Source: a virus
Strand: one strand, 5' to 3'
UHGV virus genome: UHGV-0248979
Length of the DNA stretch: 64,000 bases
The notes beneath the pieces are model-generated. The model made no database searches and was not told the origin of the DNA. It saw only the letters and a program-made list of their open reading frames with translations. The translations under genes and the position numbers were made by a program. This document shows, piece by piece, positions 1 to 64,000 of this stretch (positions within the stretch are counted from its first letter, which is position 1; each line of letters opens with the position of its first letter).

Positions 1-165
1 ATAGACGCGGACGGGGAAGAAAACCAACTTAAAAATGTACCAATAACTACAAAAGCAGGGTGTAACCAACTAGCCTCCTCAATAGGTGTAGAAGCTTACG
101 AGTACATTCGTCGTGTAGTGATGGCAGAGCGTAATAGAGGGGCGGAAAATGAGTCAAGAAAATAG
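1..165 (+). CDS. 3' end of an upstream ORF truncated by the window edge
   Basis: Frame 1 is open from position 1 to a TAG stop at 163-165, ending 17 nt into the next gene; no start within the window. Confidence 0.3.
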   Translation: MDADGEENQLKNVPITTKAGCNQLASSIGVEAYEYIRRVVMAERNRGAENESRK

Positions 166-1471
166 TTATCCTAAACAACTGACTTATCAAATTGTTACAA
201 ATTTATCGTGTAACTTGGACTGTGAGTATTGTTACGAACGTAAGTATCCCCGTAATAACAAAGCGGCGGATATTGTTGATTTTCTACACGCTTGTTTTGA
301 ACGAGATAAAGATCTGACAAACATCGAGGTCGTTATCGATATCATCGGTGGTGAGCCGTTTATTCAGCCTAAACTATTAAAGGCGGCATTTGAAACCGCA
401 GAAGAGTTATGCGAAAAACATAATCGGCCGTTTATGTTTAGCATCTCTACTAACGGAACGTTGTTAGATAGACCTTTGAATAGAGAAATTATTGAACGTT
501 GGAAAGACAGGCTGTCTATCGGCGTGTCTATTGATGGATTGCCCGAATCGCACGATAAGTACCGGATTTTTACAACAACTCGTGAAGGATCTTACGAGGC
601 CGCTGTGCGGGGCTATAACTACTTAAAAGAAGTCGGTATTGCAGAACTTGGTGTAAAAGCGACCTTTACGTTGGAAACGTTACCGTTCTATGCTGCTGGA
701 ATGAAATCATTAATTGATATTACTGGCGGCGGAACTATTTCTGGCAACGTAACCTTCGAAGACATTATGCCACGGAGCATGGCTACTTCAATCGCATTGC
801 AGATGATGGACGTGGTAGATTATTGGGTTGAGAAGGGCTTACACACCAACCCACGTAACACTTTGTCGCACATCATTCCAGACGGGTTAGATTTTGATAC
901 TATCTGGGAACCAAACTGGCGTGATCAGTTATTGTATAACGATACTGTACGTTTGAATCCAGAACGTTTACGCCCGTTCTGCGGTACGTTAACACACATG
1001 ACCTGCTTAGGATTTGATCGTAAGATCTTCGGTTGTAACCGTTTCATGTCAACCGTAACATCACGTTCTGCCGTATTTGAATTAGTTGGGCGGGAATTCG
1101 TTAGCTTAGATGACGGGAAATTGCTGGAAGAGATTCAGACGCAATACACCAACTATCCTGAAACCTGTTTAGGTTGTCCAATGAAGCACGCTTGTGGTAG
1201 TTGTGCGGCTGCATCTTACGAGAATGGAGAAGGGACGCTAGAAGATCGCAAAGCTTATCACGCTGAACGCCGTCAATGCGGCTGGACAACTGCAAAGTTG
1301 ATGGTTGCGGAATATTGGAAACAGAAAATGGGCACGACGTCAGTGAAAGATTTTCATGACAATAGCATGTGTTATTGCCCTCGTTGCGTACGTGAACGTA
1401 CCCAGAAAGAAAAACAATTGAGAGAAACCAAAGATGAAGCCAATTCTGATCCACAATATTACGAAGCGTAA
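149..1471 (+). CDS. radical SAM enzyme with C-terminal SPASM/twitch-like cysteine cluster
   Basis: CxxxCxxC motif (CNLDCEYC) near the N-terminus; Cys-rich C-terminal segment (CLGCPMKHACGSCAA...CGW...CYCPRC); 440 aa. Confidence 0.8.
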   Translation: MSQENSYPKQLTYQIVTNLSCNLDCEYCYERKYPRNNKAADIVDFLHACFERDKDLTNIEVVIDIIGGEPFIQPKLLKAAFETAEELCEKHNRPFMFSISTNGTLLDRPLNREIIERWKDRLSIGVSIDGLPESHDKYRIFTTTREGSYEAAVRGYNYLKEVGIAELGVKATFTLETLPFYAAGMKSLIDITGGGTISGNVTFEDIMPRSMATSIALQMMDVVDYWVEKGLHTNPRNTLSHIIPDGLDFDTIWEPNWRDQLLYNDTVRLNPERLRPFCGTLTHMTCLGFDRKIFGCNRFMSTVTSRSAVFELVGREFVSLDDGKLLEEIQTQYTNYPETCLGCPMKHACGSCAAASYENGEGTLEDRKAYHAERRQCGWTTAKLMVAEYWKQKMGTTSVKDFHDNSMCYCPRCVRERTQKEKQLRETKDEANSDPQYYEA

Positions 1472-2006
1472 ATTCCGTTTTCTGGAAAAATTTTTAGAAA
1501 CTACAAAATTGTTTGGTTGTTATGTGCAAATTAATGGTGAAGACTTCACTGACGATGTTAAACGATTATTAATTCGCCACGGAGTAACTGTAGTTATCCC
1601 AATGTATTGCACAGAACTCACCGATCTTTCAGTTACAGAAATTGAGAAACGGAATCCTGGGTTTGAACAACGTGTACTAGATTTTCCACGACATAAAATC
1701 GTGCTATTACGCAGGGCCTTGCAAGAACCAAGCGTCGAATCTATAACAGCATTAGGATTATCCTTTCCGGGCATCACGATTTACGCAATGCGGAATCCAG
1801 ATTCTACTATCGATGGATTTTACGAGGAACGTGAAGCGTTCCATGATTTAATTTATCCTGAACTTACCGATGAAGAACGACAAGGATTACACATCGATTG
1901 GGATTCTGGTTTTGATAACAAATTTCGCCAAATCGATTTTGAATTGTTAATTGAGCTAGGTTTAGTTAAAGGAGAAGATGAATGTCTGTTATTGACGAAG
2001 GCTTAA
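1434..2006 (+). CDS. hypothetical protein, co-oriented with the radical SAM gene
   Basis: 190-aa ORF overlapping the upstream gene end by about 38 nt; no recognisable motif. Confidence 0.5.
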   Translation: MKPILIHNITKRKFRFLEKFLETTKLFGCYVQINGEDFTDDVKRLLIRHGVTVVIPMYCTELTDLSVTEIEKRNPGFEQRVLDFPRHKIVLLRRALQEPSVESITALGLSFPGITIYAMRNPDSTIDGFYEEREAFHDLIYPELTDEERQGLHIDWDSGFDNKFRQIDFELLIELGLVKGEDECLLLTKA

Positions 2007-2656
2007 CGAAAGAGGAAATACGTCAACGTTATTTCTCACGAGGGCTTCCAATCGATCGCCACGGTAATTACATGGAACGAATTGGCAACGAGGATCGTGG
2101 TCGTGCGGGTTTTTGTGCGCTTCTACACTACAAATTAATCGATGGGTTGGAAGATAAGGCCGCAATCGAACAGATGCGTAGTTACGATATGTCGGAGATT
2201 GAGGCTAATTTCACTCTACAGAAAGCGAAAGAATTTATCGCTGATGTTCTTGAGATTGATTTAGAAGAAATACGAAACAACGTTCGATCAACTGCACGTT
2301 ATATCTATCAAGATGTTCAGAAAATCATGATAGAGATGGAACGTCTTTATGAGGAACAGCGTTATGCGCCCATTAAGTTAAATGGGTGTTATTTCCAAGC
2401 AGACGACGCATCGCGACAGATGTTAAGTCAGTATATTCAGTCTGAAACCGCCCCGGAATATTGGTTGGATACGTCGAATGCACGAATAGAACCGTTCACG
2501 TTGGAACAATGCAAAGAACTGATGGCAGCGATTGTGAAACGTGATCAGAAATTGCATGGGCAGAAAACCGAGCAGAAAAAAGAGCTTCGGCTTTTAGCCG
2601 AGCGGCGTGATTATGATACCATCCGAGCGTACGCTTTGGAAATGGGGATAAAATAA
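1982..2656 (+). CDS. hypothetical protein, last gene of the plus-strand module
   Basis: 224-aa ORF overlapping the previous gene; followed directly by a hairpin terminator. Confidence 0.55.
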   Translation: MSVIDEGLTKEEIRQRYFSRGLPIDRHGNYMERIGNEDRGRAGFCALLHYKLIDGLEDKAAIEQMRSYDMSEIEANFTLQKAKEFIADVLEIDLEEIRNNVRSTARYIYQDVQKIMIEMERLYEEQRYAPIKLNGCYFQADDASRQMLSQYIQSETAPEYWLDTSNARIEPFTLEQCKELMAAIVKRDQKLHGQKTEQKKELRLLAERRDYDTIRAYALEMGIK

Positions 2657-2658
2657 AA

Positions 2659-2706
2659 AAGTACCTACCTCCGTAAAGGAGGTAGGTAAACTTATTATTT
2701 TTTGTT
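2659..2706 (+). terminator. rho-independent terminator
   Basis: Perfect hairpin tacctacctcc-gtaaa-ggaggtaggta followed by a T-run, preceded by an A-run (could act in both directions). Confidence 0.7.
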
Positions 2707-2725
2707 GTAGTAGTTGACTTAGCGA

Positions 2726-3256
2726 TTAAGCAGTAAAGCCGTCAAGTTCACCGTCGGTGGTGGCCAGGTCAATACGATTATCAACAACTTTCGGCGTAAT
2801 TACGAAAGTTGCCATTACACCCGGTTTATAACGGAGGTTCTTTTCAGTAACGGTACAAGTTACCGTACGCAGAGTGACGCTATCGTGTTCGTCTTTCTGG
2901 TCTTCGGTGGTGTACTCAACGTCACCAGGTGCGATAGAGTCGTCAGGTTTTACTTTATTGATGTAAAACTGTAATCGGTCGCGTAGTTCGTTTTCTCCAG
3001 TCCAGAGAGCCAAATCGTCCGTTACCTCAATGCGTCCGACAACGCCAGGTTCCAGACGATCGTAATGCAGTTCGATTGCGCCTTTAAAATTTTCAGACTC
3101 TGTACGTGCGGTCATGGTAACTTTGGTATTTTTATCGCCCTTTTCAAGAGCGACAGGTTGACCAAAAGTTACCTCTTTATCAGTGACCTGATGCGGTAGC
3201 TCTGTGTTAGCAGCATTATAAAGCGCAACTAACATCATCTGGTTAGTAGCTGCCAT
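2726..3256 (-). CDS. paralog family member P1 (putative tail-associated protein); C-terminus ELDGFTA
   Basis: 176 aa; N-terminal pattern shared with five other ORFs in the window; C-terminus shared with 3324..3890. Confidence 0.6.
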   Translation of the reverse strand: MAATNQMMLVALYNAANTELPHQVTDKEVTFGQPVALEKGDKNTKVTMTARTESENFKGAIELHYDRLEPGVVGRIEVTDDLALWTGENELRDRLQFYINKVKPDDSIAPGDVEYTTEDQKDEHDSVTLRTVTCTVTEKNLRYKPGVMATFVITPKVVDNRIDLATTDGELDGFTA

Positions 3257-3307
3257 TATCTTAAATCCTTAAAATGAAAGTTAAAGAAATATCGGGGGAG
3301 GTTACCA

Positions 3308-3316
3308 CCCCCCCCC
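3308..3316 (-). repeat. homopolymeric G9 tract (C9 on the plus strand), intergenic between P2 and P1
   Basis: Nine consecutive C read directly at 3308-3316. Confidence 0.9.
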
Positions 3317-3323
3317 GAATCAA

Positions 3324-3890
3324 TTACTCTTTAGGCGCTGGTGCGGTGAAGCCATCCAGTTCACCTTCCAAACCGCTCAGTGCTACTTTCTCAATAGCCG
3401 GAGGAGTAACTTTATACGTTGCAACAGTACCTGGCAGGAACTTCAGGTGTCCAGTCACAACAGTTACTACGTAAATGGTTTTGCCTTCTTCTTCACGGGA
3501 AATAGTTTGCAGGTCGTTTTCACCGAACTCGTCATCGGTGTACCCCTTCTCAACCATGGCTGCGTTAACTTTTGCCAGGATTTTCGTTGGTGAATCGAAA
3601 TCGGTAGTAGGTGCAGTTACTTCAACTTCACCAACGATGTCGCAGGAAAGACGAGTATAGTGGAATTCTTTCTCGCCTTTGAAGTTCTGGCTTTCTGCCT
3701 TGGCGGTCAGAGTAATTTTAGTGTTGCGGCCAGCTTCTCCGGTGAAGTCAGCGACAGCACTAAAGTCAACATCAGCTACGGTGAGAGCGGAGCTCAGAGA
3801 GCTGTTTTTAGTGTTAATAAGTTCGATAAGCTGCTGTTGAAAAGTTTTAGCCATTGTTTTTACCTCGTAAGTAGTATGGGTGGTTTGCAT
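3324..3890 (-). CDS. paralog family member P2 (putative tail-associated protein)
   Basis: 188 aa; tandem paralog of P1, same ELDGFTA C-terminal motif plus a PAPKE extension. Confidence 0.6.
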   Translation of the reverse strand: MQTTHTTYEVKTMAKTFQQQLIELINTKNSSLSSALTVADVDFSAVADFTGEAGRNTKITLTAKAESQNFKGEKEFHYTRLSCDIVGEVEVTAPTTDFDSPTKILAKVNAAMVEKGYTDDEFGENDLQTISREEEGKTIYVVTVVTGHLKFLPGTVATYKVTPPAIEKVALSGLEGELDGFTAPAPKE

Positions 3891-3985
3891 AGTATTGTTC
3901 GGATTATAGAAGTGGTGTTAATAGTTATGACAGGCGGCAGAAGGGTTGCTTGTAAAATTAATTAACTTTAACTTTTTTATAAAAG

Positions 3986-4477
3986 GTGAAAAGTATGATA
4001 AAACGTTTTCTTATTGTTATGGTTGGTGTTTTTTCATTGGCAGGATGTGCCTTACAACCGAATGGTGACGGCCAATTCTCGACTGTGCCGGTGGAGCCAC
4101 ATGATATGGTTATTTACACCTGTATGGGTGCAGAGCAAGATTTTGCAAATTACAAACCTGTCGTCAGCTCGACTAATATAATGTTAGGGTCAGTAACTGT
4201 ACTCGATACTGGTGCTAACTGGGTAGCCACTTGGCCAAACGGCAAGATTGAGTCGCCGCAACTTTATAAAGATTTATTAGGTAAAGTTAATGGGAATATT
4301 GATCCTATCACAGGACAACGTTACTATCGTGTAAATGGCTTACTTTCAAAAACGCCAACGTTTGCGTATTCTACTTTAGAATATAAAACGGGTGATGGTA
4401 AAGGCATTACTTTCTTCCACTGTAAAGAAGGTGTAGCGTCTGACACTGGAACAATGCTCCATCCTGCGGAACAATAA
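3986..4477 (+). CDS. putative lipoprotein (candidate superinfection-exclusion or moron gene)
   Basis: Signal peptide with lipobox (FSLAG-C); likely true start is the ATG near 3995 with an AAAGGTG RBS; isolated plus-strand gene with its own terminator. Confidence 0.6.
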   Translation: MKSMIKRFLIVMVGVFSLAGCALQPNGDGQFSTVPVEPHDMVIYTCMGAEQDFANYKPVVSSTNIMLGSVTVLDTGANWVATWPNGKIESPQLYKDLLGKVNGNIDPITGQRYYRVNGLLSKTPTFAYSTLEYKTGDGKGITFFHCKEGVASDTGTMLHPAEQ

Positions 4478-4520
4478 AAACTACCCTACTCCTTATCGGG
4501 AGTAGGGTATATTCATTTTA
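4478..4520 (+). terminator. rho-independent terminator between convergent genes
   Basis: Hairpin ctaccctactcc-ttatcg-ggagtagggta followed by a T-rich stretch. Confidence 0.6.
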
Positions 4521-4592
4521 ACCGCCAAATCGTGCGTAAAACGCATTCTGAGCGTCTTTATACAAAATAAGGTATAAACACCTTAGAAATAG

Positions 4593-5108
4593 TTAAATCT
4601 CGACTAAGGCGCTCCAATCGATTGGTTTTTGCTTAACAACTTTCACAGTACCACGATTTGGTGACCAGAAAGTAATGTTAGGCTGGTTACGAACGTCAAT
4701 GTGCAACCAACTGATGTCACATTCAATAAAGTGAATGAACGGAAACTCGTCAGGGTTAGCAGCGATATAGTCGTGAACCTGTTTTACGGTGCTATCCAAC
4801 AACGTTGCATCAATGGCGTTACCGAATTTGTGTTGACTTCCTGAATCGGCGTAAAGCTGCAACGCACGTTGTTTATAACTACCACCCTTAGGCTTTTCTT
4901 GATTAATAAAGAAATCTAAGGTTCTTAGTCCGCGCTGTTGTGCGGCAGTTGAGTTAATCACCATTCTGCCGAAACGATTACGAATCTGTTGTAGGGAGAT
5001 CATTAACAACGGATTCATAAACCGAATTGCGGAATCGCCGTATTTGGCAATATAGGACTGTGGTACTAACTCTCTGAGTTTAAAGTTACTCGGATTTGGA
5101 TGAAACAT
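4593..5108 (-). CDS. peptidase M15-like cell-wall hydrolase (DUF882/Peptidase_M15_3-like)
   Basis: Motif SQHKFGNAIDA (SxHxxGxAxD) and a later His, typical of zinc D,D-carboxypeptidase-like M15 domains. Confidence 0.6.
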   Translation of the reverse strand: MFHPNPSNFKLRELVPQSYIAKYGDSAIRFMNPLLMISLQQIRNRFGRMVINSTAAQQRGLRTLDFFINQEKPKGGSYKQRALQLYADSGSQHKFGNAIDATLLDSTVKQVHDYIAANPDEFPFIHFIECDISWLHIDVRNQPNITFWSPNRGTVKVVKQKPIDWSALVEI

Positions 5109-5760
5109 CTTCCCTCCCAGACAGAAAAGCCCGTTTGATGTTCAGGTATTTGACATTAACGGGACAATCTGTGGTGATATCAATACGTTCGTGGTCAGGG
5201 ATTGCAGGTTCCTTAAACTCGCGAACGAATAAATAGTTTCGATTGTAATCTAACGTACGAAACGCGTTAGTGCTGTAGGATGGCTTTGCATTAGGATCTA
5301 CGTAGGCATCCCAGCCGAATTCAACAACGGCCTTATAAAATGTTTGGCAGATATAAGGCGAGATTTCCAACGACTGCATAATACGCAGGAAAGTTAAGTC
5401 AGAGAACTCTTTATCGATGAAACGCGAAACGTTACCACCCGGTGTCATGGGATAGCTACGCTCCGTGTTGCATTTTTGATAGAGTAAGTCGTGAATACAG
5501 GCCGCAGGTGCCCACGGTCCGTCAGGATGGAAAATTCCCTGGAGGTGATCAGGAATTGACGCTAAATCGGTAACGAACCCTTTCGGTGCTGTTAACCACA
5601 GTTGCGTGTCAGGCAATACACCCGTTAAATAAACCGCACGGTCTAAGTGTACGTGGTCGTGATAAATCTCGCGTAACGTAAACGGATAATGGTAATCCTC
5701 CGTTAATACAAACCACTTATTGTCTAAACGTTTATATTGAAGCTTCTCCATTACCCACAC
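5086..5760 (-). CDS. DUF1353-like phage protein
   Basis: Motif TDLASIP...HD..Y resembling the DUF1353 signature; 224 aa. Confidence 0.5.
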   Translation of the reverse strand: MWVMEKLQYKRLDNKWFVLTEDYHYPFTLREIYHDHVHLDRAVYLTGVLPDTQLWLTAPKGFVTDLASIPDHLQGIFHPDGPWAPAACIHDLLYQKCNTERSYPMTPGGNVSRFIDKEFSDLTFLRIMQSLEISPYICQTFYKAVVEFGWDAYVDPNAKPSYSTNAFRTLDYNRNYLFVREFKEPAIPDHERIDITTDCPVNVKYLNIKRAFLSGREDVSSKSE

Positions 5761-5867
5761 CTTCCCTTATAGAAACCAGAAAAATTCGTACCCACGCTTT
5801 TCGTCTTTACGTTTCCGTCCAGACGTTAACGCTTTCCACAATAGTGCTAAGAGTTTAGCAAACCAAT

Positions 5868-6458
5868 TCATTTTACTAACCCCGCCTTCACTACATAATC
5901 CGGCATTTCCCTGTACACGCGTCCGTACCAGCCGTAAGCGAATTTTTCATTCTTCTTACGCTTTTCGGAGATTTCCGTGTAGTAGGTTACCTGATGTGAG
6001 ATTAACGCAAAGATTAAGATGCCTAATCCCTCGCCTTTACGGTAATTCAGATAAGCATTCAGAGCACCTAGTGTTTTAGGTCCCATACCACCATCGGTGT
6101 CAATATCTGCGTAAAGTTTCCCTTCGTTATTTAAAACGTTGAGAATACGTTGTAACGATTTCACACAGTTAACACGGCCAGAGTTAATACCAAAATCAAA
6201 CATCCTGTCGGCGAGTATCGGCGAGATAGCGAAAATCTCATCGAGTTTAAGTTTCTTCCACCAACCACGATCGTAAATATCAAACGCTTGCGCACGGGTC
6301 AGATCTTTCATTCTTCCTTTGTACCCGTATTCGCGTGCAGTTGTCAGTGTTACCCCGTGACAGGTTTCCCCACCTTTATCGTCAGGGTCATTGACGTACC
6401 CACCCTCTAAATCTGTTTTTGATTCAATAATACCTTCTTTAGTCCAACGTTCGGCCAT
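5868..6458 (-). CDS. endolysin, glycoside hydrolase family 108-like with peptidoglycan-binding domain
   Basis: N-terminal EGGYVNDPDDKGGETCHGVT signature typical of GH108 lysozymes; C-terminal region consistent with a PG-binding module. Confidence 0.75.
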   Translation of the reverse strand: MAERWTKEGIIESKTDLEGGYVNDPDDKGGETCHGVTLTTAREYGYKGRMKDLTRAQAFDIYDRGWWKKLKLDEIFAISPILADRMFDFGINSGRVNCVKSLQRILNVLNNEGKLYADIDTDGGMGPKTLGALNAYLNYRKGEGLGILIFALISHQVTYYTEISEKRKKNEKFAYGWYGRVYREMPDYVVKAGLVK

Positions 6459-6491
6459 TTTCTTTAACTCCTCTTTTTACACAAAAAAAGA

Positions 6492-6520
6492 AAAGAGGGT
6501 GGGATTACCCCACCCTGTAG
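6492..6520 (-). terminator. rho-independent terminator
   Basis: Hairpin agggtggg-attacc-ccaccct with a T-run on the minus strand. Confidence 0.6.
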
Positions 6521-6997
6521 TTATTTCTTCTTAGCGCGCGATGGCTTAGCTGGCGGTGTCTCGACAGACGGTTTACGCGCAACACGCACTGTAAAACCAC
6601 CGACCCAGGTTAGACACTCGGGGCGGAAGAAAATACCGTGCTCGATTGCACTGCCGTCTAGCGGCAACGCACCAACCTGCTCTACCCACACATCGTCTTC
6701 GGTAAGGGTTAAGCCATACTGCTCGTTAATTACAGGCAGCAAGTCCGCAGTCGTGGTTGCTGTCTCAACTAACAGTTTCGGCAATACGTTGTGGAAATAC
6801 AAACCTGCATCAATGCGGTTATACTGGAACGTTTGCTTATTAACATAACCGAGATTTTTAACCGGCACAACCGTAATTTCGGTGTTGTACGTACCGGTAC
6901 TTACGACGGGCTCACCCAATGTGACTTTGGCGGTGTCGAGCTCGGCGTCTGGGTTAGCCTTTTTAATAAGGTCGAAGATAGTTTCTTGACTGGTCAT
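6521..6997 (-). CDS. paralog family member P3 (putative tail-associated protein)
   Basis: 158 aa; shares the N-terminal pattern of the family. Confidence 0.55.
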   Translation of the reverse strand: MTSQETIFDLIKKANPDAELDTAKVTLGEPVVSTGTYNTEITVVPVKNLGYVNKQTFQYNRIDAGLYFHNVLPKLLVETATTTADLLPVINEQYGLTLTEDDVWVEQVGALPLDGSAIEHGIFFRPECLTWVGGFTVRVARKPSVETPPAKPSRAKKK

Positions 6998-7010
6998 TAC
7001 TGTAATCCTC

Positions 7011-7859
7011 TTAATCTAAGAATCCCGGTAAGACCGAATTAGTCTTGGCTAATTCAATCTTCGACTTCGGACGATCGGTTCCGTTAAAGTGAATTAACAG
7101 TTTACCGGTCAGGTTAGAACACATACCGCTTAGGGCGAGTACCAGCACACGCGTGTACTTCGCATTTGCGCCTTCGAAACCTGCGGTAGGGCCATCGTAG
7201 ATAACCTTAGCACCGAACAAGTTATTAGCAGCGTTCTTAGGTACGCTTACCCATTTCTCATCAACAACGTTAGTCAGTTTAGTAGCTAACTCTACTAAGT
7301 CTACGGTGCCGTTGATGGTAATTGGATCAAGGTAATCTTTTTCTGCGGTGAAGTCAATTGGGTAAGAATAAACCGCAGCGTTACCTTTCTTAGTGGACGG
7401 ATACTCTACCAGGTTTTCTAATTGAGTAACAGGTAGCAATTTAGCCAGATCAATAGGATCGCGTAGCGTAAGCGTCACTTCGCCACACCACTCGTAAGAT
7501 TTCTCGTTAGCGGTAAGTTGGTGGGTTTTACCTTCAACTTTCGCATCAACGATATCCGATGGCAGAATATTTAAATCGTATTTTGCGTTGATTGCGTTAA
7601 GCAAATCTGAGGCGGTTACAACACCGTCGTTACCGAATACCAACTCACCTGTTAGGTATTCGGGCAAATTACGACGATGGTAAGTCACCGTTAAAGTAGT
7701 AGACTCATCGCCTTTGAGTTTAGAAGTCAGAACCACCTGGGTATCAACCCCAGTACCAGTAGGTTCGCCGATATCAACATCACTGAAGGTCAATGGCGGA
7801 ACAATATTGTTTTCAGTGTTGATGAGTTTTAGCAGTTTCTGTTTTGACGTAAGAGACAT
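7011..7859 (-). CDS. paralog family member P4 (putative tail-associated protein)
   Basis: 282 aa; N-terminus LLKLINTENN...FSDVDIGEP matches the family pattern. Confidence 0.6.
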   Translation of the reverse strand: MSLTSKQKLLKLINTENNIVPPLTFSDVDIGEPTGTGVDTQVVLTSKLKGDESTTLTVTYHRRNLPEYLTGELVFGNDGVVTASDLLNAINAKYDLNILPSDIVDAKVEGKTHQLTANEKSYEWCGEVTLTLRDPIDLAKLLPVTQLENLVEYPSTKKGNAAVYSYPIDFTAEKDYLDPITINGTVDLVELATKLTNVVDEKWVSVPKNAANNLFGAKVIYDGPTAGFEGANAKYTRVLVLALSGMCSNLTGKLLIHFNGTDRPKSKIELAKTNSVLPGFLD

Positions 7860-7989
7860 CGCGTTAACTCACAATAAGTAAAAAAGGTTTAAGAGGTCGT
7901 TTTACATCCCTCAGCCAGCATAGGAATAGTCGAGTAGAAGGTAAGTAAAGCAGCGTCAAAATAACAAAAAAAGAAAAGGGAAAGAAAAT

Positions 7990-8022
7990 TAATTCCGCTA
8001 TAGACCGAAGCCTATAGCGGAG
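7990..8022 (-). terminator. rho-independent terminator
   Basis: Hairpin ccgctatag-accgaagc-ctatagcgg flanked by an A/T run. Confidence 0.55.
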
Positions 8023-8027
8023 TAAGG

Positions 8028-8459
8028 TTAGCGAACGTTGTGTGCTAAGTACATCAGCGTACGAGTGTCGATGTCACGAGAAGTTTGTGACATCTGACTC
8101 AGTAACTTGTTGGCAGTAGGGTCATTGTAAACACGACTTAACCATTCGTCAACCATTTCTGGTACAGTGTCGACAAGAAGCGGATAGTTAAGATTTTCCA
8201 GTGTGTATTCAACGAATTCGTGCATCAGATTCTGGTCACGATGCATAGTGTCACCTAACTCACCTACAGGGTACTCTTCGCGAGGACGTTTACCCCAGCT
8301 ACAGATGTGCATGTAGTTAGTATTCACAATTTCCTGATATTCTTCTAACTTAACTAAATCGAAGTCAGTATTTGGACGACAGAAACCTGCTAGAACGCCC
8401 AAAGCAATCGGATTGTTACGAATGTAGTTACGGATTTCATCATTTAATACGAAAAACAT
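8028..8459 (-). CDS. hypothetical protein, paralog of 9320..9748
   Basis: 143 aa; shared N-terminal pattern LN-E-R-YIR--P----VLA; RBS CCTAAAGGAG. Confidence 0.6.
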   Translation of the reverse strand: MFFVLNDEIRNYIRNNPIALGVLAGFCRPNTDFDLVKLEEYQEIVNTNYMHICSWGKRPREEYPVGELGDTMHRDQNLMHEFVEYTLENLNYPLLVDTVPEMVDEWLSRVYNDPTANKLLSQMSQTSRDIDTRTLMYLAHNVR

Positions 8460-8535
8460 TTTAATACTCCTTTAGGTAAATACAATAATAGAGGGGTGGT
8501 AATCCACCCCTTGGTTGAATTTAGAATGTCGTTAA

Positions 8536-9297
8536 TTAACGACGTTTTTGACAATTAGGACAATCGCAATCTTTGTTGTAAATATTAAAAAGCTTTTCGA
8601 GAACCAAGGCACGTGCTTTTTCGATATAAGAATCCGTTGAAACAATTCGCAAAAAGTTCGTTAATGATTTGAAAACCTCAACATCGTTGTCGATCAAAAC
8701 GGTGAGTGTTTCACCTTTGTAAACGGATTGACGAATTTTCTCCTTGTGTTCGTGCACAGCCACACGCATGAGTTCATCAGCGGTATCTTTTCCGATACCG
8801 TGAATCGAAATAAGTCGAACGGCATCGTTATCGATCAGCTCAGCGATAGAACTAATTTCTTCCATGAGATTACGATCGTCTTTCTTCAATCGAACGACGA
8901 TCTTATCGTTATCCGAATAAATGCCTAAATCGTCGGGATAGAGGGTCTCTAACGCTTCTTTAATTTCCTTAATCTTCTTACCTTCGTACCAGAGGACGTG
9001 TGGTTCGTCTTTCTGCTGTTCTTCTACTTTCGGTTGTTCAGTCTCGGTCGTTTCCACCCGAGTGTTCGTGGTACCTTCTGCTGAGTTGAGTAACTCACCG
9101 ATTTCTTTCGCAATAGTGTCGCAAAGATAATCGTTGCAGTGAGTCCAGTAGAATACGATGCTTTCATCGTTGACCTGCTCTACACGGAAATGTACACCTT
9201 TATCCAGGAATATGCGATAAAGTTGATCGAGTAACTGTGCTTCAGGAACCGGACGGATTTCAGTTTTAACGAGCGGGGTAATTTCGATATTAAACAT
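8536..9297 (-). CDS. hypothetical protein with helix-hairpin-helix-like motif
   Basis: 253 aa; segment RLISIHGIGKDTADELM resembles an HhH DNA-binding motif; C-terminal CDCPNC. Confidence 0.5.
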   Translation of the reverse strand: MFNIEITPLVKTEIRPVPEAQLLDQLYRIFLDKGVHFRVEQVNDESIVFYWTHCNDYLCDTIAKEIGELLNSAEGTTNTRVETTETEQPKVEEQQKDEPHVLWYEGKKIKEIKEALETLYPDDLGIYSDNDKIVVRLKKDDRNLMEEISSIAELIDNDAVRLISIHGIGKDTADELMRVAVHEHKEKIRQSVYKGETLTVLIDNDVEVFKSLTNFLRIVSTDSYIEKARALVLEKLFNIYNKDCDCPNCQKRR

Positions 9298-9319
9298 GTC
9301 ATTTTTTCCTTTTGGTAAA

Positions 9320-9748
9320 TTAGCTGTAATTGTGCTTAAAGAACTCTAAAGCACGCTGGTCGTTTGTAATCGCCGTTGTGGACATTCGTTTTAACGCCTG
9401 TCGGCAGTAAGCGTCGCTCAGAATACGTTGCTGCCAAGCGTTGACTATTTCCGTCACTGTTTCCCCTTCTACAGCAGTGTTAAGTTTATCGAGGCAGTGT
9501 CGCCCTAACAGAAACGCAACCGCATAATCTGTAAACATCTCGGTGCCGAAATCCCCGTCGGGATAATCGCAACGTTTACGTACTGACGTTGCGGTAATGG
9601 AGTTATAAGCGGTTTTTATTATCTCGTGGAACTGTTCCACCGTTAAGATGTTAACGTCAGTACCTGAAAGCGTAAGCGACGCCAGTACAGGAATACTGGC
9701 TGGGTACTGACGGATGTAATCACGCAAATCTGAATTGAGCGTTTTCAT
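9320..9748 (-). CDS. hypothetical protein, paralog of 8028..8459
   Basis: 142 aa; shared N-terminal pattern. Confidence 0.6.
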   Translation of the reverse strand: MKTLNSDLRDYIRQYPASIPVLASLTLSGTDVNILTVEQFHEIIKTAYNSITATSVRKRCDYPDGDFGTEMFTDYAVAFLLGRHCLDKLNTAVEGETVTEIVNAWQQRILSDAYCRQALKRMSTTAITNDQRALEFFKHNYS

Positions 9749-10496
9749 TCATGAACCCTTTTGTTTTTATCCAATATAAGCAATTTGCACCAACCTGAAC
9801 TGGCTCGATCCTATCAAGTTCTTCCATCAGAGCCAGATAAGTATGCCAAACAGTTTGACGTTCGAAGAAAAATGATGTTGTGCCATTAGACCTAAGACAT
9901 GCACGTACTAAGTGCTCGGTTTGTGAAAACTGAATATTAACGTTGTTCAGGACACGTTGAATAGTATCAGAATCGTAATGCGCGAATCGATCTTTGTGTA
10001 CCAGAACCATCTCTATAGGCGAGGAATCGTCATTGACTGAAAAAGGTTCGTCAATGCGAATAAGGTTATTCCGGTGAGGTACCCCATCGTAACCGAGCGT
10101 ATAGACATCCATACCTTCCCCCGGGTTACAGTCGAAATACTCCAGAATTTTATCAGCGTTTTTCTCCGCCGAACGTTTAAAGTAAACAATATAAACGGTA
10201 TGACTAATCTTCTCAACTTCGTATACTTTTTCGGAGAACGATCTGAAAATTGCCATGACGTTTAATCTTCCTTTGTCTTTAGCAACGTAACATGCAACTA
10301 AACACGTTGCTTCACCACGAAGAACATCGTCAATGAACTCTTTTGCTCGTTTTAATTCATCCTCGTTAAAACCACCGATAGTGAGCTCATTCCCATAAAT
10401 CTGATAAGCAAGATGTGGAGTAACGTTTTTCAGGAAACTCGTAATGATGTGCGTGTATGCCCAAAGACTACTATTCTTAAACTCGATAGTTTTCAT
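9720..10496 (-). CDS. hypothetical protein
   Basis: 258-aa ORF. Confidence 0.55.
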   Translation of the reverse strand: MKTIEFKNSSLWAYTHIITSFLKNVTPHLAYQIYGNELTIGGFNEDELKRAKEFIDDVLRGEATCLVACYVAKDKGRLNVMAIFRSFSEKVYEVEKISHTVYIVYFKRSAEKNADKILEYFDCNPGEGMDVYTLGYDGVPHRNNLIRIDEPFSVNDDSSPIEMVLVHKDRFAHYDSDTIQRVLNNVNIQFSQTEHLVRACLRSNGTTSFFFERQTVWHTYLALMEELDRIEPVQVGANCLYWIKTKGFMNENAQFRFA

Positions 10497-10540
10497 TTTA
10501 TTTTCCTTTTGGTTTTACAAGCTGAAGCGTTAATTTACGC

Positions 10541-11086
10541 TTAGAGGTGTTTTCCGATAACTTCCGAAACTAATTCGTAAAGGTCATCGTCACTGCACAC
10601 GTCTACGCTAATTCCGATATCGATACTACGACTGCGGAACCCTACTTTGAGCGTTTTACCGAATTCGGTTTGTAGGGCTTTATAGAGTCTATTCTTATCT
10701 TCTTTAAAGAGAGGAACAGGTAGTCTAACAGTGAACTTGTAATGTTCTTTCGAAACAAGTTCGTTAGAATAATTAAAACGTTTAGCCACACGAGTTCCGA
10801 TAATCTGTGTTATCAGCTTAAACATTTCTTCGTCGCTATACGGTGTTGCACCATAACCGATATCAATAGAATTTCTACGGAATCCTGCGCAGAATAATGC
10901 ACCGAATTGCTCACGGAATTCTTTGTGTAGAATATCTTTTTCTACGTCCCACAGCCCGTAACCCAAGTCAATCGTGAATTTGTATTTTTCTTTGTCGACT
11001 AATTCGTTAGTGTAATCAAGTCTAGTGAAGTTCATGGTATATTCTCCTAAAATGGTTTCGTTAAGTGAGAGTAACTGAACTCTCAC
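10541..11086 (-). CDS. hypothetical protein built from two tandem ~85-aa repeats
   Basis: Internal duplication (NELVDKEKYKFT...SIDIGYG vs NELVSKEHYKFT...SIDIGIS); likely true start is the ATG near 11035 (MNFTRLDY) with an AGGAG RBS. Confidence 0.6.
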   Translation of the reverse strand: MRVQLLSLNETILGEYTMNFTRLDYTNELVDKEKYKFTIDLGYGLWDVEKDILHKEFREQFGALFCAGFRRNSIDIGYGATPYSDEEMFKLITQIIGTRVAKRFNYSNELVSKEHYKFTVRLPVPLFKEDKNRLYKALQTEFGKTLKVGFRSRSIDIGISVDVCSDDDLYELVSEVIGKHL

Positions 11087-11106
11087 CTAGGTAATATATA
11101 TCTGAA
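11080..11106 (-). promoter_or_regulatory. conserved phage promoter element, copy 1
   Basis: Minus-strand TTCAGATATATATTACCTAGGTGAGAG followed by an 8-bp-stem hairpin, about 45-70 nt upstream of a start codon. Confidence 0.55.
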
Positions 11107-11116
11107 AATATTTTTA

Positions 11117-11419
11117 TTAAAAACCCGCAATAAAACTGCCTAGCGAGACACGCTGTAGGTATTTGGGCTTACGGGCCAGGTAACAGTTCTTAGGATTACC
11201 TATTGCCATCTGCGCAACTGCACGTTCTAAACGCGGTGCTTCTAAGATGGCGCGATAGTTCCCTTCGTAATGCATTAACCACGCACACTCTTCAACGAAA
11301 CGTTTTGCTTCTCGGTATTCTAACGTACGAATACGTTTCTTACCACGATACAAAACCACATCACCATTACTACGAAATACAACCGTTTCACGCTTCATTA
11401 ATGATCTCCCACATTTCAC
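11117..11419 (-). CDS. hypothetical protein
   Basis: 100-aa ORF in a co-oriented array. Confidence 0.45.
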   Translation of the reverse strand: MKCGRSLMKRETVVFRSNGDVVLYRGKKRIRTLEYREAKRFVEECAWLMHYEGNYRAILEAPRLERAVAQMAIGNPKNCYLARKPKYLQRVSLGSFIAGF

Positions 11420-11600
11420 GTTTCACTTCAAGTTTATATTTTTCTACTTCAGGGCGACAGTGAATCGTTGCCTTCTTGACCAACTCTAACCCACCGTCTT
11501 TCGTTAACACACCTTCACTAATCAGTTCGGTAATAGCACAAAGTTTAAAAACCATTATCGCCACCGTTTGCAATCCAGGTTGCAACACGAACGTGTGCAC
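11388..11600 (-). CDS. hypothetical small protein
   Basis: 70-aa ORF; overlaps neighbours, start uncertain. Confidence 0.4.
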   Translation of the reverse strand: MHTFVLQPGLQTVAIMVFKLCAITELISEGVLTKDGGLELVKKATIHCRPEVEKYKLEVKREMWEIINEA

Positions 11601-11856
11601 TGTGGAAGTTAGAGACTAAAAGTATTACGCCGCCTAACGTACGTGGAACGCGTAAAGCTTCGAAACGTCGGCAGTAAGAGCGTACACAATACTCGGAACC
11701 TAAGATAACGATTTCGCAGTATTCTGAACGAATAGGCAGTAGTTGAGAAACGAGTTTATCGCACGTTTCTTTGTTGTCTTCTAATAACCCGCCACTGAGA
11801 ATATAATTGACAATGTTCTCAGGTGCCGATGTGTTCGCGATTTTATTTTCCATCAT
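11545..11856 (-). CDS. hypothetical protein
   Basis: 103-aa ORF. Confidence 0.45.
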   Translation of the reverse strand: MMENKIANTSAPENIVNYILSGGLLEDNKETCDKLVSQLLPIRSEYCEIVILGSEYCVRSYCRRFEALRVPRTLGGVILLVSNFHSAHVRVATWIANGGDNGF

Positions 11857-12254
11857 TAAACTCCTATTGTGATCTCCGTAATGTGCATTCTTCGCATCTC
11901 ACGGGTCATTCTGTCCATTGCTCGTTGACACTCGAATAAATTGTCGTAGTATTTCTGGGCGGTAACATTGAATAAAACTCGACCATCTTTCAATTGTTTA
12001 GCAGCGACTCTTATAGTTTCCGATTCAAACAACCGACCGCCACCCCTACCAACCTTAACCATAACGTCACGAATAGTAACGTTTATAAGTTCACCGTTAG
12101 GGGAAGTCACAACCTCCGTATACCAGTCGCCTTCTTTAACGACATATTGTACCCTTTTACCGCACAGCCAGTTTTTAACTTTCTCGTTAACAAACAGTTG
12201 GGCTTTTAATGACAAACGCCTTTTTAAGTAAAATAAACGTATCATGTAAATCAC
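11856..12254 (-). CDS. hypothetical protein
   Basis: 132-aa ORF. Confidence 0.5.
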   Translation of the reverse strand: MIYMIRLFYLKRRLSLKAQLFVNEKVKNWLCGKRVQYVVKEGDWYTEVVTSPNGELINVTIRDVMVKVGRGGGRLFESETIRVAAKQLKDGRVLFNVTAQKYYDNLFECQRAMDRMTREMRRMHITEITIGV

Positions 12255-12288
12255 CTTATCTCCCTCGGTGTTCCCGAGGGAGAGCTAA

Positions 12289-12570
12289 TCACAGTTTCTC
12301 TTCTATTGTATCTAATCGAACTAACGCATCGTGACTGACTTTCCGTGCGTGTCCGATTGTTCCACCGAGGGCTTTTGTTGTTGGGTCTAAGGTATTCAGA
12401 CGGTGATACTGATAATCGATATCACGTATACAACGCGCCTGTTGTTTTACCACCCGAATTAATTGTCGTTTGGTTTGACGATTGTTACTAAGCTCCTGCC
12501 GTAATCGCGTGTTTTCTTTATAAAGCTCCTGTTGACGTGAGTTAATTAAACCCAACAACCAATCTAACAT
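12289..12570 (-). CDS. hypothetical protein
   Basis: 93-aa ORF. Confidence 0.5.
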   Translation of the reverse strand: MLDWLLGLINSRQQELYKENTRLRQELSNNRQTKRQLIRVVKQQARCIRDIDYQYHRLNTLDPTTKALGGTIGHARKVSHDALVRLDTIEEKL

Positions 12571-12572
12571 TT

Positions 12573-13088
12573 TTACCCCCGGTGCAAGAAAATACGGTTA
12601 GTGTTTTCGAATTTCGGTTCTGTCCACTCCAGTTCCCAGTAAGCCTGGTTAATATCGCGAGACGTGAGTTTCAAATTCGAAACGCCAGGGATTTCGATCT
12701 GCTGCAGTAAATTAATAATCGTCACCAGCTCTTTACGAGGACGGTTCCAGATAACTTCAAGATATTCTTTCAGACGCTCTGGATAAGCGACAGGTCGAAT
12801 ATAAACTAGTCCAGCGGGATACTCAATTGCTGAGGGTGTTCTAGGCACTAACCAAACCCAGTCTTTTAATAGCGGTCCTGAGTGGTAGTTAGAGAGTTGA
12901 GTAAGCGCGTTTGCGACCGAACAACAACGGAAGTAAGTGATGTCCCAATCGTGTTCATGACAATTTCGCGCAACGATAACTTTTAAACGGTCAATAGGTT
13001 TACCGTCGATAGTCGTAACACCAGGTTGATTCGCCAGAATCTGACGTTCACGTTTAGTATAAAGATTCATGTTAATATTTACTGACAT
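12573..13088 (-). CDS. hypothetical protein
   Basis: 171-aa ORF; RBS CCTAAAGGAG. Confidence 0.55.
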   Translation of the reverse strand: MSVNINMNLYTKRERQILANQPGVTTIDGKPIDRLKVIVARNCHEHDWDITYFRCCSVANALTQLSNYHSGPLLKDWVWLVPRTPSAIEYPAGLVYIRPVAYPERLKEYLEVIWNRPRKELVTIINLLQQIEIPGVSNLKLTSRDINQAYWELEWTEPKFENTNRIFLHRG

Positions 13089-13130
13089 TTAATGCTCCTT
13101 TAGGTAAATGGTGGTGTGATTAAGCCTTCG

Positions 13131-13973
13131 TTATTTGAGATTTCGAATTTCTCTCATCTCGTTACAAAACTTATCAAACAACTGGGCGTATTTGTCAATG
13201 TGATTTTCGAACTCCCCAAAAAGGTGGCGTGAAAGGCGTTCGCTGACTTCTTTCTCGTATTTCTCGAGAACGTGTTTAAAAGATTCACTGTCTCTCTTAA
13301 TTTTCTTCGCATGGGTTTCCAAAGTTTTAAGAAGTCGTGGTTCGTTTTTGATCAGGAGATGCAAGTCACCTTTAAGATATCTGCTTTGATAAATCATTAT
13401 TTCGGCGAGCTTGTATTCACCTTTCACAACACTGATAAGCTCATCAGCACCGGCTTCTGTAATGTTTTCAACGGTAAATAGCAGAATATTTTCGCCCTCT
13501 ATATCTTTCAATAGTTGATTTATAGGAGATCGATAAGCAGTATATTCATAGCTCACTTTAAGCATGTTGTCTTCAATCACATACGTGAATTTATCGCTGA
13601 AAAAATGGTATAGTATTGGTCCAATTTTATCTGCTTGTTTGGGGGTAAGTGGGAACTCCTTTGTGTAGTAAGCGTTGCCTTTCGTAGTTGGCTTGTCCTT
13701 TAGCCCACAAGTCATTTGATCGTGTAATTCTGGATCTTTAGACACCTCAACAGATCGTACTAAAATATCCGTAATCGCACTAATGAGTTTGTTAGGAAAA
13801 TCGACATCACCTTCTACCCAGAAAATGTTAAACGATTCCGATTTAACTTTATAGTAAAAGGTGTACGTTTTTTGTAACTCAGCGATTTCCTTAATTTGTT
13901 CTTCAGTGGGGATAGGGGAGATCTTAAACCTGCTGATGACTTTTTCTTCTTCGGTGAGTTCGAACCGTAACAT
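13131..13973 (-). CDS. hypothetical protein
   Basis: 280-aa ORF. Confidence 0.55.
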   Translation of the reverse strand: MLRFELTEEEKVISRFKISPIPTEEQIKEIAELQKTYTFYYKVKSESFNIFWVEGDVDFPNKLISAITDILVRSVEVSKDPELHDQMTCGLKDKPTTKGNAYYTKEFPLTPKQADKIGPILYHFFSDKFTYVIEDNMLKVSYEYTAYRSPINQLLKDIEGENILLFTVENITEAGADELISVVKGEYKLAEIMIYQSRYLKGDLHLLIKNEPRLLKTLETHAKKIKRDSESFKHVLEKYEKEVSERLSRHLFGEFENHIDKYAQLFDKFCNEMREIRNLK

Positions 13974-13984
13974 GTTATAGTTCC

Positions 13985-14428
13985 TTAAATCATGCCTGGG
14001 AATTCGAAATCGATTTTATCTAAAAGTTTGTAGTCGTCTTTTAGTTGAAGCATTAGTGTATTCTTAAACAGTTCAAGTGAACCGATAAAGTAAGCCGTAT
14101 AGCAGCTACCACGAACAGAAGAGGAAAGACCCAAGTCTCTTAAACACTGTTTCAAGATTTCATGTTCTTCAGCGGTACCGAAAAGTTGGAAATTGATAAC
14201 GGTAATCTGTTTATTAATGATTGCCGATAACCATTCTTTAATTCTTCTCGTGGTTATACGTTCTTTGAAATCACTAGCTTCTGGCAACCAGGTAATGTGA
14301 ACAAACGGTGCATCGTAATCCACGAGAACTTTCTGCTGCCAACGTACTTGCATCAAACCACGAATACGGTTTGCTAACGTTTCAGAATCACAAAGCAACA
14401 TAATGCCATTAGTAGTATTTGGTTTCAT
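13985..14428 (-). CDS. hypothetical protein
   Basis: 147-aa ORF. Confidence 0.55.
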   Translation of the reverse strand: MKPNTTNGIMLLCDSETLANRIRGLMQVRWQQKVLVDYDAPFVHITWLPEASDFKERITTRRIKEWLSAIINKQITVINFQLFGTAEEHEILKQCLRDLGLSSSVRGSCYTAYFIGSLELFKNTLMLQLKDDYKLLDKIDFEFPGMI

Positions 14429-15276
14429 AATTGCCCTTCCTTCTTAATGTAATCTTCAACCAACTTATCAAACACGATTTTTATCTTCTCGCGTTCTTCT
14501 TCACCCAATTCACCAGAACAGGTCAGCCCATTTATCTTCCCGTACCGTAATTCCAACACATATTTCAACCGATGACGTAAGGCTTGATCAAAATGCGTTG
14601 GAATATAAATTGGTTCGAAGTTGTGCAATAAAATAAAATCGTCTTCGGTGTGTTTAGGGGGTTCGAATTTTACTCTATCTAAGATAGTAAGCCAGCGTTG
14701 TCTGTCGACTAGCCGATCGTCCCAATAAACAGGTTTTGTTTTAGAGGGGGTAAGTGTATTGTAGTTACTGGAATCGGAGATACGGAAATTTGCTGTGACG
14801 TAAGTCTTCGTGAGTAACGAGAGAAGACAGATCGTTCCTTCTTCAGAGTAGCTTAAACCCTCCTCGAGTACGTCTTTAGCTTTCTTGAAGTAGTCTTCAA
14901 TATAGTCTTCAGCAATTGGTTGAATCTCTACTTCTATAGCGCTAATTTGGGGCCCGTCTATCCGCAATGGAAATTTTAGCTCAGCGATATATTGCCTATC
15001 CGATGTATAGGCGCGTGTAACAATAGGGTAAGTAACAGGCTTAGCCAAATGACGATATTCATCATCTCTAATGACTGAGTAACGTCCAAACCTACCTTTA
15101 TTCGATTTTGAAAAAGCGTAAAGGTCTTTTAGATACTCTAGATACTGGCCATCTGTCATTTCATCGGTATTAAATTCACGAATATAAAGTCGTTCAACAA
15201 ATCCCTTTGTTTGTTCGTAGTAATAACTGGGGTCCCTATTTGCTAGAATGCGCGGGAGATAATACGGGTGTGACAT
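14425..15276 (-). CDS. hypothetical protein, first gene downstream of promoter copy 2
   Basis: 283-aa ORF; RBS AAGGAGG upstream of the ATG. Confidence 0.6.
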   Translation of the reverse strand: MSHPYYLPRILANRDPSYYYEQTKGFVERLYIREFNTDEMTDGQYLEYLKDLYAFSKSNKGRFGRYSVIRDDEYRHLAKPVTYPIVTRAYTSDRQYIAELKFPLRIDGPQISAIEVEIQPIAEDYIEDYFKKAKDVLEEGLSYSEEGTICLLSLLTKTYVTANFRISDSSNYNTLTPSKTKPVYWDDRLVDRQRWLTILDRVKFEPPKHTEDDFILLHNFEPIYIPTHFDQALRHRLKYVLELRYGKINGLTCSGELGEEEREKIKIVFDKLVEDYIKKEGQL

Positions 15277-15323
15277 CTAATCCTCCTTTTCGGCTATAAC
15301 TAATGGAGTGAACGTAAATTTCA

Positions 15324-15350
15324 CTCTCTCCTAGGTAATATATATCTGAG
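15324..15350 (-). promoter_or_regulatory. conserved phage promoter element, copy 2
   Basis: Minus-strand CTCAGATATATATTACCTAGGAGAGAG plus a downstream hairpin. Confidence 0.55.
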
Positions 15351-15356
15351 AAAAAA

Positions 15357-15392
15357 TATAAAAACCGTAGGATGGACTTAGTCCATCCTACG
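15357..15392 (-). terminator. rho-independent terminator after the tailspike gene
   Basis: Hairpin ccgtaggatggac-ta-gtccatcctacgg followed by a T-run. Confidence 0.7.
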
Positions 15393-15399
15393 GTTTAAA

Positions 15400-17520
15400 T
15401 TAAATAACTACCCAGCTTTTACCATCGGAACCAATCTGCATTAGCGTAATACTTTCACTGGTATCAATGGGTTTGGCAAGACCTTCTGTCCCACTCTTTG
15501 GAGTGATGAGAACGTTTGAATTTTCCGGTTTAACGGTGATCTTACCAGCCTTATTTGCCACGATCTGAATATTTCTGCCCACGCTATATTCTAGATCAGG
15601 AATAGTAAGTTGGCCGCCACGGTTGGTGGGTGGGAAATACACATAAGACGACACATCTTCCTCAGATAACACTATGCTACCAGAATCACGATTGACCGAG
15701 ATCTCAAACTTAGAAATATCGATATCATAGGCAGTAACTTTCGTAATATCCGTCAGAACCAATTCGTTCAAATCGGTCTTAGCTGGACTGTTCGCCAGAT
15801 CAAATGGAGTACCATTCGTACCGTCCAGCACAGGTGTGACTGTGGTTTTATTGGCACCAGGATAAATGATTTCAAGCGTATGCCAGTTATTATCGTACGC
15901 ACCAAAAGTTCCTAATTTCGCATTTTGCTTTTTATGATGCATCAGATTAAGATTCGTAGCGTCGGTCTGTAAGAAAAAAGACATTAGGTACGGGTTCGTC
16001 TCAGCCACACCAGCGTCAGCAAATGTAGTACCAGAAGGTAGGTCGGACGCGGAAATACGCCAATAAAGTCCTAATCCGAAACGATCTGCTGCTAAATCAC
16101 CTTTTAGTCTAAAAGTAACGGTCAGACGTCCACCGTAACGTATCATGTCCGCAGCAGATGTCATTGACTTAGTTACATTCCAAGGTTTCATCTTTACAGC
16201 CTTTCTTAATTCGACGAAATGCCCGTTTCCATCCTCAGAATCTTGCACGGTTACGTTACAATCAACGATATTGTTCCAACCTTGCCCTTTCAGGGAACCA
16301 TCCCCACGACGTCCGTTATAACCCACAGACTCTACTAATGGGGTATAGCTTCTTACCACATTCTTATTGTCTTTGGAGCTCTTAGTGTCGTTCTTCGTCA
16401 GGAACATTGCACCAATCGCTGTTCTTGATAATATCTCGGCAGCTATTCTCTCTGAGATAATACCGCGTCGTGCCCAAGAACTGAAATGGCTATTCCTTGT
16501 TTCAGACGTCCAGTTTTTAACAGTACGGGAGGCAGCACCGTAATAGGCCGCACCAGTGATATCAGGATCGTCAGTGGGATCATTAGTCGGTACACGTTGG
16601 CCATTATCGTCGTACATGAATGGAACAAAAAAGATATTTTTTTGTTCATTGTTACGATAATTACCGTATACGGTTTCATATTGGGCAGGATATTTTTCCT
16701 TCCAATAATAGGTAGTGTCCCCGCAGATCCATGGTACTTCGGCGGTGTCGTACTCGGGCATCTGAGAGAGATGGTCAGAGAGATCAGTTCGGAAACGCTC
16801 TACCATTGCGTTAAATAACGCTGGTTGTTGTGCGTATTGTACTTTAGTCAGATCATACTCTCCCTGCATCCACACTACAGCCAAGAGTTTATTTTTAGGA
16901 TTAACTTCTAGAGCTTTTTTGGTCCGGCTAACTAAATCTTTATAAAGCGGTTTCTCCACCCCCCATAGCATTGACGACTCAGTGGCTCCTGTGGCTTCAT
17001 CGAAGGTACCTTCTGCACCACCCGTGAAAGCAGAACCGCCGCGTGCGCAGGGTACTAGTAAGATACCGGCGTTCTTAGGAATATACGGGAGAAGACGCTT
17101 CGCGATATGTAGACCTTGACCCACACATCCGTATTCACCTTTGCTCAAATTGGCATTGGGATGCGAGTATTTGGACATATCTTGCACGTCGTGCAGACAG
17201 TGATCCGCTGGAATGACGTCGTTATATTTACAATCAGCCCCATTAGGCGTTACCTTCGCACGGCGCGCCATCTGTTTAATTCGCGGATCGGGAGCGTCCA
17301 ACGTCGCCGGTAGAGGCAACCCTTCACCATAACTCATCGCATTAGATTGCCCGGCTATAGGAATCACGAAGTAATACTCCGGCTCCGTCGTGCCCTGAAG
17401 TTTTGCAATATCAATTTTATATTCTTTTTCTTCCTTAGAAAGAAGAACTAACGCACCTTTGAGATCGCCAGAGAAATTGTCGAGTTCATGGATACGTTTC
17501 TTTCCAATTGGCTGACTCAT
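15400..17520 (-). CDS. tailspike/tail fibre protein with SASA/SGNH-type carbohydrate esterase domain
   Basis: 706 aa; N-terminal segment homologous to the 1479-aa fibre N-terminus; GQSNAMSY motif typical of sialate O-acetylesterase-like SGNH hydrolases. Confidence 0.65.
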   Translation of the reverse strand: MSQPIGKKRIHELDNFSGDLKGALVLLSKEEKEYKIDIAKLQGTTEPEYYFVIPIAGQSNAMSYGEGLPLPATLDAPDPRIKQMARRAKVTPNGADCKYNDVIPADHCLHDVQDMSKYSHPNANLSKGEYGCVGQGLHIAKRLLPYIPKNAGILLVPCARGGSAFTGGAEGTFDEATGATESSMLWGVEKPLYKDLVSRTKKALEVNPKNKLLAVVWMQGEYDLTKVQYAQQPALFNAMVERFRTDLSDHLSQMPEYDTAEVPWICGDTTYYWKEKYPAQYETVYGNYRNNEQKNIFFVPFMYDDNGQRVPTNDPTDDPDITGAAYYGAASRTVKNWTSETRNSHFSSWARRGIISERIAAEILSRTAIGAMFLTKNDTKSSKDNKNVVRSYTPLVESVGYNGRRGDGSLKGQGWNNIVDCNVTVQDSEDGNGHFVELRKAVKMKPWNVTKSMTSAADMIRYGGRLTVTFRLKGDLAADRFGLGLYWRISASDLPSGTTFADAGVAETNPYLMSFFLQTDATNLNLMHHKKQNAKLGTFGAYDNNWHTLEIIYPGANKTTVTPVLDGTNGTPFDLANSPAKTDLNELVLTDITKVTAYDIDISKFEISVNRDSGSIVLSEEDVSSYVYFPPTNRGGQLTIPDLEYSVGRNIQIVANKAGKITVKPENSNVLITPKSGTEGLAKPIDTSESITLMQIGSDGKSWVVI

Positions 17521-17523
17521 CTA

Positions 17524-18036
17524 CTACTCTCCAAAAGTTAAGATTTTATTGTCAAACGTCAACACGACAGAATCATCACCGATGCCACACGGTGTTTCAT
17601 CTGGGCCGAAAACCACCACGGAGAACTGTCCTTTATAAGCGATGGAATTCGGAGCGATGCTAAGCGTTACCGCGTCTTTACCTACCGTGAACGACTGGTC
17701 GGTTAAATCGTCGGTTTGTAAGTTAGCACCACAAACGGCATTGACGGATTCGATAAGATCGTGTGCATTAAACCCTTCACCTCTTACTTTTACCAGAATA
17801 GGTTGTTGGTTTAACCACCGCTCTGCGGTTAAACGGTTGTAGTAGATTTGCAACGTTCTGTTTCCAGGACGTTTAATCTTTACAATGGCAGTGGAGTCAC
17901 GATCCATTTCATCACTGGTTTTTACGTCACTGACTTCAACCTCGTTCTCTTGCAAGTCAAGTTGGAGGTCATGGTTAACCAGTGAAATAACCATGTTAAG
18001 TGAAGTTAGTGATAAATCTGGTGTGAATTTTTCCAC
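17524..18036 (-). CDS. paralog family member P5, translationally coupled to the tailspike gene
   Basis: 170 aa; GTG start preceded by an AGGAGG RBS; stop 3 nt before the tailspike ATG. Confidence 0.6.
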   Translation of the reverse strand: MEKFTPDLSLTSLNMVISLVNHDLQLDLQENEVEVSDVKTSDEMDRDSTAIVKIKRPGNRTLQIYYNRLTAERWLNQQPILVKVRGEGFNAHDLIESVNAVCGANLQTDDLTDQSFTVGKDAVTLSIAPNSIAYKGQFSVVVFGPDETPCGIGDDSVVLTFDNKILTFGE

Positions 18037-18090
18037 GTATGTTTACCTCCTACGGTTGGGGGTCATAAAATATTGACTAAAAAACATTCA

Positions 18091-18100
18091 CCCCCCCCCC
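18091..18100 (-). repeat. homopolymeric G10 tract (C10 on the plus strand), 5' of P5
   Basis: Ten consecutive C read directly at 18091-18100. Confidence 0.9.
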
Positions 18101-18103
18101 ACG

Positions 18104-18131
18104 ATTATTTTCAACCGCTTTCAGTTGAAAA
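18104..18131 (-). terminator. hairpin at the 3' end of the adhesin-like gene
   Basis: 12-bp perfect stem attattttcaac/gttgaaaataat with loop cgctttca. Confidence 0.5.
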
Positions 18132-18134
18132 TAA

Positions 18135-18642
18135 TTAGCTAATTCTCAAATCACGCAGTGCGCCTGTCGATTTCATCACGTTTTGGAACGCAGCGCTGAT
18201 GTTATTAGTCCAGTAATAATGCTGTCCGTTAATAACCTGCTGATAGGCCAGCGCGCAGGTGTTACCACCTAAATTTACGGTAATGTTAGAGGCTCTGCCT
18301 CCTTGTAAGTAAACCGCTAAAGTAGGCTTTGCGTTGGCAACTATCGTCGTTAACTGTAACTCAATACCTACTAAAGTTCCCACCCCGCAGTTACCCGCGT
18401 TTTGAATGGTTCCCTGATTTTTCTGGTTTAACGGCCAGCTTGGTCCTACTGCGCCCCATTTCTTACCTAAAGAATCGCTATATGCAGCGGTTGCAATTTT
18501 ACAGCCCATAGATCGTCCCACCATTTGACTCATCATAAAAGGTCTACCCAATCCTAATTTACTACCAGCAGCGCTCATCCATTGTTCGCCCGTTTCGTTC
18601 TTGGCCGAAGAACCGACCCACGAACCGGTTACCCCCCCCCAT
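18135..18642 (-). CDS. adhesin-like tail fibre-associated protein, paralog B; 5' end put out of frame by a G9 tract
   Basis: ORF track gives 18135..18578. The same frame is open upstream (…GSWVGSSAKNETGEQW) and matches paralog A's N-terminus; an ATG with AGGAG RBS at 18642-18640 is +1 out of frame across the G9 run. Confidence 0.6.
18632..18640 (-). repeat. homopolymeric G9 tract overlapping the start codon of adhesin-like paralog B
   Basis: Nine consecutive C at 18632-18640; the minus strand reads AT-GGGGGGGGG-TAACC. Confidence 0.9.
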
Positions 18643-18654
18643 CGCGATCTCCTG

Positions 18655-18885
18655 TTAAGATTTTCTACATGTTATTGAATCGAAAGCACCACGCCCAACC
18701 CAACGCCAATTATAATGATGATCAGCTTTATAAAGTGTGTATCTGCCCTGCTTTTTTACGTCGAAAATATTGATCGTAGTCTCTTCATTACCCAGCTTAG
18801 CTGTGCCGTAACATACAGGTTCGGGTAGTTGTTGACATCCACTTACTGTAAGCAATGCGAAACCCAGTAAAACTTTTCTTAACAT
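18655..18885 (-). CDS. small lipoprotein between the two adhesin-like genes (candidate receptor-masking protein)
   Basis: 76 aa; signal peptide with lipobox (LLTVSG-C); mature part about 59 aa with further Cys. Confidence 0.6.
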   Translation of the reverse strand: MLRKVLLGFALLTVSGCQQLPEPVCYGTAKLGNEETTINIFDVKKQGRYTLYKADHHYNWRWVGRGAFDSITCRKS

Positions 18886-18895
18886 CTTTCTGTCC

Positions 18896-19441
18896 TTAGA
18901 CTACACTTATTGAAATTGTTGCACCGTTCTGATTAAATAACCAGTTGGTTGCCGTCTTAGCCTCATAGCGCCGGACGCCGTTACTGTAGGAGTACGGTAG
19001 AAAAGTAATCTTCGTTCCGTTAAACGAAAGCGTAATATTCTGATTTGGTCCATTGGTTAGGGCCATGTAGATAATACCAGTATTTTGTACTTGGCTAAGA
19101 TGTGTGACGCTACAACCCAAGATCGAACCTGACACCGAACCGGCCGCATTTTGTGTTTGCACACGATTCGATACTGTAGAACCAGCACCCGTTGTTGTAG
19201 AGTTGTTCGAATACCCCCCATACGTATTTGTAATAGGAACCCACTGCGTGTTCGTAGCCTGCACCAAAACAACATAGGTTGATCGGCCTACAACGAGTTT
19301 AAGATCCTCTACGCTACGCCCGACCATCTGCGACATGTTAAATGGCGTGCTCAGTTTAAGCTTATTACCTGCCACACTCATCCACTCCTGACCGGTTACT
19401 GCCTTTGCTGAGCTTCCAACCCAGCCGGATGCTACCCCCAT
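18896..19441 (-). CDS. adhesin-like tail fibre-associated protein, paralog A
   Basis: 181 aa, Gly/Ser/Thr/Asn-rich; ATG with GGAGGA RBS just downstream of the fibre gene terminator. Confidence 0.65.
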   Translation of the reverse strand: MGVASGWVGSSAKAVTGQEWMSVAGNKLKLSTPFNMSQMVGRSVEDLKLVVGRSTYVVLVQATNTQWVPITNTYGGYSNNSTTTGAGSTVSNRVQTQNAAGSVSGSILGCSVTHLSQVQNTGIIYMALTNGPNQNITLSFNGTKITFLPYSYSNGVRRYEAKTATNWLFNQNGATISISVV

Positions 19442-19451
19442 AAATCCTCCA

Positions 19452-19481
19452 AACTAAAATAGGGGGATTACTCCCCCTATC
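19452..19481 (-). terminator. hairpin terminator after the tail fibre gene
   Basis: Hairpin tagggggagtaatccccctat followed by a T-rich run on the minus strand. Confidence 0.6.
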
Positions 19482-19482
19482 T

Positions 19483-22400
19483 TTAATTCCCCTTGAGTTC
19501 TTTAAGCTCTTGGCGAAGAGTTTTCATGCCTTCTACTAACAACGCAATAACACCATTGTAATTTAGACGTAAACGTTTTTCGCCTGAAATGGCATCGTCG
19601 TCCTCGGACACAAGTTCAGGTAACGCTTCTAATGCGTCCTGAGCAATTAGACCTACAGAAGTCTGCCAACCGTCATCAGGATGCTGAATTTCGTACAAAT
19701 AACCGGTTAGTAACTCTAACCGATCCAAAGCTTTATCCAGCTTCACCAGATTACGTTTGTTACGACGGTCAGAACGAATCTGTACGTCGTTAAACGAACC
19801 GTTACCGTTGCCAGTAACGTTATGTCCAAAGTTTACTTGGCCGTTAGAATTATTAAAAGACAACGGGCGTAATCCGTTCCAGGAACCCGCTGCGGCTTGT
19901 CCGGCGTCGGTTACTAAGAAATAGGTATTGGCACCGTCGTTACGTAAAATAAAACCGTAGGTACCGTAAGCGATTCGAAAATCAGGGTATTTAGTGGCCA
20001 ATTTACCATTAACGGTTAAATCACCGCCTACAGTACCGCCCCCTGACGGTAACGCGCCCACTTCCGCAGCAGTTGGCTTGTTTCTCGTATTGTAAGCACG
20101 ACGCCAGCCTGGTGAGTATCCATCGCCGTTAAATACGTAGATAAACTCCGCATTAGTGAGTGCTCCGCCGACGCTCGTCGTTGTGGCGGTCGTTATACGG
20201 ATCGTGTAGTTGTTTGTGCTGTTGCCGTTACTAATGACTTCTATAACGGCCCCAGCTAACGGAATGACACCACAACCCGTCTCGCTGTGAGGTATGGACG
20301 CACTGGCGGCATAAGCCCACGCACAGCGAGCAACCCACGATCTTGTGGTAAATGCGCCGTTATTTTTCAATAACGTCACTAGCTGTGCTGTAGTTATTGC
20401 ACCGCCATTAGCGCCAGTTTCTAACCAACCACTAGGTGATGCCGGACAACCTATTTCGGCTGGCCCTAACGCTATATTTCTAGTGCCATCAAACGCAATA
20501 CCATTGATGGTTCTTGCGGTTTGCAACTTTGTTGCCGTGGCTGCGTTTCCGGTGGTCGACTGATTCCCTGTTTGGTTTACTCCAGGTAAACTGATGTCTT
20601 TAGTACCATCAAAAGCTACGCCACCTATATTTCGAGCAGTCTGTAGCTTAGTCGCTGTCGCCGCATTCCCCGTAGTCGATTGGTTACCGGTTTGGTTTAC
20701 ACCAGGAAGATTAACGTCTTTTGTCCCATCGAACACCACACCGCCGATCTTACGTGCGGTTTGTAACTTAGTAGCGGTCGCTGCATTACCTGTCGTATTC
20801 TGGTTGCCTTGCTGGTTAACGCCCGGTAAATTGATATCACCTGTACCGTCAAAGCTAACGCCTCCGATCCTGCGAGCGGTTTTCAGTTTCGTCGCGGTAG
20901 CGGCGTTGCCGGTAGTATCCTGATTACCTGTGGCATTTACACCAGGAATGCTATCACGGGCAGTATAAACTTGTGCCCAATCTGACCACGGCGCATCAGC
21001 AGTATCACGTCGACTACGAATATAAACGGGTGCGTGCGCACCGCTCGTCCCCGACCATCCGATTAACAGTTCCCCTTCGCCTAGCGCAGCAGAACCGCCC
21101 AAATGCAGTAAGTTACCATAAGCGGTTGGATAACCGTTATTGTAAACTTCGTACATCTGAATACCGGGTGTACCTTTGTTTGATCCAGTCAGTGCAGTAA
21201 CACGTCCACGTCCTACCAACGTGTTGATATTGATGTCTCTAGACCCATCAAATTTCACACCGTTGATGTTTCGAGCCGTTTGTAATTTGGTTGCGGTTCC
21301 CGCGTTCCCAGAGGTGTTTTGATTACCCTGTTGGTTTACACCAGGGAGGCTAATGTCTCCGCTACCGTCGAAACTTACACCGCCGATTAAACGGGCTGTT
21401 TTCAGTTTCGTTGCCGTAGCAGCATTGCCTGTTAACTCACCTGATAACCCTTTTGCAAAGGTCTGTTTTTCTGCCCACGTATGCGCTGCATTCAATACGG
21501 GCATCTGGCGGCTAGTAATAGTACGTTTACCCTTTTCACCAGCGACGCGAACAGCAAAGAAGCGATAGTTAGCAGTAGACACTGTACCACGCCAGACCAA
21601 CATACTCCGGCCAGTACCGGTGTCCTCCGACGCCCCTACAAGAATAGTAACCAAGTTACCGTCGATAACACCCCAATCCATTCCCGCAGGAATGTTTTTC
21701 ATGGTATTCAATGGTGTACTTATCATCTGGCCAGGAACGAAGTCGAAGGTTTGCCAGTCTAACGGATCTACCTTAGCAGCAACCCCACCGATCCCTAAAG
21801 CCAACGGGAGTGAATAGGATGTGAAAATCTCTCGCCATTCGCTCCAGGCATTTCCTGTACGAATTCGTTGGAACTTGCGACCTTTCGAAGTTGCGCCTGT
21901 ACCGTATGTGGTATAATTTTGTTCAACACCTGAACCGTCTAAGCGTAAGGTAACTTCGCAAACGCCTAGCAAGGTTGCGCCAGCAGAGTCTGTTAACGGA
22001 CCGTCTGTAGCCTCGCCGGTAACACTAAAGCGACCCGGTTTAGTTAAGTCGTTAAAGCTACCCTTATAGTAGGCACCGTCTACCTGATACCCAACCTGAA
22101 TCCAATCTTCCCACTGCGGATTAGACGAATCCCAAGTCGCAGTCAAACCACGGACATACATCGTACCACGACGAGTGGTGTAACGTTGTAAACGTCCATA
22201 AAGACCGCCTTCCATGACTTCTAATACGCCTTGCGCATTACCGCCCTCTTCAGGATAATGTCTGTCGAACACCGCTAACGAACTGGACGAGTTACGCCAG
22301 TTACCCATGTGCTCAGCGCCGCCTAAGGAGTTCAGATCGATCGATGTAGATAACGGGCGTACACCTGTAGTTACCATTCTCCACGGTGACCACGGGCCAT

Positions 22401-23922
22401 TAGTTCCGTTCCACGCGGCTGACAACATGCGGTTGTACACGTTACCATTACGGCAGGTAAAACGTTGCGCTCCACTGTAGTTGCCCGCTTTATACACTTC
22501 TAGATAACCTACCGCACCGTCTTCCGGGAAGTGTTTTGCTATTGATGCGTTTGTTGATGTCGACTTGGACCATGTTCCTGTGTAATTGGCATCTGGAGCA
22601 AATGTGTTAATATCAGCATCTGCGGGCATTTCACCACGGAAACGCAGATAGGTATCAGGAGATAGACCAATATTGCGAGCAAAGGTTTCTTTATTGGGGA
22701 TATCAGCACCGTTAGAGTTTTTCTGTAACGCAGAGTTCGCTTTATCTACAGTGGCTTTTAATCCCAAGAAATTGATGATATCCGCAGTTGTCCCTTTTGC
22801 TAACAAGGTTCTGGCGGTTTCTGTAAAGTCAGTTAACCCGACTTTATTAGTGCCAGTGAAATAAGGGAGCTTGTTTGCTGCGGTTGTGACTGCGGCAATA
22901 GCAGTAAGTAGTGGACTGATAGGTTGCTTCTGTGCAAGTTTCTCAGTAATCGTTGTTGCGAAGTTAGGGTCATTACCTAACGCCGTAGCTAATTCCGCTA
23001 AGGTATCTAACGTCTCAGGTGAAGAACCAACCAATTCCGCGATAGCAGCACGCACCCAGGCCGTTGTGGAGATGCTCGTGTCGTTCGAGTCCTTTGGGGG
23101 CGTTGGTGATGTCGGGTTACCCGTAAAATTCGGCGAATGTTTATCGGCTTTTAACTGTAATTCGTCGTTCAGCTGTTTAACCGTGGACGGTGTGGCAGCC
23201 TCCGTCACGGATTCGCTAGTCAGGGTATTGTTAAGTTTAACGATACCTTTACCGGTCGTACTAGCGTCAACTAAACCCTGTGCAGCGATTTTCTCCGCAC
23301 GCAGAGCGGCTGACTCCGAGCGTGTAGCTGCGCCTTCTGAGCTTTCTTTATCTTTCGTAACCTGCGCAGCAACCTTCTCCACCGCGCCCTTACTGGCCTC
23401 AATTGAAGCCGCAGTATTTGCGATACTGGTAGCGGTCTGTTGAACCTGTCCGGCCCGTTGCGTAACCGTTTCTGCTTTCTTAGTTACATCAGCCGCTACA
23501 GCTGTCACAGATTGTTCGCTTGCGGCGACAGCTTGAGCCTTCTCATTTACTGATTGTGAAACAGTATCTACGGCAGTTTTTGCTGCTAAAACTTCAGCGT
23601 GTTTTTTGTTAACCTCCGCAGTTTTAGTGGCGACGGTTCCCGCTTGCTCATTAACTGTGGAAGCTAAAGTGGTGGTCTGTTGCTTCGCTGTTTCTGCTAA
23701 ATCTTTAGCTTTCGTAGCTTCTGTTGCGGACTGTTGTGATTTGGCCGCAGCCGTTTGTGCATCAGCAACCGCACTTCTGACGGTGTCAATGTCCGCAACG
23801 ATCTCGCGGACTGGTAACTTATAATCTTTTTCGTCTTTCGAAAAAAGTAAAACGCCTTCACCGATATCCCCGGTGTACGGATGTAAGTCGTGTAAACGTA
23901 TTTTCTTTACCGCTTTAGCCAT
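19483..23922 (-). CDS. long tail fibre protein with C-terminal intramolecular chaperone (peptidase S74-like) domain
   Basis: 1479 aa; Ala/Thr/Gln-rich N-terminal region; six ~40-aa repeats (GNQxTTGNAATATKLQTAR.IGGV.FDG); C-terminal SDRRNKRNL...LVEGMKTL motif typical of self-cleaving chaperone domains. Confidence 0.85.
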   Translation of the reverse strand: MAKAVKKIRLHDLHPYTGDIGEGVLLFSKDEKDYKLPVREIVADIDTVRSAVADAQTAAAKSQQSATEATKAKDLAETAKQQTTTLASTVNEQAGTVATKTAEVNKKHAEVLAAKTAVDTVSQSVNEKAQAVAASEQSVTAVAADVTKKAETVTQRAGQVQQTATSIANTAASIEASKGAVEKVAAQVTKDKESSEGAATRSESAALRAEKIAAQGLVDASTTGKGIVKLNNTLTSESVTEAATPSTVKQLNDELQLKADKHSPNFTGNPTSPTPPKDSNDTSISTTAWVRAAIAELVGSSPETLDTLAELATALGNDPNFATTITEKLAQKQPISPLLTAIAAVTTAANKLPYFTGTNKVGLTDFTETARTLLAKGTTADIINFLGLKATVDKANSALQKNSNGADIPNKETFARNIGLSPDTYLRFRGEMPADADINTFAPDANYTGTWSKSTSTNASIAKHFPEDGAVGYLEVYKAGNYSGAQRFTCRNGNVYNRMLSAAWNGTNGPWSPWRMVTTGVRPLSTSIDLNSLGGAEHMGNWRNSSSSLAVFDRHYPEEGGNAQGVLEVMEGGLYGRLQRYTTRRGTMYVRGLTATWDSSNPQWEDWIQVGYQVDGAYYKGSFNDLTKPGRFSVTGEATDGPLTDSAGATLLGVCEVTLRLDGSGVEQNYTTYGTGATSKGRKFQRIRTGNAWSEWREIFTSYSLPLALGIGGVAAKVDPLDWQTFDFVPGQMISTPLNTMKNIPAGMDWGVIDGNLVTILVGASEDTGTGRSMLVWRGTVSTANYRFFAVRVAGEKGKRTITSRQMPVLNAAHTWAEKQTFAKGLSGELTGNAATATKLKTARLIGGVSFDGSGDISLPGVNQQGNQNTSGNAGTATKLQTARNINGVKFDGSRDININTLVGRGRVTALTGSNKGTPGIQMYEVYNNGYPTAYGNLLHLGGSAALGEGELLIGWSGTSGAHAPVYIRSRRDTADAPWSDWAQVYTARDSIPGVNATGNQDTTGNAATATKLKTARRIGGVSFDGTGDINLPGVNQQGNQNTTGNAATATKLQTARKIGGVVFDGTKDVNLPGVNQTGNQSTTGNAATATKLQTARNIGGVAFDGTKDISLPGVNQTGNQSTTGNAATATKLQTARTINGIAFDGTRNIALGPAEIGCPASPSGWLETGANGGAITTAQLVTLLKNNGAFTTRSWVARCAWAYAASASIPHSETGCGVIPLAGAVIEVISNGNSTNNYTIRITTATTTSVGGALTNAEFIYVFNGDGYSPGWRRAYNTRNKPTAAEVGALPSGGGTVGGDLTVNGKLATKYPDFRIAYGTYGFILRNDGANTYFLVTDAGQAAAGSWNGLRPLSFNNSNGQVNFGHNVTGNGNGSFNDVQIRSDRRNKRNLVKLDKALDRLELLTGYLYEIQHPDDGWQTSVGLIAQDALEALPELVSEDDDAISGEKRLRLNYNGVIALLVEGMKTLRQELKELKGN
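20470..21450 (-). repeat. tandem ~117-nt coding repeats (phage tail fibre repeat units) inside the fibre gene
   Basis: Near-identical nucleotide units in two blocks (4 + 2 copies) separated by an insert; boundaries approximate. Confidence 0.7.
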
Positions 23923-24127
23923 GATATTTAATTCTCTATCTGGAGCTAAAAGATCTGGGAAGGTAAAACACCTCCCCCAACATTTTTATAAGCGGATTAT
24001 TATACTGGTTTTAATCCATCATCTTCTAACGTGAAAGTGATGCCCAACTCCGCGTTCTCATGATCTGGGTTTACTAAGTCTTGATAAACGTTTGCTTTGG
24101 CCTCCATTACCAGAAAAACCGTCAAGT

Positions 24128-24724
24128 TCATGTAGCCGGGTTTTCTTCAGCGGAGTCTCCATCTGGAACCTCAAATGTAAGAACAGCATCGTCACCAATA
24201 CAGAAGATTGCATCTTCTTCGTTTGCTAATGCCCGTTCAGTTTTATCAAATAACGTCACCATAAACGCATTCACCCACGCTGGAGAATCGTCAGCAACGT
24301 TGACAGCAATAGGATCGTTACCTAAAGTGATATCTGAAGCATGTAAATCCTCGGGTTGTAAGTTCGTTCCGCAGAATTCATTTACAACACCTAAAATGTC
24401 ACGAAGGTTGTCTTCGGTACCATCTAACGAAATCAAAATAGGTTCGGACGCTAACACTTTGTCCGCATCCAAGCGGTCGTAATAAACAACTACAGAAGCA
24501 CCATCAGGTTTCCTGATTTTTGTAATCTCTGTCAGTGTGTTACGACGCGACGTAGTCGGGGACAGGTTTGCCATAGTGTTGCTAATACGAATTTCGCTTA
24601 GAGACAACCGTGAACCGTTATCGTGGTTGATTAAAGCGACCACCAATTCGGCTGAGGACAGACTTAAATCAGGTACGTATGTGGCCACTATAGCCTCCCA
24701 GATCAAAAAAAAAATAAAAAACAT
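24128..24724 (-). CDS. paralog family member P6, upstream of the tail fibre gene
   Basis: N-terminal region (VPDLSLSSAELVVALINHDNG) homologous to P5; true start probably a GTG near 24681 with GGGAGG RBS (the ORF-track N-terminus translates a poly-T run). Confidence 0.55.
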   Translation of the reverse strand: MFFIFFLIWEAIVATYVPDLSLSSAELVVALINHDNGSRLSLSEIRISNTMANLSPTTSRRNTLTEITKIRKPDGASVVVYYDRLDADKVLASEPILISLDGTEDNLRDILGVVNEFCGTNLQPEDLHASDITLGNDPIAVNVADDSPAWVNAFMVTLFDKTERALANEEDAIFCIGDDAVLTFEVPDGDSAEENPAT

Positions 24725-24751
24725 CTACCGCCCATAGAATCGGGCGGTAGA
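24703..24751 (-). terminator. rho-independent terminator
   Basis: Hairpin ctaccgcccgattctatgggcggtag followed by a long T-run on the minus strand. Confidence 0.7.
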
Positions 24752-24777
24752 CAGTCATTTTACAGCTAAATATCAAA

Positions 24778-25152
24778 TCAGACCGTTAGTTCTCCACATA
24801 ACTCAACATCGATACCGAACGTCATTCCCACTTCTTGAAGTTTGTTCGCCAGTAGGTGACGATGACAAAACTTACCTGCAGGACAATAACACATCAAAAC
24901 CAGGTCTTCGTGTCTGAGTAACGACACTAAAACTTCGGCATCGGCATCTAACAGTCGTTCGAGTTTGTACAAATACTTTATCGTGTATTCACGCTCAGCG
25001 GCAGCGTCTTGGGCAGAATTTTTATACGCCATTAGGAAATCCCAGTCGGGGGCGAGTTCCTTTCGCCCTGACTTCACGGTGATATCCACCGCGTGAAATC
25101 CTTTCTGCTTAGCTAACCGCCACTTAGCGAGTTGTAGCGTCCAGATACGCAT
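24778..25152 (-). CDS. hypothetical protein with conserved Cys/His motif
   Basis: 124 aa; motif MCYCPAGKFCHRH. Confidence 0.55.
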   Translation of the reverse strand: MRIWTLQLAKWRLAKQKGFHAVDITVKSGRKELAPDWDFLMAYKNSAQDAAAEREYTIKYLYKLERLLDADAEVLVSLLRHEDLVLMCYCPAGKFCHRHLLANKLQEVGMTFGIDVELCGELTV

Positions 25153-25349
25153 TAGGAACGAGTCTGCGTTTCAGCCATCAACGCACAGCTTCTTACAGCC
25201 TGTGCATGAAGCTCTGTACCTGGAGTATAATCCTTTATACAGTCCTGATACAACTCACGTTTCGTTTCTAAAGTACGGTTGTCTAACTCAGCACTTGCGA
25301 GTGCCCCTGCGATAAGGATAAATACTAGAATCGGTAACCAAATTTTCAT
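25152..25349 (-). CDS. small membrane-anchored protein, tandem paralog of 25346..25558
   Basis: 65 aa; N-terminal hydrophobic helix; conserved Cys pair. Confidence 0.5.
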   Translation of the reverse strand: MKIWLPILVFILIAGALASAELDNRTLETKRELYQDCIKDYTPGTELHAQAVRSCALMAETQTRS

Positions 25350-25558
25350 TTCCCTCCTCCCATTCGATTAGCGTATTCCGTACACGCCATTACTAATTCA
25401 GCGTAACGTGGATTATCTACAGTAGTGCCTGACATACATTCACGATAAAGGGAGTCTCTACGTGATTCGTCAGACGTCTTAACGTAGAACATCAACATCG
25501 CTACAATCAGTGTAGTCGAAACAATTGCTGATATGATATATCCGTCATTTATTTTCAT
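25346..25558 (-). CDS. small membrane-anchored protein, tandem paralog
   Basis: 70 aa; N-terminal hydrophobic helix; pattern LY-EC...C shared with the neighbour. Confidence 0.5.
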   Translation of the reverse strand: MKINDGYIISAIVSTTLIVAMLMFYVKTSDESRRDSLYRECMSGTTVDNPRYAELVMACTEYANRMGGGK

Positions 25559-26075
25559 CTATAAAACACCAAGGTTCTGGATAAAACTCTGTAAGTAAGT
25601 CAACGTAAAAACTATGTAAATTTGTTAGCCTTATAACACACCCTAACAAATCCTGATCAGCGCGATGATAAATCACCACAGAAGTTTTTGATAATCGTTT
25701 AACATGTATAAACCCATCATCTTTTATTCTGCGATACAGCATCTTAAAATCGATTTCACCTACCGTATCAGGTTCACCTACGACGGAAAACCGAATATGT
25801 GGCCGTTCGCTACCTTGGGTTGATAAAAATTCCTCTGTCGTCTTTGCATAAACCTGCCCTAAAAAGGATAGGTGGGGAATTACTTCTTTACGCAACTCGG
25901 TGCTCGAAATCTTAGCAAAAACCTGGCGTTCCGTTAAGTGCATTAACTCGCCTAATCTCCCCAAGTCTTTGTTATATCCCAAAAAAAGAGCCACTTTCTC
26001 GTCATGCGTAATAGGCGGCCATTCGACCGCCTTTGCACGACGTTGCTTAAACCAACTCACAAGTCGCGCTATCAC
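25545..26075 (-). CDS. hypothetical protein
   Basis: 176-aa ORF. Confidence 0.55.
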   Translation of the reverse strand: MIARLVSWFKQRRAKAVEWPPITHDEKVALFLGYNKDLGRLGELMHLTERQVFAKISSTELRKEVIPHLSFLGQVYAKTTEEFLSTQGSERPHIRFSVVGEPDTVGEIDFKMLYRRIKDDGFIHVKRLSKTSVVIYHRADQDLLGCVIRLTNLHSFYVDLLTEFYPEPWCFIDENK

Positions 26076-26077
26076 GT

Positions 26078-26770
26078 TTAGTAATCCTCTTCCTGATTGA
26101 CCACCGATTGAATACGGGTTGCGACTTCGTTAGTGTCCAGATCAGTTTCGTCTACCTTATCCACAAGTTTCTGCACTTTACGTACATGGGATTCGGTAAC
26201 ATCAAAACGACCACGATCGGCTAACAGCAACGTTACCATATCCTTACGCGTAACCATCAGTTCTTCTTCAGGTAGGTGTAGGGATTTGTCTAACAGCCCA
26301 GAATGCATGAAGTTTTCCAGTAAGCGTTCTTCTCCCTGGTCGAAATCATAACGTTCGTTAGGTGCAGCAACAAAAGCATAACCGAAGTAGTTTTCTTCTG
26401 TCTCACGTAGCGATTTAATGATTTTGTCACCATGTTGGCAGAAATCACTTAACGTGTAGTCGTCAAGCGTTGCAACGATGGTTTCTGCTTGTACACCGTT
26501 ATCTGTTTCGTACAGATGCGCAACCCAAAGTTTCCAGTTACGCGGTTCGTCAAACAAACCACCGATTAACATATCAGTCGCTGCCATGCGCATACGCGGT
26601 GACGTTGTAAACTGGAAACCACGGCCCGCGTACGGGCCGATAGGACGAATAGAGCTACCGACGAAAGTAATGCGGTTTAACGCATTTTCAGCAATGGTGT
26701 GCGCGGTACGGTTAGCAGCCGCTTTCGGGTTATACTTTTTGTTACGAGGTTTCTTTTGTTTGGTAGCCAT
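26078..26770 (-). CDS. hypothetical protein with basic N-terminus
   Basis: 230 aa; N-terminal KQKKPRNKK. Confidence 0.55.
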   Translation of the reverse strand: MATKQKKPRNKKYNPKAAANRTAHTIAENALNRITFVGSSIRPIGPYAGRGFQFTTSPRMRMAATDMLIGGLFDEPRNWKLWVAHLYETDNGVQAETIVATLDDYTLSDFCQHGDKIIKSLRETEENYFGYAFVAAPNERYDFDQGEERLLENFMHSGLLDKSLHLPEEELMVTRKDMVTLLLADRGRFDVTESHVRKVQKLVDKVDETDLDTNEVATRIQSVVNQEEDY

Positions 26771-27252
26771 TATTTATTCTCAACTAATACTGTGTGAAAT
26801 GCTTTATAAAGAGCCTGTCGTGCCTCAATTAATACTGGACGATTAATCAAGCACATGTATCCGATTTTCCAAGACCAGTAAGACGTGTCGTCGGTGTTTA
26901 GCCCGTAATCAGGTTCAAGATATACCAAATCCGTGTATGCGTCCGGTATATAAAGACGACACAAACTAAGATTCCAAAAATTAGGTAAATCCGACTTTGC
27001 AAGTTCGGACATAACCTGCATTGGAAGCTGGCTTCCGATACCATCTGTTGCAAAAACAATATGCAAGTTTCCTGGCGATTTAGAATACATACCGTGGCCT
27101 TCACAGCTCCACATTGTCGCCAGATGCGGATGGTCGTTGATTAGTTTACAGGTATCACGAACACCTTTTTCAATATAGCCGTTTTTAACTGCAAACTGAG
27201 CACGGTCTTTAAATGACGCCAATCTTTCTGCGTCAACAGAAAATTGAATCAT
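26770..27252 (-). CDS. hypothetical protein
   Basis: 160-aa ORF. Confidence 0.55.
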   Translation of the reverse strand: MIQFSVDAERLASFKDRAQFAVKNGYIEKGVRDTCKLINDHPHLATMWSCEGHGMYSKSPGNLHIVFATDGIGSQLPMQVMSELAKSDLPNFWNLSLCRLYIPDAYTDLVYLEPDYGLNTDDTSYWSWKIGYMCLINRPVLIEARQALYKAFHTVLVENK

Positions 27253-27713
27253 ATCGGATTCTTCCCTAAAATTATCTCACGCATCTCCAGGTAGGTGTCA
27301 AACGGCACCACGGTGTCTTTGTAACGCAACGTTACATAGGTTACGAAGTGTTGCGGTGCCAGGAAAGCACGTTTCGGCGACCCGTCGTGGTTGTAATACT
27401 GTTTCGGACGATATTTGTTGAAAATGTCTTCCCGTGGGAATAATGATTTCTGAATAACCACTTCCCAACGGTGTGGCGTTTCCAAGAGCCCAATACGGAT
27501 CAGCATAGCATCTACCCACCGGCTCATGTTTTCGGTTAATACGAAACTGACGTGGTGGTGTTGGACTTCTGCTAACGCGACTTCGGGTTCTTTATCCAGT
27601 CGCATTAATACCGCAAACAGAGGACGATAGTCAGAATCGTACAGGTCACGGAAAGCGGTTTTCTCACGCTGCTTAAACAACTCAACAATTTCTTTAGATT
27701 CAAAACATTTCAT
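27249..27713 (-). CDS. hypothetical protein
   Basis: 154-aa ORF. Confidence 0.55.
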   Translation of the reverse strand: MKCFESKEIVELFKQREKTAFRDLYDSDYRPLFAVLMRLDKEPEVALAEVQHHHVSFVLTENMSRWVDAMLIRIGLLETPHRWEVVIQKSLFPREDIFNKYRPKQYYNHDGSPKRAFLAPQHFVTYVTLRYKDTVVPFDTYLEMREIILGKNPI

Positions 27714-27758
27714 TTTCTTTTCTCCTAATCATTAAAATAGCCACAGTTGTAAAAAAGA

Positions 27759-28280
27759 CTACGGGTTAAAAGGTAACGGCTTGCAGTCCCGCTTTTTCAA
27801 CTCCTCTACTAGCTCAGGTAATGTACACCAACGTTTAAATTTGTTGTTGGCTTTAAAGTGACTAAGAATTTCCTCTACACGTTCAATCGACCACTTCCCT
27901 TTACCCACGTTATCTAAATCTTTACGTAGCGAGAGCGTCTCAATGGTAAACGCTAATTCAGAACTGTCCGAGTGGTCGTACAGCAGTCTTACCGGTGCGG
28001 GATGATGTAGCGTAACGCGCCAACCTGACTCCTTAGTCCAGTAGACATCTTTAATTCGGCCACTGGCGTCAATTACGGAACTGATATAAGTCCAATCGGT
28101 ATCCAATTTGTTCTTTTCGGCGGTTAATGCATCTTCTAATCGTAAAGAGTTAGGGGACGGAATCCACCAACCGTACTTACCGTAATAATCGTCTATTACG
28201 GTAATACCTTCGTAATACAAATATTGTGTTTTTGTATTAACAAATAATTCATCGCCGATTAAAACCGCATTTATCTTCAT
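27759..28280 (-). CDS. hypothetical protein
   Basis: 173-aa ORF. Confidence 0.55.
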   Translation of the reverse strand: MKINAVLIGDELFVNTKTQYLYYEGITVIDDYYGKYGWWIPSPNSLRLEDALTAEKNKLDTDWTYISSVIDASGRIKDVYWTKESGWRVTLHHPAPVRLLYDHSDSSELAFTIETLSLRKDLDNVGKGKWSIERVEEILSHFKANNKFKRWCTLPELVEELKKRDCKPLPFNP

Positions 28281-28879
28281 CGTAAACCCTTCCTGTAAAA
28301 CAAGTCGTAAGTGGTCGAGCTAAACGGATCAATAGAACCTACCAATGGCATAATTTTCTTTTCTGATATTCCAGTTGCCCAAGCAGCCCGCGCAAATCCT
28401 CCACCAGAACCCGTTGCCCAAACCGCATTTTTATTTATTACAAACGTTTTAAACTTATCTGCCACTAATGTCAGCCAATGTGTTTCTCTAACCGTAAAAA
28501 TGACTATTTGATCGAATATTCGCTCTTTTTCGAAAAGATCTGCAAGCAAGGGCTCAACTTTCTGACGTTTATCCTCGTCTAAATATTCTTCTATAGCAGC
28601 GGTAATCGATATTTTCCAAAATTCGGTGTCCAGTACAAGTTCTCCCGTGTAGAAAACAAACTTGTTTTTGTGTTTGTGCAGTTTGGGCAATTCTTTAACC
28701 GTGCCACCATAATCCACAAGTCGGTCAGCTAAAATGTAATCGTTTGTTACTAAAACTGTTGTCATCATACACCTCGAAGAAAAATAAAAGTACCCTCTCT
28801 CCGTTAGGAGAGAGGGGCACTGCTTAAATCTTACGACTGCTACCGTAGCAGCCACGACCTGCTGTCGTTTTCGCAGCAC
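28277..28879 (-). CDS. hypothetical protein (true start probably the internal ATG near 28766)
   Basis: An internal MMTTVLVT start with GAGGTG RBS sits just downstream of a terminator hairpin; the annotated 5' extension overlaps the upstream gene. Confidence 0.5.
   Translation of the reverse strand: MLRKRQQVVAATVAVVRFKQCPSLLTERGYFYFSSRCMMTTVLVTNDYILADRLVDYGGTVKELPKLHKHKNKFVFYTGELVLDTEFWKISITAAIEEYLDEDKRQKVEPLLADLFEKERIFDQIVIFTVRETHWLTLVADKFKTFVINKNAVWATGSGGGFARAAWATGISEKKIMPLVGSIDPFSSTTYDLFYRKGLR
28784..28818 (-). terminator. rho-independent terminator
   Basis: Hairpin gcccctctctcc-taac-ggagagagggt followed by a T-run on the minus strand. Confidence 0.65.
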
Positions 28880-29093
28880 TGACAGGTGCTAATGCAACCA
28901 TCGTACCATCGTCCTTAACAATCTGTAAGTTACCTGCGCGAACCAGACCTTTAAAGGTAATCTTCACGCCCTTACGTAAACTCTTCACATTGAAACCGTC
29001 GAGTTTGAGTGTTTTGATTTTCTCAGGTTTACCTTCTTCGTAATAAGAAAGTACATTACCTGCACGTTTTTCAACAATATAGATCTTAGCCAT
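28824..29093 (-). CDS. small basic protein
   Basis: 89 aa, Lys-rich; GGAG RBS; preceded by a degenerate promoter-like element. Confidence 0.5.
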   Translation of the reverse strand: MAKIYIVEKRAGNVLSYYEEGKPEKIKTLKLDGFNVKSLRKGVKITFKGLVRAGNLQIVKDDGTMVALAPVSAAKTTAGRGCYGSSRKI

Positions 29094-29111
29094 TTTAGAT
29101 TACTCCATTTA

Positions 29112-29148
29112 GTTAAGTGAGAATTCTCACATAGATGAAATATATCTT
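29112..29148 (-). promoter_or_regulatory. degenerate copy of the conserved promoter element
   Basis: Minus-strand AAGATATATTTCATCTATGTGAGAATTCTCACTTAAC (GATATAT ... GTGAGA hairpin ... CACTTAAC). Confidence 0.3.
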
Positions 29149-29166
29149 AAATTTTTTAGACAGCCA

Positions 29167-29586
29167 TTAACATAGCGCAATATTAACCGACTTACCAGGC
29201 AGCGGGAAATGCTGAAGTTCTATCGATAGAAGTTTCCTGTCAATAGTCAGTATTTCATCAACGTTGGGTGTAAGGCGGAACACAGTGCGCGGTAACGTGA
29301 AAGGCACGTTCGTTGAGCAGTTTTTTAACAGTAACTGATCCTGAGGATAGTCAATTTCTACCACCCTCCCAATTACCCAACGTTCGTGAACCTCACCACC
29401 TAGCGGTGCAGTTAGTGTCCGTTGCAAGCGCTGTAAATTCGTTTCGTCGGTATTAGTGTGGTTTTGGTTCGACATAGATTTCCCCAAACACGTATGCGGT
29501 TCCGGCTTCATTTGTCGGTTTAGCAACACACCATTTCCATTCTTTAGTTTCAGGGATTTGCCAGGATAACAAAAGAGAACCCTCAC
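29167..29586 (-). CDS. hypothetical protein (likely start at the internal ATG near 29475)
   Basis: ORF overlaps the upstream gene; an internal MSNQNHT start avoids most of the overlap. Confidence 0.45.
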   Translation of the reverse strand: MRVLFCYPGKSLKLKNGNGVLLNRQMKPEPHTCLGKSMSNQNHTNTDETNLQRLQRTLTAPLGGEVHERWVIGRVVEIDYPQDQLLLKNCSTNVPFTLPRTVFRLTPNVDEILTIDRKLLSIELQHFPLPGKSVNIALC

Positions 29587-29770
29587 AGATTTCAGAGGTA
29601 TCGACCTCAGGGTGGAACAACATGAATTCGTTTTCGTTGTCGTCTACTACGACGAATTGACCTTCTTCTACCCTTTCGAACTTAGCAACACCTACTACAG
29701 TTGCTGGTTCCCCAACGGTAAATACCATTTCTTGTTTTGGTAAATCACGGTGAATCGCACTTAACCACAT
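29453..29770 (-). CDS. hypothetical protein
   Basis: 105-aa ORF. Confidence 0.5.
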   Translation of the reverse strand: MWLSAIHRDLPKQEMVFTVGEPATVVGVAKFERVEEGQFVVVDDNENEFMLFHPEVDTSEICEGSLLLSWQIPETKEWKWCVAKPTNEAGTAYVFGEIYVEPKPH

Positions 29771-29825
29771 TTAAGCTGTTCCTCAATTAATTTGTTTACG
29801 TGTGCATAATTAGACGCGGAAGCGT

Positions 29826-29866
29826 AAAAATAAATTCTCCCTCTCTCCAAACGGAGAGAGGGGAAG
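29826..29866 (-). terminator. rho-independent terminator
   Basis: Hairpin ctccctctctcc-aaac-ggagagagggga with an adjacent A/T run. Confidence 0.65.
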
Positions 29867-29867
29867 T

Positions 29868-30374
29868 TTACAGTACGTTTTCTTCGCGATCGTCTACTAA
29901 CACAGAAGTAATCACATAACGCGCTAAGCGATTACGTGCTTCTTCCGTTTCTTCTTCAGAAGGTAACTGTTCGCCCGCAGGCGCACACAACGTTAGCCCA
30001 GACTCACGAAGCTGTTCGGCATAGTCTTCCACGGCTGCGTCGAACGTACCACGAATACCTGCTACCGCATCCATAATTTCGTCGTTCGGAATAATGGATT
30101 CTTTTAGCACAGCGTGAGCATCTGTAGGCTCCACCATTTGCAGGTTCTGTTCTACCAGCAATGCCTGTTTCGCTAAGCTGTCTGTGATAAAGCAAGACAG
30201 AATCTTTTCGAAATCGTCTAACGAGAATTCTGTGTCTTCAGATGCCCCGGTAATCAATTGCCCGTAGCGATTAAAGAATTCTTTACAACGTGTTTCGTAG
30301 TCAGCTTCTAAGTCGCGAACACCGAGATCAAAATCGTGCTGCTCCAGCTGATTAAAATCCAGAGTCTCTTTCAT
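29868..30374 (-). CDS. strongly acidic protein (candidate DNA mimic / anti-restriction)
   Basis: 168 aa with about 39 Asp/Glu against about 14 Lys/Arg, counted by eye. Confidence 0.5.
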   Translation of the reverse strand: MKETLDFNQLEQHDFDLGVRDLEADYETRCKEFFNRYGQLITGASEDTEFSLDDFEKILSCFITDSLAKQALLVEQNLQMVEPTDAHAVLKESIIPNDEIMDAVAGIRGTFDAAVEDYAEQLRESGLTLCAPAGEQLPSEEETEEARNRLARYVITSVLVDDREENVL

Positions 30375-30412
30375 CTCTAAGTCTCCAGTTAAGAGGTCAT
30401 ATTACCTGCTGG

Positions 30413-30640
30413 CTAGAGTACCAACGTTAACCCGGTATGGGTTTGTGCTGAACCAACACCATCACGCGCTTTTGCTTTGGCGATAAGTTTGTCAATCACA
30501 CGTTGATGACTGCGAGTAATATCTTTACCTGGATAACCGATAATCAGCACGTTCTCAGCATTAATAACCGCCGAGAACTCGTTATCACCTGCAACATAAG
30601 CAATCTTTTTGTCTTTGGTTACAATACGTTTGATTTCCAT
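30413..30640 (-). CDS. hypothetical small protein
   Basis: 75-aa ORF. Confidence 0.45.
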   Translation of the reverse strand: MEIKRIVTKDKKIAYVAGDNEFSAVINAENVLIIGYPGKDITRSHQRVIDKLIAKAKARDGVGSAQTHTGLTLVL

Positions 30641-30649
30641 TCAATGTCC

Positions 30650-31423
30650 TTAAAAGATAAAATGACCAGTTAATGCTTCTGCCTCAACACCAGGCATCGA
30701 TGGAGGTGCTGAATATGGAAAAGTAAGACGCACGGTTGCGCCCTTTAAATACGCAATACGGTAGTACGTGGTCAAGAGCGCATTCCCGTAAGTACAATCG
30801 TTATAGAAGAAACCTTCGGTGGCAAACGTCTTTTCGTTGATTTTCGAATAGACTAAGATACCTTCAACTTTACCATCTTTACGGCAGCACAAACCTTCTG
30901 CTGCACCAATCGCTAACAATTCCAGGCAGCGCGTATCCAAGCTGACATTAACCACCTTAGTGATCGTAAACGTTTCTTCTAACGTTAGAGATTCAATATC
31001 ATCTACATCAGGCAAATCGGTGCGAACTTCAGGTTTTTCAGTAAACGTCAGCTCATAATCGATGAACGACGGCTGCATACGCAAGAACGCCATTAACTGA
31101 TCGCGACGTTTTAGGTCATTGGCAGGGTATGTGACATCAAACACCTCCACATCTAACAAACGTTTGAGTTGTGCGAAATTAATTTTCTTCTTCGCAAACA
31201 CAACGATTGCCGACATGTAGAAAATCTTACCATCGGCGCGACCGGAGAAGACACATTGCAGCTGATTCGTGTTCGAAAGAATGATAAAGGTCGGATCTTC
31301 AGATTCGCGAATGATGTCTTTTTCCATCAACCCTTTTCGTAGACGGGTTAGCGAAACTATTCTACCACCCACACCAATTGCTAAATGGTCATTACGATAA
31401 TCGTCAATATCCACTATACGCAT
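30650..31423 (-). CDS. hypothetical protein
   Basis: 257-aa ORF. Confidence 0.55.
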   Translation of the reverse strand: MRIVDIDDYRNDHLAIGVGGRIVSLTRLRKGLMEKDIIRESEDPTFIILSNTNQLQCVFSGRADGKIFYMSAIVVFAKKKINFAQLKRLLDVEVFDVTYPANDLKRRDQLMAFLRMQPSFIDYELTFTEKPEVRTDLPDVDDIESLTLEETFTITKVVNVSLDTRCLELLAIGAAEGLCCRKDGKVEGILVYSKINEKTFATEGFFYNDCTYGNALLTTYYRIAYLKGATVRLTFPYSAPPSMPGVEAEALTGHFIF

Positions 31424-32238
31424 TAGAGCACTCCCAGTAATTCAGTCACCGTTTTCCGAGTAGCGCCAGACGCACCCATATAGCGACCGACCTCAATACT
31501 ACGCCACTTAAAACCGTAATAAATTTCTCGGGTGAGCAGGGTGTCTGCATTTGACAACACGACACTGTTGCCACGTTCCACCTGCTGCTGTAGTAACTTG
31601 GCCAATTCACGATGATCCGTTTGTGAGAATTCTTTACGGTGGTATTGCGCATGTTTCGCAGTATCCGATAACGGAATATACGGAGGATCAGCATAAATCA
31701 CAGCATCCTCAGGTGTCCGTGCTAATACAGAACGAAAGTCCTCACAAACAATTTCCAGATAATCAACTTCCGCACAACGTTTAGCCCAATCCCGAATTTC
31801 TTCTAATGGATAATAAACCCCATTCGGGTAACGTCCAAACGGAACATTGAACCCACCGCTACTGTTATAGCGACACATACCGTTATAACCGTGACGCATT
31901 AAGTATAAAAACATCGCAGCACGCTCAACTTCTGACATCGATTTACCGCTATTAAACAGCTCACGACGCTCCATATACTTTACAGTGGCATTACCGTCTA
32001 AGAACAACGGTTGCGACGCAGCGATCAGTTCTTCAGGCTGTTCACGCGCAACACAAAGTAAGCGTATCAAATCAGGGTTAGAATCCGATAAAATATACCG
32101 GCTGTAATTCGTATTTAGGAAAACAGACCCTGCACCCACAAACGGTTCTACAAAGGTTGTACGTTTAGGCAAGACCTTTTGTAATTCCCCTAAAACACGT
32201 GTTTTCCCACCCATCCACTTAATAATTGGTTTCCGCAT
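31423..32238 (-). CDS. dam: DNA adenine methyltransferase (Dam-like, GATC-type N6-adenine MTase)
   Basis: Near-identical blocks to enterobacterial Dam as recalled (VEPFVGAGSVFLNT, YGYNGMCRYN, catalytic DPPY in IYADPPYIP). Confidence 0.9.
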   Translation of the reverse strand: MRKPIIKWMGGKTRVLGELQKVLPKRTTFVEPFVGAGSVFLNTNYSRYILSDSNPDLIRLLCVAREQPEELIAASQPLFLDGNATVKYMERRELFNSGKSMSEVERAAMFLYLMRHGYNGMCRYNSSGGFNVPFGRYPNGVYYPLEEIRDWAKRCAEVDYLEIVCEDFRSVLARTPEDAVIYADPPYIPLSDTAKHAQYHRKEFSQTDHRELAKLLQQQVERGNSVVLSNADTLLTREIYYGFKWRSIEVGRYMGASGATRKTVTELLGVL

Positions 32239-33217
32239 TATATCCGCCTTGTAACGATGATACTTCGTCGCCTAACACCAGCTCGACACGATTTTTCCGA
32301 CGCTCCCAACTGACGACGTCATCGTCGCGCACTAAAACAAATTCGTACTCGTAGGACCGAAATTTAAATAATTCGACGACCAGGTGTCTAAATGCAGGGT
32401 TGTTATTGAAACACCCTATCTCCAATGGTGCCGCTGTTGTCGATGCAATCTGCAGAGCACGGTATAACAAAGTCCGTCCGATACCACGCCCCCGATGTGT
32501 TTCACTTACCGCAATGGCTTTTAATTCACACTCGTTAAGATTACGCAATTTAACTTGCACCACGCCCACAACATCGTTGCCGTCCATCCAAACGTAGGTG
32601 TGGTGGTTGACGTGACGTACTAACTCCACCAACGTTTCGACTTGTGGCATGATTTGTCGTGAGCGGCCCACAGGGTCAGCGTTGATGTTTTCAACTACGC
32701 TCGCGCCTAAAAGCAACATAAGCTGTTCTCGTTGTGCAGCGGTTAACTCTTTATAAAAATCACCAGAGATGTTCTTCACGTTCGTTGGTAGAGCGATATC
32801 CAATAACGAGCGTGTACCTAAACGGTATGTGGTGTGGGTGTGTCTAAATCCTAAGTCATTAAGCTCAGAGATTTCTTCTACACCACTGGCGATTCGATTA
32901 AGATACGTAAAACCGGTGTAGTCGAGTACCAGTAGTAGGTTCAGTTTGTTCAAACAACCTGGTACAATTTCATGCATATACAAGCAGTGTAACGTTGGAT
33001 CGCCGTAAATGTGTTTTGTGATGATAAACCCTTGAATTGTTTTTCCTTTTTGTAAAGAGAACGTATTCAGTTCACTATTGCACAACGCCTCACGAATCAC
33101 CGCACCGTTAGGGCCAGATAAACAAGCCTGAAGTTGAGGGTTGCGAATATCTCTACGTGCTAACCGACCTACTGTTAAATCCGTGGCGGTACGTTCTATA
33201 GTCTTCCTAAAAGCCAT
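32219..33217 (-). CDS. two-domain protein with C-terminal GNAT acetyltransferase domain
   Basis: 332 aa; C-terminal HRGRGIGRTLL acetyl-CoA-binding motif; N-terminal ~200 aa unrecognised. Confidence 0.65.
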   Translation of the reverse strand: MAFRKTIERTATDLTVGRLARRDIRNPQLQACLSGPNGAVIREALCNSELNTFSLQKGKTIQGFIITKHIYGDPTLHCLYMHEIVPGCLNKLNLLLVLDYTGFTYLNRIASGVEEISELNDLGFRHTHTTYRLGTRSLLDIALPTNVKNISGDFYKELTAAQREQLMLLLGASVVENINADPVGRSRQIMPQVETLVELVRHVNHHTYVWMDGNDVVGVVQVKLRNLNECELKAIAVSETHRGRGIGRTLLYRALQIASTTAAPLEIGCFNNNPAFRHLVVELFKFRSYEYEFVLVRDDDVVSWERRKNRVELVLGDEVSSLQGGYNAETNY

Positions 33218-33267
33218 GTTAATTACTCCTTAAAAGGTCGTCTCAAAACAATACGCTAAAGCTGTAA

Positions 33268-33300
33268 AAACAAAAAAGAAAGGGGAACCGAAGTTCCCCA
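33268..33300 (-). terminator. rho-independent terminator
   Basis: Hairpin ggggaac-cgaa-gttcccc with a T-run on the minus strand. Confidence 0.6.
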
Positions 33301-33311
33301 ATTATTAAACA

Positions 33312-33968
33312 TCACGCAAAAGGGGCAGAGCTTGTGAAAGCAAGATTGGGTGTCATGCCAGCTTTCCCTAATTTTTCATACAGGTAATTGAAAAATCTGA
33401 GATGGACCTCGTAGTGGCCAGTCGCTACTCGCTGGCCGTAAACTTCTACCAAGTCAGGCGAAAACTTAATATGGCAGTTTTGTCTAGAGAACAAAGGTTG
33501 TTGCACCCCACCCTTAATTAAGATGCGATACTTTTTACCATCGTCTGTTACGGCGTGAAGAATATTTGTATTGAAATGGAAATAGATAGAAGGGTTAAAA
33601 CTCAACCAGTCGGCAGCATTGACTAGTAGGTCAGCTAACTTAACACCGATTTTGTCAAGTTCAGGCCCTTCAAACTTATGCATTAACCGCAGGAGAATTT
33701 CAGTAATAACCGTACCTGTAAGTAACTTGTCTCTATTAAGGCCAGGCGCAACCGCCAAAATGTCGCCATTATAAGTGCAGACAAGTGTGAATAAGTTGAA
33801 AGGCTGGTCTTGATAAAAATCGAAAACCAGGTCAGTATACGGATTAAAAGTTAAGAATTTCACCCCAATTATTTCATTAACGCAGGGTAAAAGTTCAACC
33901 TTCGCAGCCGGTTGAACTTCGTTGGCTTTAGTCTCGTTCTTTACAGTTTCTTTAGTTTTCGGTGCCAT
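33312..33968 (-). CDS. hypothetical protein
   Basis: 218-aa ORF. Confidence 0.55.
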   Translation of the reverse strand: MAPKTKETVKNETKANEVQPAAKVELLPCVNEIIGVKFLTFNPYTDLVFDFYQDQPFNLFTLVCTYNGDILAVAPGLNRDKLLTGTVITEILLRLMHKFEGPELDKIGVKLADLLVNAADWLSFNPSIYFHFNTNILHAVTDDGKKYRILIKGGVQQPLFSRQNCHIKFSPDLVEVYGQRVATGHYEVHLRFFNYLYEKLGKAGMTPNLAFTSSAPFA

Positions 33969-33989
33969 GATATTACTCCTTCAGGTTGA

Positions 33990-34349
33990 TTAGTGTGTTA
34001 CAGTGTTAGTGATAAAACGCACATTCTTCTTGGTACGTTTAATGGACGTGTTTGCAACGTAGTCCAATGCGGACTCTACGTGAACGGTTACTGAGCAACG
34101 ACCCTTAACGGAATTAAAACTAATCTGATATTTCAGACGAATCGCATCAGCAACTTTCATCATAATCGGCAAGCTTAAACGTTCTACGCGTTCGTTCTTA
34201 ATAGATGAGATAACGGGTTGTGAAACTTTCGCAAGCTGGGCAAGCTCACGCTGGGTAATGTCTTTCGTGGTCAAATGACAAACTACGTAAGACAAATGAA
34301 GGCCAAATTTACGTTTTGCCAGAACGATGGAATTGTGATTGTAAGCCAC
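33990..34349 (-). CDS. helix-turn-helix (XRE-like) transcriptional regulator
   Basis: 119 aa; HTH segment ITQRELAQLAKVSQPVISSIKN; GTG start with AAAGGAG RBS; first gene after promoter copy 3. Confidence 0.65.
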   Translation of the reverse strand: MAYNHNSIVLAKRKFGLHLSYVVCHLTTKDITQRELAQLAKVSQPVISSIKNERVERLSLPIMMKVADAIRLKYQISFNSVKGRCSVTVHVESALDYVANTSIKRTKKNVRFITNTVTH

Positions 34350-34397
34350 GGTAATACTCCTTTAGGTTAACAAGTCGGTGTAAAGAGTTAATTGTAA

Positions 34398-34424
34398 CTC
34401 TCACCTAAGTAATATATATCTGAG
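34398..34424 (-). promoter_or_regulatory. conserved phage promoter element, copy 3
   Basis: Minus-strand CTCAGATATATATTACTTAGGTGAGAG plus a downstream hairpin. Confidence 0.55.
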
Positions 34425-34468
34425 AAAAAATAAAATATAGGTACCACCGTTGGGTGGTACCTAAGCGG

Positions 34469-35092
34469 TTAGTTTGCTAAAATGTACGTAACAATCTCTG
34501 CGGCTTTCAAACGGTAATCGTCATTCTGCGTTACCGGTAATAACGCGTGAAGACAACCGCCTTCTGTTAAGATGTGGTGCGCGAATCGATAACGGTCACG
34601 TAAACCATCCCAACATTGGTTGTCCTTTAGATACTTAACTGTAAGTACCTCATCATCCCAATTCTTACCTTGTTCTTCTACACGTTTCTTAAATCGTGTT
34701 AACGCTGTTGGGTAATCAACATCTGTCCAAACATAAAGGTCAGGAGTGTGGAAATGACGAGTTAGCTTACGTTGGAAAACCACATCCTTACCATCTGTCC
34801 CCTGATAAACGATCGTTGAAGGACAGAAGCGATCGAAAATAACGACATCGTACTCGTCAACAACATGGTCCAACGTGTGAAGGAAATCATCACACATCGC
34901 TTCAGCAATTTTTGTATTCGAAGCAGACTGTACAACCAAACTGCGTGCACGAATGCCCGCCTCGGTTTCAGATGTCGGATGGTTCCGAACGCAAACTTTT
35001 AATCCGGCGGATTCCAACATCGCTTTTACCATTTTACACAACGTTGATTTCCCAGAAAAGTCAGGACCATCAATAGACACTGTCTTAAGCAT
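34469..35092 (-). CDS. tmk: thymidylate (dTMP) kinase-like nucleoside monophosphate kinase
   Basis: P-loop DGPDFSGKST near the N-terminus; DRF...YQG motif at the expected spacing; 207 aa. Confidence 0.75.
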   Translation of the reverse strand: MLKTVSIDGPDFSGKSTLCKMVKAMLESAGLKVCVRNHPTSETEAGIRARSLVVQSASNTKIAEAMCDDFLHTLDHVVDEYDVVIFDRFCPSTIVYQGTDGKDVVFQRKLTRHFHTPDLYVWTDVDYPTALTRFKKRVEEQGKNWDDEVLTVKYLKDNQCWDGLRDRYRFAHHILTEGGCLHALLPVTQNDDYRLKAAEIVTYILAN

Positions 35093-35115
35093 TATAGTTT
35101 TACCTTTTTACGCAC

Positions 35116-35158
35116 GTTAAGTGAAACTTCTCACAATGAGGGTAACAGTTGTAATAAT
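35116..35158 (-). promoter_or_regulatory. degenerate promoter-like element upstream of the kinase gene
   Basis: Minus-strand TTATTAC...GTGAGAAGTTTCACTTAAC shares TATTAC, the GTGAGA hairpin and CACTTAAC with the conserved element. Confidence 0.3.
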
Positions 35159-35206
35159 TTACAATAAAAAAGAAACCCGCCCCTACCGTTAAGTAGGGGT
35201 AAGGTT

Positions 35207-35812
35207 TTATTGGTGGTCAACAATCGGACCACTCCACACTTCTGACGTTTCCGGTGAGGTGAGGTTAGCAGCCTGTGCAGAAGTTACGCACAGCAAGACT
35301 AACCCTTGTTTAGCAAGATAATGTTGCATTCTTGCTGCCTGCACGGCGGTGTCCACAATAACGAGCTCAGCGTCACGTAGAAGCGTTAGAGCTGCTTGCC
35401 CCTCTTGCGGTGTGGTTAAAGCATCACTGTCGTCCAGAATGCGTTTAAGGCGGTTATACGCCAACCCAGTTACATTACTCCGACCTGCACGAAGATCAAC
35501 GACCATATTGCTGTATTCCCCCACCACTTGTTGCGTCGAGTTTGGATAAAATCGAAACGCAGCACGGCGACGTTTACGTCGCACCTCAGAAATCGCGCGT
35601 TGTAAAACCAGCAATACGTATTTCGGAGCCGCTTCGCTATTCGGTCGACGCATCTTGGCTAAACGTGCAGCTAAATCCAAAATTTTCGTTAAGGGATAGC
35701 GGTGTTTAAACCCGTCACGTTCGATAGTAACGCCACGTTTAGGCAACTTGCCTGTTTTGTTGATATACGATACTGTAATCAATAGTAATGAATCGAGAAT
35801 CATCTCTGACAT
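35207..35812 (-). CDS. hypothetical protein
   Basis: 201-aa ORF. Confidence 0.55.
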   Translation of the reverse strand: MSEMILDSLLLITVSYINKTGKLPKRGVTIERDGFKHRYPLTKILDLAARLAKMRRPNSEAAPKYVLLVLQRAISEVRRKRRRAAFRFYPNSTQQVVGEYSNMVVDLRAGRSNVTGLAYNRLKRILDDSDALTTPQEGQAALTLLRDAELVIVDTAVQAARMQHYLAKQGLVLLCVTSAQAANLTSPETSEVWSGPIVDHQ

Positions 35813-35826
35813 TACAAGGCCCTCTC

Positions 35827-36198
35827 TTAGAACCCCTCAAGAACAGCTTTCACAAATTCGTAAACCGTGCGTCGGTGTTCTTCAAGCGGATAAACAAACT
35901 TAGAATAATCGTTGTTCCAGACAACCGGATAGAGGTCGCCATCACAACTTAAATAGCTCTTACGAACCATGTAATAATCTAAACCTACACGGAAGTTTAA
36001 CGACAGACTACCGTGTTTACTACAAACGTGTAGCTGGAGCGATTTCACACCGTCGTGAGTTGGCGATTCAATCGTTTCCGCATACAATACATCCGAACAC
36101 TGTTCTATAGCGCTAACGACATCTCTGAGGTTGTTGTCTGCATCGATGGTCGCTTTTCGGAGAGCGTCGGTGTATTGCTGAAGTTCTCGATAGAACAT
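35827..36198 (-). CDS. hypothetical protein
   Basis: 123-aa ORF with AGGAG RBS. Confidence 0.55.
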   Translation of the reverse strand: MFYRELQQYTDALRKATIDADNNLRDVVSAIEQCSDVLYAETIESPTHDGVKSLQLHVCSKHGSLSLNFRVGLDYYMVRKSYLSCDGDLYPVVWNNDYSKFVYPLEEHRRTVYEFVKAVLEGF

Positions 36199-36737
36199 CC
36201 TGCTAATCTCCTGTCTCTACCGTAAGGTAGGGGAAATGCTTTGTGTTCATATTCTGCAACGACATACGCAGGATAGAACAAAAGGTATTTATAGAACGTA
36301 GACAACGTAACGTTTTTCTGGGTGGCTAAAAAGTAATTAAGATCGGGGTTGTCTGGAAAAGCAAAATGCAATCCTGTGTATACCTGACCTTTATACTCCC
36401 CATTAAAGGGTGTGACTGCACATCGTGGGTGTGTCGGCTCGACGTGTAACCAACGACTTCTTACGTGATAAACGCCACGGACTGTCGCGTTTCGTGTTTT
36501 ACCCAAATAACGACAACGAATATTCTTTTCCCACGCCGCACGTTGAGTGGGTGAACCCAGAGAAACAAACCGCGTTAAAGCTTCAGGTGTAAAGTAATCA
36601 AAAATGCCGGTCGGTAAACACCAACACGCTTTATCGATTCGTACCACTCTCCAACCAGGACGAAAACCCACAGCGTAACGCTCTACACCAAAAGTATATC
36701 TAGACCCGTCATGAAACGGTACTAATCTTGCAGCCAT
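36105..36737 (-). CDS. hypothetical protein (3' end overlaps the next gene)
   Basis: 210-aa ORF; 94-nt overlap with 35827..36198. Confidence 0.5.
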   Translation of the reverse strand: MAARLVPFHDGSRYTFGVERYAVGFRPGWRVVRIDKACWCLPTGIFDYFTPEALTRFVSLGSPTQRAAWEKNIRCRYLGKTRNATVRGVYHVRSRWLHVEPTHPRCAVTPFNGEYKGQVYTGLHFAFPDNPDLNYFLATQKNVTLSTFYKYLLFYPAYVVAEYEHKAFPLPYGRDRRLAGCSIENFSNTPTLSEKRPSMQTTTSEMSLAL

Positions 36738-36738
36738 T

Positions 36739-37206
36739 TTAGATTTCCTTTATCATTTCCCTGCATTCGGTACGGAATCCCATCTTCTCATACAAGGAGA
36801 TAGCTTTAACGTTGTTGTCTAACACATCCAGACTCATCCAACCACAGCCTTTGGACTTTCCGTATTCACGGACTTTGTCCATAAGCGCACGGCCTACCCC
36901 TTGAGAGCGTGCTTCAGGAACCACATAGTAATTCCCGATGTAAACAAACGTGTCCTTTGAGCAAGAACCCATTGAGAACGTCATAAATCCCAGAAGCTGT
37001 TCGTTGTCGTCCACCGCACACGCACAGAGATAATCTTGAGGCCAAATCTCTTCTAAACGTTCGATGGGGTTGAACGTGTCACGTCCGGTTAACTGACTAA
37101 TACGCACTTTCTCTTCTGCGAACAGCATGTTGTGCAGTTTGAGTACCTGGTCGCCGTATAACTTTCCGTATTTACTGTCGGGTTTGAGAATAATAGTAAT
37201 ACGCAT
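36739..37206 (-). CDS. GNAT family N-acetyltransferase
   Basis: 155 aa; motif VVPEARSQGVGRALM. Confidence 0.75.
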   Translation of the reverse strand: MRITIILKPDSKYGKLYGDQVLKLHNMLFAEEKVRISQLTGRDTFNPIERLEEIWPQDYLCACAVDDNEQLLGFMTFSMGSCSKDTFVYIGNYYVVPEARSQGVGRALMDKVREYGKSKGCGWMSLDVLDNNVKAISLYEKMGFRTECREMIKEI

Positions 37207-38339
37207 TATTTAACCTCAATCAGCGACAACCTGCACCATTCCAGTAAGCCCTCCGCAACACGCACCAACGAAGTAGTAAAGGCATCTTCTAAACGCAGCG
37301 CGTTTTTATACCGGACAGTAGCATCGCGTAACTCACGGCCATCTAACGATTTCAGCTCTTTTTTCATTCGCTGAACTTCATCGTAAATACCGGTATAACC
37401 AACACTACGTCGTTTCGTACCACGCTGACGTAACGCTCGGATAATGTTTCTAACAGCGTCTAGAGCTGAACCGATTTCGTGCAAGTTCAGAGATTTGATT
37501 GTGTGGCCAAAATCACCATCGCGGGCAATCGCCCACTCAATCTTACCGTTGTCGTGTTCAACGACCACCACGTTACCAGGCCACGGATACGCTTTCACCG
37601 TTTTAAACGGATCAATAATACCGAACAGTCCTGCGCTTCGTTTAATCGCCCAGTTCGTCGACCGACCCACTTTCTCCAAACCGCTCTCGGTAACTTTCTT
37701 GCTCTTACCGATAATAGTGCGTGTTTTAACGGTATACTCGTTGACCATCGCATCCATTGCGCTCAGGTTCTTACTGAATTCAATACATGCTTTTACGTTA
37801 GGCTTGTCTTCTAAACAAACTTTGGTTGTCCAACTTCCCGTGTCGCAGTCGACAGGCTTTAACGTGTCCTTGATGCCGAGTAAACTTAGCTTTGCGGTTA
37901 ACTTTTGCAGTTTGCGTTCTAAAGTCGTCGCTTTAGACGTCGCTTCTTTTAATTCCTTTATGACTTCTTTACCGGCGGCTTCCGCGAAGTCGACAAAACG
38001 TAACGCAAGTTGCTTAGAATGCTTACCTGCGAAGTTTCCAGTTGCCTTAGCCCCCGCTACCGCTGCCTTTCCAGCAACACGACTAGCCCCTTTAACCGCT
38101 CTGCCGGTCGCGCGTGCGACCGCTTTACCTACTCCTGCGTAAGGCTCAGTGTCCGCAACAAATTGCGCGCGTTCCATCATCGCTGCAGACTCTAGCGCAA
38201 CCTGCACATCGTCTAAAACCCACCGTTTTCGGATAGCGACAATCGCCGGATAATTGTCTTTAACATTAAGCGACTCTAACGCGACCAATCGATCGTAGTC
38301 ATCGCAAAGGACTTCTAAATCGGAATCTAATGTTGACAT
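37206..38339 (-). CDS. hypothetical protein
   Basis: 377 aa with an Ala/Lys/Gly-rich segment. Confidence 0.55.
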   Translation of the reverse strand: MSTLDSDLEVLCDDYDRLVALESLNVKDNYPAIVAIRKRWVLDDVQVALESAAMMERAQFVADTEPYAGVGKAVARATGRAVKGASRVAGKAAVAGAKATGNFAGKHSKQLALRFVDFAEAAGKEVIKELKEATSKATTLERKLQKLTAKLSLLGIKDTLKPVDCDTGSWTTKVCLEDKPNVKACIEFSKNLSAMDAMVNEYTVKTRTIIGKSKKVTESGLEKVGRSTNWAIKRSAGLFGIIDPFKTVKAYPWPGNVVVVEHDNGKIEWAIARDGDFGHTIKSLNLHEIGSALDAVRNIIRALRQRGTKRRSVGYTGIYDEVQRMKKELKSLDGRELRDATVRYKNALRLEDAFTTSLVRVAEGLLEWCRLSLIEVK

Positions 38340-38389
38340 CCTTTACCCCATTTTAAGCTAAAGCGGGGAGAAGCCCGCCCTGACTAACT

Positions 38390-38938
38390 TCATAATAAGC
38401 GTAGGTCTTCTAACCACTTAGATGCATCCGTAACATGATAATAGCAAGGGATGTTCAGTGACTGCGCATAGCGGACACCCATTGCTGTACCACCTTTTGG
38501 ATTTCCCTTTTTATCGTGTTCAGCGTAATAATAGACCGCATCTACGGGGTTGTCTAAAGCGTCACCGGATACAATATTTAAGTTTCGTCCATGCAAAGCC
38601 CAAGCTATATCCGATAGCTTATCGGGATTAGGGTGAAGCGATGCCACAATCCCACGATAACGAATGTCTTGAGGGATAACGAGAAAGTCAACATTCGGAT
38701 GTAACTTACGTAACCACAACTTACGATCGTCGGGCAAATAGCAAATATGTGGACCTGGTTCAGTACGCGCTAACATAAACTGTAATTGGTCTGGCCCTTT
38801 ATAACAACCACCCGAACGGGTTTCGATTTTGTGCTGTTTATTACGAAGAATTTTGAACCCGCGTTGCAACACGTCCAACATTTCTTGCATCGTGTCTTCG
38901 GGAGTTTCTCGAGAACCAATAATAGCGATTTTATACAT
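38390..38938 (-). CDS. SLOG/DprA/LOG-like Rossmann-fold protein (putative nucleotide-processing enzyme)
   Basis: N-terminal KIAIIGSRETP followed by SGGCYKGPD, resembling the GSR + glycine-loop motifs of DprA/LOG-type domains; weak by-eye call. Confidence 0.4.
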   Translation of the reverse strand: MYKIAIIGSRETPEDTMQEMLDVLQRGFKILRNKQHKIETRSGGCYKGPDQLQFMLARTEPGPHICYLPDDRKLWLRKLHPNVDFLVIPQDIRYRGIVASLHPNPDKLSDIAWALHGRNLNIVSGDALDNPVDAVYYYAEHDKKGNPKGGTAMGVRYAQSLNIPCYYHVTDASKWLEDLRLL

Positions 38939-38967
38939 TTGTCACCTCCATACTGAAGTTGTGAAGT

Positions 38968-39003
38968 GAAAAAAAGAAAGCAGGAGAGAACCCCGAAAAG
39001 GTT
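38968..39003 (-). terminator. rho-independent terminator
   Basis: Hairpin ggagagaacc-ccgaaaa-ggttctctcc with an adjacent T-run. Confidence 0.65.
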
Positions 39004-39023
39004 CTCTCCTATCGTTGACGATA

Positions 39024-39686
39024 TCACTCTTCTAAACTACTTAAAACGGCAGTTTCGAGTAACGCTTTACCCATCCAGACATCCAACTCACCATCTAAGT
39101 CAGCTAAAGGGCGCTTATCCAGTTCGTTGTTGTAGTTAAGTCCGTCAAGGGTTTTATTCGTAATAATTTGCCCAATATGAAGCGGTAGAATAAAACGATT
39201 TCGTGCGCTATAAATAAACGAATCACATTCGTAAACTACCGCATAGCGCTCAAGATCGTCATCATACTCAACATGGCACTGCGAGCCAGTGTCCCATGCA
39301 CGTGACAAAACCATACCACGATCTTGACACATCTTCTCTACTGACGCTTTCGCGGACTTTGCCCATTTATCGTAATTTTTCGGTTGGCCGTTTTCGAAAT
39401 CGAACCAATCCAGATACTTACCGGGAATCTCAAGAAAGTCGTTTAGTTGAAGTTTTGTGTAAGATACCATCACCGCGTCATTAATATCGTTGCGGTTAGT
39501 TAACTTTACCCGATACCGACCTTCCGGTGTGGGTGCACCCATTAAAGAAACATCCACTTTCTCAGCCGAAAGCTTTTTACGTACACTGCCGTTATTACAG
39601 TAGCTGACGAGGTTGAGTAAGTTCTGTCTATGACCAACTTCAAAATCAATTACAAAAGACATACAAACTCCGCGGGGGTTAATCAC
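39024..39686 (-). CDS. hypothetical protein
   Basis: 220-aa ORF. Confidence 0.55.
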   Translation of the reverse strand: MINPRGVCMSFVIDFEVGHRQNLLNLVSYCNNGSVRKKLSAEKVDVSLMGAPTPEGRYRVKLTNRNDINDAVMVSYTKLQLNDFLEIPGKYLDWFDFENGQPKNYDKWAKSAKASVEKMCQDRGMVLSRAWDTGSQCHVEYDDDLERYAVVYECDSFIYSARNRFILPLHIGQIITNKTLDGLNYNNELDKRPLADLDGELDVWMGKALLETAVLSSLEE

Positions 39687-40078
39687 TAATACCCGTATAA
39701 CGGGTAGCGTGCGGTGATCTCATCACCGACATAAAAAGTTAAACGTTGGATTTTAATACTTTTATTTACATAGGGTACAGTTTCTAACGTTACCTTTACA
39801 CCGGCAGAACAGCTTCCAGGATCAACAAACTGATATGTACGTCGTTTGATATTTACCAAATAGTAGCCACCCGCTGGGCACAGTTCGGTTTTGCCATAAT
39901 TTACCGTGGCAAACTCATCGTTTTGAACCGCAACGACTGGTTGGTCGGTAGATTTAAATACGACAGGTTTATCCCCTGGCACCGTAGGTTCAAAACGACT
40001 AATATCGTGCGGTTTAAATTCCGCTATCGCGGAAAATGAAAGTAACGTTAGAAAAAGGGTAATAACAGATCTTTTCAT
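39686..40078 (-). CDS. secreted (periplasmic) protein with signal peptide
   Basis: 130 aa; N-terminal signal sequence MKRSVITLFLTLLSFSAIA; four Cys in the mature part. Confidence 0.6.
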   Translation of the reverse strand: MKRSVITLFLTLLSFSAIAEFKPHDISRFEPTVPGDKPVVFKSTDQPVVAVQNDEFATVNYGKTELCPAGGYYLVNIKRRTYQFVDPGSCSAGVKVTLETVPYVNKSIKIQRLTFYVGDEITARYPLYGY

Positions 40079-40554
40079 CAGTATACCTCATCAAGATGTT
40101 CGCGTAGCCATGGTTTCGACTCTAAGCGCGGAATCATGTTCCGCGTGTTCGGCGAAAACCATAACGCTTCGCGATATTTCTTTTTGAAACGTTCCCAGTG
40201 ATACGAGAATGGCTTGGGTGTAAAACCGCGCTCTTTTAGCACCTCCTCCCAAACCAAGTCTTTAATAAAATCATCCACTAAAATTAATACCAGCGCTTTC
40301 CATTTACTACGTCGGTAGTGCCGTGTAAAAGATTTGCGGAGATCAGAAAAGTCCTCTCGTCGCCGAGAACGTACTACTGGAGTTGCCTTCTCTTTAAATT
40401 GCGAACAAGGATTATGTTCTATTATCGTTACAGGAACACCCCGAACACGACCTGTACGCAAGTCAATCTCGTGAGCGGGGATAACTTCAACGCAACGTAA
40501 CACTTTTGCTTTATTGCCTTCCAAGCACCGCGTCTCATATTCGACACGAATCAT
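40078..40554 (-). CDS. hypothetical basic protein
   Basis: 158 aa, Arg/Lys-rich. Confidence 0.55.
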   Translation of the reverse strand: MIRVEYETRCLEGNKAKVLRCVEVIPAHEIDLRTGRVRGVPVTIIEHNPCSQFKEKATPVVRSRRREDFSDLRKSFTRHYRRSKWKALVLILVDDFIKDLVWEEVLKERGFTPKPFSYHWERFKKKYREALWFSPNTRNMIPRLESKPWLREHLDEVY

Positions 40555-40573
40555 TTTGGGCTCTCAACCATTT

Positions 40574-41050
40574 CTAATAAATCTTATCCGCAACAGAGAG
40601 AAAGATGGGGGTGTTTTCAATAAAATCCACCAAATATCCTTCTTCTGGCGGGGTGTATGACGAATCAATGTTACTGTTCGTCATACGAAAATACCGACGG
40701 GAGTCACTGGCAATAAACCATCGGTCTATTTGGAAGCCTTTTTTGGAAAAGAAACACAGCCCGTCGATGTTTGAGGGATGAACACGACACATCACCATTT
40801 GACGATCTGAATTGAGTTGAACGTATTTCAGTAAAAAGGAACCTACACCACTGCGACGAGAACCCTCGGCCACCACCAGATAAATAAGATTCCCCGGTTC
40901 CCAGATTGCAACCCCATGTGTAATATCGTCTTCAACGGCCAAAGTGATTCTAACCGGCGTTTCACGAATCGAATTTAAGTCTTTCACATATTCGCACAAT
41001 TCAGGAAATTTAGCAGAGATTTTGTCTTCGGTAATATTTAACGGTTGCAT
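40574..41050 (-). CDS. GNAT family N-acetyltransferase
   Basis: 158 aa; motif VVAEGSRRSGVGSFLL. Confidence 0.7.
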   Translation of the reverse strand: MQPLNITEDKISAKFPELCEYVKDLNSIRETPVRITLAVEDDITHGVAIWEPGNLIYLVVAEGSRRSGVGSFLLKYVQLNSDRQMVMCRVHPSNIDGLCFFSKKGFQIDRWFIASDSRRYFRMTNSNIDSSYTPPEEGYLVDFIENTPIFLSVADKIY

Positions 41051-41712
41051 TATTGTTCCCCTATCGATAAAACATTTTTAACAAATTCATCCCACGTGGT
41101 GTTCCCACCAGAAGTAAATAAACTGCTAAGTGGGACGTTTCGATGTTGTGGAATAATTGCATCGAGTTTCGTTACTGGAACTTCGCTCCATAAAGCCCAA
41201 CCGTACAACCCTTCCACCGTTTTTCTCTCACCACGTAGGGTCGGCACCCACCAAGCAAACTGAATGAATCTTTTACCGCGACAGATTTTAAGGGCGGTAG
41301 TAAAACCGTGGTCTAACATCCGAACGTCGTCAAACTTACAATTAATCGAGAAAATACCATAGCGGGTGAGTAATCTCCTTATCTGAAGTCTTAGGTCATT
41401 CTGATACTCGTTCAATTCGACAGCGTCTACAAAAACCTGTCCCTTCCCAACCCCAAACCCTTTCTTTTCTAAGTGCTCCGCTATTAACGCAGACGTACTC
41501 CCCTCCACACCCGGACAATCTAAACTGCCGGATAAAGGCACTGCACGATAATAGCGATGGACCGTCTCTTGAAAAGCGGTCGTAACAATTTTTTCGTCTT
41601 TAACGAAATCAACAATTTCCCCATTAGAGGCGACCAACGGTCCAACCTTCAGCTCCTGAATAGGTATCAGCAACGTTCTGGTCATTAAGCGTAACGGTTC
41701 CACAATTAACAC
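41050..41712 (-). CDS. hypothetical protein
   Basis: 220-aa ORF. Confidence 0.55.
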   Translation of the reverse strand: MLIVEPLRLMTRTLLIPIQELKVGPLVASNGEIVDFVKDEKIVTTAFQETVHRYYRAVPLSGSLDCPGVEGSTSALIAEHLEKKGFGVGKGQVFVDAVELNEYQNDLRLQIRRLLTRYGIFSINCKFDDVRMLDHGFTTALKICRGKRFIQFAWWVPTLRGERKTVEGLYGWALWSEVPVTKLDAIIPQHRNVPLSSLFTSGGNTTWDEFVKNVLSIGEQ

Positions 41713-41754
41713 TCCTTCTTTTAAGTCTCACACTATGTTTAAAAATTGTAAAAA

Positions 41755-41792
41755 TAAAAAGAAGTAACCTCTACCCGAAGGTAGAGGTTAAT
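41755..41792 (-). terminator. rho-independent terminator
   Basis: Hairpin aacctctacc-cgaa-ggtagaggtt with a T-run on the minus strand. Confidence 0.65.
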
Positions 41793-41793
41793 A

Positions 41794-42372
41794 TTATTTC
41801 GTTGTTGGGCTTTCTGTCTTCGACTTAAGCTGGCCTGATTTCTCAAGCTTCTTCTCAACAACTTTTGTGGCTATCTCAAGAGACTTATAAGCCAACGTTT
41901 TAATCGGCCAAGTCGCAAAAACAACCAATGCAAAGAACGGTACCAACGTCACAATCAGAACATCTAGACTGTCTTCTGGAAAATGTTGATGTGTGTCGTA
42001 ACCCAGGAACCCCGTTACAATAACCGTCGCCAACGTCAGAATGGCAATAATGAACTTCTGGGAAGCGGCTAATTTCGGCCATAAGGTTAGCATGGTTTCT
42101 TTACTAACCTCATCCCCGAGAGATTCCACAGCATCAGTTGCCTGCTGATGGAATTGTTCTGATAGTTTGCCTAAATTATCAATTAACGTCGGTCGTAAGT
42201 CGGAAAGAATCTTTGTTCCCGAACGGGTAACGTCAACATCGACTTCATCCCCATACGCCGCTTTCAAGAGTTTCGTTAACTGTTCAGATTGTTCTTTACT
42301 TAACTTTTTGTTTCCAGCTTGAATCAGCAAGTCAAGTATTTCAGTGGGTAGTGCTTGTGTGCTTGGTTCCAT
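41794..42372 (-). CDS. membrane protein (two predicted transmembrane helices)
   Basis: 192 aa; hydrophobic segments FIIAILTLATVIVTGFLGY and LIVTLVPFFALVVFATWPI. Confidence 0.6.
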   Translation of the reverse strand: MEPSTQALPTEILDLLIQAGNKKLSKEQSEQLTKLLKAAYGDEVDVDVTRSGTKILSDLRPTLIDNLGKLSEQFHQQATDAVESLGDEVSKETMLTLWPKLAASQKFIIAILTLATVIVTGFLGYDTHQHFPEDSLDVLIVTLVPFFALVVFATWPIKTLAYKSLEIATKVVEKKLEKSGQLKSKTESPTTK

Positions 42373-43016
42373 TAACGTTTTCTCCGACGCCTTCTCCGCC
42401 TGGAGGTCTTAGTCGACTTTTGTTTAGGCGGTAGCAAGCTATTTAAGTTTAACAGATTTACCCTGACGAAAATATTTCCCACCGCCACAGCATCAATGCT
42501 GTGCTCATCTAACGTTGTAATATCAAACAAAGCATGTTCACGGTAGAGCTTGGTCACGGCCCGAAACATATCGGTTTTATCCGTCCCCTTCGCTTCCACC
42601 CCAACGAATGATTTTACAATGATAGGATTGAAGCCGTGTAAAATTTTCTCCGGGTAAATATCCCACAAAGTACGTCGCAACATTAATTGTAGTTCGACGC
42701 CAGATTCATAAGCGGAGAGTTTTGCTCTCCGCATGAACGGTGTCTCAGTTGCAACGAAAGTTGGGCAGGCAATCCGAAGAAATTCACGGTAACAAGCTTC
42801 GAGCTTAACTAAACGATCGTCACGTTTACCGACACACTCTGCGAACGCATTTGGATGCGTTGGGTCTAATACATGCATGGTATCAGCCCAAACCACTTCG
42901 GCTTGATCGCTGCCGTATTCCCAATCCAATACTGCCATACCAAGATGGCTCGTACCGGGGTCTATTGCCGCGATTCTTACCATCTTATCTGGAAGTCTCG
43001 GCTCGGGTATCAACAT
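42372..43016 (-). CDS. RuvC-like Holliday junction resolvase with poly-Arg C-terminal tail
   Basis: N-terminal RIAAIDPGTSHLGMAVL resembling the RuvC/YqgF catalytic motif; C-terminal SRRRRRRRKR. Confidence 0.6.
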   Translation of the reverse strand: MLIPEPRLPDKMVRIAAIDPGTSHLGMAVLDWEYGSDQAEVVWADTMHVLDPTHPNAFAECVGKRDDRLVKLEACYREFLRIACPTFVATETPFMRRAKLSAYESGVELQLMLRRTLWDIYPEKILHGFNPIIVKSFVGVEAKGTDKTDMFRAVTKLYREHALFDITTLDEHSIDAVAVGNIFVRVNLLNLNSLLPPKQKSTKTSRRRRRRRKR

Positions 43017-43903
43017 CAGTTAGCTGTCCCCAGGAAGAACGGCGCAGGTTGTCCGATGCGAATGGTCAAAGACAGTTTGTCATTCGTCTGTGCCAGGTTG
43101 GTAAACATCGAAATATAGTACAGCGCCTGGACCCCAATCGCCTCGTTATAGCTGAATTTAGACCCAGCTGCAGAATCCCCGGACGCTACCTGGTCTAACC
43201 CAGAACAGAGTGCCAGTTCAGAGATAATTGAACTACGCGGACTACCACGCATAATGCTCGTTACGTTCATGTATTCCTGAACATCAAAGTCTGTCCACGG
43301 AATAACCAGGTCAGCACCAGATTCGACATAACGTCCGTCTGGAATTGCGACAGTACCATCGTCATCGTAATCGTAATCCGGCAATACTTTCGGCACGGGG
43401 TTTAATTCCGTGTCTGTGTACACAAAGTCTTCGACCGTCTCAACGCCGTTCTCACGCTTGATATCGTAGTCTGACGTTTTTACAGCACGCATGTCGATAC
43501 GTTTTAAGTAATACGCCCAATACTGACGTTTATTGATGGTTTCCAGAGTACGGAAGGCGTATTTCTTACGCTGTTCGTCAGACAGATCATTGTCTTTTGT
43601 ACGCAGGACAAACGGAACGCGGGAAAACATCCCGGAAGCAATAGGTTCTTTACCTACAGGTACAACGTCAGCCACCACATCAGAGGTGTCGACCATATGA
43701 CCACGGTTGCCAATTGCCATGTACTGCAAATGAGGACGCGCTTTACCATCCGGCACTGGCGTTTGCATGAGTTTATAGAACTCATTCAGTGTGGATTTTT
43801 GTGGGTATTGCACGTCAGCACCGGTAATTAATGCGGTAGCTAAACGCATCGCATTAAGCGTTACCGTCGAGAGTTTACCGTCGTAAACTTTGACATTAGA
43901 CAT
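43016..43903 (-). CDS. hypothetical protein
   Basis: 295-aa ORF. Confidence 0.6.
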   Translation of the reverse strand: MSNVKVYDGKLSTVTLNAMRLATALITGADVQYPQKSTLNEFYKLMQTPVPDGKARPHLQYMAIGNRGHMVDTSDVVADVVPVGKEPIASGMFSRVPFVLRTKDNDLSDEQRKKYAFRTLETINKRQYWAYYLKRIDMRAVKTSDYDIKRENGVETVEDFVYTDTELNPVPKVLPDYDYDDDGTVAIPDGRYVESGADLVIPWTDFDVQEYMNVTSIMRGSPRSSIISELALCSGLDQVASGDSAAGSKFSYNEAIGVQALYYISMFTNLAQTNDKLSLTIRIGQPAPFFLGTAN

Positions 43904-44423
43904 TGATTAATTCTCCTGGGCGGAACCCATCCAACGCCAATTTCGTCACAAGAGACGCCAATTTGCGTGGAGTGGAATCAGTAAATACGACCGGAATCGT
44001 TCCTTTAAAAGACAAATGATTCGGGACGAGACGAACATCATAAGAATCCAGTTCCTCTGAAATCGGCTCAATCATAATGTCGTCGGCACGCAGGTCGAGC
44101 CCTGTTTGTGCGACGATATAATCAGCCAACTCTTCGCTGGACGTTACTGCGCCTTTCGGTACACTCACCGGTTCATCGGCCAAGAACGTTGCCAAATCAA
44201 CGCGAGTTAAAATGAATTCCTGGTTACCGACAACGCCGTTACGGAAGACGGCAGCAACCTTTGATTCTAGTCCGTAACGTTGACGTTCTGCTAAGGTTAG
44301 CGGTTGAACGCCGTTTGCGTTAAACTCGATGTTATCAGCAGTATAGGATAGACTAAATACGTAGTTAATCCGGTCTACTAAAATTTGTTTAGGTGCTTTC
44401 GTTAAATCGACACGATATGCCAT
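43896..44423 (-). CDS. hypothetical protein
   Basis: 175-aa ORF. Confidence 0.6.
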   Translation of the reverse strand: MAYRVDLTKAPKQILVDRINYVFSLSYTADNIEFNANGVQPLTLAERQRYGLESKVAAVFRNGVVGNQEFILTRVDLATFLADEPVSVPKGAVTSSEELADYIVAQTGLDLRADDIMIEPISEELDSYDVRLVPNHLSFKGTIPVVFTDSTPRKLASLVTKLALDGFRPGELINV

Positions 44424-44430
44424 GGTTTTC

Positions 44431-46626
44431 TCACTTAGGTAGCTGGTCTAACGTAAACCCTTCGAGATCGTTAATTTTCACCTGTTCGCTTAACGACCAG
44501 TCGTCAAGTGAAGACTTGACCTTAACAACCCCGGTGGTCGGTTCATTAATATTCACCACGACTTGCTGATTCACTCTCACACGGATACCCATGTAAATGT
44601 TCATCCGTAGTTTGATGTGTTGCGGCATGGACAGCTCTTTAATCACCGGCGCTGCGGGAAGCACTTTGTCCGTCGTCATGTGTTGATGTCGCGTAACTGA
44701 CTGTACGCCTAAGAGAGGTTCAATGATGGTAACTGTACCCTCCCCACTCATAGGGATATCCCCTAAGATTGGACAAAGCGGGTCCATAACGTCGTAAGAA
44801 TCTGACCCCATCCGCGCAGCAAAATGTACGGTATACGACGAAAGCTTGGTCATCAATCGAACCATCGCACGTTGTATTTCAGATTGCGAAATAGTTGCAC
44901 GCGTTTCGAGGTTTGTTGCGGTGTTCAATGCATCAGTTGCGATATCTTGCCACGTCTCTGCGGAGACCAGTGTGTAGTCTAAACCGAAGGTCTTAAAGAA
45001 CTCATCGTAGTTACGATACTTTAACTTTAAATCACATCGGTAATCGCGATAATGGTAATCGAACAACATTAGGCCCGCTGCACGGTCGGGAATTTTACGG
45101 CGGTTTTGGCTGTAACGCCAACGGCGTCGCTTCTGCAAAATAATTTCATTAACAGTGTCGTAAAGTTCATCGGCACTGAGAATGGTTCCGACTACCTCGG
45201 TGTGGGTGTCGGTGTAGTAGTTAATCAGTGCGTCGAAACGGTGTTCCCAACTCGGGATAAGATGTTGTTCCATTTCATCGAACGAAACCCATCGTTTAAT
45301 CAAAACATCAAAAACGTTAAATACCGGGATTTCTTCAAGAGCGACATCGGAGTAACCTTTGTACGCGGCGTACAAAAACAACGCCAACAGCTCTTTCGAA
45401 CTCATTTTTAACGTGTCGCCGTTGGTCGGGTTAAGAATCTCGTGGTAGATGCTGTATTTTCCCTTCGCGACCAAATGCACCCATTCATTAAAGAGGTTAT
45501 GTGTGTATTCAAAACGCTCAATAGCTTCTGGGTCAACAGCGGTGACTTCTACGAGTTTCGTCGTTAAGTTGGGGTATTGTGTCAGACTCAGTCGGGTGTC
45601 TAAGTCTTCTTGATACTCCGGTTCGTACGCCGGGTTATTATACGCTAACCCCACCTCTTTTTGGATTATGTCCGTAGTGGCAACAATATCCAAATCGCGT
45701 CCAGAGTCTTTCTCTGTGTAGTTTAAAGATTGCTGATAGCCGATAGGTAACGGTGTTAAGGAATTATCATCGTTATCTTTCGGTTCGTGAATCTGCTGTG
45801 CAACATTATACCCAACCGCAGGCATTCCCCAACCTGTCAATAGCGCATCGATTTGCCAATCGAAGATCTCCTCTTTCCCTGAATTGCGTTCCCAGTATCG
45901 GATATTCCGATAAAGAATGAATTTTTGTTTCTGAGTCAGATACGGCATAAACTCATGCAGTTCCTGATGCGAAGCTAAAAATTCGGTAACGAAGAAAGAG
46001 TGCGTTTCTGTCGTATGCTGTAAAGAAGAACGTATATAACCAATTATGCCTGGTAACTGAGGAAACAACATGCAATAGAAAGCTAACACAAACGCATCGT
46101 TGTGGACCTTCCAACCCTCAGCCATGTAACGGACATGTGCCGCACGAATTCTCGCTTCCAGTCGGCTAATCAATGACGTCTCTTGCGATTCTACTAACGA
46201 GCTGTCGTAATACAAAATAGAACAATCGTCTACACGTAAAGCGTATTTTAAATCGATTGGCGTAAAGACGCCGCGAATATAAATCGCGTATTCGGGATAA
46301 CTTGCGATCAACGCCTCGATGTACTCAGCATTCGAACGAAAAACGTTAGAGGTCTTTTTATGACGGGACAGGTTGGCTGTCGTTAATTCTATCTGCTCTT
46401 GCGTGTCGAGCGACGTTATGTAAATGGGTTTATCCATTTCGTGACGTTGTCCTGCTAAATGCAGGTAGTATCGCCACGTACTACGGTTATCGGAAACGAA
46501 ACCGCCGTTCTCGGTTATTGCCAGATTCATCTGTTGTGCGATTGATTCTGATTTAATAATCAGCGATTTCGCCAACGTGATGTTCTGATCACGAAATATG
46601 TTAAATCTCTGCATCGGAGACCCCAA
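44431..46626 (-). CDS. large hypothetical protein (ATG start likely at 46614)
   Basis: 731 aa; no Walker motif or other recognisable signature. Confidence 0.65.
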   Translation of the reverse strand: MGSPMQRFNIFRDQNITLAKSLIIKSESIAQQMNLAITENGGFVSDNRSTWRYYLHLAGQRHEMDKPIYITSLDTQEQIELTTANLSRHKKTSNVFRSNAEYIEALIASYPEYAIYIRGVFTPIDLKYALRVDDCSILYYDSSLVESQETSLISRLEARIRAAHVRYMAEGWKVHNDAFVLAFYCMLFPQLPGIIGYIRSSLQHTTETHSFFVTEFLASHQELHEFMPYLTQKQKFILYRNIRYWERNSGKEEIFDWQIDALLTGWGMPAVGYNVAQQIHEPKDNDDNSLTPLPIGYQQSLNYTEKDSGRDLDIVATTDIIQKEVGLAYNNPAYEPEYQEDLDTRLSLTQYPNLTTKLVEVTAVDPEAIERFEYTHNLFNEWVHLVAKGKYSIYHEILNPTNGDTLKMSSKELLALFLYAAYKGYSDVALEEIPVFNVFDVLIKRWVSFDEMEQHLIPSWEHRFDALINYYTDTHTEVVGTILSADELYDTVNEIILQKRRRWRYSQNRRKIPDRAAGLMLFDYHYRDYRCDLKLKYRNYDEFFKTFGLDYTLVSAETWQDIATDALNTATNLETRATISQSEIQRAMVRLMTKLSSYTVHFAARMGSDSYDVMDPLCPILGDIPMSGEGTVTIIEPLLGVQSVTRHQHMTTDKVLPAAPVIKELSMPQHIKLRMNIYMGIRVRVNQQVVVNINEPTTGVVKVKSSLDDWSLSEQVKINDLEGFTLDQLPK

Positions 46627-49343
46627 TGGACGATATTAGTAAATTAACGGGCGACCCCGCCGTAGCTGCAATTCTTCGTAAAACTACGGGCCCAGCACCC
46701 CAGCAACAACGCGGTACGCGTAGCGAGGGTGGTTCTACGCCAACACGTCAGGAACTTGCAGGAATTGTAAGTTCGCGTATTCGTACTATCAAAAATGCGG
46801 AACGTATCTTTGATGCGTTACCTGAACTCGAAACGATTGTTACCATTGCAACTTCGAGCTTGCTGTCGACAAAAGACTTAATCAACACCACGTTGATTTA
46901 CGACAACATCGCAGACATTCCAATTGACTTACGTAATGACTTACTGACACCAACGCGTGATTATCATGATAACGTACGTCAATTACCTAAGAAATTATAT
47001 CAGTGGATTTACGACGCGTTAAAAACAAAAGGCGCAAGTCCAGTGATGATAATCTCGGACAATGGATTTGACCAGCTGTTCGGTTTAGACACCAAAATCG
47101 CTACCGAATCCATGCGTCGTTCTCAAGCCGCGTATTTCGAAGAACAACTCGGTATTCTCGGCCCAATCAACTCGCAAGATGACGGGCAACGCGTGGGTGT
47201 GGAATCTATTCTGAGTCGTGTCCGTGGACCTGTTAAAGGACCACAATCACTGAAAATCAATTTCAGTAACCATGATAAGATGTTCTCAGATAAGTTCGAA
47301 ATGGACATCTCGATTACCGACAACCCACGTATCACGTTACTGCCCCATGCTTATCGTCGAATCGCGCATGAGAACGCTCGTACTGGTCTCTACGGCCAAT
47401 TAGAGCAAGCCGCATATGAAAAGCCTGCCACACCGACAGGTGCTGCGCCGTATGAAGTTAATCAACAGTTTAACGATCGTCAGCGCGATGCGGCTGAAAA
47501 AGGTTTCATTAACTTAGGTGATCTGAACGAAGCGTACAAAAGTACACCAAAAACTCAGCTTTATGGTAACATCCCGATTATTTCGATGGATGAAAACAAC
47601 CAGATCGACTATTTCGAATGTTTACTCCCTGCTGAGTCTACCGCCCCGTTGGTTATTGGTGACGACGTTCGTAACCCTATTGGGTTTCTGACCATTATTG
47701 ACGATATGGGTAACTTCATCAACTCACGTTCCTCACTTTACGGGGACGCGAACTTTATGAACTACCTTAATAACGACGGCATGACAGACAGTATTATCAA
47801 CCGCTCTAATTTAGGCTTGGGTAATACCTCTCGTATAACGCCTGAAATCGCCAACCGTTTAAGTGCACGTTGCAGCGAGATTGCTGAGAACGAATTTACC
47901 CGCGCTTTAAGCCAGGCGTTGGGTGGTGCCGAAATCAGCATGAAAATTACCGAAACCTTCGGTCGTATTCTACTGGCACGTCACCTCGCAAAACGTCACA
48001 CACAGGTTGTCTATATCCCGGTTAATAACTTATGCTACTTTGCAACCGACTTTAACGAAGATGGTATCGGGGTGTCTATTACCGAACGTTCCTTTATCAT
48101 CTCCACGGTCAGGATGGCGCTGTTGTTCGCAACAATGAACTCTTCAGTGTTGAACTCAGCGCGTCACATGCAATATGACATTGAGCTATCGCCGGACGAT
48201 ATGAACGGTCAGAAAACAGTTGACCAAGTTAAATCGGATATCCTCAACTCCTATAATCGTCGTTTACCGATGTGGGGCGATATCAACGATGCCTGGTCAA
48301 TGGGGGCTAATGCCGGGATTGCATTTAACGTGACGGGTAACGAATACTACGCCAGTCATAAAGTGTCAGTTTCGGACACAACGCCTGAGTATAAAGTGCC
48401 CGATCAGCAAATCGATGAAAACTTACTCCGCCGTACTTGCCACATCGCGTGTGTAGACCCGGATCTTGTTTTGACACCAGAAAACCTGGAATTTGCTTCG
48501 CAGATTTATTCCAAGTCACTGCTGGTGACTCAACAAATCGTGAAGAAACAAGAAATCCTGTCTACGCCGTTAACACGCTACGTGACAAACAGTTTGCAAG
48601 CCTCTCCTAAGTTACAAGCAGAATTGATTCGTATTATCGTTGAGTATATTCGCAATCAAAATCCTAACGTAACAGGTGAAGACTTGACCAAGCAAACGTC
48701 AGAGTATCTGGCGAAGTTCATCAATGGCATGAAAGTCACCTTACCACCACCAGACACATCAGCTTCTTCTTCACAAGCGGATCTGTTCGATAAACGCTAT
48801 GAGTTCATTGAGAAACTGGCGGATCTGGTTGTTACCGACGACATTTCAAATATGCTTCAGAATGAAGGTATCGAAATGCAACCTGATGATCTCAAGACGA
48901 TGATTAAATCGTTCTATACGCGTAACTGGCTACGCAATCAGGGCATCGAAACCGATCTGTTTGATTTGATCTACGACGAAGATAAACGTGGCGAAAACGT
49001 CAAGATGATTTCTGATGAAATTGCATCGGCATCTAAAACGTTGATTCAGTTAGCAAAGCGTGCAACAGGTAAAGTTGAAACCTTAGCAAAAGCGGCTGAT
49101 TTGAATCCTGAGTACGCCAATAACTTCGGCGGGGGTAGCGACTTTGGTGGCGGGTCTGAAGACGACGGCGGCTTAGGTGGCGATGAGGACTTAGGTGGTG
49201 ACGATCTGGGTGGTGATGAAGACATGGACATGTCTGATGAAGAAACGACGGAAACCGATACGACAACGGAAGAAGACGTTTCTGCTGAAGACACGGACGA
49301 GACGGATACCGGTACAGACGACAACACCGACGAAACTCTCTAA
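46626..49343 (+). CDS. large protein with acidic Gly/Asp/Glu/Thr-rich C-terminal tail (possible virion protein)
   Basis: 905 aa; C-terminal ~70 aa low-complexity acidic (GGGSDFGGGSEDDGG...TDETDTGTDDNTDETL). Confidence 0.7.
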   Translation: MDDISKLTGDPAVAAILRKTTGPAPQQQRGTRSEGGSTPTRQELAGIVSSRIRTIKNAERIFDALPELETIVTIATSSLLSTKDLINTTLIYDNIADIPIDLRNDLLTPTRDYHDNVRQLPKKLYQWIYDALKTKGASPVMIISDNGFDQLFGLDTKIATESMRRSQAAYFEEQLGILGPINSQDDGQRVGVESILSRVRGPVKGPQSLKINFSNHDKMFSDKFEMDISITDNPRITLLPHAYRRIAHENARTGLYGQLEQAAYEKPATPTGAAPYEVNQQFNDRQRDAAEKGFINLGDLNEAYKSTPKTQLYGNIPIISMDENNQIDYFECLLPAESTAPLVIGDDVRNPIGFLTIIDDMGNFINSRSSLYGDANFMNYLNNDGMTDSIINRSNLGLGNTSRITPEIANRLSARCSEIAENEFTRALSQALGGAEISMKITETFGRILLARHLAKRHTQVVYIPVNNLCYFATDFNEDGIGVSITERSFIISTVRMALLFATMNSSVLNSARHMQYDIELSPDDMNGQKTVDQVKSDILNSYNRRLPMWGDINDAWSMGANAGIAFNVTGNEYYASHKVSVSDTTPEYKVPDQQIDENLLRRTCHIACVDPDLVLTPENLEFASQIYSKSLLVTQQIVKKQEILSTPLTRYVTNSLQASPKLQAELIRIIVEYIRNQNPNVTGEDLTKQTSEYLAKFINGMKVTLPPPDTSASSSQADLFDKRYEFIEKLADLVVTDDISNMLQNEGIEMQPDDLKTMIKSFYTRNWLRNQGIETDLFDLIYDEDKRGENVKMISDEIASASKTLIQLAKRATGKVETLAKAADLNPEYANNFGGGSDFGGGSEDDGGLGGDEDLGGDDLGGDEDMDMSDEETTETDTTTEEDVSAEDTDETDTGTDDNTDETL

Positions 49344-49354
49344 ATAGCAAAAAA

Positions 49355-49400
49355 AAAATAATTCGAGCTTACTCCGACCCTTCTGGGGTCGGAGTAGCTT
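49355..49400. terminator. bidirectional rho-independent terminator between convergent genes
   Basis: Hairpin gcttactccgaccc-ttct-ggggtcggagtagc flanked by an A-run upstream and a T-run downstream. Confidence 0.75.
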
Positions 49401-49404
49401 TTCT

Positions 49405-49710
49405 TTATTCGGACCATGCTATTTCGTCTTTATTAATAACATGGTCTAACATAATTCCTATCGCTAAAGGATCGTTATCAAACGCCATCAGTTTCGCTAA
49501 CAATTCTTGCTGACCTGATTTCTTGACGGCTTTCAGTAACTCATTACGTGCATTATAGTAGATAAGCCAGTATCTACCGCGATTGACTTTGGTGTTTGAA
49601 TGCTCTAAAAAGTAACGATTAAACTCCATGGTTGCATTGGTTTCAGGTAATTCGAAGCGAAAACGTGGACTACGTTCGTAGTTTACATTAATAACAACAT
49701 ATTTAATCAT
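49405..49710 (-). CDS. hypothetical protein
   Basis: 101-aa ORF. Confidence 0.5.
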   Translation of the reverse strand: MIKYVVINVNYERSPRFRFELPETNATMEFNRYFLEHSNTKVNRGRYWLIYYNARNELLKAVKKSGQQELLAKLMAFDNDPLAIGIMLDHVINKDEIAWSE

Positions 49711-49798
49711 TTCCTCATTCCCTCACTATAGTGGGCGGCTATAATAAATTGGGGAATAAAAATAAAGGAGGAGAGCCGAAGCTCTCCTGTGGGGGCGA

Positions 49799-50047
49799 TT
49801 AAACAATAGCGGCAATGCGTTCTTCTAACAACAATTTCTCTGCGGCCATTACCTCCAGTTCCGCAGTGATCAGTTTCACTTGGCGTTCGTCAATGAAAAT
49901 TGGGCGTTTTTCAATGAGCTGTTCGCGTTCATGTATCCGAACTTGGAGTTGGTATAACTCCAGATTAAGTTGTTGTTTTAAACGTGCGGCGGTATCAATC
50001 TCCTTTAACTCAATTTTTGTTTTACTATAATCAACATAGGCTGCCAT
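49799..50047 (-). CDS. hypothetical coiled-coil protein
   Basis: 82 aa with heptad-like Leu/Glu/Gln-rich sequence. Confidence 0.5.
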   Translation of the reverse strand: MAAYVDYSKTKIELKEIDTAARLKQQLNLELYQLQVRIHEREQLIEKRPIFIDERQVKLITAELEVMAAEKLLLEERIAAIV

Positions 50048-50091
50048 GATACTGTCCTGTGGTGTCTATAGATTAGGGGGCACGAAGCCCC

Positions 50092-51732
50092 TTAGTAACG
50101 CACCGGCGCGGTAATTTCACCATTGCTAAGCAGCGTGTACGATGCCGACGGCGTAGCCAGCTTCACAATAGCTTCAGGTGCGCGTTGGTTAATTGCTTCA
50201 TAGATACCGACGATAGGTTCAAACGCATTACCGAATGAGGAAATCTCTACGATATTGCGTCCTTTCGCAGACGGATAATCCGCAGGCAGCTGAATGGTGT
50301 ACGTTACGCGGCAAATTTCAATAGCATGATCGTTAGATTTCAGACGGAAATGTAGCTTACGAACAGAACGTGCGACCAGCAAGCACAGTTCGCGGAAGAA
50401 ATCCGCAGCCGTGGTTACGCCATTTTCACCGATGGTGCGCGGGAACAGAGTGTCACGGAAATATTCGAGATCGCTTAAGTTGCAATCGAATTGCACAAAT
50501 TTCGTACCTGGGATACCTTTACCGTAGTTTGTCGCAACAGAAATAGCGTTGTGAACCAAAACAGTGAGTGTTGCGTTAAACTGCTGACAGAACTCCACAC
50601 AGCTTTGTTTCAACGTTTCTGGCTCCTCAGCCTGGCTATTGAAATATTGCAGTAGGCATTCAGACATTTTACGGATGTGGAACACCATTTCGATAGTATT
50701 CTTCAGCATCTCTTCCGGATCGTCAATATCGCGAATGTCTTCAATACCATCAATTGCCTGACGGGTGGCGGTATAAAATTCTTGAAGGTAAGTTTTGCTC
50801 GAGTCCGTACTTACCATCGGGAACAATTTATACTCGCTTTCGGTTTTCACCATCACGTCCGCTTCATCATAGACGCAATAATCGATGTCTTTATTATCGA
50901 TGATTTCGTCAACCTTTTCAGACCAATTGCGGTGGCTTGAATACGGTGAATTTTTGATGCGTTCGTTGAGTTCTTTTGGCGTAAGAATGTTTTTCTTAAT
51001 CTGTTCTCTAAGTTCGTGATCTAAATAGTCTTCCACAATTTCTACCCGGAAATGATCGATGATAGGTTTATTGTAACGTTCGACAAGTTCTTCGATGGTT
51101 TTCTCGTCGAGCTCACGCGGCTTGTTAGCTTCCACCATAGAGTGCGAAACAGTCGGTTGTGGCTGTGCCTGTTGCACTGGTTGTTGTGCAGGCTGACCGA
51201 AGTTACCTTGCGGTTGCGCTGTTTGCTTCTGTTCCGCTGTGCGCGGATCGTAAGTTGACATTGGGATAGAACCCCCTTCTACCGCTGTTGCTGGTCGTGG
51301 GCTACCGTGGCCACTGCCTGTAAAGCTAGACGCGGGCATCGCTAAGCTCGGCGAAGCGGGCATTGTTGGGCCAGCGAAAGAGCTCGAATGTCCCATAAGC
51401 TGTTTAGCTTGTACCGCATACTGATTCGCCGTACGGAATTCCTGTTCCAGCTGGCTGTGAATACGCGGGTCCAATGGCTGCATACCACGCCCCAGTAAGT
51501 CACTATACAGCGTCGATTTAAATGTTGCCAGAATCGCCGATGCAGTTTCGTTATCTGGACGACGGTTGTATACAAACCACGTGGCGACGGTAACAGCATT
51601 ATCCATGTATTTGTCGTCATTCATTCCGGCAGCACGTGCTTGATTACAAAGGTATGATAAAAGTTCGTCGCGGCCACTAGAGATTGTGCTATAGATGTGG
51701 TTACGAATTGCGTCTTTATTGACAGTTGCCAT
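50092..51732 (-). CDS. hypothetical protein with Gln/Pro/Ala-rich linker (possible structural or assembly protein)
   Basis: 546 aa; low-complexity segment in the middle. Confidence 0.65.
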   Translation of the reverse strand: MATVNKDAIRNHIYSTISSGRDELLSYLCNQARAAGMNDDKYMDNAVTVATWFVYNRRPDNETASAILATFKSTLYSDLLGRGMQPLDPRIHSQLEQEFRTANQYAVQAKQLMGHSSSFAGPTMPASPSLAMPASSFTGSGHGSPRPATAVEGGSIPMSTYDPRTAEQKQTAQPQGNFGQPAQQPVQQAQPQPTVSHSMVEANKPRELDEKTIEELVERYNKPIIDHFRVEIVEDYLDHELREQIKKNILTPKELNERIKNSPYSSHRNWSEKVDEIIDNKDIDYCVYDEADVMVKTESEYKLFPMVSTDSSKTYLQEFYTATRQAIDGIEDIRDIDDPEEMLKNTIEMVFHIRKMSECLLQYFNSQAEEPETLKQSCVEFCQQFNATLTVLVHNAISVATNYGKGIPGTKFVQFDCNLSDLEYFRDTLFPRTIGENGVTTAADFFRELCLLVARSVRKLHFRLKSNDHAIEICRVTYTIQLPADYPSAKGRNIVEISSFGNAFEPIVGIYEAINQRAPEAIVKLATPSASYTLLSNGEITAPVRY

Positions 51733-51771
51733 TATTATACTCCTGTTACGTCTTTTCTATAATTTAATTCG

Positions 51772-53547
51772 TTAACGGCCAATCTTCGCAATGTCTTCTT
51801 CGGTTGCTTGGATCAAGTCGTTGAGTTTTGGATTACGTACCATCACCAGTTGGGTATTCGTCTTCATATACGGATTGAGAATGCCCGATTTGAACGGTGA
51901 TGATTTCGGAATGTAATACACGTTACCACATTCCAGATGAGATGCAGAGGCATGTTTTGTCCGGTCGTTAAGGTTAACCGTCTTACCGCCCTTGCTGCTA
52001 CGTTTTGATTCTGTTTCTGTCTGGCTGATAGCATGGGTTGAAACCCCCAGCACCATAGACTCTGTAGAAGCGTTGAAATAACTTACACCGCCGTTACCGG
52101 TAATGTTCCGCAATACCAGGCTGGTTACAATGTCTTTATTCAACGCACTGCGTATCATGTTCGCACAAGACTCCGGTGTTCTATTCTCCGTTTGTCCCAA
52201 GTGAAAACGAATCGCAGCAATGGTAGGTGTAAAACCACGCTCACCTAATAACAGGTAATCTGTTACGGTCAGACGTTTTCCATACATTGACGGAATATCG
52301 CCTTGTTTCGTGAGACGCGTTCTCACCATCAACTTCGTCGCGTACCAGAAGAAATCAAACATATCCATATCGTCCGGGATATCGGGATCTGACATCATTA
52401 ACTCGCCACGGAATGTTGAGTTAACGTAGCGTTCACACTCCGTATAGTGTTTCGTCATGCTGTGTGCCAGTTCAATATCAGACGGTTTAAGTCCAACAAT
52501 ACTTCTCCCCAAAATCTCCCGCCAAATTGCGGAGGAATTCAGGTTTACAACATCGTCCTCCATTGCAAGTTCATTAATAGCGGTAAACAACGGCGGTAAA
52601 GGAACAACGTTGCCGTTTTTAATCGCTTGTTTTCCGCAATAATAGTGCGCTGCTTTAAAGAATGCAGAAATCGCTACGAGTAATAAGTGTTCGTTTTGAT
52701 CCCATCCCGCTTTATCGAGATTCGGTAAAGCCTCTGCAGGAACCGTCACTACGTACATAATCGCCCGATTATGCTTAGGTTCACCTGAACCGATTACTAC
52801 TTTTTTATCGAGATCGATTTCAGGTACTTTGAATGCAGGATATATCTCTACATCCACACCAGTATAACGTTTGATGGCTTCCTTAAATCCATAACGTCCG
52901 AATAACCAGTACATTAACGGTTTCTCGTCCGTATCAGGATGTGTGGCGTTTTTGGCTTTAAACAAATTGTTTGTTCCGGGCAAGAACAACTCTTCTTTCT
53001 TCCCATTCACTAAAATACGTACCGGGTGCTTACAGAATTTTAGTGACGCTTTACGTTTAAAGTCAAAATTAACAAACACCCCGCCATGCTCACGACAGAT
53101 ACCCGGCTGATGAATAACAGGCGCAACGTGGTACGTTGTCCCGTAATAGTTCATCAACCCACCACGACGAATGAATGGCAAGTTAATCGGTCTTGAGATC
53201 GGCCTTGAGTCGCCAGGAATACGGAACGACGACATGACCATATACGCATCGGTATTCGCTATAGACATCACCCCACGACGTTTATCCATTCTGCTGCTCT
53301 CTGAGCGAGACAACTTGTAGATAAAAGTTTCGAACGGCGACATTAAACGAACACCCAATACAGCCAAGCCTTCAGGAACACGCGGATTCTCTACAGGATG
53401 GTAATCTAGCTCACGTTTCAAGATACGATGCACACGATCGTGAATACCATCTTTGGCTTGTGTATATCCGACTCCTTCCGCAATCGCGCGGTTAAAGGGT
53501 ACTATTTTACCACTCTCTTTAAGCTTTTTGATTGCATCTTTAAACAC
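51772..53547 (-). CDS. hypothetical large protein (possible structural or assembly protein)
   Basis: 591-aa ORF co-oriented with the putative capsid gene. Confidence 0.65.
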   Translation of the reverse strand: MFKDAIKKLKESGKIVPFNRAIAEGVGYTQAKDGIHDRVHRILKRELDYHPVENPRVPEGLAVLGVRLMSPFETFIYKLSRSESSRMDKRRGVMSIANTDAYMVMSSFRIPGDSRPISRPINLPFIRRGGLMNYYGTTYHVAPVIHQPGICREHGGVFVNFDFKRKASLKFCKHPVRILVNGKKEELFLPGTNNLFKAKNATHPDTDEKPLMYWLFGRYGFKEAIKRYTGVDVEIYPAFKVPEIDLDKKVVIGSGEPKHNRAIMYVVTVPAEALPNLDKAGWDQNEHLLLVAISAFFKAAHYYCGKQAIKNGNVVPLPPLFTAINELAMEDDVVNLNSSAIWREILGRSIVGLKPSDIELAHSMTKHYTECERYVNSTFRGELMMSDPDIPDDMDMFDFFWYATKLMVRTRLTKQGDIPSMYGKRLTVTDYLLLGERGFTPTIAAIRFHLGQTENRTPESCANMIRSALNKDIVTSLVLRNITGNGGVSYFNASTESMVLGVSTHAISQTETESKRSSKGGKTVNLNDRTKHASASHLECGNVYYIPKSSPFKSGILNPYMKTNTQLVMVRNPKLNDLIQATEEDIAKIGR

Positions 53548-53557
53548 GCCATGCTCC

Positions 53558-54568
53558 TTACGTTAGCATCCCTATAAATGCGACACCCGCCGCCAAATAC
53601 GCAGGGACAGATTTAAATAGGTCTGAGCCGTCCTTACGAATGTAAGAACGCGTCTCGTAGAATTCTTTACGCGCCTCAGCCCGTGACTTCGCTTCCAATT
53701 CCTGTTGTTTGAATGCTAAAGTCAATCGCTCCTTTTCTAAAGCCATGCTCTGTAGTTGTTTCTTGTGTTCCAATTCTAGCTTGTCTTTTGCCGAATCCAA
53801 GCTTTCTAATTTTTCTTTGTACTGCTCCTCTAAACGTTGCTTAATCTCAAAGAGACCGGGAACTGCTTCTTGCCATCGAAACGCGTCCGCCGCTGCCTCA
53901 TCCTTAAATAATCTAAATGGTGAAGTAATGTCGTCAAATTCAAAATGAATCATACGACTCCCTTCCACCCTCGTACCACCTCCTATTATCATGTAAACGC
54001 CTGGTTCATAATAGCGAGACGTTATTGGCTCGATTTTCATTTTCGTGCCGTAGAAACGTAGCCACCGATAGTTGTCAGGCTCATCGTAGCGCTGCACAAC
54101 AACAACACCCAATGTAAATTCAGTGCGCTCACCTCCAGGGCGCGTGGTCGGGGGTTTACTATCTAAGCGTATTGGTGTTGTTGAGAAAGCAAAGCCTAAC
54201 TGCTTTAGTACAACCAAATCTCCTCGCAGCAACGCACCAACATCGTTTACTGCATACTCTAACGTCACCTCCCCTTTTTCTTTCAATTGGTCGCAAAAGC
54301 GAGAAAATTGTTTTCCCGGCAACAGTTCAGCAAACCCATTGAGATTCGCACATCTTCCGTACGATTGATACGTCACGTAAACGATAACCCCATGCTCATC
54401 AGCGGGGTTTTTCGAAGCATTTAAAATAAAGCTACCGCCACTGGTTTCAGTGACGTGAATAGGTACGCCAGTGTTATTTTCAAACGTAACGAGTTTCCTC
54501 AATCCAGACGTTTGATACAACGAGCGTTCAGAGATACTGGGCACCACATCGATATCAAGACGTTTCAT
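53558..54568 (-). CDS. hypothetical protein with C-terminal coiled coil and terminal hydrophobic segment
   Basis: 336 aa; C-terminal Lys/Glu/Leu-rich region then AYLAAGVAFIGMLT. Confidence 0.6.
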   Translation of the reverse strand: MKRLDIDVVPSISERSLYQTSGLRKLVTFENNTGVPIHVTETSGGSFILNASKNPADEHGVIVYVTYQSYGRCANLNGFAELLPGKQFSRFCDQLKEKGEVTLEYAVNDVGALLRGDLVVLKQLGFAFSTTPIRLDSKPPTTRPGGERTEFTLGVVVVQRYDEPDNYRWLRFYGTKMKIEPITSRYYEPGVYMIIGGGTRVEGSRMIHFEFDDITSPFRLFKDEAAADAFRWQEAVPGLFEIKQRLEEQYKEKLESLDSAKDKLELEHKKQLQSMALEKERLTLAFKQQELEAKSRAEARKEFYETRSYIRKDGSDLFKSVPAYLAAGVAFIGMLT

Positions 54569-54694
54569 GGGTGACCCAAGCTAAATTTTAATGATGTTAC
54601 ATATCTTTAGTTTAAACTGTATTTTTTCCATACATACTCCTTTAAAGCCAACTGACTGTCTCCCTTTAATAATATCTATCCAAAAAATAATAGA

Positions 54695-54745
54695 AAGAAA
54701 AAAATAAAAGGTCTAAGCCCCGAAGGGCTTAGACTCTTTTTAAGC
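54695..54745. terminator. strong bidirectional rho-independent terminator after the codon-optimised structural gene
   Basis: Hairpin gtctaagccc-cgaa-gggcttagac flanked by an A-run and a T-run. Confidence 0.75.
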
Positions 54746-54749
54746 AAGA

Positions 54750-57044
54750 TTACTTACCGGCAGCAGCTTTGCCTTCGCCAGCAACGTTACCTGCTACACC
54801 ACCTTCGGTTTGTTTCTGACCGTTCTGTTCAACAGAAACATTGTAAGCCAGTTTTTCTTCAACCAGTTTGGTGATGCCTTTAACCCAGATCAGACCAGTG
54901 ATCGGGCAGTGGCAGATGTGCGCGTTACGCGGCTGTACGGCCAGCTCTTTAGAGGTAGAGCCGTTACGCTGAATGTTGATGTTAGTAACCATGATCGGAG
55001 ACCAGAAGTGGTTACCCCAGTTCAGCACGTTGTAGGAACCATCGTCCGCAGTCGGAACTTTCAGGAACCATTGCAGACGACGAGTCCAGGAACCGTCAGC
55101 TGCGTTGTAGATACGCCAGCGGTCATCGTTGGTGGTGATCACTTCGTATTCGTAGCGATCGCCCAGCAGACGTTGGTCGCCCTGTACCAGCAGCAGCATG
55201 GATGCAGTCGGTTCGTCGGTTGCAATAACAACCTTCGGCAGAATGTCCGGATCAGCAGTGTACAGACGCAGCGCAGGAATGAAGCGAGATTCCTGGATAG
55301 CCTGAGTTACCTGATTACCGATACGCTGTACCAGACCCTGACGAGCGTTGATCAGTGCTTCTTTGGTATCCAGGGACTGTACAACTTTATCAACGTTGTA
55401 GTCAGACTCTTTGAACCACGGAGCAACCCAGTGACGGCCCAGACCACGAATGGCCGGTTTGTCCCACGGAGTGATCATGCTTGCAGCAGCGTTACGTACC
55501 GCTTCGGTGTAAGACAGTGTCTGAGTGATAGCCAACTGTTCGTTACGGATGTTAACTGCGGAAATCAGGTCGTCCAGACGCTCGGTATCGTCGTATTCAA
55601 CGCCAACCGGAGACTTGGTCAGAATCGGAGAACCGTATTGCAGCTTGTAGTTTTCTTGTTCCCAGATTGGGTCGAGCAGCAGACCCTGGGTACGACGGTT
55701 TTCGTTGGTACGAGTACCATCGAAACGCCAGCCGATCAGTTCAAGTTTCAGATTTTCCAGGACAGCTTTGCCGGTACCAGTCTTAATATCAACTTTGTTA
55801 CCGGTAGCGTCGTACAGACCTTCGATTTCCAGTTTGTGACCAGCGATGTCAACTTTACCACCGAACTGACCGGTAGTGAACAGAGACATGTTGATGGTGA
55901 TCACATAACGCAGGGTGTAGGAGTTCTGTTCCAGTGTTTTCAGAGCCGGAATAGCTTCGCCTTTCCAGTCGGTAGTTTTCGCGTTCAGAGAGAACGCAGT
56001 ACGACGGAATTGCAGTACCAGCTCACGGCCATCACCTTCAGCAGGGCGCTGGAAGGTTGCGAACTGCATGTCGCGAACGTGCAGTTTAATGAATTTACCT
56101 GCTTTTGCATCTTCAGCCGCTTTACGTACGGAAATCAGCAGGCTGCCCAGAGCACAGCCCGGCGCGATTTCATCAGTTTCGTCGTAACCTTCGATTACGA
56201 TACCCGGATGCGCGGACAGCTGGAACAGGTTCAGAGTGTCTTTAGCAAAGCTCAGGTAGTTAGTCGGGTACGGAGGTACACGACCCAGACGAACAGATTC
56301 GTTCGGTACCAGATCTTCGCTTACGAAGTATTCAGCGTTTTCACCGGTTTCCATTACGTAAGGAACGATGTTGATCGCTTCGTCCTGGAGAACAGTGTGG
56401 TCAGTCAGCGCTTCATGTAAGTTACGACGATGATCTTCAACAACGTCTTTGCTCAGCAGTGCGTTCATTACACCGCGAGAAACGGTGGTCACTTTGGTAC
56501 GTACGGTAATACCAACATCGTTAGTGTCAACAGTGATGGTCGGGAACAGAGTCTCAGCAAAACGAGACTGGGTTTCCAGAGCACGTACGTTCAGCGTCCA
56601 GGTCAGACCCAGGTTTTTGTCGTAGTCTTTGTTGGTGTAGTATTCCTGAGCGACAACCATACGCTCTTTGCCCCAGTCGCCGTTACCAGCTTGGGAGCCA
56701 GGAATCGCAACGTCCAGGTTAAAACGGCTATGGAATTCCGGTTTAGCGTATTCTTGAGCTACTTTTTCTTGCAGGTCCATACCGTGACCAGCAGCACCCA
56801 GAATCATTGCAGAAGCAACTTCCGCAGCGTGGGACATTTTCTTACCGCCAGCAAACGCGTTTGCGTAGTGCTGTGCAGCGTCGTCACGCAGGGTACCAAA
56901 AACTTTAGTGTTGCTACGTACAGATTCACCAGCAACGATGGTGTTCCACATTTCGCCAGCAGTGTTGTTACTAATGACGCTTTGTACCAGCGAGTTACCA
57001 GCTTGTACGAGTTTCTCCAGATTAGAGATTCGGGTATCTTTCAT
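54750..57044 (-). CDS. major virion structural protein, probable major capsid protein
   Basis: 764 aa; codon usage visibly distinct (GC-rich third positions, CTG/CGT/GGT/CAG) as in very highly expressed genes; flanked by strong terminators. Capsid versus sheath not resolved. Confidence 0.45.
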   Translation of the reverse strand: MKDTRISNLEKLVQAGNSLVQSVISNNTAGEMWNTIVAGESVRSNTKVFGTLRDDAAQHYANAFAGGKKMSHAAEVASAMILGAAGHGMDLQEKVAQEYAKPEFHSRFNLDVAIPGSQAGNGDWGKERMVVAQEYYTNKDYDKNLGLTWTLNVRALETQSRFAETLFPTITVDTNDVGITVRTKVTTVSRGVMNALLSKDVVEDHRRNLHEALTDHTVLQDEAINIVPYVMETGENAEYFVSEDLVPNESVRLGRVPPYPTNYLSFAKDTLNLFQLSAHPGIVIEGYDETDEIAPGCALGSLLISVRKAAEDAKAGKFIKLHVRDMQFATFQRPAEGDGRELVLQFRRTAFSLNAKTTDWKGEAIPALKTLEQNSYTLRYVITINMSLFTTGQFGGKVDIAGHKLEIEGLYDATGNKVDIKTGTGKAVLENLKLELIGWRFDGTRTNENRRTQGLLLDPIWEQENYKLQYGSPILTKSPVGVEYDDTERLDDLISAVNIRNEQLAITQTLSYTEAVRNAAASMITPWDKPAIRGLGRHWVAPWFKESDYNVDKVVQSLDTKEALINARQGLVQRIGNQVTQAIQESRFIPALRLYTADPDILPKVVIATDEPTASMLLLVQGDQRLLGDRYEYEVITTNDDRWRIYNAADGSWTRRLQWFLKVPTADDGSYNVLNWGNHFWSPIMVTNINIQRNGSTSKELAVQPRNAHICHCPITGLIWVKGITKLVEEKLAYNVSVEQNGQKQTEGGVAGNVAGEGKAAAGK

Positions 57045-57056
57045 TTGTTTAATACC

Positions 57057-57581
57057 TTAATGAGATAAATGACATGCGTATAATTGCGTCAGCACTTCGT
57101 TAGCGGCAAACTGCGTTGAGGTACTGAAGCAGTCATCCACGACGCGAGTCTTGGTACGCATATATTTAAAAAGTTCTGCGCAGAACATCTTTTTCGCAGC
57201 GTGGTCTTCACCCGAAGAAAAACCCGAACCGGACTTTGCTTCTGCAAATGACGCCACAATCGTATCACCACGTTGAGTAAACACCCAACGTACGCGACAA
57301 GGAATTGTTTCCCCATATAAATCGTCAAGGGAAACCTTTTCGCCTGATTCGACCAGACGTAACACCTGATCATAATATTTACCTGGAAGCACAGGCGGAG
57401 CCATCAGTGCTTTATAAATAGCAGAACGACTTACTTCAGGTAAGATGATAGAACTGAAACCATTCGGACAGTCATATAACCAGTTAAAGAACCCTGCCTG
57501 GAGCAATTCTATACTTTTAACGGCAGCGCCTTTATCTATGTTAGGTTGAACTTCCCACGGTGGACTAAAACGAATTTGCAT
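57057..57581 (-). CDS. hypothetical protein upstream of the putative capsid gene
   Basis: 174-aa ORF, 13 nt from the next gene. Confidence 0.6.
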   Translation of the reverse strand: MQIRFSPPWEVQPNIDKGAAVKSIELLQAGFFNWLYDCPNGFSSIILPEVSRSAIYKALMAPPVLPGKYYDQVLRLVESGEKVSLDDLYGETIPCRVRWVFTQRGDTIVASFAEAKSGSGFSSGEDHAAKKMFCAELFKYMRTKTRVVDDCFSTSTQFAANEVLTQLYACHLSH

Positions 57582-57594
57582 TTAAGGATGCTCC

Positions 57595-59157
57595 ATGAAT
57601 AACAAAATGATGTTGATAACCGCCTTAGCCACATTATACGCTGAAAGTCTTCTGACCGATCCTGAAAAGGACCACGACATCATAAGAAAAGTGCTGTTAG
57701 AGGCTAAGCTTCCTGATTACGCAGAGGAAGGTGACGAACGTGCCGCCCTCGTCGAAATCAAGGATATCATCACATCCATCATAGACGGCGGTATGCCTTA
57801 CGACCACACAAACGTCATGAAACGTTTGAAACTGGCCACTACGCAAATACGTCCTCTATACGATACGATTACCAAATTCCTGGAAGATGATATTCCAGAA
57901 GAACCAGAAGCACGCATCGAGCATCTTAATCGCCAAGTAGCACAATACTACTTTCAGTTACGTCAAGCTATTCAAGGCGTACAACTGAAACAAAAATTGG
58001 GTCGTACGTTAGGCGCACTGAACGGTACCGAAACGCGCGTTGATTTACAAACGGCGCTCAACGACCTTAAGGATACCTTATCCACGTTCAGTGAACGCTC
58101 TCATAATAAGATTCCTTCTCTGGTAGGGGAATTGATTACTGATAATAAAGCACCTTTCGTGCACGTTTTCGACTCTATCAGTAAGAAAGCGGCAGGGAAC
58201 GGGTTGCGTACAGGCTGGAAAGCAATTAACCAGATGCTCGGTTGTAACAAAGGGATCACCGAAGAACTCTGGCTGATGCCTGCTCTCCCCTTTAACTGTA
58301 AGTCATTATTCAGTTTATTGCTCTCTATTAGCATTCCTGTTTTCAACACCCCAGAAAAAGTGATGGCGAATGTTAAAGGTGATCTACAACCGGTTATTCT
58401 AGATTTAAGTTTAGAAAACGAATTGGATGTTAACTTGGCTTACGCGTATCAGGCACTTTACGGACACTTTGAAGGTACAGCCCCGGTGATGGTTGCGCCA
58501 GAAACCGCAACTGACGAAGAAAAAGCGTCACATAATGCACAAATGTCAGACTACCTCTGTAGTAAGATGCGGGCGAACGGTTGGGAGTATATTTTCCAAA
58601 AACACACAAACTCCGATTTTAAAATTCACTATTTGAACGATTTGATTTTAGATTTAAAACGTCGAGGTTATCATGTAGCTGGAATACGCGGAGACTATTT
58701 CGGTACTATCAGCAAAGCAGGGCACGGTAACGGCATTGCGGGTAGCGACATTAAAGAAATTTATCGTATCGCACGAAACATCCAAGTGGTACGTAATCGT
58801 GGTTTCCTGTTAGCACCACACCAAATCTCACCAGAAGGCAAAAAATTAAAAGCACTCGACCCAGCAAGTTTCTGTAAGAACTTACCTGGTCGTGGTCTTT
58901 ACGACAACTGCTCTAGCTTAGACAACGAAGCTGACGGTGAGATGTATTTTAACAAACGTGTCGTCAACGGTCACAGCTATTTAGAAGTACAACGCGGTAA
59001 ACACCGTACCATTATCGATACCAAAGAAGCTTATCATTATACTGTAATACCTTTCCGTGATGTTGGCATTTTGCCATGGGATTGTGATAAAGAAGAAACT
59101 GTAACAGCCTCGTCGATTAACGTATTTACCGGCGGCATGGGTGACGAACTCTTTTGA
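57595..59157 (+). CDS. hypothetical large protein (possible virion or assembly protein)
   Basis: 520-aa ORF diverging from the minus-strand block. Confidence 0.65.
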   Translation: MNNKMMLITALATLYAESLLTDPEKDHDIIRKVLLEAKLPDYAEEGDERAALVEIKDIITSIIDGGMPYDHTNVMKRLKLATTQIRPLYDTITKFLEDDIPEEPEARIEHLNRQVAQYYFQLRQAIQGVQLKQKLGRTLGALNGTETRVDLQTALNDLKDTLSTFSERSHNKIPSLVGELITDNKAPFVHVFDSISKKAAGNGLRTGWKAINQMLGCNKGITEELWLMPALPFNCKSLFSLLLSISIPVFNTPEKVMANVKGDLQPVILDLSLENELDVNLAYAYQALYGHFEGTAPVMVAPETATDEEKASHNAQMSDYLCSKMRANGWEYIFQKHTNSDFKIHYLNDLILDLKRRGYHVAGIRGDYFGTISKAGHGNGIAGSDIKEIYRIARNIQVVRNRGFLLAPHQISPEGKKLKALDPASFCKNLPGRGLYDNCSSLDNEADGEMYFNKRVVNGHSYLEVQRGKHRTIIDTKEAYHYTVIPFRDVGILPWDCDKEETVTASSINVFTGGMGDELF

Positions 59158-59299
59158 GTCTGGGGAGCTTCGGCTCCCCCTATAACCCCTTATGCGTCTC
59201 GAAAAGCAAAAAAAAACAGAAGGCTATTAATTATGAACGGAAAACAACTACCGAACTAAGTAGGGGGTGTTGCTACCACCCCCTTTATTAGTTAGTAAC

Positions 59300-59461
59300 T
59301 TATCTCCTTAGAGGTGGTTGCTGAACATTGTGGTTGTTAACCGTTTTCGGTGCCGCAACGAGGCCGAGACGAACATATTCGTCCATGCGTTGGTTAAACT
59401 GAATTTGTTTTTCACGATTTCGCATCGCGGTATTGAACATCTGTATTTGATATTCGTTCAT
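59300..59461 (-). CDS. small protein sORF-A (53 aa), member of a three-gene tandem family
   Basis: Not in the ORF track (below cutoff); ATG with upstream purine-rich RBS; shares QR..EY..LG...KP pattern with sORF-B and sORF-C. Confidence 0.55.
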   Translation of the reverse strand: MNEYQIQMFNTAMRNREKQIQFNQRMDEYVRLGLVAAPKTVNNHNVQQPPLRR

Positions 59462-59550
59462 TTTTCATTACCTTTCGTAATGTTGTAAAAACGTCAACAA
59501 CTTTATGTGTTGACACCGTACAGCAGAGACTGGCGGAACAGCCTCTGCTG

Positions 59551-59578
59551 CTTTAACTTCTCTTTCGAAAAGTTAAAG
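59551..59578. promoter_or_regulatory. conserved hairpin element, copy 1 (ctttaacttctctttcgaaaagttaaag)
   Basis: 9-bp stem / 10-nt loop, flanked by GC-rich hairpins at 59521-59550 and 59584-59609. Confidence 0.5.
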
Positions 59579-59685
59579 CTATGAAAAGGGGTGGTGGTGC
59601 ACCCCTTTTTATTATACCTACGACCACCATCTCGGCAGGTTACTGTACGAGGAGGAGAGGCGTGTCAGCGCCTCTCCTTTATTTG

Positions 59686-59859
59686 TTAGTAGTGTTCACT
59701 CCTCTTTTCGGTGAATATCTGCGTGAAACGGTTGGTAGACGGTTTTAACCGTTTATCCATGCCGAGCTGACTATACTTGTAGATACGTTGCTGTAAATTG
59801 GTCTTTGCTGCACTCTGTTCTGCAAGCATTTTGTCAGTAAAGTAGTAACCATTGTTCAT
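59686..59859 (-). CDS. small protein sORF-B (57 aa), tandem family member
   Basis: ATG with AGAGGG RBS; C-terminus QIFTEKRSEHY matches sORF-C QIFTERRSNY through synonymous codon changes. Confidence 0.6.
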   Translation of the reverse strand: MNNGYYFTDKMLAEQSAAKTNLQQRIYKYSQLGMDKRLKPSTNRFTQIFTEKRSEHY

Positions 59860-59949
59860 GGTAGGCCCTCTTTGTAGGGTGATTAAAGAAATCCACTACG
59901 GAAACGTAATGGTGTTGTAAAGGGGTGTGACAGCACCCCTTTATTTTAT

Positions 59950-60120
59950 TTAGTAGTTACTTCTCCTTTCGGTGAAGATTTGTACTCGAGGATTATTAGA
60001 AGGTTTAAGCCTTTTATTTAATCCTAGCTGTTGAACTTCTCTTAATCGTTCATTAAACCTCGCTTGTTCTGCATAGCTGTTTGAAATAGAAGTAAAGATA
60101 CGTGAATTGTTGTTAGTCAT
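59950..60120 (-). CDS. small protein sORF-C (56 aa), tandem family member
   Basis: ATG with GAGG RBS; conserved LG(M/L)(D/N)KRLKPS...QIFTE core. Confidence 0.6.
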   Translation of the reverse strand: MTNNNSRIFTSISNSYAEQARFNERLREVQQLGLNKRLKPSNNPRVQIFTERRSNY

Positions 60121-60205
60121 GTTAAAACCTCACACGAGTTGGGGATTAAGCTATTACGTGACTGTAATAGCGACAAGTAGGGACTGCTGGTACAGCCCCT
60201 ACTGC

Positions 60206-60233
60206 TTTATCTTCTCTTTCGAAAAGATAAAGC
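60206..60233. promoter_or_regulatory. conserved hairpin element, copy 2 (ctttatcttctctttcgaaaagataaag)
   Basis: Same loop as copy 1 with a compensatory A/T to T/A change in the stem; flanked by GC-rich hairpins at 60177-60205 and 60235-60267. Confidence 0.5.
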
Positions 60234-60454
60234 GCCTAAGGGGAGTGCGCCAACACACCCCTTTAGGTTGTTACCTTCTTTCAACTATCAACTGGATGTT
60301 TCTTGGGTATGCAACCTTGGGCTACGTTAACGTTGGTCGCGGTATTGCACTAACCCTTCGCTGAAACTCAAGTTGTTTTGTTGACAACTCGTTTAACCGT
60401 CGAAACAGCAGTTCATGTTTCGTGAACTCATCTCCTATGTCGAATTTGCGAAAA

Positions 60455-60502
60455 TAAATAAAGTGTACCCCTAATCCCGAAAAGGATTAGGGGTTGCTTT
60501 TA
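60455..60502. terminator. hairpin terminator
   Basis: Hairpin cccctaatcc-cgaaa-aggattagggg followed by TTGCTTTTATTT. Confidence 0.6.
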
Positions 60503-61315
60503 TTTAGTCGCTACGTATTGAACATGGCCACATTCCTTACATTCCACGTTGGCTTTCGGGATTGTCAGGCCGGTTAAAGGAACACGTATTTGATACTGTG
60601 CTCCACATTCTTCACAAACAAAATCGTATTCTGGATAAACACGACCTTCTAATTTCTCTTCTTTCCTTAGTGTGCCTGCTAAGAACAGCATTGCGCCTAA
60701 CGCTTCATTAATCTGCTGTTCCCATTCTCCGTCTAACGGGTAAGCGAACGCGCGAGTCAACGTTTCCACCATCTCTGGAGTATTACTTACATAAACGTGT
60801 TTCAGTTCAAACTCAACACGTTCTAAACCAAACAATACGCGCGCCGTCACCGTAACATTATCCAACGTTTGTGCAAACACAACGGGATTATCGTCACCGT
60901 GCATTGCGAATAACGCAGCACGTTCGTATTCGATATCACTCCACTCGATTAGTTCTACAGATTTAATCGCTTCCGCAATCTCAGCATTACCGAACGTTTC
61001 GTGTTCCAATAATCCGACGATAACTTCATTCAACGATTTCAATTGCTGTAATCGAATCGTAGGATCGGTATTCACGATAAGTAAACGATGCATTCTGGAT
61101 TTCAACCAGTTAATCGTTCCTTCTACACCGCCCCTAAACGAGCAGATGCTTATCACTTCAGGTTCACGAAGGATAAGAGTAGATTTTCCTGCTGCCGTAC
61201 TCAAGTAGAGTTTAAAAGACTTATCGTTAGACTCTGCAACGATGGCAATGTCTTCAGTTGGAACGAAGTTTTCATTGCTCAGCCCACGCGGAAAATAATC
61301 TTTAATAGTAATCAT
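60500..61315 (-). CDS. hypothetical protein with C-terminal CxxC...CxxC pair
   Basis: 271 aa; C-terminal CEECGAQ...CKECGH zinc-ribbon-like motif. Confidence 0.6.
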   Translation of the reverse strand: MITIKDYFPRGLSNENFVPTEDIAIVAESNDKSFKLYLSTAAGKSTLILREPEVISICSFRGGVEGTINWLKSRMHRLLIVNTDPTIRLQQLKSLNEVIVGLLEHETFGNAEIAEAIKSVELIEWSDIEYERAALFAMHGDDNPVVFAQTLDNVTVTARVLFGLERVEFELKHVYVSNTPEMVETLTRAFAYPLDGEWEQQINEALGAMLFLAGTLRKEEKLEGRVYPEYDFVCEECGAQYQIRVPLTGLTIPKANVECKECGHVQYVATK

Positions 61316-61370
61316 CTTTTATGCTCCAATTAATAAAAAAATTAAGGGCACCCGAAGGTGCCTTATACAT

Positions 61371-61514
61371 TAACCACGACCAGTGCACTGTGCAACGGAA
61401 TTACCGTTGTCGATGCAAGTGTCGTAGCCTTTGTCGATATCCAGGTACAGGCAACCCAGAACAACAGCGATAACAACAGCGAAGATAGCTTTTTTGTGTT
61501 TTACAGAAATCATG
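61371..61514 (-). CDS. small signal-peptide/lipoprotein-like peptide (47 aa), unannotated
   Basis: ATG with AGGAG RBS directly downstream of promoter copy 4; MISVKHKKAIFAVVIAVVLG-C then a Cys-containing ~27-aa mature part; optimal-looking codons. Confidence 0.5.
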
Positions 61515-61559
61515 ATATAACTCCTAATTAGGTATTCGATAAATGAGTATTACGTAAAC

Positions 61560-61587
61560 TCTCACCTAGGTAATATATATCTGAAAT
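61560..61587 (-). promoter_or_regulatory. conserved phage promoter element, copy 4
   Basis: Minus-strand TTCAGATATATATTACCTAGGTGAGAG, about 50 nt upstream of the 47-aa sORF. Confidence 0.55.
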
Positions 61588-61714
61588 CTTTTTGAATCCA
61601 TATACCCTCTAGAACGCTCTAAAACGCATTCTAACGCAATTTTCTTTTTAAAGGGTAATTAGTCGTCTTAATGGAGAAATGACTTCTGTGTGGCGTTTAG
61701 GGATAAATAAAAGG

Positions 61715-61750
61715 TATTCCCGTTACCCACAGAGGTAACGGGAAGTTTTT
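61715..61750 (-). terminator. rho-independent terminator
   Basis: Hairpin ttcccgttaccc-acagag-ggtaacgggaa followed by a T-run on the minus strand. Confidence 0.65.
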
Positions 61751-62555
61751 ACAGACCTTGCATCTTATCCATTACAGCGATTTCAGGATCGCTAATGCCC
61801 GTCTTCGAAGAAATCATAAAGCGCTTATCGCTAATAGCTTCTACGGATTCGCGAATAAACAATGACTTTTCTTCCGCAACAGGAAGAATAGAATCGTTAT
61901 CCTGCGGACCCACAAGCTGGCAACTGAAAGGTACATAGCTGTTGAAGGTCACATAAGGACCTAACTGCAAGACCGGATACACTTCATTGAAGTTATTTGA
62001 TGTGCCACTGTCTGTAGAAATAACAGAATAGCGCACCACCGCACGCACAGCCGTGGTATATTCAGGGTCGCGGGCTTCACCCACTACGGTAAAACGAAAC
62101 GCATTGAAGTCATAGTCTTCCGACTCACTAAAGTGTGAAGGGAGAATACGTTCAATATACTGAGGATAGGTTTCCTGTTGCCCTGGGGTAACCGCTGCAG
62201 CCAATTTCTGAGCATAGAAGTAACAATAAGCAAAGCCGTATTGCGCTTCTAAAGCACCAGACACCACAGCAGTTGTGATCGCGTGCAGGAACAACAAATG
62301 ACCTAACGTCCCTTTTTCTTCGATTGATAATAAGCGACAATTCTGTACACCGTCTACGGTATAGATAACAGAAATCGTTTTGTCAGCACTGGACGCCATG
62401 ATGTAATCCAACTGGCGTTGTTCGCCACCAGGAATAACATTAAGGCAACGTTCTAACAACTTCGACGGTTTCGAAAAATTCTCTTCTTCGAATTTGTCGA
62501 TTTGAATTAACGTTTGACCAGACATTCTGAAAGTAAGTAGATTACTCATTAACAA
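61749..62555 (-). CDS. hypothetical protein
   Basis: 268-aa ORF; RBS CCTAAAGGA. Confidence 0.6.
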   Translation of the reverse strand: MLMSNLLTFRMSGQTLIQIDKFEEENFSKPSKLLERCLNVIPGGEQRQLDYIMASSADKTISVIYTVDGVQNCRLLSIEEKGTLGHLLFLHAITTAVVSGALEAQYGFAYCYFYAQKLAAAVTPGQQETYPQYIERILPSHFSESEDYDFNAFRFTVVGEARDPEYTTAVRAVVRYSVISTDSGTSNNFNEVYPVLQLGPYVTFNSYVPFSCQLVGPQDNDSILPVAEEKSLFIRESVEAISDKRFMISSKTGISDPEIAVMDKMQGL

Positions 62556-62581
62556 ATCCTTTAGGTTACGGACAACATAAT

Positions 62582-63901
62582 TTACGTAGCGGTTGTAAAT
62601 TTTTCATTAGTCAACCACAACGTCAATTGACTAATGGTATTAAATTGTGGGGACGCCATCGAACCGCCATCAACGGCAGCTTGGAAAACTTCACCAACCA
62701 ACGTCCCATAACGAGTGTATACACCGTAATTATTCGCATACAGATATTTTACTGCCATACCCGGCTGTAATAAACCGTACGCCGAACGGTTCCAGGTCGT
62801 TGCGGTAAGTGTCCCTCTAGCGGCAGCCAACTTAGAACGACGGGGTTTATCTGTGTCGCTGAAGTGTTCGTTTGGATCAATAGGCGCATTAACAACACCA
62901 CCAGGGTACTGTGTAGGGTCTGCCGCTGAAACAAACGAATCTGACGTCGTTGCCGAAACATCGCCTGGAGAGAAAGAACTTGCACGTCCATCTAAGGCAC
63001 GGATTGAACCCACACGGTAACCCGTTCCCTGATTTAGCGCAAGGGCGTCTTTGTCTTCGAAGGTGTGAACATCGCCACCACAAATCAGATAAATGACGTC
63101 ACCTGCAATGTGACACGTTTTATCTAAATAGGCAACCTTCTCTCTTGGAAGGTTAATTACCACCAGTTTCTTTTTCGCCGTAGAGAATTTCTTAGAGTCC
63201 CACGGCTGAAAGATATGCCAACGGTGTTTATACAAGAAGACACCTAATCCTTGGCTATACACACCGTAACGGTTCTGAATGAAATCGAAAACCGAAAGAA
63301 AACTTTGCGAATCGGGAATCAAAATGTCACGATAAGGCTGTTGTTCTTCTTCCTCGTATTCCACACCAACCAACTGACCTTCTGGTGCATCCCCAGTAGG
63401 TAACGTATCAGCAAGTAATGCACGAACGACACTTAATCCATCCGTCTCGTGGTAAATCCCTCCTACCTGCCGACAGCGAAGGAACCACATCGATTCGTCC
63501 ATCAGTTCCAGCGTCACCACGCCCAACCCTTTTTGATCAGACTCACCCAAGAACATCGTGGGCGATTCCATATCAGGATCGTGATTGTTAACCACGATTC
63601 CTCGGTAGTTCAGCTGAGCAATGGTTTTCTTGTTCATTGTCCGCATCAGGATTTTAACTGATAAATCCCCTTCTGCCGACGACGTAAGAATACGTTGCTG
63701 GCTCAGTGGAATTACCACACTGAGATGTGTGATAGTCGTTAAATCCTGAGCGAAATTACTGGCATGGATTATCGACATGGTTTTGTAAACGTCGATCGTC
63801 ACCCCACGAACTGTAATAAGGGGTACGTAGTCGATGGCCGGTAATCCCGCCGCTTGTGCAATGTGCACGTTTGCTATGTTCTGTAACCGACCAAACGACA
63901 T
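62582..63901 (-). CDS. hypothetical protein (possible structural component)
   Basis: 439-aa ORF; start codon overlaps the stop of the upstream gene (TAATG). Confidence 0.6.
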   Translation of the reverse strand: MSFGRLQNIANVHIAQAAGLPAIDYVPLITVRGVTIDVYKTMSIIHASNFAQDLTTITHLSVVIPLSQQRILTSSAEGDLSVKILMRTMNKKTIAQLNYRGIVVNNHDPDMESPTMFLGESDQKGLGVVTLELMDESMWFLRCRQVGGIYHETDGLSVVRALLADTLPTGDAPEGQLVGVEYEEEEQQPYRDILIPDSQSFLSVFDFIQNRYGVYSQGLGVFLYKHRWHIFQPWDSKKFSTAKKKLVVINLPREKVAYLDKTCHIAGDVIYLICGGDVHTFEDKDALALNQGTGYRVGSIRALDGRASSFSPGDVSATTSDSFVSAADPTQYPGGVVNAPIDPNEHFSDTDKPRRSKLAAARGTLTATTWNRSAYGLLQPGMAVKYLYANNYGVYTRYGTLVGEVFQAAVDGGSMASPQFNTISQLTLWLTNEKFTTAT

Positions 63902-64000
63902 TACAGAATTCCTCCACGTCTACGGTATATCTGTTCAATACGGTGCATAATCGTATCGTTGAACTGATGCCGTTCTGTTTCCAATCGGACTTCGCCAAAT
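63901..64000 (-). CDS. 3' end of a minus-strand ORF truncated by the window edge
   Basis: Frame open from the window end to a TAA at 63903-63901 (…EQIYRRRGGIL*), overlapping the downstream start. Confidence 0.35.
   Translation of the reverse strand, partial: FGEVRLETERHQFNDTIMHRIEQIYRRRGGIL

What the first reader, a model, noticed from the sequence alone, without database searches (positions are those of the whole stretch)
46612..49343. Divergent large genes with near-adjacent starts; one has a long acidic tail
The 731-aa minus-strand gene and the 905-aa plus-strand gene have start codons only about 12 nt apart, leaving no room for separate promoter regions; one start may be misplaced or transcription initiates inside the partner gene. 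The 905-aa protein ends in a ~70-aa Gly/Asp/Glu/Thr low-complexity tail, a feature seen on some portal or internal head proteins.
Basis: partly seen in the sequence, partly recalled or inferred. Interest (0 to 1): 0.35.

Follow-up and report, generated by a model that had tools for sequence, protein, structure and literature searches.

The report
Jumbo-phage portal facing baseplate operon
This is the portal gene of an uncultured SPN3US-like giant phage, placed head-to-head with its baseplate-wedge operon, with 11 bases between the start codons that carry a ribosome-binding site for each gene; the layout and the acidic tail are conserved across this phage family, so the finding is real but largely ordinary.

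Summary
The minus-strand gene starts at ATG 46614 and encodes 727 aa (731 aa only if the ORF is extended to a non-conserved TTG). The plus-strand gene starts at ATG 46626 and encodes 905 aa. The spacer is 11 nt (CGGAGACCCCA). Residues 831-905 hold 30 Asp/Glu and no Lys/Arg.

The 905-aa protein is the portal, the orthologue of SPN3US gp81, phiKZ gp129 and Goslar gp36. The 727-aa protein is a baseplate wedge protein, the homologue of phiKZ gp128 and Goslar gp35.

Neither start is misplaced. The same head-to-head junction, with a conserved core YGGAGAC in an 11-15 nt spacer, occurs in all 17 related genomes examined, and both N-termini are conserved from residue 1. The spacer carries two back-to-back Shine-Dalgarno sites, GGAG for the portal and GGGGU for the wedge gene.

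A conserved A-run/hairpin/T-run terminator follows the portal gene, and all neighbouring genes run the other way. Each gene's promoter and leader must therefore lie inside the partner's first codons. This is an inference; no transcription starts have been mapped. It is plausible because these phages use their own RNA polymerase with very small promoters.

The acidic tail is a family-wide extension beyond the portal crown. It was not modelled in the Goslar cryo-EM structure, and its function is unknown.

The parts
44431..46614 (-). Baseplate wedge protein gene (727 aa from the ATG), first gene of a leftward baseplate operon
   Evidence: PHROG 3222, E 1.5e-281, full length. PDB 9xqs_C PHIKZ128, E 2.6e-82, and 11lx_Bh (803 aa, the annotated length of Goslar gp35; my assignment), E 2.4e-77. 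phiKZ gp128 is the wedge subunit (PMC13250141).
43896..44423 (-). 175-aa virion structural protein (DUF7941), second gene of the operon
   Evidence: Pfam PF25613, E 1.7e-13. PHROG 2935, E 2.3e-48. No hit among solved structures.
43016..43903 (-). 295-aa baseplate protein, homologue of phiKZ gp139 and 11lx_Aa (294 aa, taken here to be Goslar gp32, the spoke protein)
   Evidence: PDB 9xpg_A PHIKZ139, E 1.5e-34, and 11lx_Aa, E 1.1e-35. The gp139 dimer contacts wedge gp128 in phiKZ.
46615..46625 (.). 11-nt spacer CGGAGACCCCA between the two start codons
   Evidence: Identical in SPN3US, phiEaH2, Asesino and four IMG/VR contigs. The core GGAGAC is invariant in 17 genomes.
46616..46619 (+). Shine-Dalgarno GGAG for the portal, 6 nt before the ATG
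   Evidence: Duplex with the anti-SD is -6.6 kcal/mol, against a median of -5.9 for the window's genes. Only 2% of random positions are as strong.
46620..46624 (-). Shine-Dalgarno-like GGGGU for the wedge gene, 5 nt before its ATG
   Evidence: Duplex with the anti-SD is -5.4 kcal/mol, within the interquartile range of the window's genes. 5.5% of random positions are as strong. CR5 and Derbicus have GGAG at this place.
46626..49343 (+). Portal protein gene (905 aa), a single-gene plus-strand unit in a long run of minus-strand genes
   Evidence: PHROG 3004, E 5.7e-303. PDB 9xpe_M PHIKZ129, E 4.3e-42, and 11ed_J 'Portal Protein gp36', E 2.7e-25. 72-73% identity to the SPN3US, phiEaH2 and Asesino portals. 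Strand layout.
46626..47372 (+). Predicted N-terminal propeptide (residues 1-249) with prohead-protease sites ATE-161 (47100-47108) and AHE-249 (47364-47372)
   Evidence: Both sites align with the SPN3US gp81 cleavage sites ATE-161 and AQE-254. Those sites were mapped by mass spectrometry (PMC10052503; PMC5694885).
49116..49340 (+). Acidic Gly/Asp/Glu/Thr C-terminal tail (residues 831-905)
   Evidence: Composition. An acidic C-terminal tail is seen in all 14 family portals examined. The Goslar model ends at residue 923 of 969. The tail evolves faster than the body among 91-99% relatives, without indels, and has no DNA tandem repeat.
49349..49409 (.). A-run, GC-rich hairpin (49369-49397) and T-rich run: a bidirectional-type intrinsic terminator between the portal and the convergent 101-aa gene
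   Evidence: The same A-run/hairpin/T-run architecture, with different stem sequences, is found in 7 lineages.
46597..46600 (+). Candidate (weak) phiKZ-type late promoter core TATG. If G46600 is +1, the portal leader is 26 nt.
   Evidence: It is the only TATG within 200 nt upstream on this strand. It is created by the rare Ile codon ATA (10% of Ile codons). TATG or TATTG is present in 5 of 6 lineages, but SPN3US has AATG.
46629..46646 (.). Portal codons 2-7 (GAC GAT ATT AGT AAA TTA), with raised synonymous conservation. Candidate site of the wedge promoter or leader on the minus strand.
   Evidence: Codon identity over portal codons 1-10 is 0.76. The gene median is 0.48 and the 95th percentile of sliding windows is 0.67 (n = 6 codons).
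46606..46620 (+). Small hairpin UCUCUG-CAU-CGGAGA that would sequester the portal SD in its leader
   Evidence: -5.1 kcal/mol. The 5' arm is made by wedge codon 3, which is AGA or AGG in 7 of 7 lineages, although AGR is only 13% of Arg codons. No compensatory changes were seen.

Best explanation
The locus is the conserved head-to-head junction between two late structural transcription units of a Chimalliviridae jumbo phage of the SPN3US/phiEaH2 group. One unit is a leftward baseplate operon: a wedge protein homologous to phiKZ gp128, a DUF7941 protein, and a gp139-type protein. The other is a rightward single-gene unit encoding the portal protein.

Both annotated ATG starts are correct. The 11-bp spacer is about as short as it can be while still holding two ribosome-binding sites back to back. 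These are GGAG, 6 nt before the portal ATG on the top strand, and GGGGU, 5 nt before the wedge ATG on the bottom strand.

Both mRNAs need that spacer in their leaders. Each transcript must therefore start inside the first codons of the partner gene, and the two 5' ends overlap in antisense by at least 11 nt. This step is inferred. It is workable because the phage encodes its own non-virion RNA polymerase; a homologue of the promoter-reading subunit phiKZ gp123 lies 2.4 kb away. In phiKZ this polymerase needs only a tiny motif at the start site, which can sit in coding DNA. Both products are low-copy virion parts (12 portal and 6 wedge subunits per virion in phiKZ), so weak embedded promoters would be enough.

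Portal transcription ends at a conserved hairpin terminator. That terminator also blocks minus-strand read-through from upstream genes.

The portal is made as a precursor. Residues 1-249 are predicted to be removed by the prohead protease at ATE-161 and AHE-249. The 75-aa polyanionic tail extends beyond the crown domain. It is probably disordered and, like all portal C-termini, faces the capsid interior. Its role is not known; candidates are electrostatic management of DNA at the channel mouth and a docking site for basic internal proteins.
For: Identity. PDB sequence hits to the phiKZ portal gp129 (E 4.3e-42) and to 'Portal Protein gp36' (969 aa, the annotated length of the Goslar portal; E 2.7e-25). 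Hits to phiKZ wedge gp128 (E 2.6e-82). Full-length PHROG matches. Roles taken from the cryo-EM papers. 72-73% identity and the same gene order in SPN3US, phiEaH2 and Asesino. The SPN3US protease sites are conserved.

Starts. The junction is conserved in 17 genomes. Both N-termini are conserved from Met1. Spacer indels of 1 and 4 nt occur in relatives. SD strengths are typical of the window's genes.

Autonomous units. The portal is the only large plus-strand gene between 4478 and 57594. An A-run/hairpin/T-run terminator follows the portal in 7 lineages, with different stems. Bidirectional intrinsic terminators have been mapped in the related phage 201phi2-1 (PMC11512511).

Polymerase. The 591-aa gene at 51772-53547 is homologous to phiKZ gp123. 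The phiKZ late promoter is TATG with G as +1, read by gp123 (PMC4666361 and PMC12809450). Sigma-70-like sites occur at chance level (7 found against 7.3 expected).

Embedded signals. Synonymous conservation is raised in portal codons 1-10. Rare ATA and AGR codons are conserved at wedge codons 6 and 3.

General design. A second head-to-head junction at 57581/57595 has an 11-14 nt spacer with an SD on each strand. It is conserved in SPN3US and CR5.

Tail. An acidic C-terminal tail is seen in all 14 family portals examined. The Goslar model stops at residue 923 of 969.
Against: No transcription start data exist for this phage group in the papers I could reach, so the intragenic promoters are inferred, not seen. 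No promoter-like motif of the kinds visible elsewhere in the window lies within 200 nt of either start. This covers the early motif AGATATATATTAC, the GTGAG-type motif downstream of terminators, and TTTACC. The one TATG is AATG in SPN3US. Only about 5 of the 14 gp123 residues that contact TATG in phiKZ are conserved or conservatively replaced, in a low-confidence alignment, so promoter specificity may differ. The synonymous-conservation signal rests on 6 codons. Together with the rare codons, it could equally reflect selection on translation initiation at the 5' ends of the two genes. On the minus strand the T-run lies 10 nt beyond the terminator stem, so some read-through cannot be excluded.
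Confidence: 0.8

Rival explanations
1. One of the two start codons is mis-called, and the true intergenic region is large enough for ordinary promoters.
For: the ORF listing reports a different start (TTG 46626) for the minus gene. Some public annotations choose other starts: Derbicus 2886/2956, PA02 with a truncated wedge, PhiPA3 with a truncated portal.
Against: MQRFNIFRDQ and MDDISKLTGDPAV are conserved from Met1 across 7 lineages, while the spacer varies by 1-4 nt. The next in-frame Met would remove residues that align with the solved phiKZ gp128 (from residue 4) and with the portals 11ed and 36za (from residue 10). No start codon lies upstream of the portal ATG in its ORF. The Goslar portal is modelled from residue 5. 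The aberrant annotations carry the same junction sequence as their relatives.
Confidence: 0.04
2. There are no local promoters. The portal is transcribed from a distant plus-strand start, antisense through the baseplate operon. The wedge operon is transcribed by read-through from the minus-strand genes upstream, antisense across the whole portal gene.
For: No recognisable promoter motif lies near the junction. The terminator's T-run is offset by 10 nt on the minus strand. Extensive read-through and overlapping transcription units are reported for phiKZ (PMC10914365).
Against: A strong hairpin flanked by an A-run and a T-run is conserved in 7 lineages exactly between the portal and the upstream minus-strand gene. 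Read-through would mean 2.7 kb of head-on antisense transcription across an essential late gene. On the plus strand, the nearest large upstream plus-strand gene ends at 4477, about 42 kb away.
Confidence: 0.12
3. The mRNAs start inside the spacer or at the ATGs, giving leaderless or near-leaderless translation, so nothing needs to lie in the partner gene.
For: The phiKZ promoter core sits at -3 to +1, so a start very close to the ATG is mechanically possible.
Against: SD-like sequences at canonical spacing are conserved on both strands here and at the second tight junction. Even a start within the spacer would put the -3 to +1 core and the polymerase footprint over the partner's start codon.
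Confidence: 0.05
4. The acidic tail is a dispensable low-complexity appendage, a product of drift or slippage, with no function.
For: The sequence cannot be aligned between genera. It evolves faster than the body among close relatives (90.7% against 99.3% identity). It is unresolved in cryo-EM.
Against: Length (about 55-97 aa in the 11 portals with a measurable K/R-free tail), near-absence of Lys/Arg and 29-43% Asp+Glu are kept in that subset, including genera only about 20% identical in the ordered part. No indels occur among 91-99% relatives, and there is no DNA repeat that would drive slippage.
Confidence: 0.15

Closest known systems
Salmonella phage SPN3US gp81 (portal; RefSeq ACQ60_gp185) and its divergent neighbour 'virion structural protein 9' (ACQ60_gp184)
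   Same: Same two genes in the same head-to-head order, with an identical 11-nt spacer CGGAGACCCCA. About 72% portal identity. The protease site ATE-161 is at the same residue, and AQE-254 aligns with AHE-249. The acidic tail, the downstream terminator and the flanking genes are the same.
   Different: About 28% of portal residues differ, and the tail sequence cannot be aligned. SPN3US has AATG where the window has TATG. The window's closest relatives are uncultured IMG/VR contigs at 91-99% identity.
Pseudomonas phage phiKZ gp129 (portal, PDB 9XPE) and gp128 (baseplate wedge, PDB 9XQS)
   Same: Homologous proteins (E 4e-42 and 3e-82). They are also divergent neighbours, and the portal also ends in an acidic tail.
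   Different: The spacer is 35 nt once the truncated public start calls are corrected (my reading), not 11. Identity is low, about 23% in the tblastn match to phiKZ-like phages. The reported phiKZ protease motif is looser (from memory).
Escherichia phage Goslar gp36 (portal) and gp35 (upper wedge)
   Same: Homologous pair, divergent, with a 27-nt spacer. The portal crown is followed by an acidic Ser/Thr/Asp/Glu tail that is absent from the model, which ends at residue 923 of 969.
   Different: The Goslar N-terminal region (from residue 5) is part of the wing in the virion, whereas SPN3US removes about 254 N-terminal residues. The Goslar tail is richer in Ser/Thr.
T4 gp20 portal
   Same: The cryo-EM and modelling papers report a shared portal architecture of clip, stem, wing and crown for phiKZ gp129, Goslar gp36 and SPN3US gp81.
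   Different: No detectable sequence similarity. T4 gp20 is not proteolytically processed (PMC5694885). I did not check whether it carries a comparable acidic tail.
phiKZ nvRNAP late promoters (TATG, G = +1)
   Same: The phage encodes a gp123 homologue. One TATG lies 26 nt upstream of the portal ATG.
   Different: The motif is not conserved in SPN3US. TATG is not enriched upstream of the window's genes (about 7 by my informal count of the list, against about 5.7 expected from the frequencies). Most TATG-contacting residues differ.
Overlapping divergent promoters in bacteria (from memory, not checked here: symmetric -10 elements that give divergent starts a few tens of bp apart)
   Same: Two divergent starts share one short stretch of DNA, possibly with mutual interference.
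   Different: Those use host sigma-70 holoenzyme and lie in non-coding DNA. Here the polymerase is phage-encoded and the signals would lie in coding DNA.

Membership tests
Chimalliviridae portal protein (phiKZ gp129 / SPN3US gp81 / Goslar gp36; PHROG 3004) | Significant sequence similarity to a protein shown by cryo-EM to form the dodecameric portal | tested here: met
   9xpe_M PHIKZ129, E 4.3e-42 (12 chains). 11ed_J 'Portal Protein gp36', E 2.7e-25. 36za_o8, E 1.9e-20 (12 chains).
Chimalliviridae portal protein (phiKZ gp129 / SPN3US gp81 / Goslar gp36; PHROG 3004) | Full-length match to the family profile | tested here: met
   PHROG 3004, E 5.7e-303, residues 2-903 against profile positions 14-928 of 931. 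No Pfam family matches.
Chimalliviridae portal protein (phiKZ gp129 / SPN3US gp81 / Goslar gp36; PHROG 3004) | Prohead-protease (A-x-E) maturation sites that bound a long N-terminal propeptide | tested here: met
   ATE-161 and AHE-249 align with the SPN3US sites ATE-161 and AQE-254, which were mapped by mass spectrometry. Cleavage itself was not tested.
Chimalliviridae portal protein (phiKZ gp129 / SPN3US gp81 / Goslar gp36; PHROG 3004) | Clip/stem/wing/crown fold | not tested
   No structure prediction was run. The fold is inferred from homology to the solved portals.
Chimalliviridae portal protein (phiKZ gp129 / SPN3US gp81 / Goslar gp36; PHROG 3004) | Twelve copies at the unique capsid vertex | not testable with these tools
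   Needs virion structure or proteomics for this phage.
Baseplate wedge protein (phiKZ gp128 / Goslar gp35; PHROG 3222) | Sequence similarity to a protein placed in the baseplate wedge by cryo-EM, over most of its length | tested here: met
   9xqs_C PHIKZ128, E 2.6e-82, residues 4-636. 11lx_Bh, E 2.4e-77. PHROG 3222, E 1.5e-281, full length.
Baseplate wedge protein (phiKZ gp128 / Goslar gp35; PHROG 3222) | Gene neighbourhood with other baseplate parts | tested here: met
   A gp139/gp32-type protein lies two genes downstream. The same order is found in relatives.
phiKZ-type late promoter (TATG, G = +1, read by the gp123 subunit) | TATG at a suitable distance upstream of the gene and conserved among relatives | tested here: inconclusive
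   For the portal, TATG at 46597-46600 is present in the window, phiEaH2 and Asesino. Machina, Kwan and CR5 have TATTG, and SPN3US has AATG. For the wedge gene there is no TATG within 200 nt.
phiKZ-type late promoter (TATG, G = +1, read by the gp123 subunit) | Conservation of the gp123 pocket residues that contact TATG | tested here: inconclusive
   Phe151, His331, Tyr399 (to Phe), Ser334 (to Thr) and Ser402 (to Thr) are kept. Nine others differ, in a low-identity phmmer alignment.
Host sigma-70 promoters | -35/-10 hexamers upstream of either gene, above chance and conserved | tested here: not met
   7 sites found against 7.3 expected. None lies on the plus strand upstream of the portal. The two minus-strand sites inside the portal ORF are not conserved in SPN3US.

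The most novel reading that the evidence does not exclude
The two mRNAs must share at least the 11-nt spacer in antisense, and probably 30-50 nt, and both ribosome-binding sites lie in that shared stretch. The junction could therefore act as a built-in coupling device between head (portal) and tail (baseplate) gene expression. Initiation by two polymerases on overlapping promoters would be mutually exclusive, and the two 5' leaders could pair with each other to occlude both SDs. Either effect would tune the two low-copy structural proteins against each other. The conserved rare codons at wedge codons 3 and 6, and the small hairpin that hides the portal SD, would belong to this control.
Probability: 0.12. 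Interest if true: 0.5.

Novelty: new member of a known kind. Interest (0 to 1): 0.22.

Why it matters
The value is mainly for annotation. It identifies the portal, a baseplate wedge protein and a spoke-type protein on an uncultured SPN3US-like jumbo phage, predicts the portal's maturation sites, and shows that the unusually tight head-to-head start codons are real rather than a gene-calling error.

Two smaller points may interest specialists.
- In this clade, at least two divergent junctions have been compressed to 11-15 nt, just enough for two back-to-back ribosome-binding sites. Promoters and leaders must then live inside coding DNA. A TSS map of SPN3US could use this as a test case for how small the promoters of phage multisubunit RNA polymerases can be.
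- The polyanionic tail (12 copies with a net charge of about -30 each) was present in every Chimalliviridae portal examined. It is missing from the Goslar model and has no assigned function.

Tried and rejected
- Sigma-70 promoter scan of 46000-50200: hits at chance level and not conserved.
- Motifs visible elsewhere in the window: the early-promoter-like AGATATATATTAC (4 full copies on the minus strand), a GTGAG(A) motif found 13-37 nt upstream of several genes just after terminators, and TTTACC next to SDs. None occurs within 200 nt upstream of either start.
- TATG as a general late-promoter mark in this phage: not enriched in upstream regions, about 7 by my informal count of the list against about 5.7 expected.
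- Transfer of phiKZ promoter specificity through conservation of the gp123 pocket: inconclusive.
- Published transcription start sites for phiKZ gp128/gp129 or 201phi2-1 gp213/gp214: the supplementary tables are not held, the 2014 phiKZ transcriptome paper is not held, and no SPN3US transcriptome paper was found.
- A resemblance between TAATTTACT 23 nt upstream of the wedge ATG and the same 9-mer 24 nt upstream of the PhiPA3 portal ATG, and to the phiKZ middle motif AAanTTACc: noted, but the geometry (motif centred at -24 from the start site) would leave no room for the SD, so I did not build on it.
- DNA tandem repeats as the origin of the tail: none.
- Structure prediction and large homologue searches: not run, because sequence matches to solved portal and wedge structures already settle identity.
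Full report
**1. The observation.**
The ORF listing and the raw sequence show a plus-strand ORF at 46626..49343 (905 aa, ATG start) and a minus-strand ORF at 44431..46626. The 731-aa length of the minus ORF comes from a TTG at 46626. Four codons further in is an ATG at 46614-46612, which gives 727 aa. Between the two ATGs lie 11 nt, 46615-46625 (CGGAGACCCCA).

The C-terminal 75 residues of the 905-aa protein (831-905, nt 49116-49340) are 25% Asp, 20% Gly, 16% Thr and 15% Glu. They hold 30 acidic and no basic residues. Both parts of the observation are therefore real.

**2. What the genes are.**
- **Source.** The window comes from a jumbo phage of the SPN3US/phiEaH2 group. Megablast of 44000-50000 finds Erwinia phages (phiEaH2, Stratton, Asesino) and Salmonella SPN3US-like phages at 73-76% nucleotide identity. 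The best portal identity to any cultured phage is about 73%. IMG/VR holds uncultured contigs of 150-225 kb whose portal genes are 91-99% identical.
- **The 905-aa protein.** It matches PHROG 3004 over its full length (E 5.7e-303). By plain phmmer it also matches three solved chains. These are PHIKZ129 (9xpe, 12 chains, E 4.3e-42), 'Portal Protein gp36' (11ed, 969 aa, E 2.7e-25) and a 917-aa protein present in 12 copies in 36za. The phiKZ structural atlas identifies gp129 as the dodecameric portal (PMC13250141). The Goslar preprint identifies gp36 as the portal. SPN3US gp81 is the genetically and proteomically characterised portal (PMC5694885).
- **The 727-aa protein.** It matches PHROG 3222 (E 1.5e-281) and PHIKZ128 (9xqs, E 2.6e-82). 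It also matches the 803-aa chain 11lx_Bh, which has the annotated length of Goslar gp35 (my assignment). In phiKZ, gp128 with two gp87 forms each baseplate wedge. Goslar gp35 is an upper-wedge protein.
- **Downstream genes.** Two genes downstream, the 295-aa protein is a homologue of phiKZ gp139 and of chain 11lx_Aa (294 aa, taken here to be Goslar gp32). In phiKZ the gp139 dimer touches gp128; in Goslar gp32 forms the spokes. The gene between them is a DUF7941 virion protein.
- **Summary.** The junction separates a baseplate operon, running leftward, from the portal gene, running rightward.

**3. Are the starts right?**
I compared the junction in 16 related genomes plus the window.
- **Spacer.** All have CAT-(0-4 nt)-YGGAGAC-(4-8 nt)-ATG. 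The spacer is 11 nt in the window, SPN3US, phiEaH2, Asesino and four IMG/VR contigs. It is 12 nt in the Kwan group and 15 nt in the Machina group and in CR5/Derbicus.
- **TTG extension.** The 1-nt and 4-nt indels change the reading frame upstream of the wedge ATG, so the TTG extension is not conserved.
- **N-termini.** The wedge protein starts MQRFNIFRDQ in six of the seven representative lineages (CR5 has MQRYNIFVGQ), and the portal begins MDD(I/Y)SKL in most of them (Kwan differs).
- **Solved homologues.** Alignments begin at residue 4 of the wedge protein and residue 10 of the portal. The Goslar portal is modelled from residue 5.
- **Alternative starts.** No start codon exists upstream of the portal ATG within its ORF.
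- **Discordant annotations.** A few public annotations pick other starts (Derbicus, PA02, PhiPA3), but their DNA carries the same junction as their relatives.

I conclude that neither start is misplaced.

**4. What is in the spacer.**
On the plus strand, GGAG (46616-46619) lies 6 nt before the portal ATG. On the minus strand, GGGGU (complement of 46620-46624) lies 5 nt before the wedge ATG. CR5 and Derbicus have GGAG on both strands.

Predicted pairing with the anti-Shine-Dalgarno sequence is -6.6 kcal/mol for the portal and -5.4 kcal/mol for the wedge gene. The median for 57 genes of the window is -5.9, and the 5th percentile of random positions is -5.5. The spacer is thus two ribosome-binding sites placed back to back and overlapping by two bases.

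The same design recurs at the window's other tight divergent junction, 57581/57595 (spacer TTAAGGATGCTCC, with AAGGA on one strand and GGAG on the other). That junction lies between the first gene of the major-capsid operon and a DnaB-like helicase gene. It is conserved with 14 nt in SPN3US and 11 nt in CR5.

Across the wider family the wedge/portal pair is always divergent, but the spacer is longer. It is 26 nt in Vibrio phage pVp-JHP1101, 27 in Goslar, 32 in Simmy50, 47 in RSF1 and 64 in KpLz-2_45. In phiKZ-like phages and PhiPA3 it is 35 nt after correcting truncated start calls. The extreme compression is a trait of the SPN3US/Erwinia clade.

**5. Where transcription must start (inference).**
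- **Strand layout.** The portal is the only large plus-strand gene between about 4.5 kb and 57.6 kb of the window.
- **Terminator.** Directly after its stop codon comes a run of ten A, a 13-bp GC-rich hairpin (49369-49397) and a T-rich run. The same A-run/hairpin/T-run is present in all seven lineages, with different stem sequences. This is the signature of a terminator that works in both directions. Such bidirectional terminators were mapped in the related phage 201phi2-1 (PMC11512511).
- **Consequence for each strand.** Minus-strand transcripts from the upstream genes should stop before entering the portal gene, and nothing upstream can supply plus-strand transcripts. Each unit therefore needs its own promoter.
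- **Consequence for position.** Both SDs lie in the 11-nt spacer, so each mRNA must begin inside the partner's coding sequence, and the two 5' ends overlap in antisense.
- **Why this is not paradoxical.** Phages of this family transcribe independently of the host polymerase. The window encodes a homologue of phiKZ gp123 (51772-53547, E 1.9e-17 to 7ogp_E). In phiKZ, gp123 is the beta-like subunit of the non-virion RNA polymerase and reads the late-promoter consensus T(-3)ATG(+1) at the start site itself (PMC4666361; PMC12809450). A review states that middle and late promoters of these phages cannot be predicted from sequence (PMC7598289).

**6. Searching for the embedded signals.**
The results are weak and are reported as such.
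- **Known motifs.** Nothing resembling the window's own early-promoter repeat, a GTGAG-type motif seen after several terminators, or TTTACC lies within 200 nt of either start.
- **TATG.** One TATG (46597-46600) lies on the portal strand. If its G is +1, the leader is 26 nt. It is created by a rare ATA Ile codon (10% of Ile codons) at wedge codon 6. TATG or TATTG occurs at this place in five of six lineages, but SPN3US has AATG.
- **Wedge codon 3.** It is AGA or AGG in 7 of 7 lineages, although AGR makes up only 13% of Arg codons. On the portal strand this yields YCUYUG, which can pair with CGGAGA in a small hairpin (-5.1 kcal/mol) that would cover the portal SD. No compensatory changes support it.
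- **Portal codons 1-10.** Codon identity at conserved residues is 0.76, against a gene median of 0.48 and a 95th percentile of 0.67 (only 6 informative codons).
- **Interpretation.** These features fit embedded promoters or leaders. They fit equally well the known selection on the first codons of genes for efficient initiation.
- **gp123 pocket.** Of the 14 phiKZ gp123 residues that contact TATG, about five are conserved or conservatively replaced in a low-identity alignment. The promoter core of this clade may therefore differ from TATG.

**7. The portal protein itself.**
The two SPN3US cleavage sites of the prohead protease gp245, ATE-161 and AQE-254, were mapped by mass spectrometry (PMC10052503). 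They align with ATE-161 and AHE-249 in the window's protein. The mature portal is therefore predicted to be residues 250-905.

An acidic C-terminal tail is seen in all 14 family portals examined. Eleven of them have a Lys/Arg-free C-terminal stretch of 55-97 aa with 29-43% Asp+Glu. The other three (CR5, PhiPA3, Simmy50) carry a Lys within the last few residues but are otherwise similarly acidic. The phiKZ alignment runs into the tail.

In Goslar the crown domain is modelled to residue 923 of 969, so the acidic tail is absent from the model. This is what a disordered segment would give. Among relatives 91-99% identical, the tail changes faster than the body (90.7% against 99.3% in the closest) but keeps its length. 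No DNA tandem repeat underlies it.

Portal C-termini face the capsid interior (established for solved portals; inference here). Twelve tails would then place roughly 360 negative charges at the inner mouth of the channel. What they do there is not known. Repelling or organising DNA at the channel, or binding basic internal or ejection proteins during prohead assembly, are the obvious candidates.

**8. Verdict.**
The finding is real and is now explained in its main lines. It is the portal gene and the baseplate-wedge operon of an uncultured SPN3US-like jumbo phage, in a head-to-head arrangement conserved throughout the family and compressed to two back-to-back ribosome-binding sites in this clade.

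The 'misplaced start' alternative is rejected. The 'initiation inside the partner gene' alternative is the best-supported inference, but it awaits 5'-end mapping.

Nothing here departs from known kinds of systems. The genes are new members of known families, and the layout is already present, though not discussed in the papers I read, in public genomes.

Noticed in passing
57057-59157 (junction 57582-57594): A second head-to-head pair. A 174-aa protein of unknown function (PHROG 8266), the first gene of the operon that contains the major capsid gene 54750-57044, faces a DnaB-like helicase gene. The 13-nt spacer TTAAGGATGCTCC carries an SD on each strand. It is conserved in SPN3US (14 nt) and CR5 (11 nt).
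   Followed up: partly
minus strand, motif starts near 61582, 34421, 15347 and 11103: Four copies of CAGATATATATTACCTAGGTGAGAG in intergenic DNA, usually just after a hairpin and T-run. It resembles the AT-rich early (virion RNA polymerase) promoter described for phiKZ-like phages.
   Followed up: partly
3308-3316, 18091-18100, 18632-18640: Homopolymer runs of 9-10 C on the plus strand (G-runs on the coding strand) in three intergenic regions. Function unknown; such runs could also be prone to slippage.
   Followed up: no
59158-60499: A 1.3-kb stretch without long ORFs holds three small paralogous minus-strand ORFs: 59300-59461, 59686-59859 and 59950-60120 (53-57 aa). Two share ...QLG.(N/D)KRLKPS.N...QIFTE(R/K)RS..Y. 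Each lies next to a GC-rich hairpin.
   Followed up: no
42372-43016 (-): A RuvC-like Holliday junction resolvase homologue (PHROG 159) ends in an unusual poly-arginine tail, SRRRRRRRKR.
   Followed up: no
51772-53547 (-): Homologue of phiKZ gp123, the beta-like subunit of the non-virion RNA polymerase that reads the late-promoter core. Most of the TATG-contacting residues of phiKZ gp123 differ here, which hints at a different promoter core in the SPN3US clade.
   Followed up: partly
7860-8027, 29094-29166, 35093-35206, 41713-41793, 49711-49798 (minus strand): A recurrent module of hairpin, T-run, about 30-60 nt, then (T/A)-rich-GTGAG(A), 13-37 nt before the start codon. This may be a promoter or initial-transcribed-sequence class of this phage. 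GTGAG also follows the early motif.
   Followed up: partly

What the first reader, a model, noticed from the sequence alone, without database searches (positions are those of the whole stretch)
59160..60500. Unannotated array of three small-protein genes interleaved with covarying hairpin modules
The 1.3 kb region between two structural-gene blocks has no ORF above the track cutoff but holds three minus-strand sORFs (53, 57 and 56 aa) with RBSs and a shared core (QR..EY..LG(M/L)(D/N)KRLKPS...QIFTE(K/R)RS). Differences between B and C at the C-terminus are synonymous (cag/caa, ata/atc, aag/agg), so they are under coding selection. Between them sit repeated three-hairpin modules. The middle hairpin occurs twice (59551-59578 and 60206-60233) with identical loop ctctttcgaaaag and a compensatory A/T to T/A swap in the stem, which preserves pairing and argues for a structured RNA element or symmetric operator. 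The small proteins could be host-takeover or anti-defence factors.
Basis: partly seen in the sequence, partly recalled or inferred. Interest (0 to 1): 0.7.

Follow-up and report, generated by a model that had tools for sequence, protein, structure and literature searches.

The report
Shuffling small-gene cassettes in jumbo phage
A phiKZ-like giant phage carries a fast-rearranging row of duplicated genes for ~55-residue helical proteins of unknown function, separated by stable RNA stem-loops that most likely act as transcription stops and insulators; this is a real but fairly ordinary kind of phage "accessory gene" hot spot.

Summary
Three minus-strand sORFs exist: A 59300-59461, B 59686-59859 and C 59950-60120. 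All have good ribosome-binding sites and are under purifying selection (dN/dS about 0.1). Two copies of a three-hairpin module also exist.

The genome is an SPN3US-like, phiKZ-type jumbo phage. The flanks are not structural genes. They are a DnaB-like helicase and the homolog of the essential non-virion SPN3US gp70, and they converge on the array.

The sORFs belong to a narrow family of uncharacterised proteins. It includes the annotated SPN3US gp71/gp72 (PHROG 18219) and occurs in 0 to 3 intact copies at this exact spot. Near-identical phages carry different subsets (E, C, B, D, A, F), which indicates duplication and deletion.

The hairpins pair best as sense (minus-strand) RNA: 100% of cells pair, with 7 compensated pairs. 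"hp3" is the terminator-like hairpin of the preceding cassette. In distant relatives, the position of hp2 holds the U-tract/A-tract palindrome between two back-to-back terminators.

My best reading is a hyperplastic cassette array with compound bidirectional terminator/insulator modules, analogous to T4 PeSL regions. The function of the proteins is unknown.

The parts
59162..59179 (+). Hairpin GGGGAGC-UUCG-GCUCCCC directly after the helicase stop. It is probably a 3' stabiliser or terminator of the plus-strand helicase mRNA and marks the boundary of the array.
   Evidence: Sequence. The stem covaries and the UUCG/UACG/UUAG loop is kept in relatives with 74-85% aa identity.
59190..59216 (+). 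Conserved TTATGCGTC, then a spacer, then an A9 element of unknown role. It is also present in relatives that lack the array.
   Evidence: Alignment of post-helicase sequences. The motif is not enriched in the window.
59262..59284 (.). tA: GC-rich terminator-like hairpin after sORF A, with the better U-tract on the plus strand.
59300..59461 (-). sORF A (53 aa). It is the most conserved family member and is present in all clade genomes examined.
   Evidence: dN/dS is 0.11-0.15 and codon-position differences are 6/2/15.
59466..59514 (-). Leader of A, made of two parts. The first is a small hairpin (59466-59482) with the SD in its loop. The second is hairpin hpZ (59493-59514), whose invariant loop reads CTTTATG on the plus strand.
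59522..59549 (-). hp1, copy 2: an 11-bp stem with a 6-nt loop. The stem sequence is free and the pairs covary.
59550..59579 (-). hp2, copy 2: GCUUUAACUUUUC-GAAA-GAGAAGUUAAAGC, with 13 bp including one U.G. The sequence is nearly invariant.
59581..59612 (.). hp3, copy 2, which is tD: the bidirectional terminator-like hairpin of the lost cassette D (A5-GGGGUG..CACCCC-U4/U5).
59618..59648 (-). ψD: a 3' remnant (…YSNLPRWWS*) of paralog D, which is intact as a 61-aa gene in L004 and L029.
59653..59678 (.). tB: terminator-like hairpin after sORF B.
59686..59859 (-). sORF B (57 aa).
   Evidence: It is identical in L005.
59893..59912 (-). hpY: leader hairpin of B.
59918..59943 (.). tC: terminator-like hairpin after sORF C.
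59950..60120 (-). sORF C (56 aa).
   Evidence: Core dN/dS is 0.10. AF2 predicts a helix over residues 2-35.
60150..60171 (-). hpX: leader hairpin of C.
60176..60203 (-). hp1, copy 1.
60204..60233 (-). hp2, copy 1, carrying the A-U to U-A swap at pair 7/24.
60235..60267 (.). hp3, copy 1, which is the hairpin after ψE.
60271..60423 (-). ψE: a decayed fourth paralog. The start is ATG to ACG, there is a premature CAG to TAG stop, and substitutions are spread almost evenly over codon positions (8/9/13).
   Evidence: The intact 52-aa E is in L007, L021 and L026.
60467..60494 (.). T1: a strong bidirectional terminator that ends the upstream minus-strand operon.
61558..61586 (-). Context: an early-promoter-like element, TTTCAGATATATATTACCTAGGTGAGAG. 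It heads the operon (47-aa and 271-aa genes) that runs into T1 and the array.
   Evidence: There are four copies in the window. It is conserved at the syntenic site in SPN3US, phiEaH2, Asesino and others. It fits the description of early promoters in PMC7598289.

Best explanation
The region is a hyperplastic tandem array of paralogous cassettes. It sits at the distal end of a presumably early minus-strand operon, between two convergent transcription units of an SPN3US-like chimallivirus.

Each cassette has a structured leader with an exposed Shine-Dalgarno sequence, a gene for a 50-60-aa protein, and a GC-rich stem-loop. The protein is mostly helical and basic, with a Q/R-rich F(N/Q)(Q/E)R helix core, a Pro-containing linker and a short hydrophobic-basic C-terminus.

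The 'three-hairpin module' is a compound boundary element. hp3 is the 3' hairpin of the upstream cassette and acts as a sense terminator/attenuator and 3'-end protector. hp1 is an oppositely oriented terminator for antisense (plus-strand) transcription coming from the helicase side. hp2 is the palindromic U-rich/A-rich tract between them, which in read-through sense RNA folds into a 13-bp hairpin.

The modules insulate the cassettes, attenuate transcription in both directions and stabilise the small mRNAs. Because they are repeated, they also provide homology for deletion and duplication, so closely related phages carry different cassette subsets.

The proteins are dispensable accessory factors. 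Their target is unknown, and I infer they act by binding a host or phage partner through the amphipathic helix.

Shown: coding selection, family membership, cassette turnover, pairing and covariation, and strand preference.

Inferred: terminator/insulator function, early timing, and the accessory role.
For: Genes:
- ORFs and RBSs are present.
- dN/dS is 0.11-0.15 for A and 0.10 for the C core, against 0.03 for the helicase and 0.11-0.16 for the gp70 homolog.
- Codon-position bias is 6/2/15, against 8/9/13 for the pseudogene.

Family:
- 67 clusters, all on 220-250 kb jumbo-phage contigs, with no Pfam domain.
- SPN3US gp71/gp72 lie at the syntenic site and belong to PHROG 18219.
- The profile-profile link has probability 86% and E 5e-6. 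Type F bridges the two C-terminal motifs.
- The family is absent in phiEaH2, Asesino and L009, so it is dispensable.

Turnover:
- Seven arrangements were found: ψE-C-B-ψD-A, ψB-D-A, ψC-B-ψD-A, E-C-ψB-A, E-A (twice) and F-A.
- Among 24 contigs that encode the identical protein A, 15 are C-B-A, 7 are B-A and 2 are D-A.
- The E-A junction lies within the module.

Hairpins:
- Sense-strand folds are better: -51.1 against -46.7 and -55.9 against -47.1 kcal/mol.
- All 192 of 192 cells pair, 7 pairs are compensated, and 0 of 500 shuffles reach this.
- In hp1 and hp2, all non-Watson-Crick pairs are G.U on the sense strand.
- There are 8 terminator-like sites against 1.6 expected, including hp1(+).
- tE and tF in L026 and L027 have canonical U5-U6 tracts on the sense strand.
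- Distant relatives have the same layout of T1, AT palindrome and GC hairpin in front of their sORF, with weak covariance-model hits there.
- The same CUUUAACUUU tail follows another GC hairpin at about 3290.

Operon context: a conserved early-promoter-like element is present (PMC7598289).
Against: - Sense-strand U-tracts after tA, tB and tC are weak. Most of these hairpins look like better plus-strand terminators.
- Other convergent junctions in this genome manage with a single bidirectional hairpin.
- The strict sequence conservation of hp2, its fixed orientation and its restriction to this array are more than a U/A tract needs.
- No promoter was found for the cassettes behind the terminators.
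- Termination signals of chimallivirus RNA polymerases are not established.
- Loop inversions show that template switching could generate 'compensated' stems without selection.
- There is no expression data.
Confidence: 0.6

Rival explanations
1. PeSL-like composite. The module is a terminator (hp3) followed by a promoter for a phage RNA polymerase located in the AT-rich hp2/hp1 segment. Each cassette would then be its own transcription unit, starting just before the leader hairpin.
For: - hp2 is the only sequence-conserved, AT-rich piece between a terminator-like hairpin and the next RBS.
- The spacing from the end of hp1 to the ATG is 54-61 nt in four non-homologous leaders. This resembles the 55-59 nt from TATTAC to the ATG, with a 5' hairpin, at the four early-promoter-like elements.
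- phiKZ middle promoters are only a weak AT-rich motif (PMC7598289).
- The analogy with PeSLs is close in layout and in evolutionary behaviour (PMC2839356).
Against: - There is no similarity to the phage's own early element and no sigma-70 match.
- hp2 occurs nowhere else in genomes of about 220 kb, whereas promoters recur.
- B in the window, A in L007, and E and F everywhere lack hp2-hp1 upstream yet stay intact.
Confidence: 0.2
2. hp2 is a specific recognition site for a protein, either as an RNA hairpin or as a DNA palindrome/operator. The protein could be one of the small basic helical proteins themselves, which would give autoregulation or mRNA targeting.
For: - There is sequence-level conservation in at least 12 distinct copies. 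Only one pair varies, while the abutting hp1 drifts freely (0/13 against 6/11 pairs changed for L005a).
- hp2 never inverts, although neighbouring loops flip at least 8 times.
- There is an invariant U.G and a GAAA/GAAAA loop, in the style of lambda boxB.
- The proteins are helical and rich in Arg, Lys and Gln.
Against: - The loop is not conserved as GNRA: CAAA and CGAA variants are common.
- Family members in SPN3US, L011 and L014 have no hp2.
- The proteins have too few arginines for a classical arginine-rich motif.
- A in L007 lacks the module.
- A composition constraint from U/A tracts on both strands also limits change.
Confidence: 0.1
3. The modules encode small plus-strand RNAs (hp1, hp2, hp3 and then a U-run), made antisense to the cassette boundaries. 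One example would run about 105 nt from the TATG motif at 59505 to the U-run at about 59615.
For: - On the plus strand the order of hairpins, hairpins, then a GC hairpin with UUUUUAUUAU is a classic sRNA layout.
- The invariant CTTTATG(Y)GT loop upstream carries the phiKZ late-promoter core TATG (PMC7598289).
Against: - hp1 and hp2 have A.C and C.A mismatches on the plus strand where the minus strand has G.U. Plus-strand folds are 4-9 kcal/mol weaker.
- Copy 1 has no TATG upstream.
- The motif is not enriched.
- There is no Rfam match.
Confidence: 0.05
4. The hairpins have no function of their own. They are inherited terminator debris and quasi-palindromes kept perfect by intrastrand template switching, so the 'covariation' is a mutational artefact.
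For: - At least 8 loops are reverse-complemented between near-identical genomes (T1, tB, tC, tE, hp1 three times, tB').
- hp2-hp1 is missing upstream of some intact sORFs.
Against: - Retained G.U pairs are found only on the sense strand in hp1 and hp2.
- hp2 shows zero change between lineages with dS of about 0.6.
- Every cassette keeps a 3' hairpin and a leader hairpin despite sequence turnover.
Confidence: 0.1

Closest known systems
PeSL (promoter-early stem-loop) cassettes in the hyperplastic regions of T4-type phages (Arbiol et al. 2010, PMC2839356; Comeau et al. 2014, PMC4122927)
   Same: Both have small ORFs of unknown function in a hypervariable region. Each ORF is bounded by an AT-rich stretch containing stop codons, a G-run/C-run stem-loop and an SD. 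Repeated boundary motifs coincide with indels between very close relatives. The stems tolerate G-T pairs.
   Different: There is no sigma-70 or phage-early promoter in the module, and the phage uses its own RNA polymerases. There are only 1-2 copies per genome, confined to one locus, instead of about 50. The ORFs are paralogs of one family rather than unrelated ORFans. An extra conserved palindrome (hp2) is present. Mini-circles were not tested.
SPN3US gp71/gp72 (SPN3US_0071/0072; RefSeq gp195/gp194), PHROG 18219
   Same: They share the locus (between the gp70 homolog and helicase gp73), the strand and the size. They share the helix core F(N/Q)QR(V/L), the Pro linker and the hydrophobic-basic C-terminus, and they are tandem paralogs with hairpins between them.
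   Different: The window's types A to E share only 11-19% identity with them and fall below PHROG thresholds. The C-terminal motif is QIFTE(K/R)RS rather than KGLGGEI(I/L)FNK. SPN3US lacks hp2.
Bidirectional or back-to-back intrinsic terminators at convergent gene ends
   Same: GC-rich stems are flanked by an A-tract and a U-tract. They lie between convergent units, and there is a U-tract/A-tract palindrome between two hairpins in SPN3US, L011 and L014.
   Different: Here the unit is multiplied inside an array. The central tract has become a fixed 30-nt palindrome with G/C positions and an invariant U.G. Sense U-tracts are often weak.
Bacterial REP/BIME intergenic palindromes
   Same: Both are clustered imperfect palindromes after genes. 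They act as mRNA 3' protectors or attenuators and as substrates for rearrangement.
   Different: There is no genome-wide dispersal, no RAYT-type transposase and no REP consensus.

Membership tests
SPN3US gp71/gp72 small-protein family (PHROG 18219 and relatives) | Significant sequence or profile similarity | tested here: inconclusive
   A joint profile recovers both subfamilies (67 clusters). hhalign between the subfamilies gives probability 86% and E 5e-6, but over only 24 helix columns. Direct PHROG scans give no hit for A, B, C or D, and E = 0.09-0.11 for F and E.
SPN3US gp71/gp72 small-protein family (PHROG 18219 and relatives) | Same genomic position, strand and size, as tandem paralogs downstream of the gp70 homolog and facing the helicase | tested here: met
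PeSL regulatory cassettes (T4-type phages) | Strong early promoter (sigma-70 consensus) inside the motif | tested here: not met
   There is no sigma-70-type site in the modules and no copy of the phage's own early element within 4 mismatches.
PeSL regulatory cassettes (T4-type phages) | Stable stem-loop acting as terminator or attenuator, placed between small ORFs | tested here: inconclusive
   Stable GC-rich stem-loops follow every sORF. Terminator activity was not measured.
PeSL regulatory cassettes (T4-type phages) | Many copies concentrated in hyperplastic regions, with indels between close relatives at the motifs | tested here: inconclusive
   Indels are abundant and one junction (E-A) lies in the module. 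However, there are only 1-2 copies per genome, and other junctions are microhomology deletions elsewhere.
Rho-independent (intrinsic) terminators | GC-rich hairpin immediately followed by a U-tract on the transcribed strand | tested here: inconclusive
   This is met on the plus strand for tA, tB, tC, tD, T1 and hp1 of copy 2. It is met on the minus strand for T1, hpY, and tE/tF in L026/L027. It is weak on the minus strand for tA, tB and tC. The requirements of the phage RNA polymerase are unknown.
Integron-like gene cassettes (attC sites) | Site-specific recombinase, and cassette junctions at a fixed position in a structured site | tested here: not met
   There is no integrase in the neighbourhood. 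Deletion junctions sit at varied microhomologies, not at one site.
Type I toxin-antitoxin (small toxin plus antisense RNA) | Small hydrophobic membrane peptide with an overlapping antisense sRNA | tested here: not met
   The proteins are hydrophilic and helical, with no transmembrane segment. The only Rfam hit is SymR at E = 1.3, far below the gathering score.
Known RNA families (Rfam 15) | Covariance-model match at the gathering score | tested here: not met
   The best hits have E of 0.08 or worse and scores far below gathering. There are no tRNA or tmRNA genes.

The most novel reading that the evidence does not exclude
hp2 is not just a terminator tract. It is a dedicated, orientation-specific recognition element that defines a self-duplicating 'small protein plus RNA hairpin' cassette in chimalliviruses. 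Two versions are possible. In one, the helical basic proteins bind their own hp2 hairpin, as an N/boxB-like pair controlling read-through or mRNA fate. In the other, a phage factor uses hp2 to drive cassette shuffling as a diversity-generating hot spot for host-interaction peptides.
Probability: 0.08. Interest if true: 0.7.

Novelty: new variant of a known kind. Interest (0 to 1): 0.35.

Why it matters
If this reading is right, the locus is a compact and abundant natural example of how a nucleus-forming jumbo phage gains, loses and diversifies tiny accessory genes. Protein A alone is listed in 244 collection blocks, on many ~225-kb gut-metagenome contigs. It gives a defined family of ~50-aa proteins to test for host-takeover or anti-defence activity. 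Comparing natural variants (E, C, B, D, A, F) would be informative.

The locus also offers candidate termination/insulation signals for chimallivirus RNA polymerases, whose terminators are poorly defined. It is also a cautionary case: compensatory-looking stem changes occur alongside frequent hairpin-loop inversions.

It does not by itself open a long-standing question.

Tried and rejected
- Megablast of the region against phage records found nothing. tblastn with sORF C found nothing even at E of 10 or less.
- Rfam at E of 10 or less gave only noise. There are no tRNAs.
- Pfam, PHROGs and NCBIfam gave no hits for A, B or C. A PDB profile search found none.
- AF2 gave only a long helix (pLDDT 72.7, pTM 0.38), so no fold search was worthwhile.
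- A generic tally of G.U against A.C over all stems, including coding-region and stem-base extensions, was uninformative at 16 against 12. Only the curated intergenic hairpins show the sense-strand bias.
- I looked for hp2 or its half-site elsewhere in the window and in IMG/VR. It occurs only in the array of this clade.
- I tested TTATG(Y)GT as a possible late-promoter consensus. It is not enriched.
- I rejected an integron-like site-specific cassette model because the junctions are heterogeneous microhomologies.
- I rejected type I toxin-antitoxin because the peptides are hydrophilic.
- I rejected an RNase III site because the single stems of 11-13 bp are too short (my own knowledge of RNase III substrates, not tested).
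- The SPN3US infection proteomics paper (J Virol 2019) is not held in the library. gp71 and gp72 are not mentioned in the SPN3US papers that are held.
Full report
**1. What is there**

The window comes from a phiKZ-like jumbo phage. It has a PhiKZ-type major capsid protein at 54750-57044 (PF25620, E 5e-209). The nearest annotated relatives are SPN3US, phiEaH2 and Asesino, at about 85% aa identity in the helicase.

The finding lies between two convergent genes. On the left is a divergent DnaB-like ATPase (57595-59157, plus strand; PF20307). On the right is a 271-aa zinc-ribbon protein (60500-61315, minus strand). The zinc-ribbon protein is the distant syntenic homolog of SPN3US gp70 (21% identity, E 1e-10, same CxxC…CxxC end). 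gp70 is essential and non-virion (PMC5105663).

The three minus-strand sORFs exist exactly as described and have good Shine-Dalgarno sequences. The region has 8 terminator-like hairpins against 1.6 ± 1.3 expected. The 58-nt repeat at 59522-59579 and 60176-60233 (84% identity) comprises two abutting hairpins, hp1 and hp2. Each copy has a GC-rich hairpin, hp3, next to it.

**2. The sORFs are real genes of a small, narrow family**

Relatives whose helicase is 97-100% identical at the protein level have different arrays. Orthologous comparisons give:
- A: dN/dS 0.11-0.15 at dS about 0.55-0.73.
- C core: dN/dS 0.10.
- Helicase: 0.03. gp70 homolog: 0.11-0.16.

Differences by codon position are 6/2/15 for A and 4/0/6 for the C core.

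SPN3US has two annotated 48-aa genes, SPN3US_0071 and 0072, at the same place and on the same strand. They form PHROG 18219, of unknown function.

A profile of all types finds 67 clusters. All are on 220-250-kb contigs from E. coli, Shigella, Salmonella, Erwinia or their phages. All are 'hypothetical' and have no Pfam domain.

The two subfamilies are linked in three ways: by hhalign (probability 86%, E 5e-6 over the helix core), by synteny, and by a bridging type F (…RFQERL…KFGEMVFERKSF) found in an Enterobacter record.

The shared layout is an N-terminal amphipathic helix with an F/Y-(N/Q)-(Q/E)-R core, a proline-containing linker, and a short hydrophobic-then-basic C-terminus. AF2 gives a confident helix for residues 2-35 and little else. 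No solved structure or named family matches.

phiEaH2, Asesino and L009 have no copy, so the family is dispensable.

**3. The array is in flux**

The window also contains ψE (60271-60423). Relative to the intact 52-aa gene of L007, L021 and L026, its start codon is ATG to ACG and a CAG has become TAG. Its substitutions are spread almost evenly over codon positions, 8/9/13.

The window also holds a 31-nt stump of paralog D (59618-59648), which is intact in L004 and L029.

The arrangements seen, in minus-strand order, are:
- ψE-C-B-ψD-A (the window)
- ψB-D-A (L004)
- ψC-B-ψD-A (L005)
- E-C-ψB-A (L007)
- E-A (L021 and L026)
- F-A (L027)

Among 24 long contigs that encode the identical protein A, 15 are C-B-A, 7 are B-A and 2 are D-A.

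The E-A junction lies inside the hp3-hp2-hp1 module. This is compatible with homologous recombination between module copies. Other junctions are short microhomologies at varied places, so there is no sign of site-specific recombination.

**4. The hairpins**

As minus-strand (sORF-sense) RNA, the two modules fold to -51.1 and -55.9 kcal/mol (z -8.3 and -7.5). As plus-strand RNA they fold to -46.7 and -47.1.

On eight copies from five genomes:
- All 192 cells pair.
- Seven pairs carry double changes, six in hp1 and one in hp2.
- No shuffle or slid register approaches this result.

All non-Watson-Crick pairs in hp1 and hp2 are G.U on the sense strand. Counting the leader hairpins, I count roughly seven sense-strand G.U events against one in the other direction. 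That is suggestive, not decisive.

hp2 (GCUUUAWCUUUUC-loop-GAGAAGWUAAAGC) is nearly invariant in at least 12 distinct copies, with loops GAAA, CAAA, CGAA and GAAAA. hp1 keeps an 11-bp stem with a 6-nt loop while its sequence drifts.

hp2 occurs only in this array, in only four IMG/VR contigs, and nowhere else in the window.

'hp3' is simply the 3' hairpin of the preceding cassette: tD in copy 2 and the ψE hairpin in copy 1.

**5. Where the module comes from**

In SPN3US, L011 and L014, the sORF is preceded by three elements in order:
- the operon terminator T1 with its U-tract;
- an AT palindrome (UUUAUUUUC-G(C)AAA-GAAAAUAAA);
- a second GC-rich hairpin.

The palindrome is the U-tract of a sense terminator paired with the A-tract of an oppositely oriented terminator. 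That A-tract is the U-tract on the other strand. A covariance model of hp2-hp1 hits these places weakly (L014 E 0.002; L011 0.27).

hp2 has the same inner sequence style (…UUUUC-GAAA-GA(G)AA…). The tool flags hp1(+) of copy 2 with its tail CUUUAACUUC as terminator-like. The same CUUUAACUUU tail follows another GC hairpin near 3290. tE and tF in L026 and L027 carry canonical U5-U6 tracts on the sense strand.

I therefore read hp3-hp2-hp1 as a compound bidirectional terminator/insulator that was duplicated together with the sORFs.

Caveats:
- Other convergent junctions in the window use one hairpin.
- Several sense U-tracts are weak.
- hp2's fixed sequence and orientation go beyond what a U/A tract requires.

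**6. Transcriptional context**

A 28-nt element, TTTCAGATATATATTACCTAGGTGAGAG, occurs four times in the window. Each copy is on the minus strand, about 55-59 nt before a start codon. It is conserved at the syntenic site in SPN3US, phiEaH2, Asesino and more distant relatives.

It fits the published description of jumbo-phage early promoters as highly conserved AT-rich ~10-mers near -10 (PMC7598289). The copy at about 61581 heads the operon that ends at T1 just before the array. No such element and no sigma-70-type site lies within the array.

The sORFs would therefore be expressed either by read-through or from promoters I cannot recognise. This is inference.

**7. Comparison with known systems**

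The closest analogue in behaviour and layout is the PeSL cassette of T4-type hyperplastic regions (PMC2839356; PMC4122927). The defining promoter was tested and not found, and copy number and distribution differ. So this works like a PeSL region but is not a member.

It is not an integron-like array, not a type I toxin-antitoxin and not any Rfam family (see the membership tests).

The proteins are new subfamilies of an existing uncharacterised family.

**8. Verdict**

The locus is a genuine, rapidly evolving array of small accessory genes with structured boundary modules. It is a new variant of a known kind, of moderate interest. The unexplained residue is hp2's strict conservation and fixed orientation.

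Noticed in passing
window 60467-60494 (T1), 59653-59678 (tB), 59918-59943 (tC), 59522-59549 (hp1); compare L004, L005, L007, L021, L026, L028, L029: The 6-nt loops of otherwise identical hairpins are reverse-complemented between near-identical genomes in at least 8 cases. Examples are T1 TTTTCG against CGAAAA, tC CTGTCA against TGACAG, tB CTGACA against TGTCAG, and hp1 TTCCGC against GCGGAA. This flip-flop suggests frequent intrastrand template switching or cruciform-mediated inversion in this phage population. hp2 never flips.
   Followed up: partly
window 59162-59216; L001-L003, L009, L011-L013, L016 just after the helicase stop: A conserved unit sits downstream of the helicase even in phages without the array. 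It has a covarying hairpin with a UUCG/UACG/UUAG tetraloop and no U-tract, then (G/T)TTATG(C/T)GTCC, then A8-A10. The same TTATG(Y)GT is the invariant loop of the hairpin upstream of sORF A (59503-59510). The motif is not enriched in the window (5 found, 6.5 expected).
   Followed up: partly
window about 11076-11107, 15320-15351, 34394-34425, 61558-61586 (minus strand): There are four copies of a T-rich stretch followed by TCAGATATATATTACCTAGGTGAGAG. Each is followed by a 5' hairpin, with the RBS and start codon about 55-59 nt downstream. The element is conserved at syntenic sites across SPN3US-like and Erwinia jumbo phages. It is a strong candidate for the early (virion RNAP) promoter consensus of this group.
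   Followed up: partly
L026 (NZ_CP173450.1, E. coli 98232, 221,873 bp, circular) and L027 (NZ_CP134650.1, Enterobacter ludwigii, 222,441 bp, circular): Complete genomes of this jumbo-phage clade are deposited as 'plasmids' of clinical or wildlife Enterobacterales isolates. This hints at a carrier state or co-purified phage. PGAP annotated only sORF A there and missed the intact E (52 aa) and F (51 aa) genes.
   Followed up: partly
window 61370-61513 (minus strand): A 47-aa ORF lies between the early-promoter-like element and the gp70 homolog. It has a hydrophobic segment and a conserved C-terminus, …NGNSVAQCTGRG. It is conserved in distant relatives (L013, L016, L017) and annotated in RefSeq as WP_262880969.1, hypothetical.
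   Followed up: no
window 59950-60003 against L007 6153-6206 (N-terminal 18 codons of sORF C): The N-terminal 18 codons of C are almost saturated with replacements (dN about 0.49; 7/8/10 by codon position), while the rest of the gene has dN/dS of 0.10. This indicates either a recombinant N-terminus or diversifying selection.
   Followed up: no

What the first reader, a model, noticed from the sequence alone, without database searches (positions are those of the whole stretch)
61371..61514. Unannotated, codon-optimised small lipoprotein-like peptide under a conserved promoter
A 47-aa ORF below the track cutoff has an AGGAG RBS, a textbook signal peptide ending in LG-C, optimal-looking codons (CTG, GGT, CGT) and sits about 50 nt downstream of promoter copy 4. 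It is probably a highly expressed secreted or lipid-anchored peptide.
Basis: partly seen in the sequence, partly recalled or inferred. Interest (0 to 1): 0.45.

Follow-up and report, generated by a model that had tools for sequence, protein, structure and literature searches.

The report
Hyper-expressed jumbo-phage envelope micropeptide
A real 47-residue gene of a giant SPN3US-like phage has codon usage as optimised as the major capsid gene and makes a membrane-anchored (in this lineage possibly lipid-anchored) peptide that exposes a disulfide-stapled knob to the periplasm; its target is unknown.

Summary
The ORF is real. It lies on the minus strand at 61370-61513, one base off the stated coordinates. 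It has an AGGAG 7 nt before the ATG, a conserved phage promoter box 57 nt upstream and a UUCG-loop terminator just after the stop.

It belongs to a family (PHROG 8574; SPN3US gp66) found only in SPN3US-like jumbo phages. No homologue turned up in 185,579 bacterial and archaeal genomes. Substitution patterns show purifying selection on the protein (pS 0.61, pN 0.29; C-terminal 19 codons pN 0.14).

The codon-optimisation claim holds strongly. CAI is 0.85-0.87 against a window mean of about 0.30, above the major head gene (0.72).

The lipoprotein reading is only partly supported. This lineage passes the PROSITE lipobox rule (VLG-C21) and has a short, signal-peptide-like hydrophobic core. But Leu at -2 fails the stricter lipobox patterns, and the Cys is replaced by Val, Ser, Thr or Ala in most relatives, which look like uncleaved membrane anchors.

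What is invariant is the tail: Y-x-x-C-x3-G-N-S-x3-C-T-G-R-G.

Best model: an abundant, early, N-in/C-out envelope peptide whose stapled tail binds a conserved periplasmic target, most likely for superinfection exclusion or envelope protection. The function is inferred, not shown.

The parts
61370..61513 (-). Coding sequence of the 47-aa peptide, TAA stop included
   Evidence: ORF list. Full-length match to PHROG 8574, E = 3.4e-23. Ungapped alignment with 14 phage homologues. pS 0.61 against pN 0.29.
61454..61513 (-). Residues 1-20: positively charged n-region (K5 H6 K7 K8) plus apolar core AIFAVVIAVVLG. Either a signal peptide or the N-terminal part of a membrane anchor.
   Evidence: Read directly from the sequence. 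Passes the PROSITE PS51257 rule. The uncharged run is 16 residues and the minimum 19-residue Hessa sum is +2.8, similar to Lpp, Rz1, Pal and Llp controls. The control sequences and the scale were recalled from memory.
61451..61453 (-). Cys21 codon (TGC), the candidate lipidation site (VLG-C). The +2 residue is Leu, so there is no Asp inner-membrane retention signal.
   Evidence: Conserved in all window-lineage contigs despite synonymous variation nearby. Replaced by V, S, T or A in most other lineages.
61373..61426 (-). Residues 30-47: invariant periplasmic module Y30-x2-C33-x3-G37-N38-S39-x3-C43-T44-G45-R46-G47, with a predicted C33-C43 disulfide staple
   Evidence: Invariant columns in alignment A2. 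pN is 0.14 against pS 0.61 for the last 19 codons. AF2 model: long helix 4-35, turn at NGNS, short helix 40-44, mean pLDDT 80.
61521..61525 (-). Shine-Dalgarno AGGAG, 7-nt spacer to the ATG
   Evidence: Sequence. Homologues carry AGGA or AGGAG at the same distance.
61559..61586 (-). Conserved phage promoter box TTTCAGATATATATTACCTAGGTGAGAG (copy 4 of 4 in the window), probably an early promoter read by the virion RNA polymerase
   Evidence: Exactly one copy lies upstream on the same strand in 41 of 48 related loci. Conserved AT-rich boxes of about 10 nt mark early vRNAP promoters in RNAP-encoding jumbo phages (PMC7598289). The assignment to the early class is an inference.
61332..61362 (-). 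Intrinsic terminator: GGCACC-UUCG-GGUGCC followed by CUUAAUUUUUUUAUU
   Evidence: -11.9 kcal/mol. A terminator of the same type (hairpin sequence GGUAGCC-UUCG-GGCUACC) follows the homologue in the Huxley/pEa6 lineage.

Best explanation
The gene encodes a very abundantly made micro-protein of an SPN3US-like jumbo phage, probably expressed early. It is an envelope peptide with its N-terminus in the cytoplasm and its C-terminus outside.

Proposed steps:
1. Transcription starts at the conserved TATATATTAC box, inferred to be read by the virion RNA polymerase. It ends mostly at the UUCG-loop terminator, giving a short, essentially monocistronic mRNA with a strong SD and near-perfect codon usage.
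2. The charged N-terminus stays in the cytoplasm. The apolar segment inserts into the inner membrane, and the last 20-25 residues reach the periplasm. There the two invariant cysteines (C33, C43) are oxidised into a staple across an N-G-N-S turn. This gives a tiny knob ending in the invariant T-G-R-G.
3. In the window lineage the anchor has apparently been converted to a lipoprotein signal peptide (VLG-C21, a shortened apolar core, then D25/D27). The mature product would then be a 27-residue lipopeptide. [quoted passage not shown] In most sister lineages the same knob hangs from an uncleaved transmembrane helix.
4. The knob binds a periplasm-exposed target stoichiometrically. That target is conserved among phages of Salmonella, Erwinia, E. 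coli and Proteus.

My preferred role is exclusion of superinfecting phage and protection of the infected envelope. For example, it might block the phage's own conserved tail-tip or ejection machinery, or a conserved envelope complex, as T4 Spackle/Imm and T5 Llp do.

Shown: gene reality, selection on the protein, expression signals, codon bias, and variability of the anchor against invariance of the tail. Inferred: timing, topology, disulfide, lipidation, and above all the target and the exclusion role.
For: - Gene and family.
- Purifying selection concentrated on the tail.
- Signals.
- Codon optimisation equal to or above the major head gene (identified). In all but one of the related loci (L032, where the ORF was called with an upstream extension) the homologue's CAI exceeds the mean of its flanking genes (0.48-0.89 against 0.29-0.46).
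- Phage-only distribution: one search found nothing in 185,579 species genomes. This argues against a captured host gene.
- Topology: positive-inside n-region, apolar stretch, two invariant Cys in the tail, and a helix-turn-helix model.
- Switch from anchor to lipobox.
- Precedents for small early periplasmic lipoproteins that exclude superinfection: T5 Llp, which has a Cys11-Cys58 disulfide (PMC9586334), and Rtp45, about 6 kDa (PMC12685063).
- The promoter class also heads operons of non-structural genes in the window, such as a methyltransferase-like gene and an HTH gene. This fits an early class (PMC7598289).
Against: - No experimental data exist for any member.
- There is no sequence similarity to Llp, Cor, Rtp45, Sp or Imm. 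Only PHROG 8574 and one weak hit came up.
- Receptor-blocking exclusion proteins usually co-vary with the receptor. This tail is invariant across phages of different genera, so a receptor-specific block is unlikely.
- Capsid-level codon optimisation is more than known exclusion proteins seem to need.
- Timing rests on a motif class, not on a transcript map of this phage group.
- The lipobox is non-canonical (Leu at -2).
- The E. coli CAI weights, the hydrophobicity scale and the control sequences were recalled from memory. The codon result was reproduced with an internal reference.
Confidence: 0.35

Rival explanations
1. A lysis-related lipopeptide. It would be either an outer-membrane spanin-like component or a functional analogue of colicin release (lysis) proteins. 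The latter are 47-aa precursors with a 19-aa lipoprotein signal peptide, and their about 28-aa mature lipopeptides permeabilise the envelope when made in bulk.
For: The size and layout match colicin lysis proteins exactly: 47 aa, a signal peptide of about 20 residues, a mature part of about 27 (PMC2896534). There is a weak hit to an Rz-like spanin PHROG (phrog_4297, E = 0.042). High expression suits a bulk membrane-perturbing agent.
Against: The spanin hit covers only the signal-peptide region and is not significant. No Pfam Lysis_col hit appears at E <= 1. There is no i-spanin-like neighbour: the flanking 271-aa and 268-aa proteins lack an N-terminal membrane segment. The mature part has no proline. 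The Cys is missing in most family members, whereas lipidation is essential for spanins and release proteins. The promoter type also heads non-structural operons, which suggests early rather than late expression. Bulk permeabilisation early in infection would be self-defeating.
Confidence: 0.12
2. A small membrane-active toxin for host takeover. The architecture resembles Hok/Gef-type peptides: about 50 aa, an N-terminal membrane helix and a periplasmic Cys-containing tail. It would depolarise or otherwise disable the inner membrane to shut off host functions.
For: Single apolar helix, about 47 aa, periplasmic tail with cysteines. Presumed early and abundant expression.
Against: No Pfam hit to Hok/Gef or other toxin families. 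Selection is strongest on the soluble tail, not the helix: pN 0.14 against 0.41. This points to a specific binding partner rather than generic membrane damage. A lytic jumbo phage needs an energised host for about 45 min (SPN3US cycle, PMC7411985).
Confidence: 0.1
3. An abundant periplasmic modulator of a host envelope machine unrelated to exclusion. Examples are an inhibitor or decoy for peptidoglycan hydrolases or transpeptidases, the Lol, Bam or Lpt pathways, or an envelope-stress sensor. It would keep the envelope intact or silent while the large virions are built.
For: The tail is invariant across phages of different enterobacterial hosts, which implies a conserved target. Capsid-level codon optimisation implies stoichiometric titration of an abundant target. 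The knob works from either an inner-membrane anchor or a lipid anchor, so the target must be reachable from both.
Against: There is no homology to any known inhibitor. No genomic linkage is informative, because all neighbours are of unknown function. The idea is purely inferential.
Confidence: 0.25
4. Not a functional peptide gene: a chance ORF or a non-coding RNA element in a leader region.
For: The ORF is very short and falls below usual gene-calling cut-offs. It is not annotated in a few related GenBank records.
Against: The frame, the length (45-50 aa) and an invariant 10-residue pattern are kept in all 24 distinct family sequences. Differences are concentrated at third positions (762/708/1287) and pN is below pS. 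An SD is present in all members. Codon bias has z = 8-9. There is no meaningful Rfam match.
Confidence: 0.02

Closest known systems
SPN3US gp66 (SPN3US_0066, AEP83899.1) and PHROG 8574: hypothetical proteins of Seoulvirus, Machinavirus, Erskinevirus and Wellingtonvirus jumbo phages
   Same: True homologues. They are 45-50 aa, align without gaps and share the invariant Y..C...GNS...CTGRG tail. They sit at the same genomic place, after the gp64/gp65 homologues, in the operon headed by the same promoter box.
   Different: Identity is 43-56 %. SPN3US and most others lack Cys21 and have a longer apolar segment, so they look like membrane anchors. In many of them the stop codon overlaps the start of a gp67-like gene, which the 64-kb window lacks; here a terminator follows instead. 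Codon optimisation is much more extreme in the window lineage.
T5 Llp, phage Rtp Rtp45 and Cor-type superinfection-exclusion lipoproteins
   Same: Small phage-encoded envelope proteins made early. They are lipid-anchored, face the periplasm and act by binding an envelope protein. Llp also has a disulfide (PMC9586334 and PMC12685063).
   Different: No detectable sequence similarity. Those proteins are larger (Rtp45 is about 6 kDa; Llp reaches at least residue 58) against a 27-residue mature part here. They are always lipoproteins, and they track the receptor specificity of their phage. This tail is invariant across hosts, and the anchor type varies.
Colicin lysis / bacteriocin release proteins (e.g. 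ColE7 Cel)
   Same: Identical format: a 47-aa precursor, a lipoprotein signal peptide of about 19-21 aa, a mature lipopeptide of about 27-28 aa, and high-level expression (PMC2896534).
   Different: No sequence match to Pfam Lysis_col. Those are plasmid-borne and SOS-regulated. As far as I recall they have no disulfide-stapled tail. Lipidation is obligatory there but dispensable in this family.
T4 Spackle (Sp) and Imm
   Same: Early phage envelope proteins that protect the infected cell from further phage attack. Sp acts in the periplasm on the phage's own conserved tail lysozyme (from my own knowledge). This is the kind of conserved target that would explain the invariant tail here.
   Different: Unrelated in sequence and size (83-97 aa, from memory) and not lipoproteins.
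Lambda Rz1-type o-spanins
   Same: A small phage outer-membrane lipoprotein precursor with a similar signal peptide (…VVGC in Rz1, from memory, against …VLGC here). A weak PHROG 4297 hit, E = 0.042.
   Different: No partner i-spanin, no proline-rich periplasmic domain, a promoter class that is probably early, and a Cys that is not conserved.

Membership tests
PHROG 8574 / SPN3US gp66 family | Full-length profile match | tested here: met
   E = 3.4e-23, residues 1-47 on profile positions 1-47 of 47. Ungapped alignment with invariant Y30 C33 G37 N38 S39 C43 T44 G45 R46 G47.
PHROG 8574 / SPN3US gp66 family | Conserved genomic position and promoter | tested here: met
   It lies downstream of the gp64 and gp65 homologues. 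The same promoter box is upstream in 41 of 48 loci.
Bacterial lipoproteins (Lgt/LspA substrates) | Positively charged n-region and an uncharged h-region before the Cys, with the Cys at position 15-35 (PROSITE PS51257 rule) | tested here: met
   K5, K7 and K8; residues 9-20 are uncharged; Cys is at 21; the pattern matches.
Bacterial lipoproteins (Lgt/LspA substrates) | Canonical lipobox [LVI][ASTVI][GAS]C | tested here: not met
   The sequence is V-L-G-C, and Leu at -2 is outside the canonical set. The pattern was recalled from the literature.
Bacterial lipoproteins (Lgt/LspA substrates) | Lipobox Cys conserved among orthologues | tested here: not met
   Cys occurs in the window lineage, ChrisDB/pEa9/Caitlin, the Wellington group and P0006 (which has Val at -1). 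It is V, S, T or A in the SPN3US, Huxley, pEa6, Asesino, Stratton, pEa11, L032, P0003 and P0004 lineages.
Bacterial lipoproteins (Lgt/LspA substrates) | Diacylglyceryl modification and globomycin-sensitive cleavage | not testable with these tools
   Needs palmitate labelling, globomycin treatment, or mass spectrometry of the mature peptide.
Superinfection-exclusion lipoproteins (Llp / Cor / Rtp45) | Sequence or profile similarity | tested here: not met
   No PHROG, Pfam, NCBIfam, PADLOC or PDB-sequence hit other than PHROG 8574.
Superinfection-exclusion lipoproteins (Llp / Cor / Rtp45) | Expression early in infection | tested here: inconclusive
   It is driven by a conserved AT-rich box of the type that marks early vRNAP promoters. 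No transcript data are available.
Superinfection-exclusion lipoproteins (Llp / Cor / Rtp45) | Blocks adsorption or DNA entry of the same phage | not testable with these tools
   Needs plating, adsorption and injection assays on cells expressing the peptide.
o-spanins (Rz1-like) | Adjacent, overlapping or embedding i-spanin gene | tested here: not met
   The neighbours are a 271-aa zinc-ribbon protein and a 268-aa gp65 homologue. Neither has an N-terminal membrane segment.
o-spanins (Rz1-like) | Profile match over the mature domain | tested here: not met
   phrog_4297 scores E = 0.042, residues 4-37 only, mostly signal peptide. The mature part has no proline.
Colicin lysis proteins (Pfam Lysis_col) | Precursor of about 47 aa with a lipoprotein signal peptide of about 19 aa | tested here: met
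   47 aa with Cys21. The family description is in PMC2896534.
Colicin lysis proteins (Pfam Lysis_col) | Sequence match to the family profile, and location in a colicin operon | tested here: not met
   No Pfam hit at E <= 1. The gene is in a jumbo phage genome.

The most novel reading that the evidence does not exclude
The gp66 family is a new class of phage envelope effector. It is a minimal disulfide-stapled knob of about 18 residues ending in T-G-R-G, made at capsid-like abundance from an early promoter. Evolution has repeatedly moved it between a transmembrane anchor and a lipid anchor; Cys21 is gained or lost within Machinavirus and within Wellingtonvirus. It would titrate an abundant, conserved envelope component of Enterobacterales by a mechanism unlike known exclusion, lysis or toxin peptides.
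Probability: 0.25. Interest if true: 0.7.

Novelty: new variant of a known kind. Interest (0 to 1): 0.5.

Why it matters
Micro-proteins below gene-calling cut-offs are routinely missed. This one appears to be among the most heavily translated genes of a roughly 225-kb phage lineage that recurs in metagenomes.

It is conserved in the well-studied model phage SPN3US as gp66, so it can be tested at once.

If the stapled tail binds a conserved periplasmic target, the payoff could be a new handle on the enterobacterial envelope, or on how jumbo phages exclude competitors.

The family is also a natural experiment in swapping a transmembrane anchor for a lipobox while the effector stays fixed.

Tried and rejected
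- Known-family searches. Pfam, NCBIfam, PADLOC, PDB-sequence and Rfam searches gave nothing meaningful.
- Large protein databases. The word-indexed 5.8-billion-protein search returned only a 98 % identical copy. The exhaustive phmmer search gave 5 more family members plus P0007. P0007 is a 381-aa protein with four tandem copies of a similar Cys-loop motif (E = 9e-4). It has no Pfam hit above the curated cut-off (best: plant thionin, E = 8.5e-4, below its gathering score) and no NCBIfam hit. I treat it as a lead only.
- Bacterial genomes. A scan of 185,579 species found no relative, so capture from a host is rejected.
- Spanin reading. Rejected because there is no partner gene, no proline, the Cys is not conserved and the profile hit is insignificant.
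- Chance ORF or RNA element. Rejected on the comparative coding evidence.
- Compositional explanation of the codon bias. Rejected: GC3 is 0.47 against 0.43, while 37 of 46 codons are the head gene's preferred codon.
- Literature. No paper mentions SPN3US gp66. The SPN3US infection proteome paper (PMC6384053) is not held. A free-text search for the promoter motif was uninformative.
- Unusable records. GenBank entries SPFM1, SPFM6 and SPFM7 are scrambled at this locus and were discarded.
- Partner genes. SPN3US gp67, gp68 and gp69 have no homologue in the window and no annotated function.

Full report
**What is there.**
The finding points to a 47-codon ORF. It is on the minus strand at 61370..61513 with its TAA stop, one base off the stated range. 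It encodes MISVKHKKAIFAVVIAVVLGCLYLDIDKGYDTCIDNGNSVAQCTGRG.

- AGGAG (61521-61525) sits 7 nt before the ATG.
- The box TTTCAGATATATATTACCTAGGTGAGAG (61559-61586) ends 57 nt upstream of the ATG.
- This is the fourth of four copies in the window, all on the minus strand. It is letter-for-letter the same in Salmonella phage SPN3US and Erwinia phage ChrisDB.
- Directly after the stop is a GGCACC-UUCG-GGUGCC hairpin and a T-run.

The unit is therefore promoter, leader, SD, 47 codons, terminator.

**What genome this is.**
Megablast matched only the promoter region in 48 jumbo phages of Salmonella, Erwinia, E. coli and Proteus. At the protein level, the neighbouring 439-aa virion protein is 66-69 % identical to those of SPN3US, Asesino and phiEaH2.

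The window is thus a distinct lineage of the SPN3US-like, phiKZ-related jumbo phages. The same lineage (peptide 98-100 % identical) recurs as 201-229-kb contigs in the metagenome collection and as 152-225-kb contigs in IMG/VR.

**Is it a gene?**
Yes.

- The peptide matches PHROG 8574 over its full length (E = 3.4e-23).
- tblastn finds it in 61 phage records. In SPN3US it is gp66 (SPN3US_0066), annotated as hypothetical.
- Fifteen sequences align without a single gap. Y30, C33, G37, N38, S39, C43, T44, G45, R46 and G47 are invariant. Metagenomes and the exhaustive protein search raise the total to 24 distinct sequences.
- Across lineages pS is 0.61 and pN 0.29. The last 19 codons have pN 0.14 against 0.41 for the rest, and differences pile up at third positions.
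- Within the window lineage five of six variable sites are synonymous third positions.
- No relative exists in one genome each of 185,579 bacterial and archaeal species, so the family is phage-specific.
- Rfam gives nothing meaningful.

**Codon optimisation.**

| Reference | Small ORF | Other long genes | Test |
|---|---|---|---|
| E. coli weights (Sharp-Li, recalled from memory), | CAI 0.851 | mean 0.293, sd 0.088 (51 genes) | z = 8.3 against synonymous recoding with the phage's own usage |
| Window's own major head gene, | CAI 0.868 | mean 0.308, sd 0.060 | z = 9.4; none of 1180 47-codon windows reach it |

- The only comparable gene is 54750-57044 (CAI 0.724), which is the major head protein.
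- 37 of 46 codons are the head gene's preferred codon, against 41 % on average elsewhere.
- GC3 is unremarkable (0.47 against 0.43), so this is not a compositional effect.
- In all but one of the related loci the homologue's CAI exceeds the mean of its flanking genes (0.48-0.89 against 0.29-0.46). The exception is L032 (0.38 against 0.37), where the ORF was called with an upstream extension.

The selection is therefore old and is strongest in this lineage.

**Promoter class.**
In RNAP-encoding jumbo phages, a conserved AT-rich box of about 10 nt centred near -10 marks early promoters. These are read by the virion-packaged RNA polymerase (PMC7598289).

- The box here fits that description and heads operons of non-structural genes elsewhere in the window.
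- It precedes the peptide gene, directly or one to four genes upstream, in 41 of 48 related loci.
- No sigma-70-like promoter was found there.

Early expression is thus a reasonable inference, not a measurement.

**Lipoprotein or not?**
For the window peptide:

- K5, K7 and K8, an uncharged core and Cys21 satisfy PROSITE rule PS51257.
- The lipobox V-L-G-C fails the stricter [LVI][ASTVI][GAS]C pattern because of Leu at -2.

The alignment column holding Cys21 varies across the family:

- Cys in the window lineage (VLGC), ChrisDB/pEa9/Caitlin (ALAC/TLAC), the Wellington group (AVAC/AAAC/GVAC) and P0006 (VLVC, which is non-permissive).
- Val, Ser, Thr or Ala in the SPN3US, STsAS, pEa29, Huxley, pSal04, pEa6, Asesino, Stratton, pEa11, L032, P0003 and P0004 lineages.

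Both states occur within Machinavirus and within Wellingtonvirus, so the anchor type has switched repeatedly.

The hydrophobic segment co-varies with the Cys (scale and control sequences recalled from memory):

| Group | Uncharged residues | Minimum 19-residue insertion score |
|---|---|---|
| Cys-less members | 15-22 | -2.8 to +1.7 (membrane-anchor-like) |
| Window lineage | 16, then D25, D27, K28 | +2.8 |
| Genuine lipoprotein signal peptides | - | Lpp 3.0, Rz1 2.9, Pal 4.0, Llp 4.2 |

My reading is that the family is defined by an N-in/C-out anchor plus the invariant tail. The window lineage has plausibly converted the anchor into a lipoprotein signal peptide. That would give a 27-residue lipopeptide with Leu at +2, hence outer-membrane sorting by the Lol rule. 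Only labelling experiments can settle this.

**The tail.**
AlphaFold2 used a 7-sequence alignment. It predicts one long helix (residues 4-35), a turn at N-G-N-S and a short helix (40-44), with mean pLDDT 80. This places C33 and C43 on either side of the turn. Two invariant cysteines in an exported segment suggest a DsbA-made staple.

No structure or profile in the PDB sequences, Pfam, NCBIfam or PADLOC matches.

P0007 is a 381-aa protein of unknown origin. It carries four tandem copies of a similar Y-[ND]-x-C-I-G-N-G-x-[ST]-x-x-Q-C motif. The match is borderline (E = 9e-4), and nothing useful is known about the protein.

**Mechanism.**
- Shown: expression signals, capsid-level codon optimisation, purifying selection focused on the tail, an interchangeable anchor, phage-only distribution.
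- Inferred: the peptide is made early and in bulk and inserts N-in/C-out. Its stapled knob binds something in the periplasm stoichiometrically.

The knob is invariant in phages of Salmonella, Erwinia, E. coli and Proteus. The target should therefore be conserved too: either a core envelope machine or the phage's own conserved tail-tip or ejection apparatus.

The nearest functional precedents are early phage envelope proteins that protect the infected cell from further attack:

- T5 Llp, a small periplasmic lipoprotein with a disulfide (PMC9586334).
- Rtp45, an exclusion lipoprotein of about 6 kDa bound to LptDE (PMC12685063).
- T4 Spackle and Imm (from my own knowledge).

I put superinfection exclusion or envelope protection first, at about 0.35. 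A non-exclusion envelope modulator comes second (0.25). A lysis or release lipopeptide (0.12) and a Hok-like toxin (0.10) follow.

The colicin lysis proteins are a remarkable match in format: a 47-aa precursor with a 19-aa lipoprotein signal peptide (PMC2896534). They are not homologous, and lipidation is obligatory for them, unlike for this family.

**Novelty and score.**
The family is already catalogued (PHROG 8574) and annotated as hypothetical in GenBank, but nothing is known about it. I found no paper that mentions gp66. The kind, a small phage-encoded envelope or lipo-peptide, is known. The specific module, its extreme expression signature and the anchor switching are new.

I rate it a new variant of a known kind, with interest 0.5. 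It is cheap to test because SPN3US has genetics and proteomics.

Noticed in passing
window 61540-61563 (-), and after the other promoter copies near 11086, 15330 and 34404 (-); L001, L002, L015 and other loci: A hairpin begins right after the promoter box (GTGAGAG…CTCTCAC). It is maintained by compensatory changes between copies and phages: SPN3US GATAGA/TCTATC, ChrisDB GAGATTA/TAATCT, STsAS GAGAGTTGA/TCAACTCTC. It may be a 5'-terminal stabilising stem on early transcripts or part of promoter function. It is weakest in copy 4.
   Followed up: partly
window 61607-61627 (-), with a degenerate third unit just upstream: Tandem GCGTTnTAGAG units occur only upstream of promoter copy 4. SPN3US and ChrisDB carry GCGTTATAGAGGG at the same place, and SPN3US also has the inverted CCCTCTAAACGC further upstream. 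This may be a regulator site specific to this operon.
   Followed up: partly
L001 3578-3763, and L004, L005, L007, L011, L015, L032: In many relatives the peptide's stop codon overlaps the ATG of a 60-aa acidic gp67-like gene (PHROG 14868, unknown function), which suggests translational coupling. The window lineage and the Huxley/pEa6 lineage lack it and have a UUCG-loop terminator instead.
   Followed up: partly
window 54750-57044 (-): This is the major head protein gene (PHROG 3231). It is the only other gene in the window with strong codon optimisation: CAI 0.72 against a mean of 0.29.
   Followed up: yes
window 59686-59859 and 59950-60120 (-): Two paralogous 56-57-aa ORFs share a …QLG(L/M)(N/D)KRLKPS…QIFTE(R/K)RS… tail. 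They recall the SPN3US gp71/gp72 pair of 48-aa paralogues.
   Followed up: no
window 60500-61315 (-): The downstream 271-aa gene is a homologue of SPN3US gp70 (PHROG 10180). It ends in a CxxC…CxxC zinc ribbon. The ribbon of SPN3US gp70 weakly matches a 'translational regulator' PHROG (E = 0.002).
   Followed up: no
L012, L013, L014 (GenBank LR535904, LR535905, LR535901): The SPFM7, SPFM6 and SPFM1 records have this locus scrambled, with segments of the peptide gene permuted. These look like assembly errors.
   Followed up: partly
P0007 (381 aa, from the representative library): A protein with N-terminal membrane segments and four tandem repeats of a Cys-loop motif resembling the peptide's tail (AYNTCIGNGNSASQC…). 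It has no hit above the curated cut-off in Pfam (best: plant thionin, E = 8.5e-4) and none in NCBIfam.
   Followed up: partly
window 31423-32238 and 33990-34349 (-): The operon behind promoter copy 3 contains a protein that looks by eye like a Dam-type DNA methyltransferase (DPPY motif) and a 119-aa protein that looks like an HTH protein. This fits an early, non-structural promoter class.
   Followed up: no
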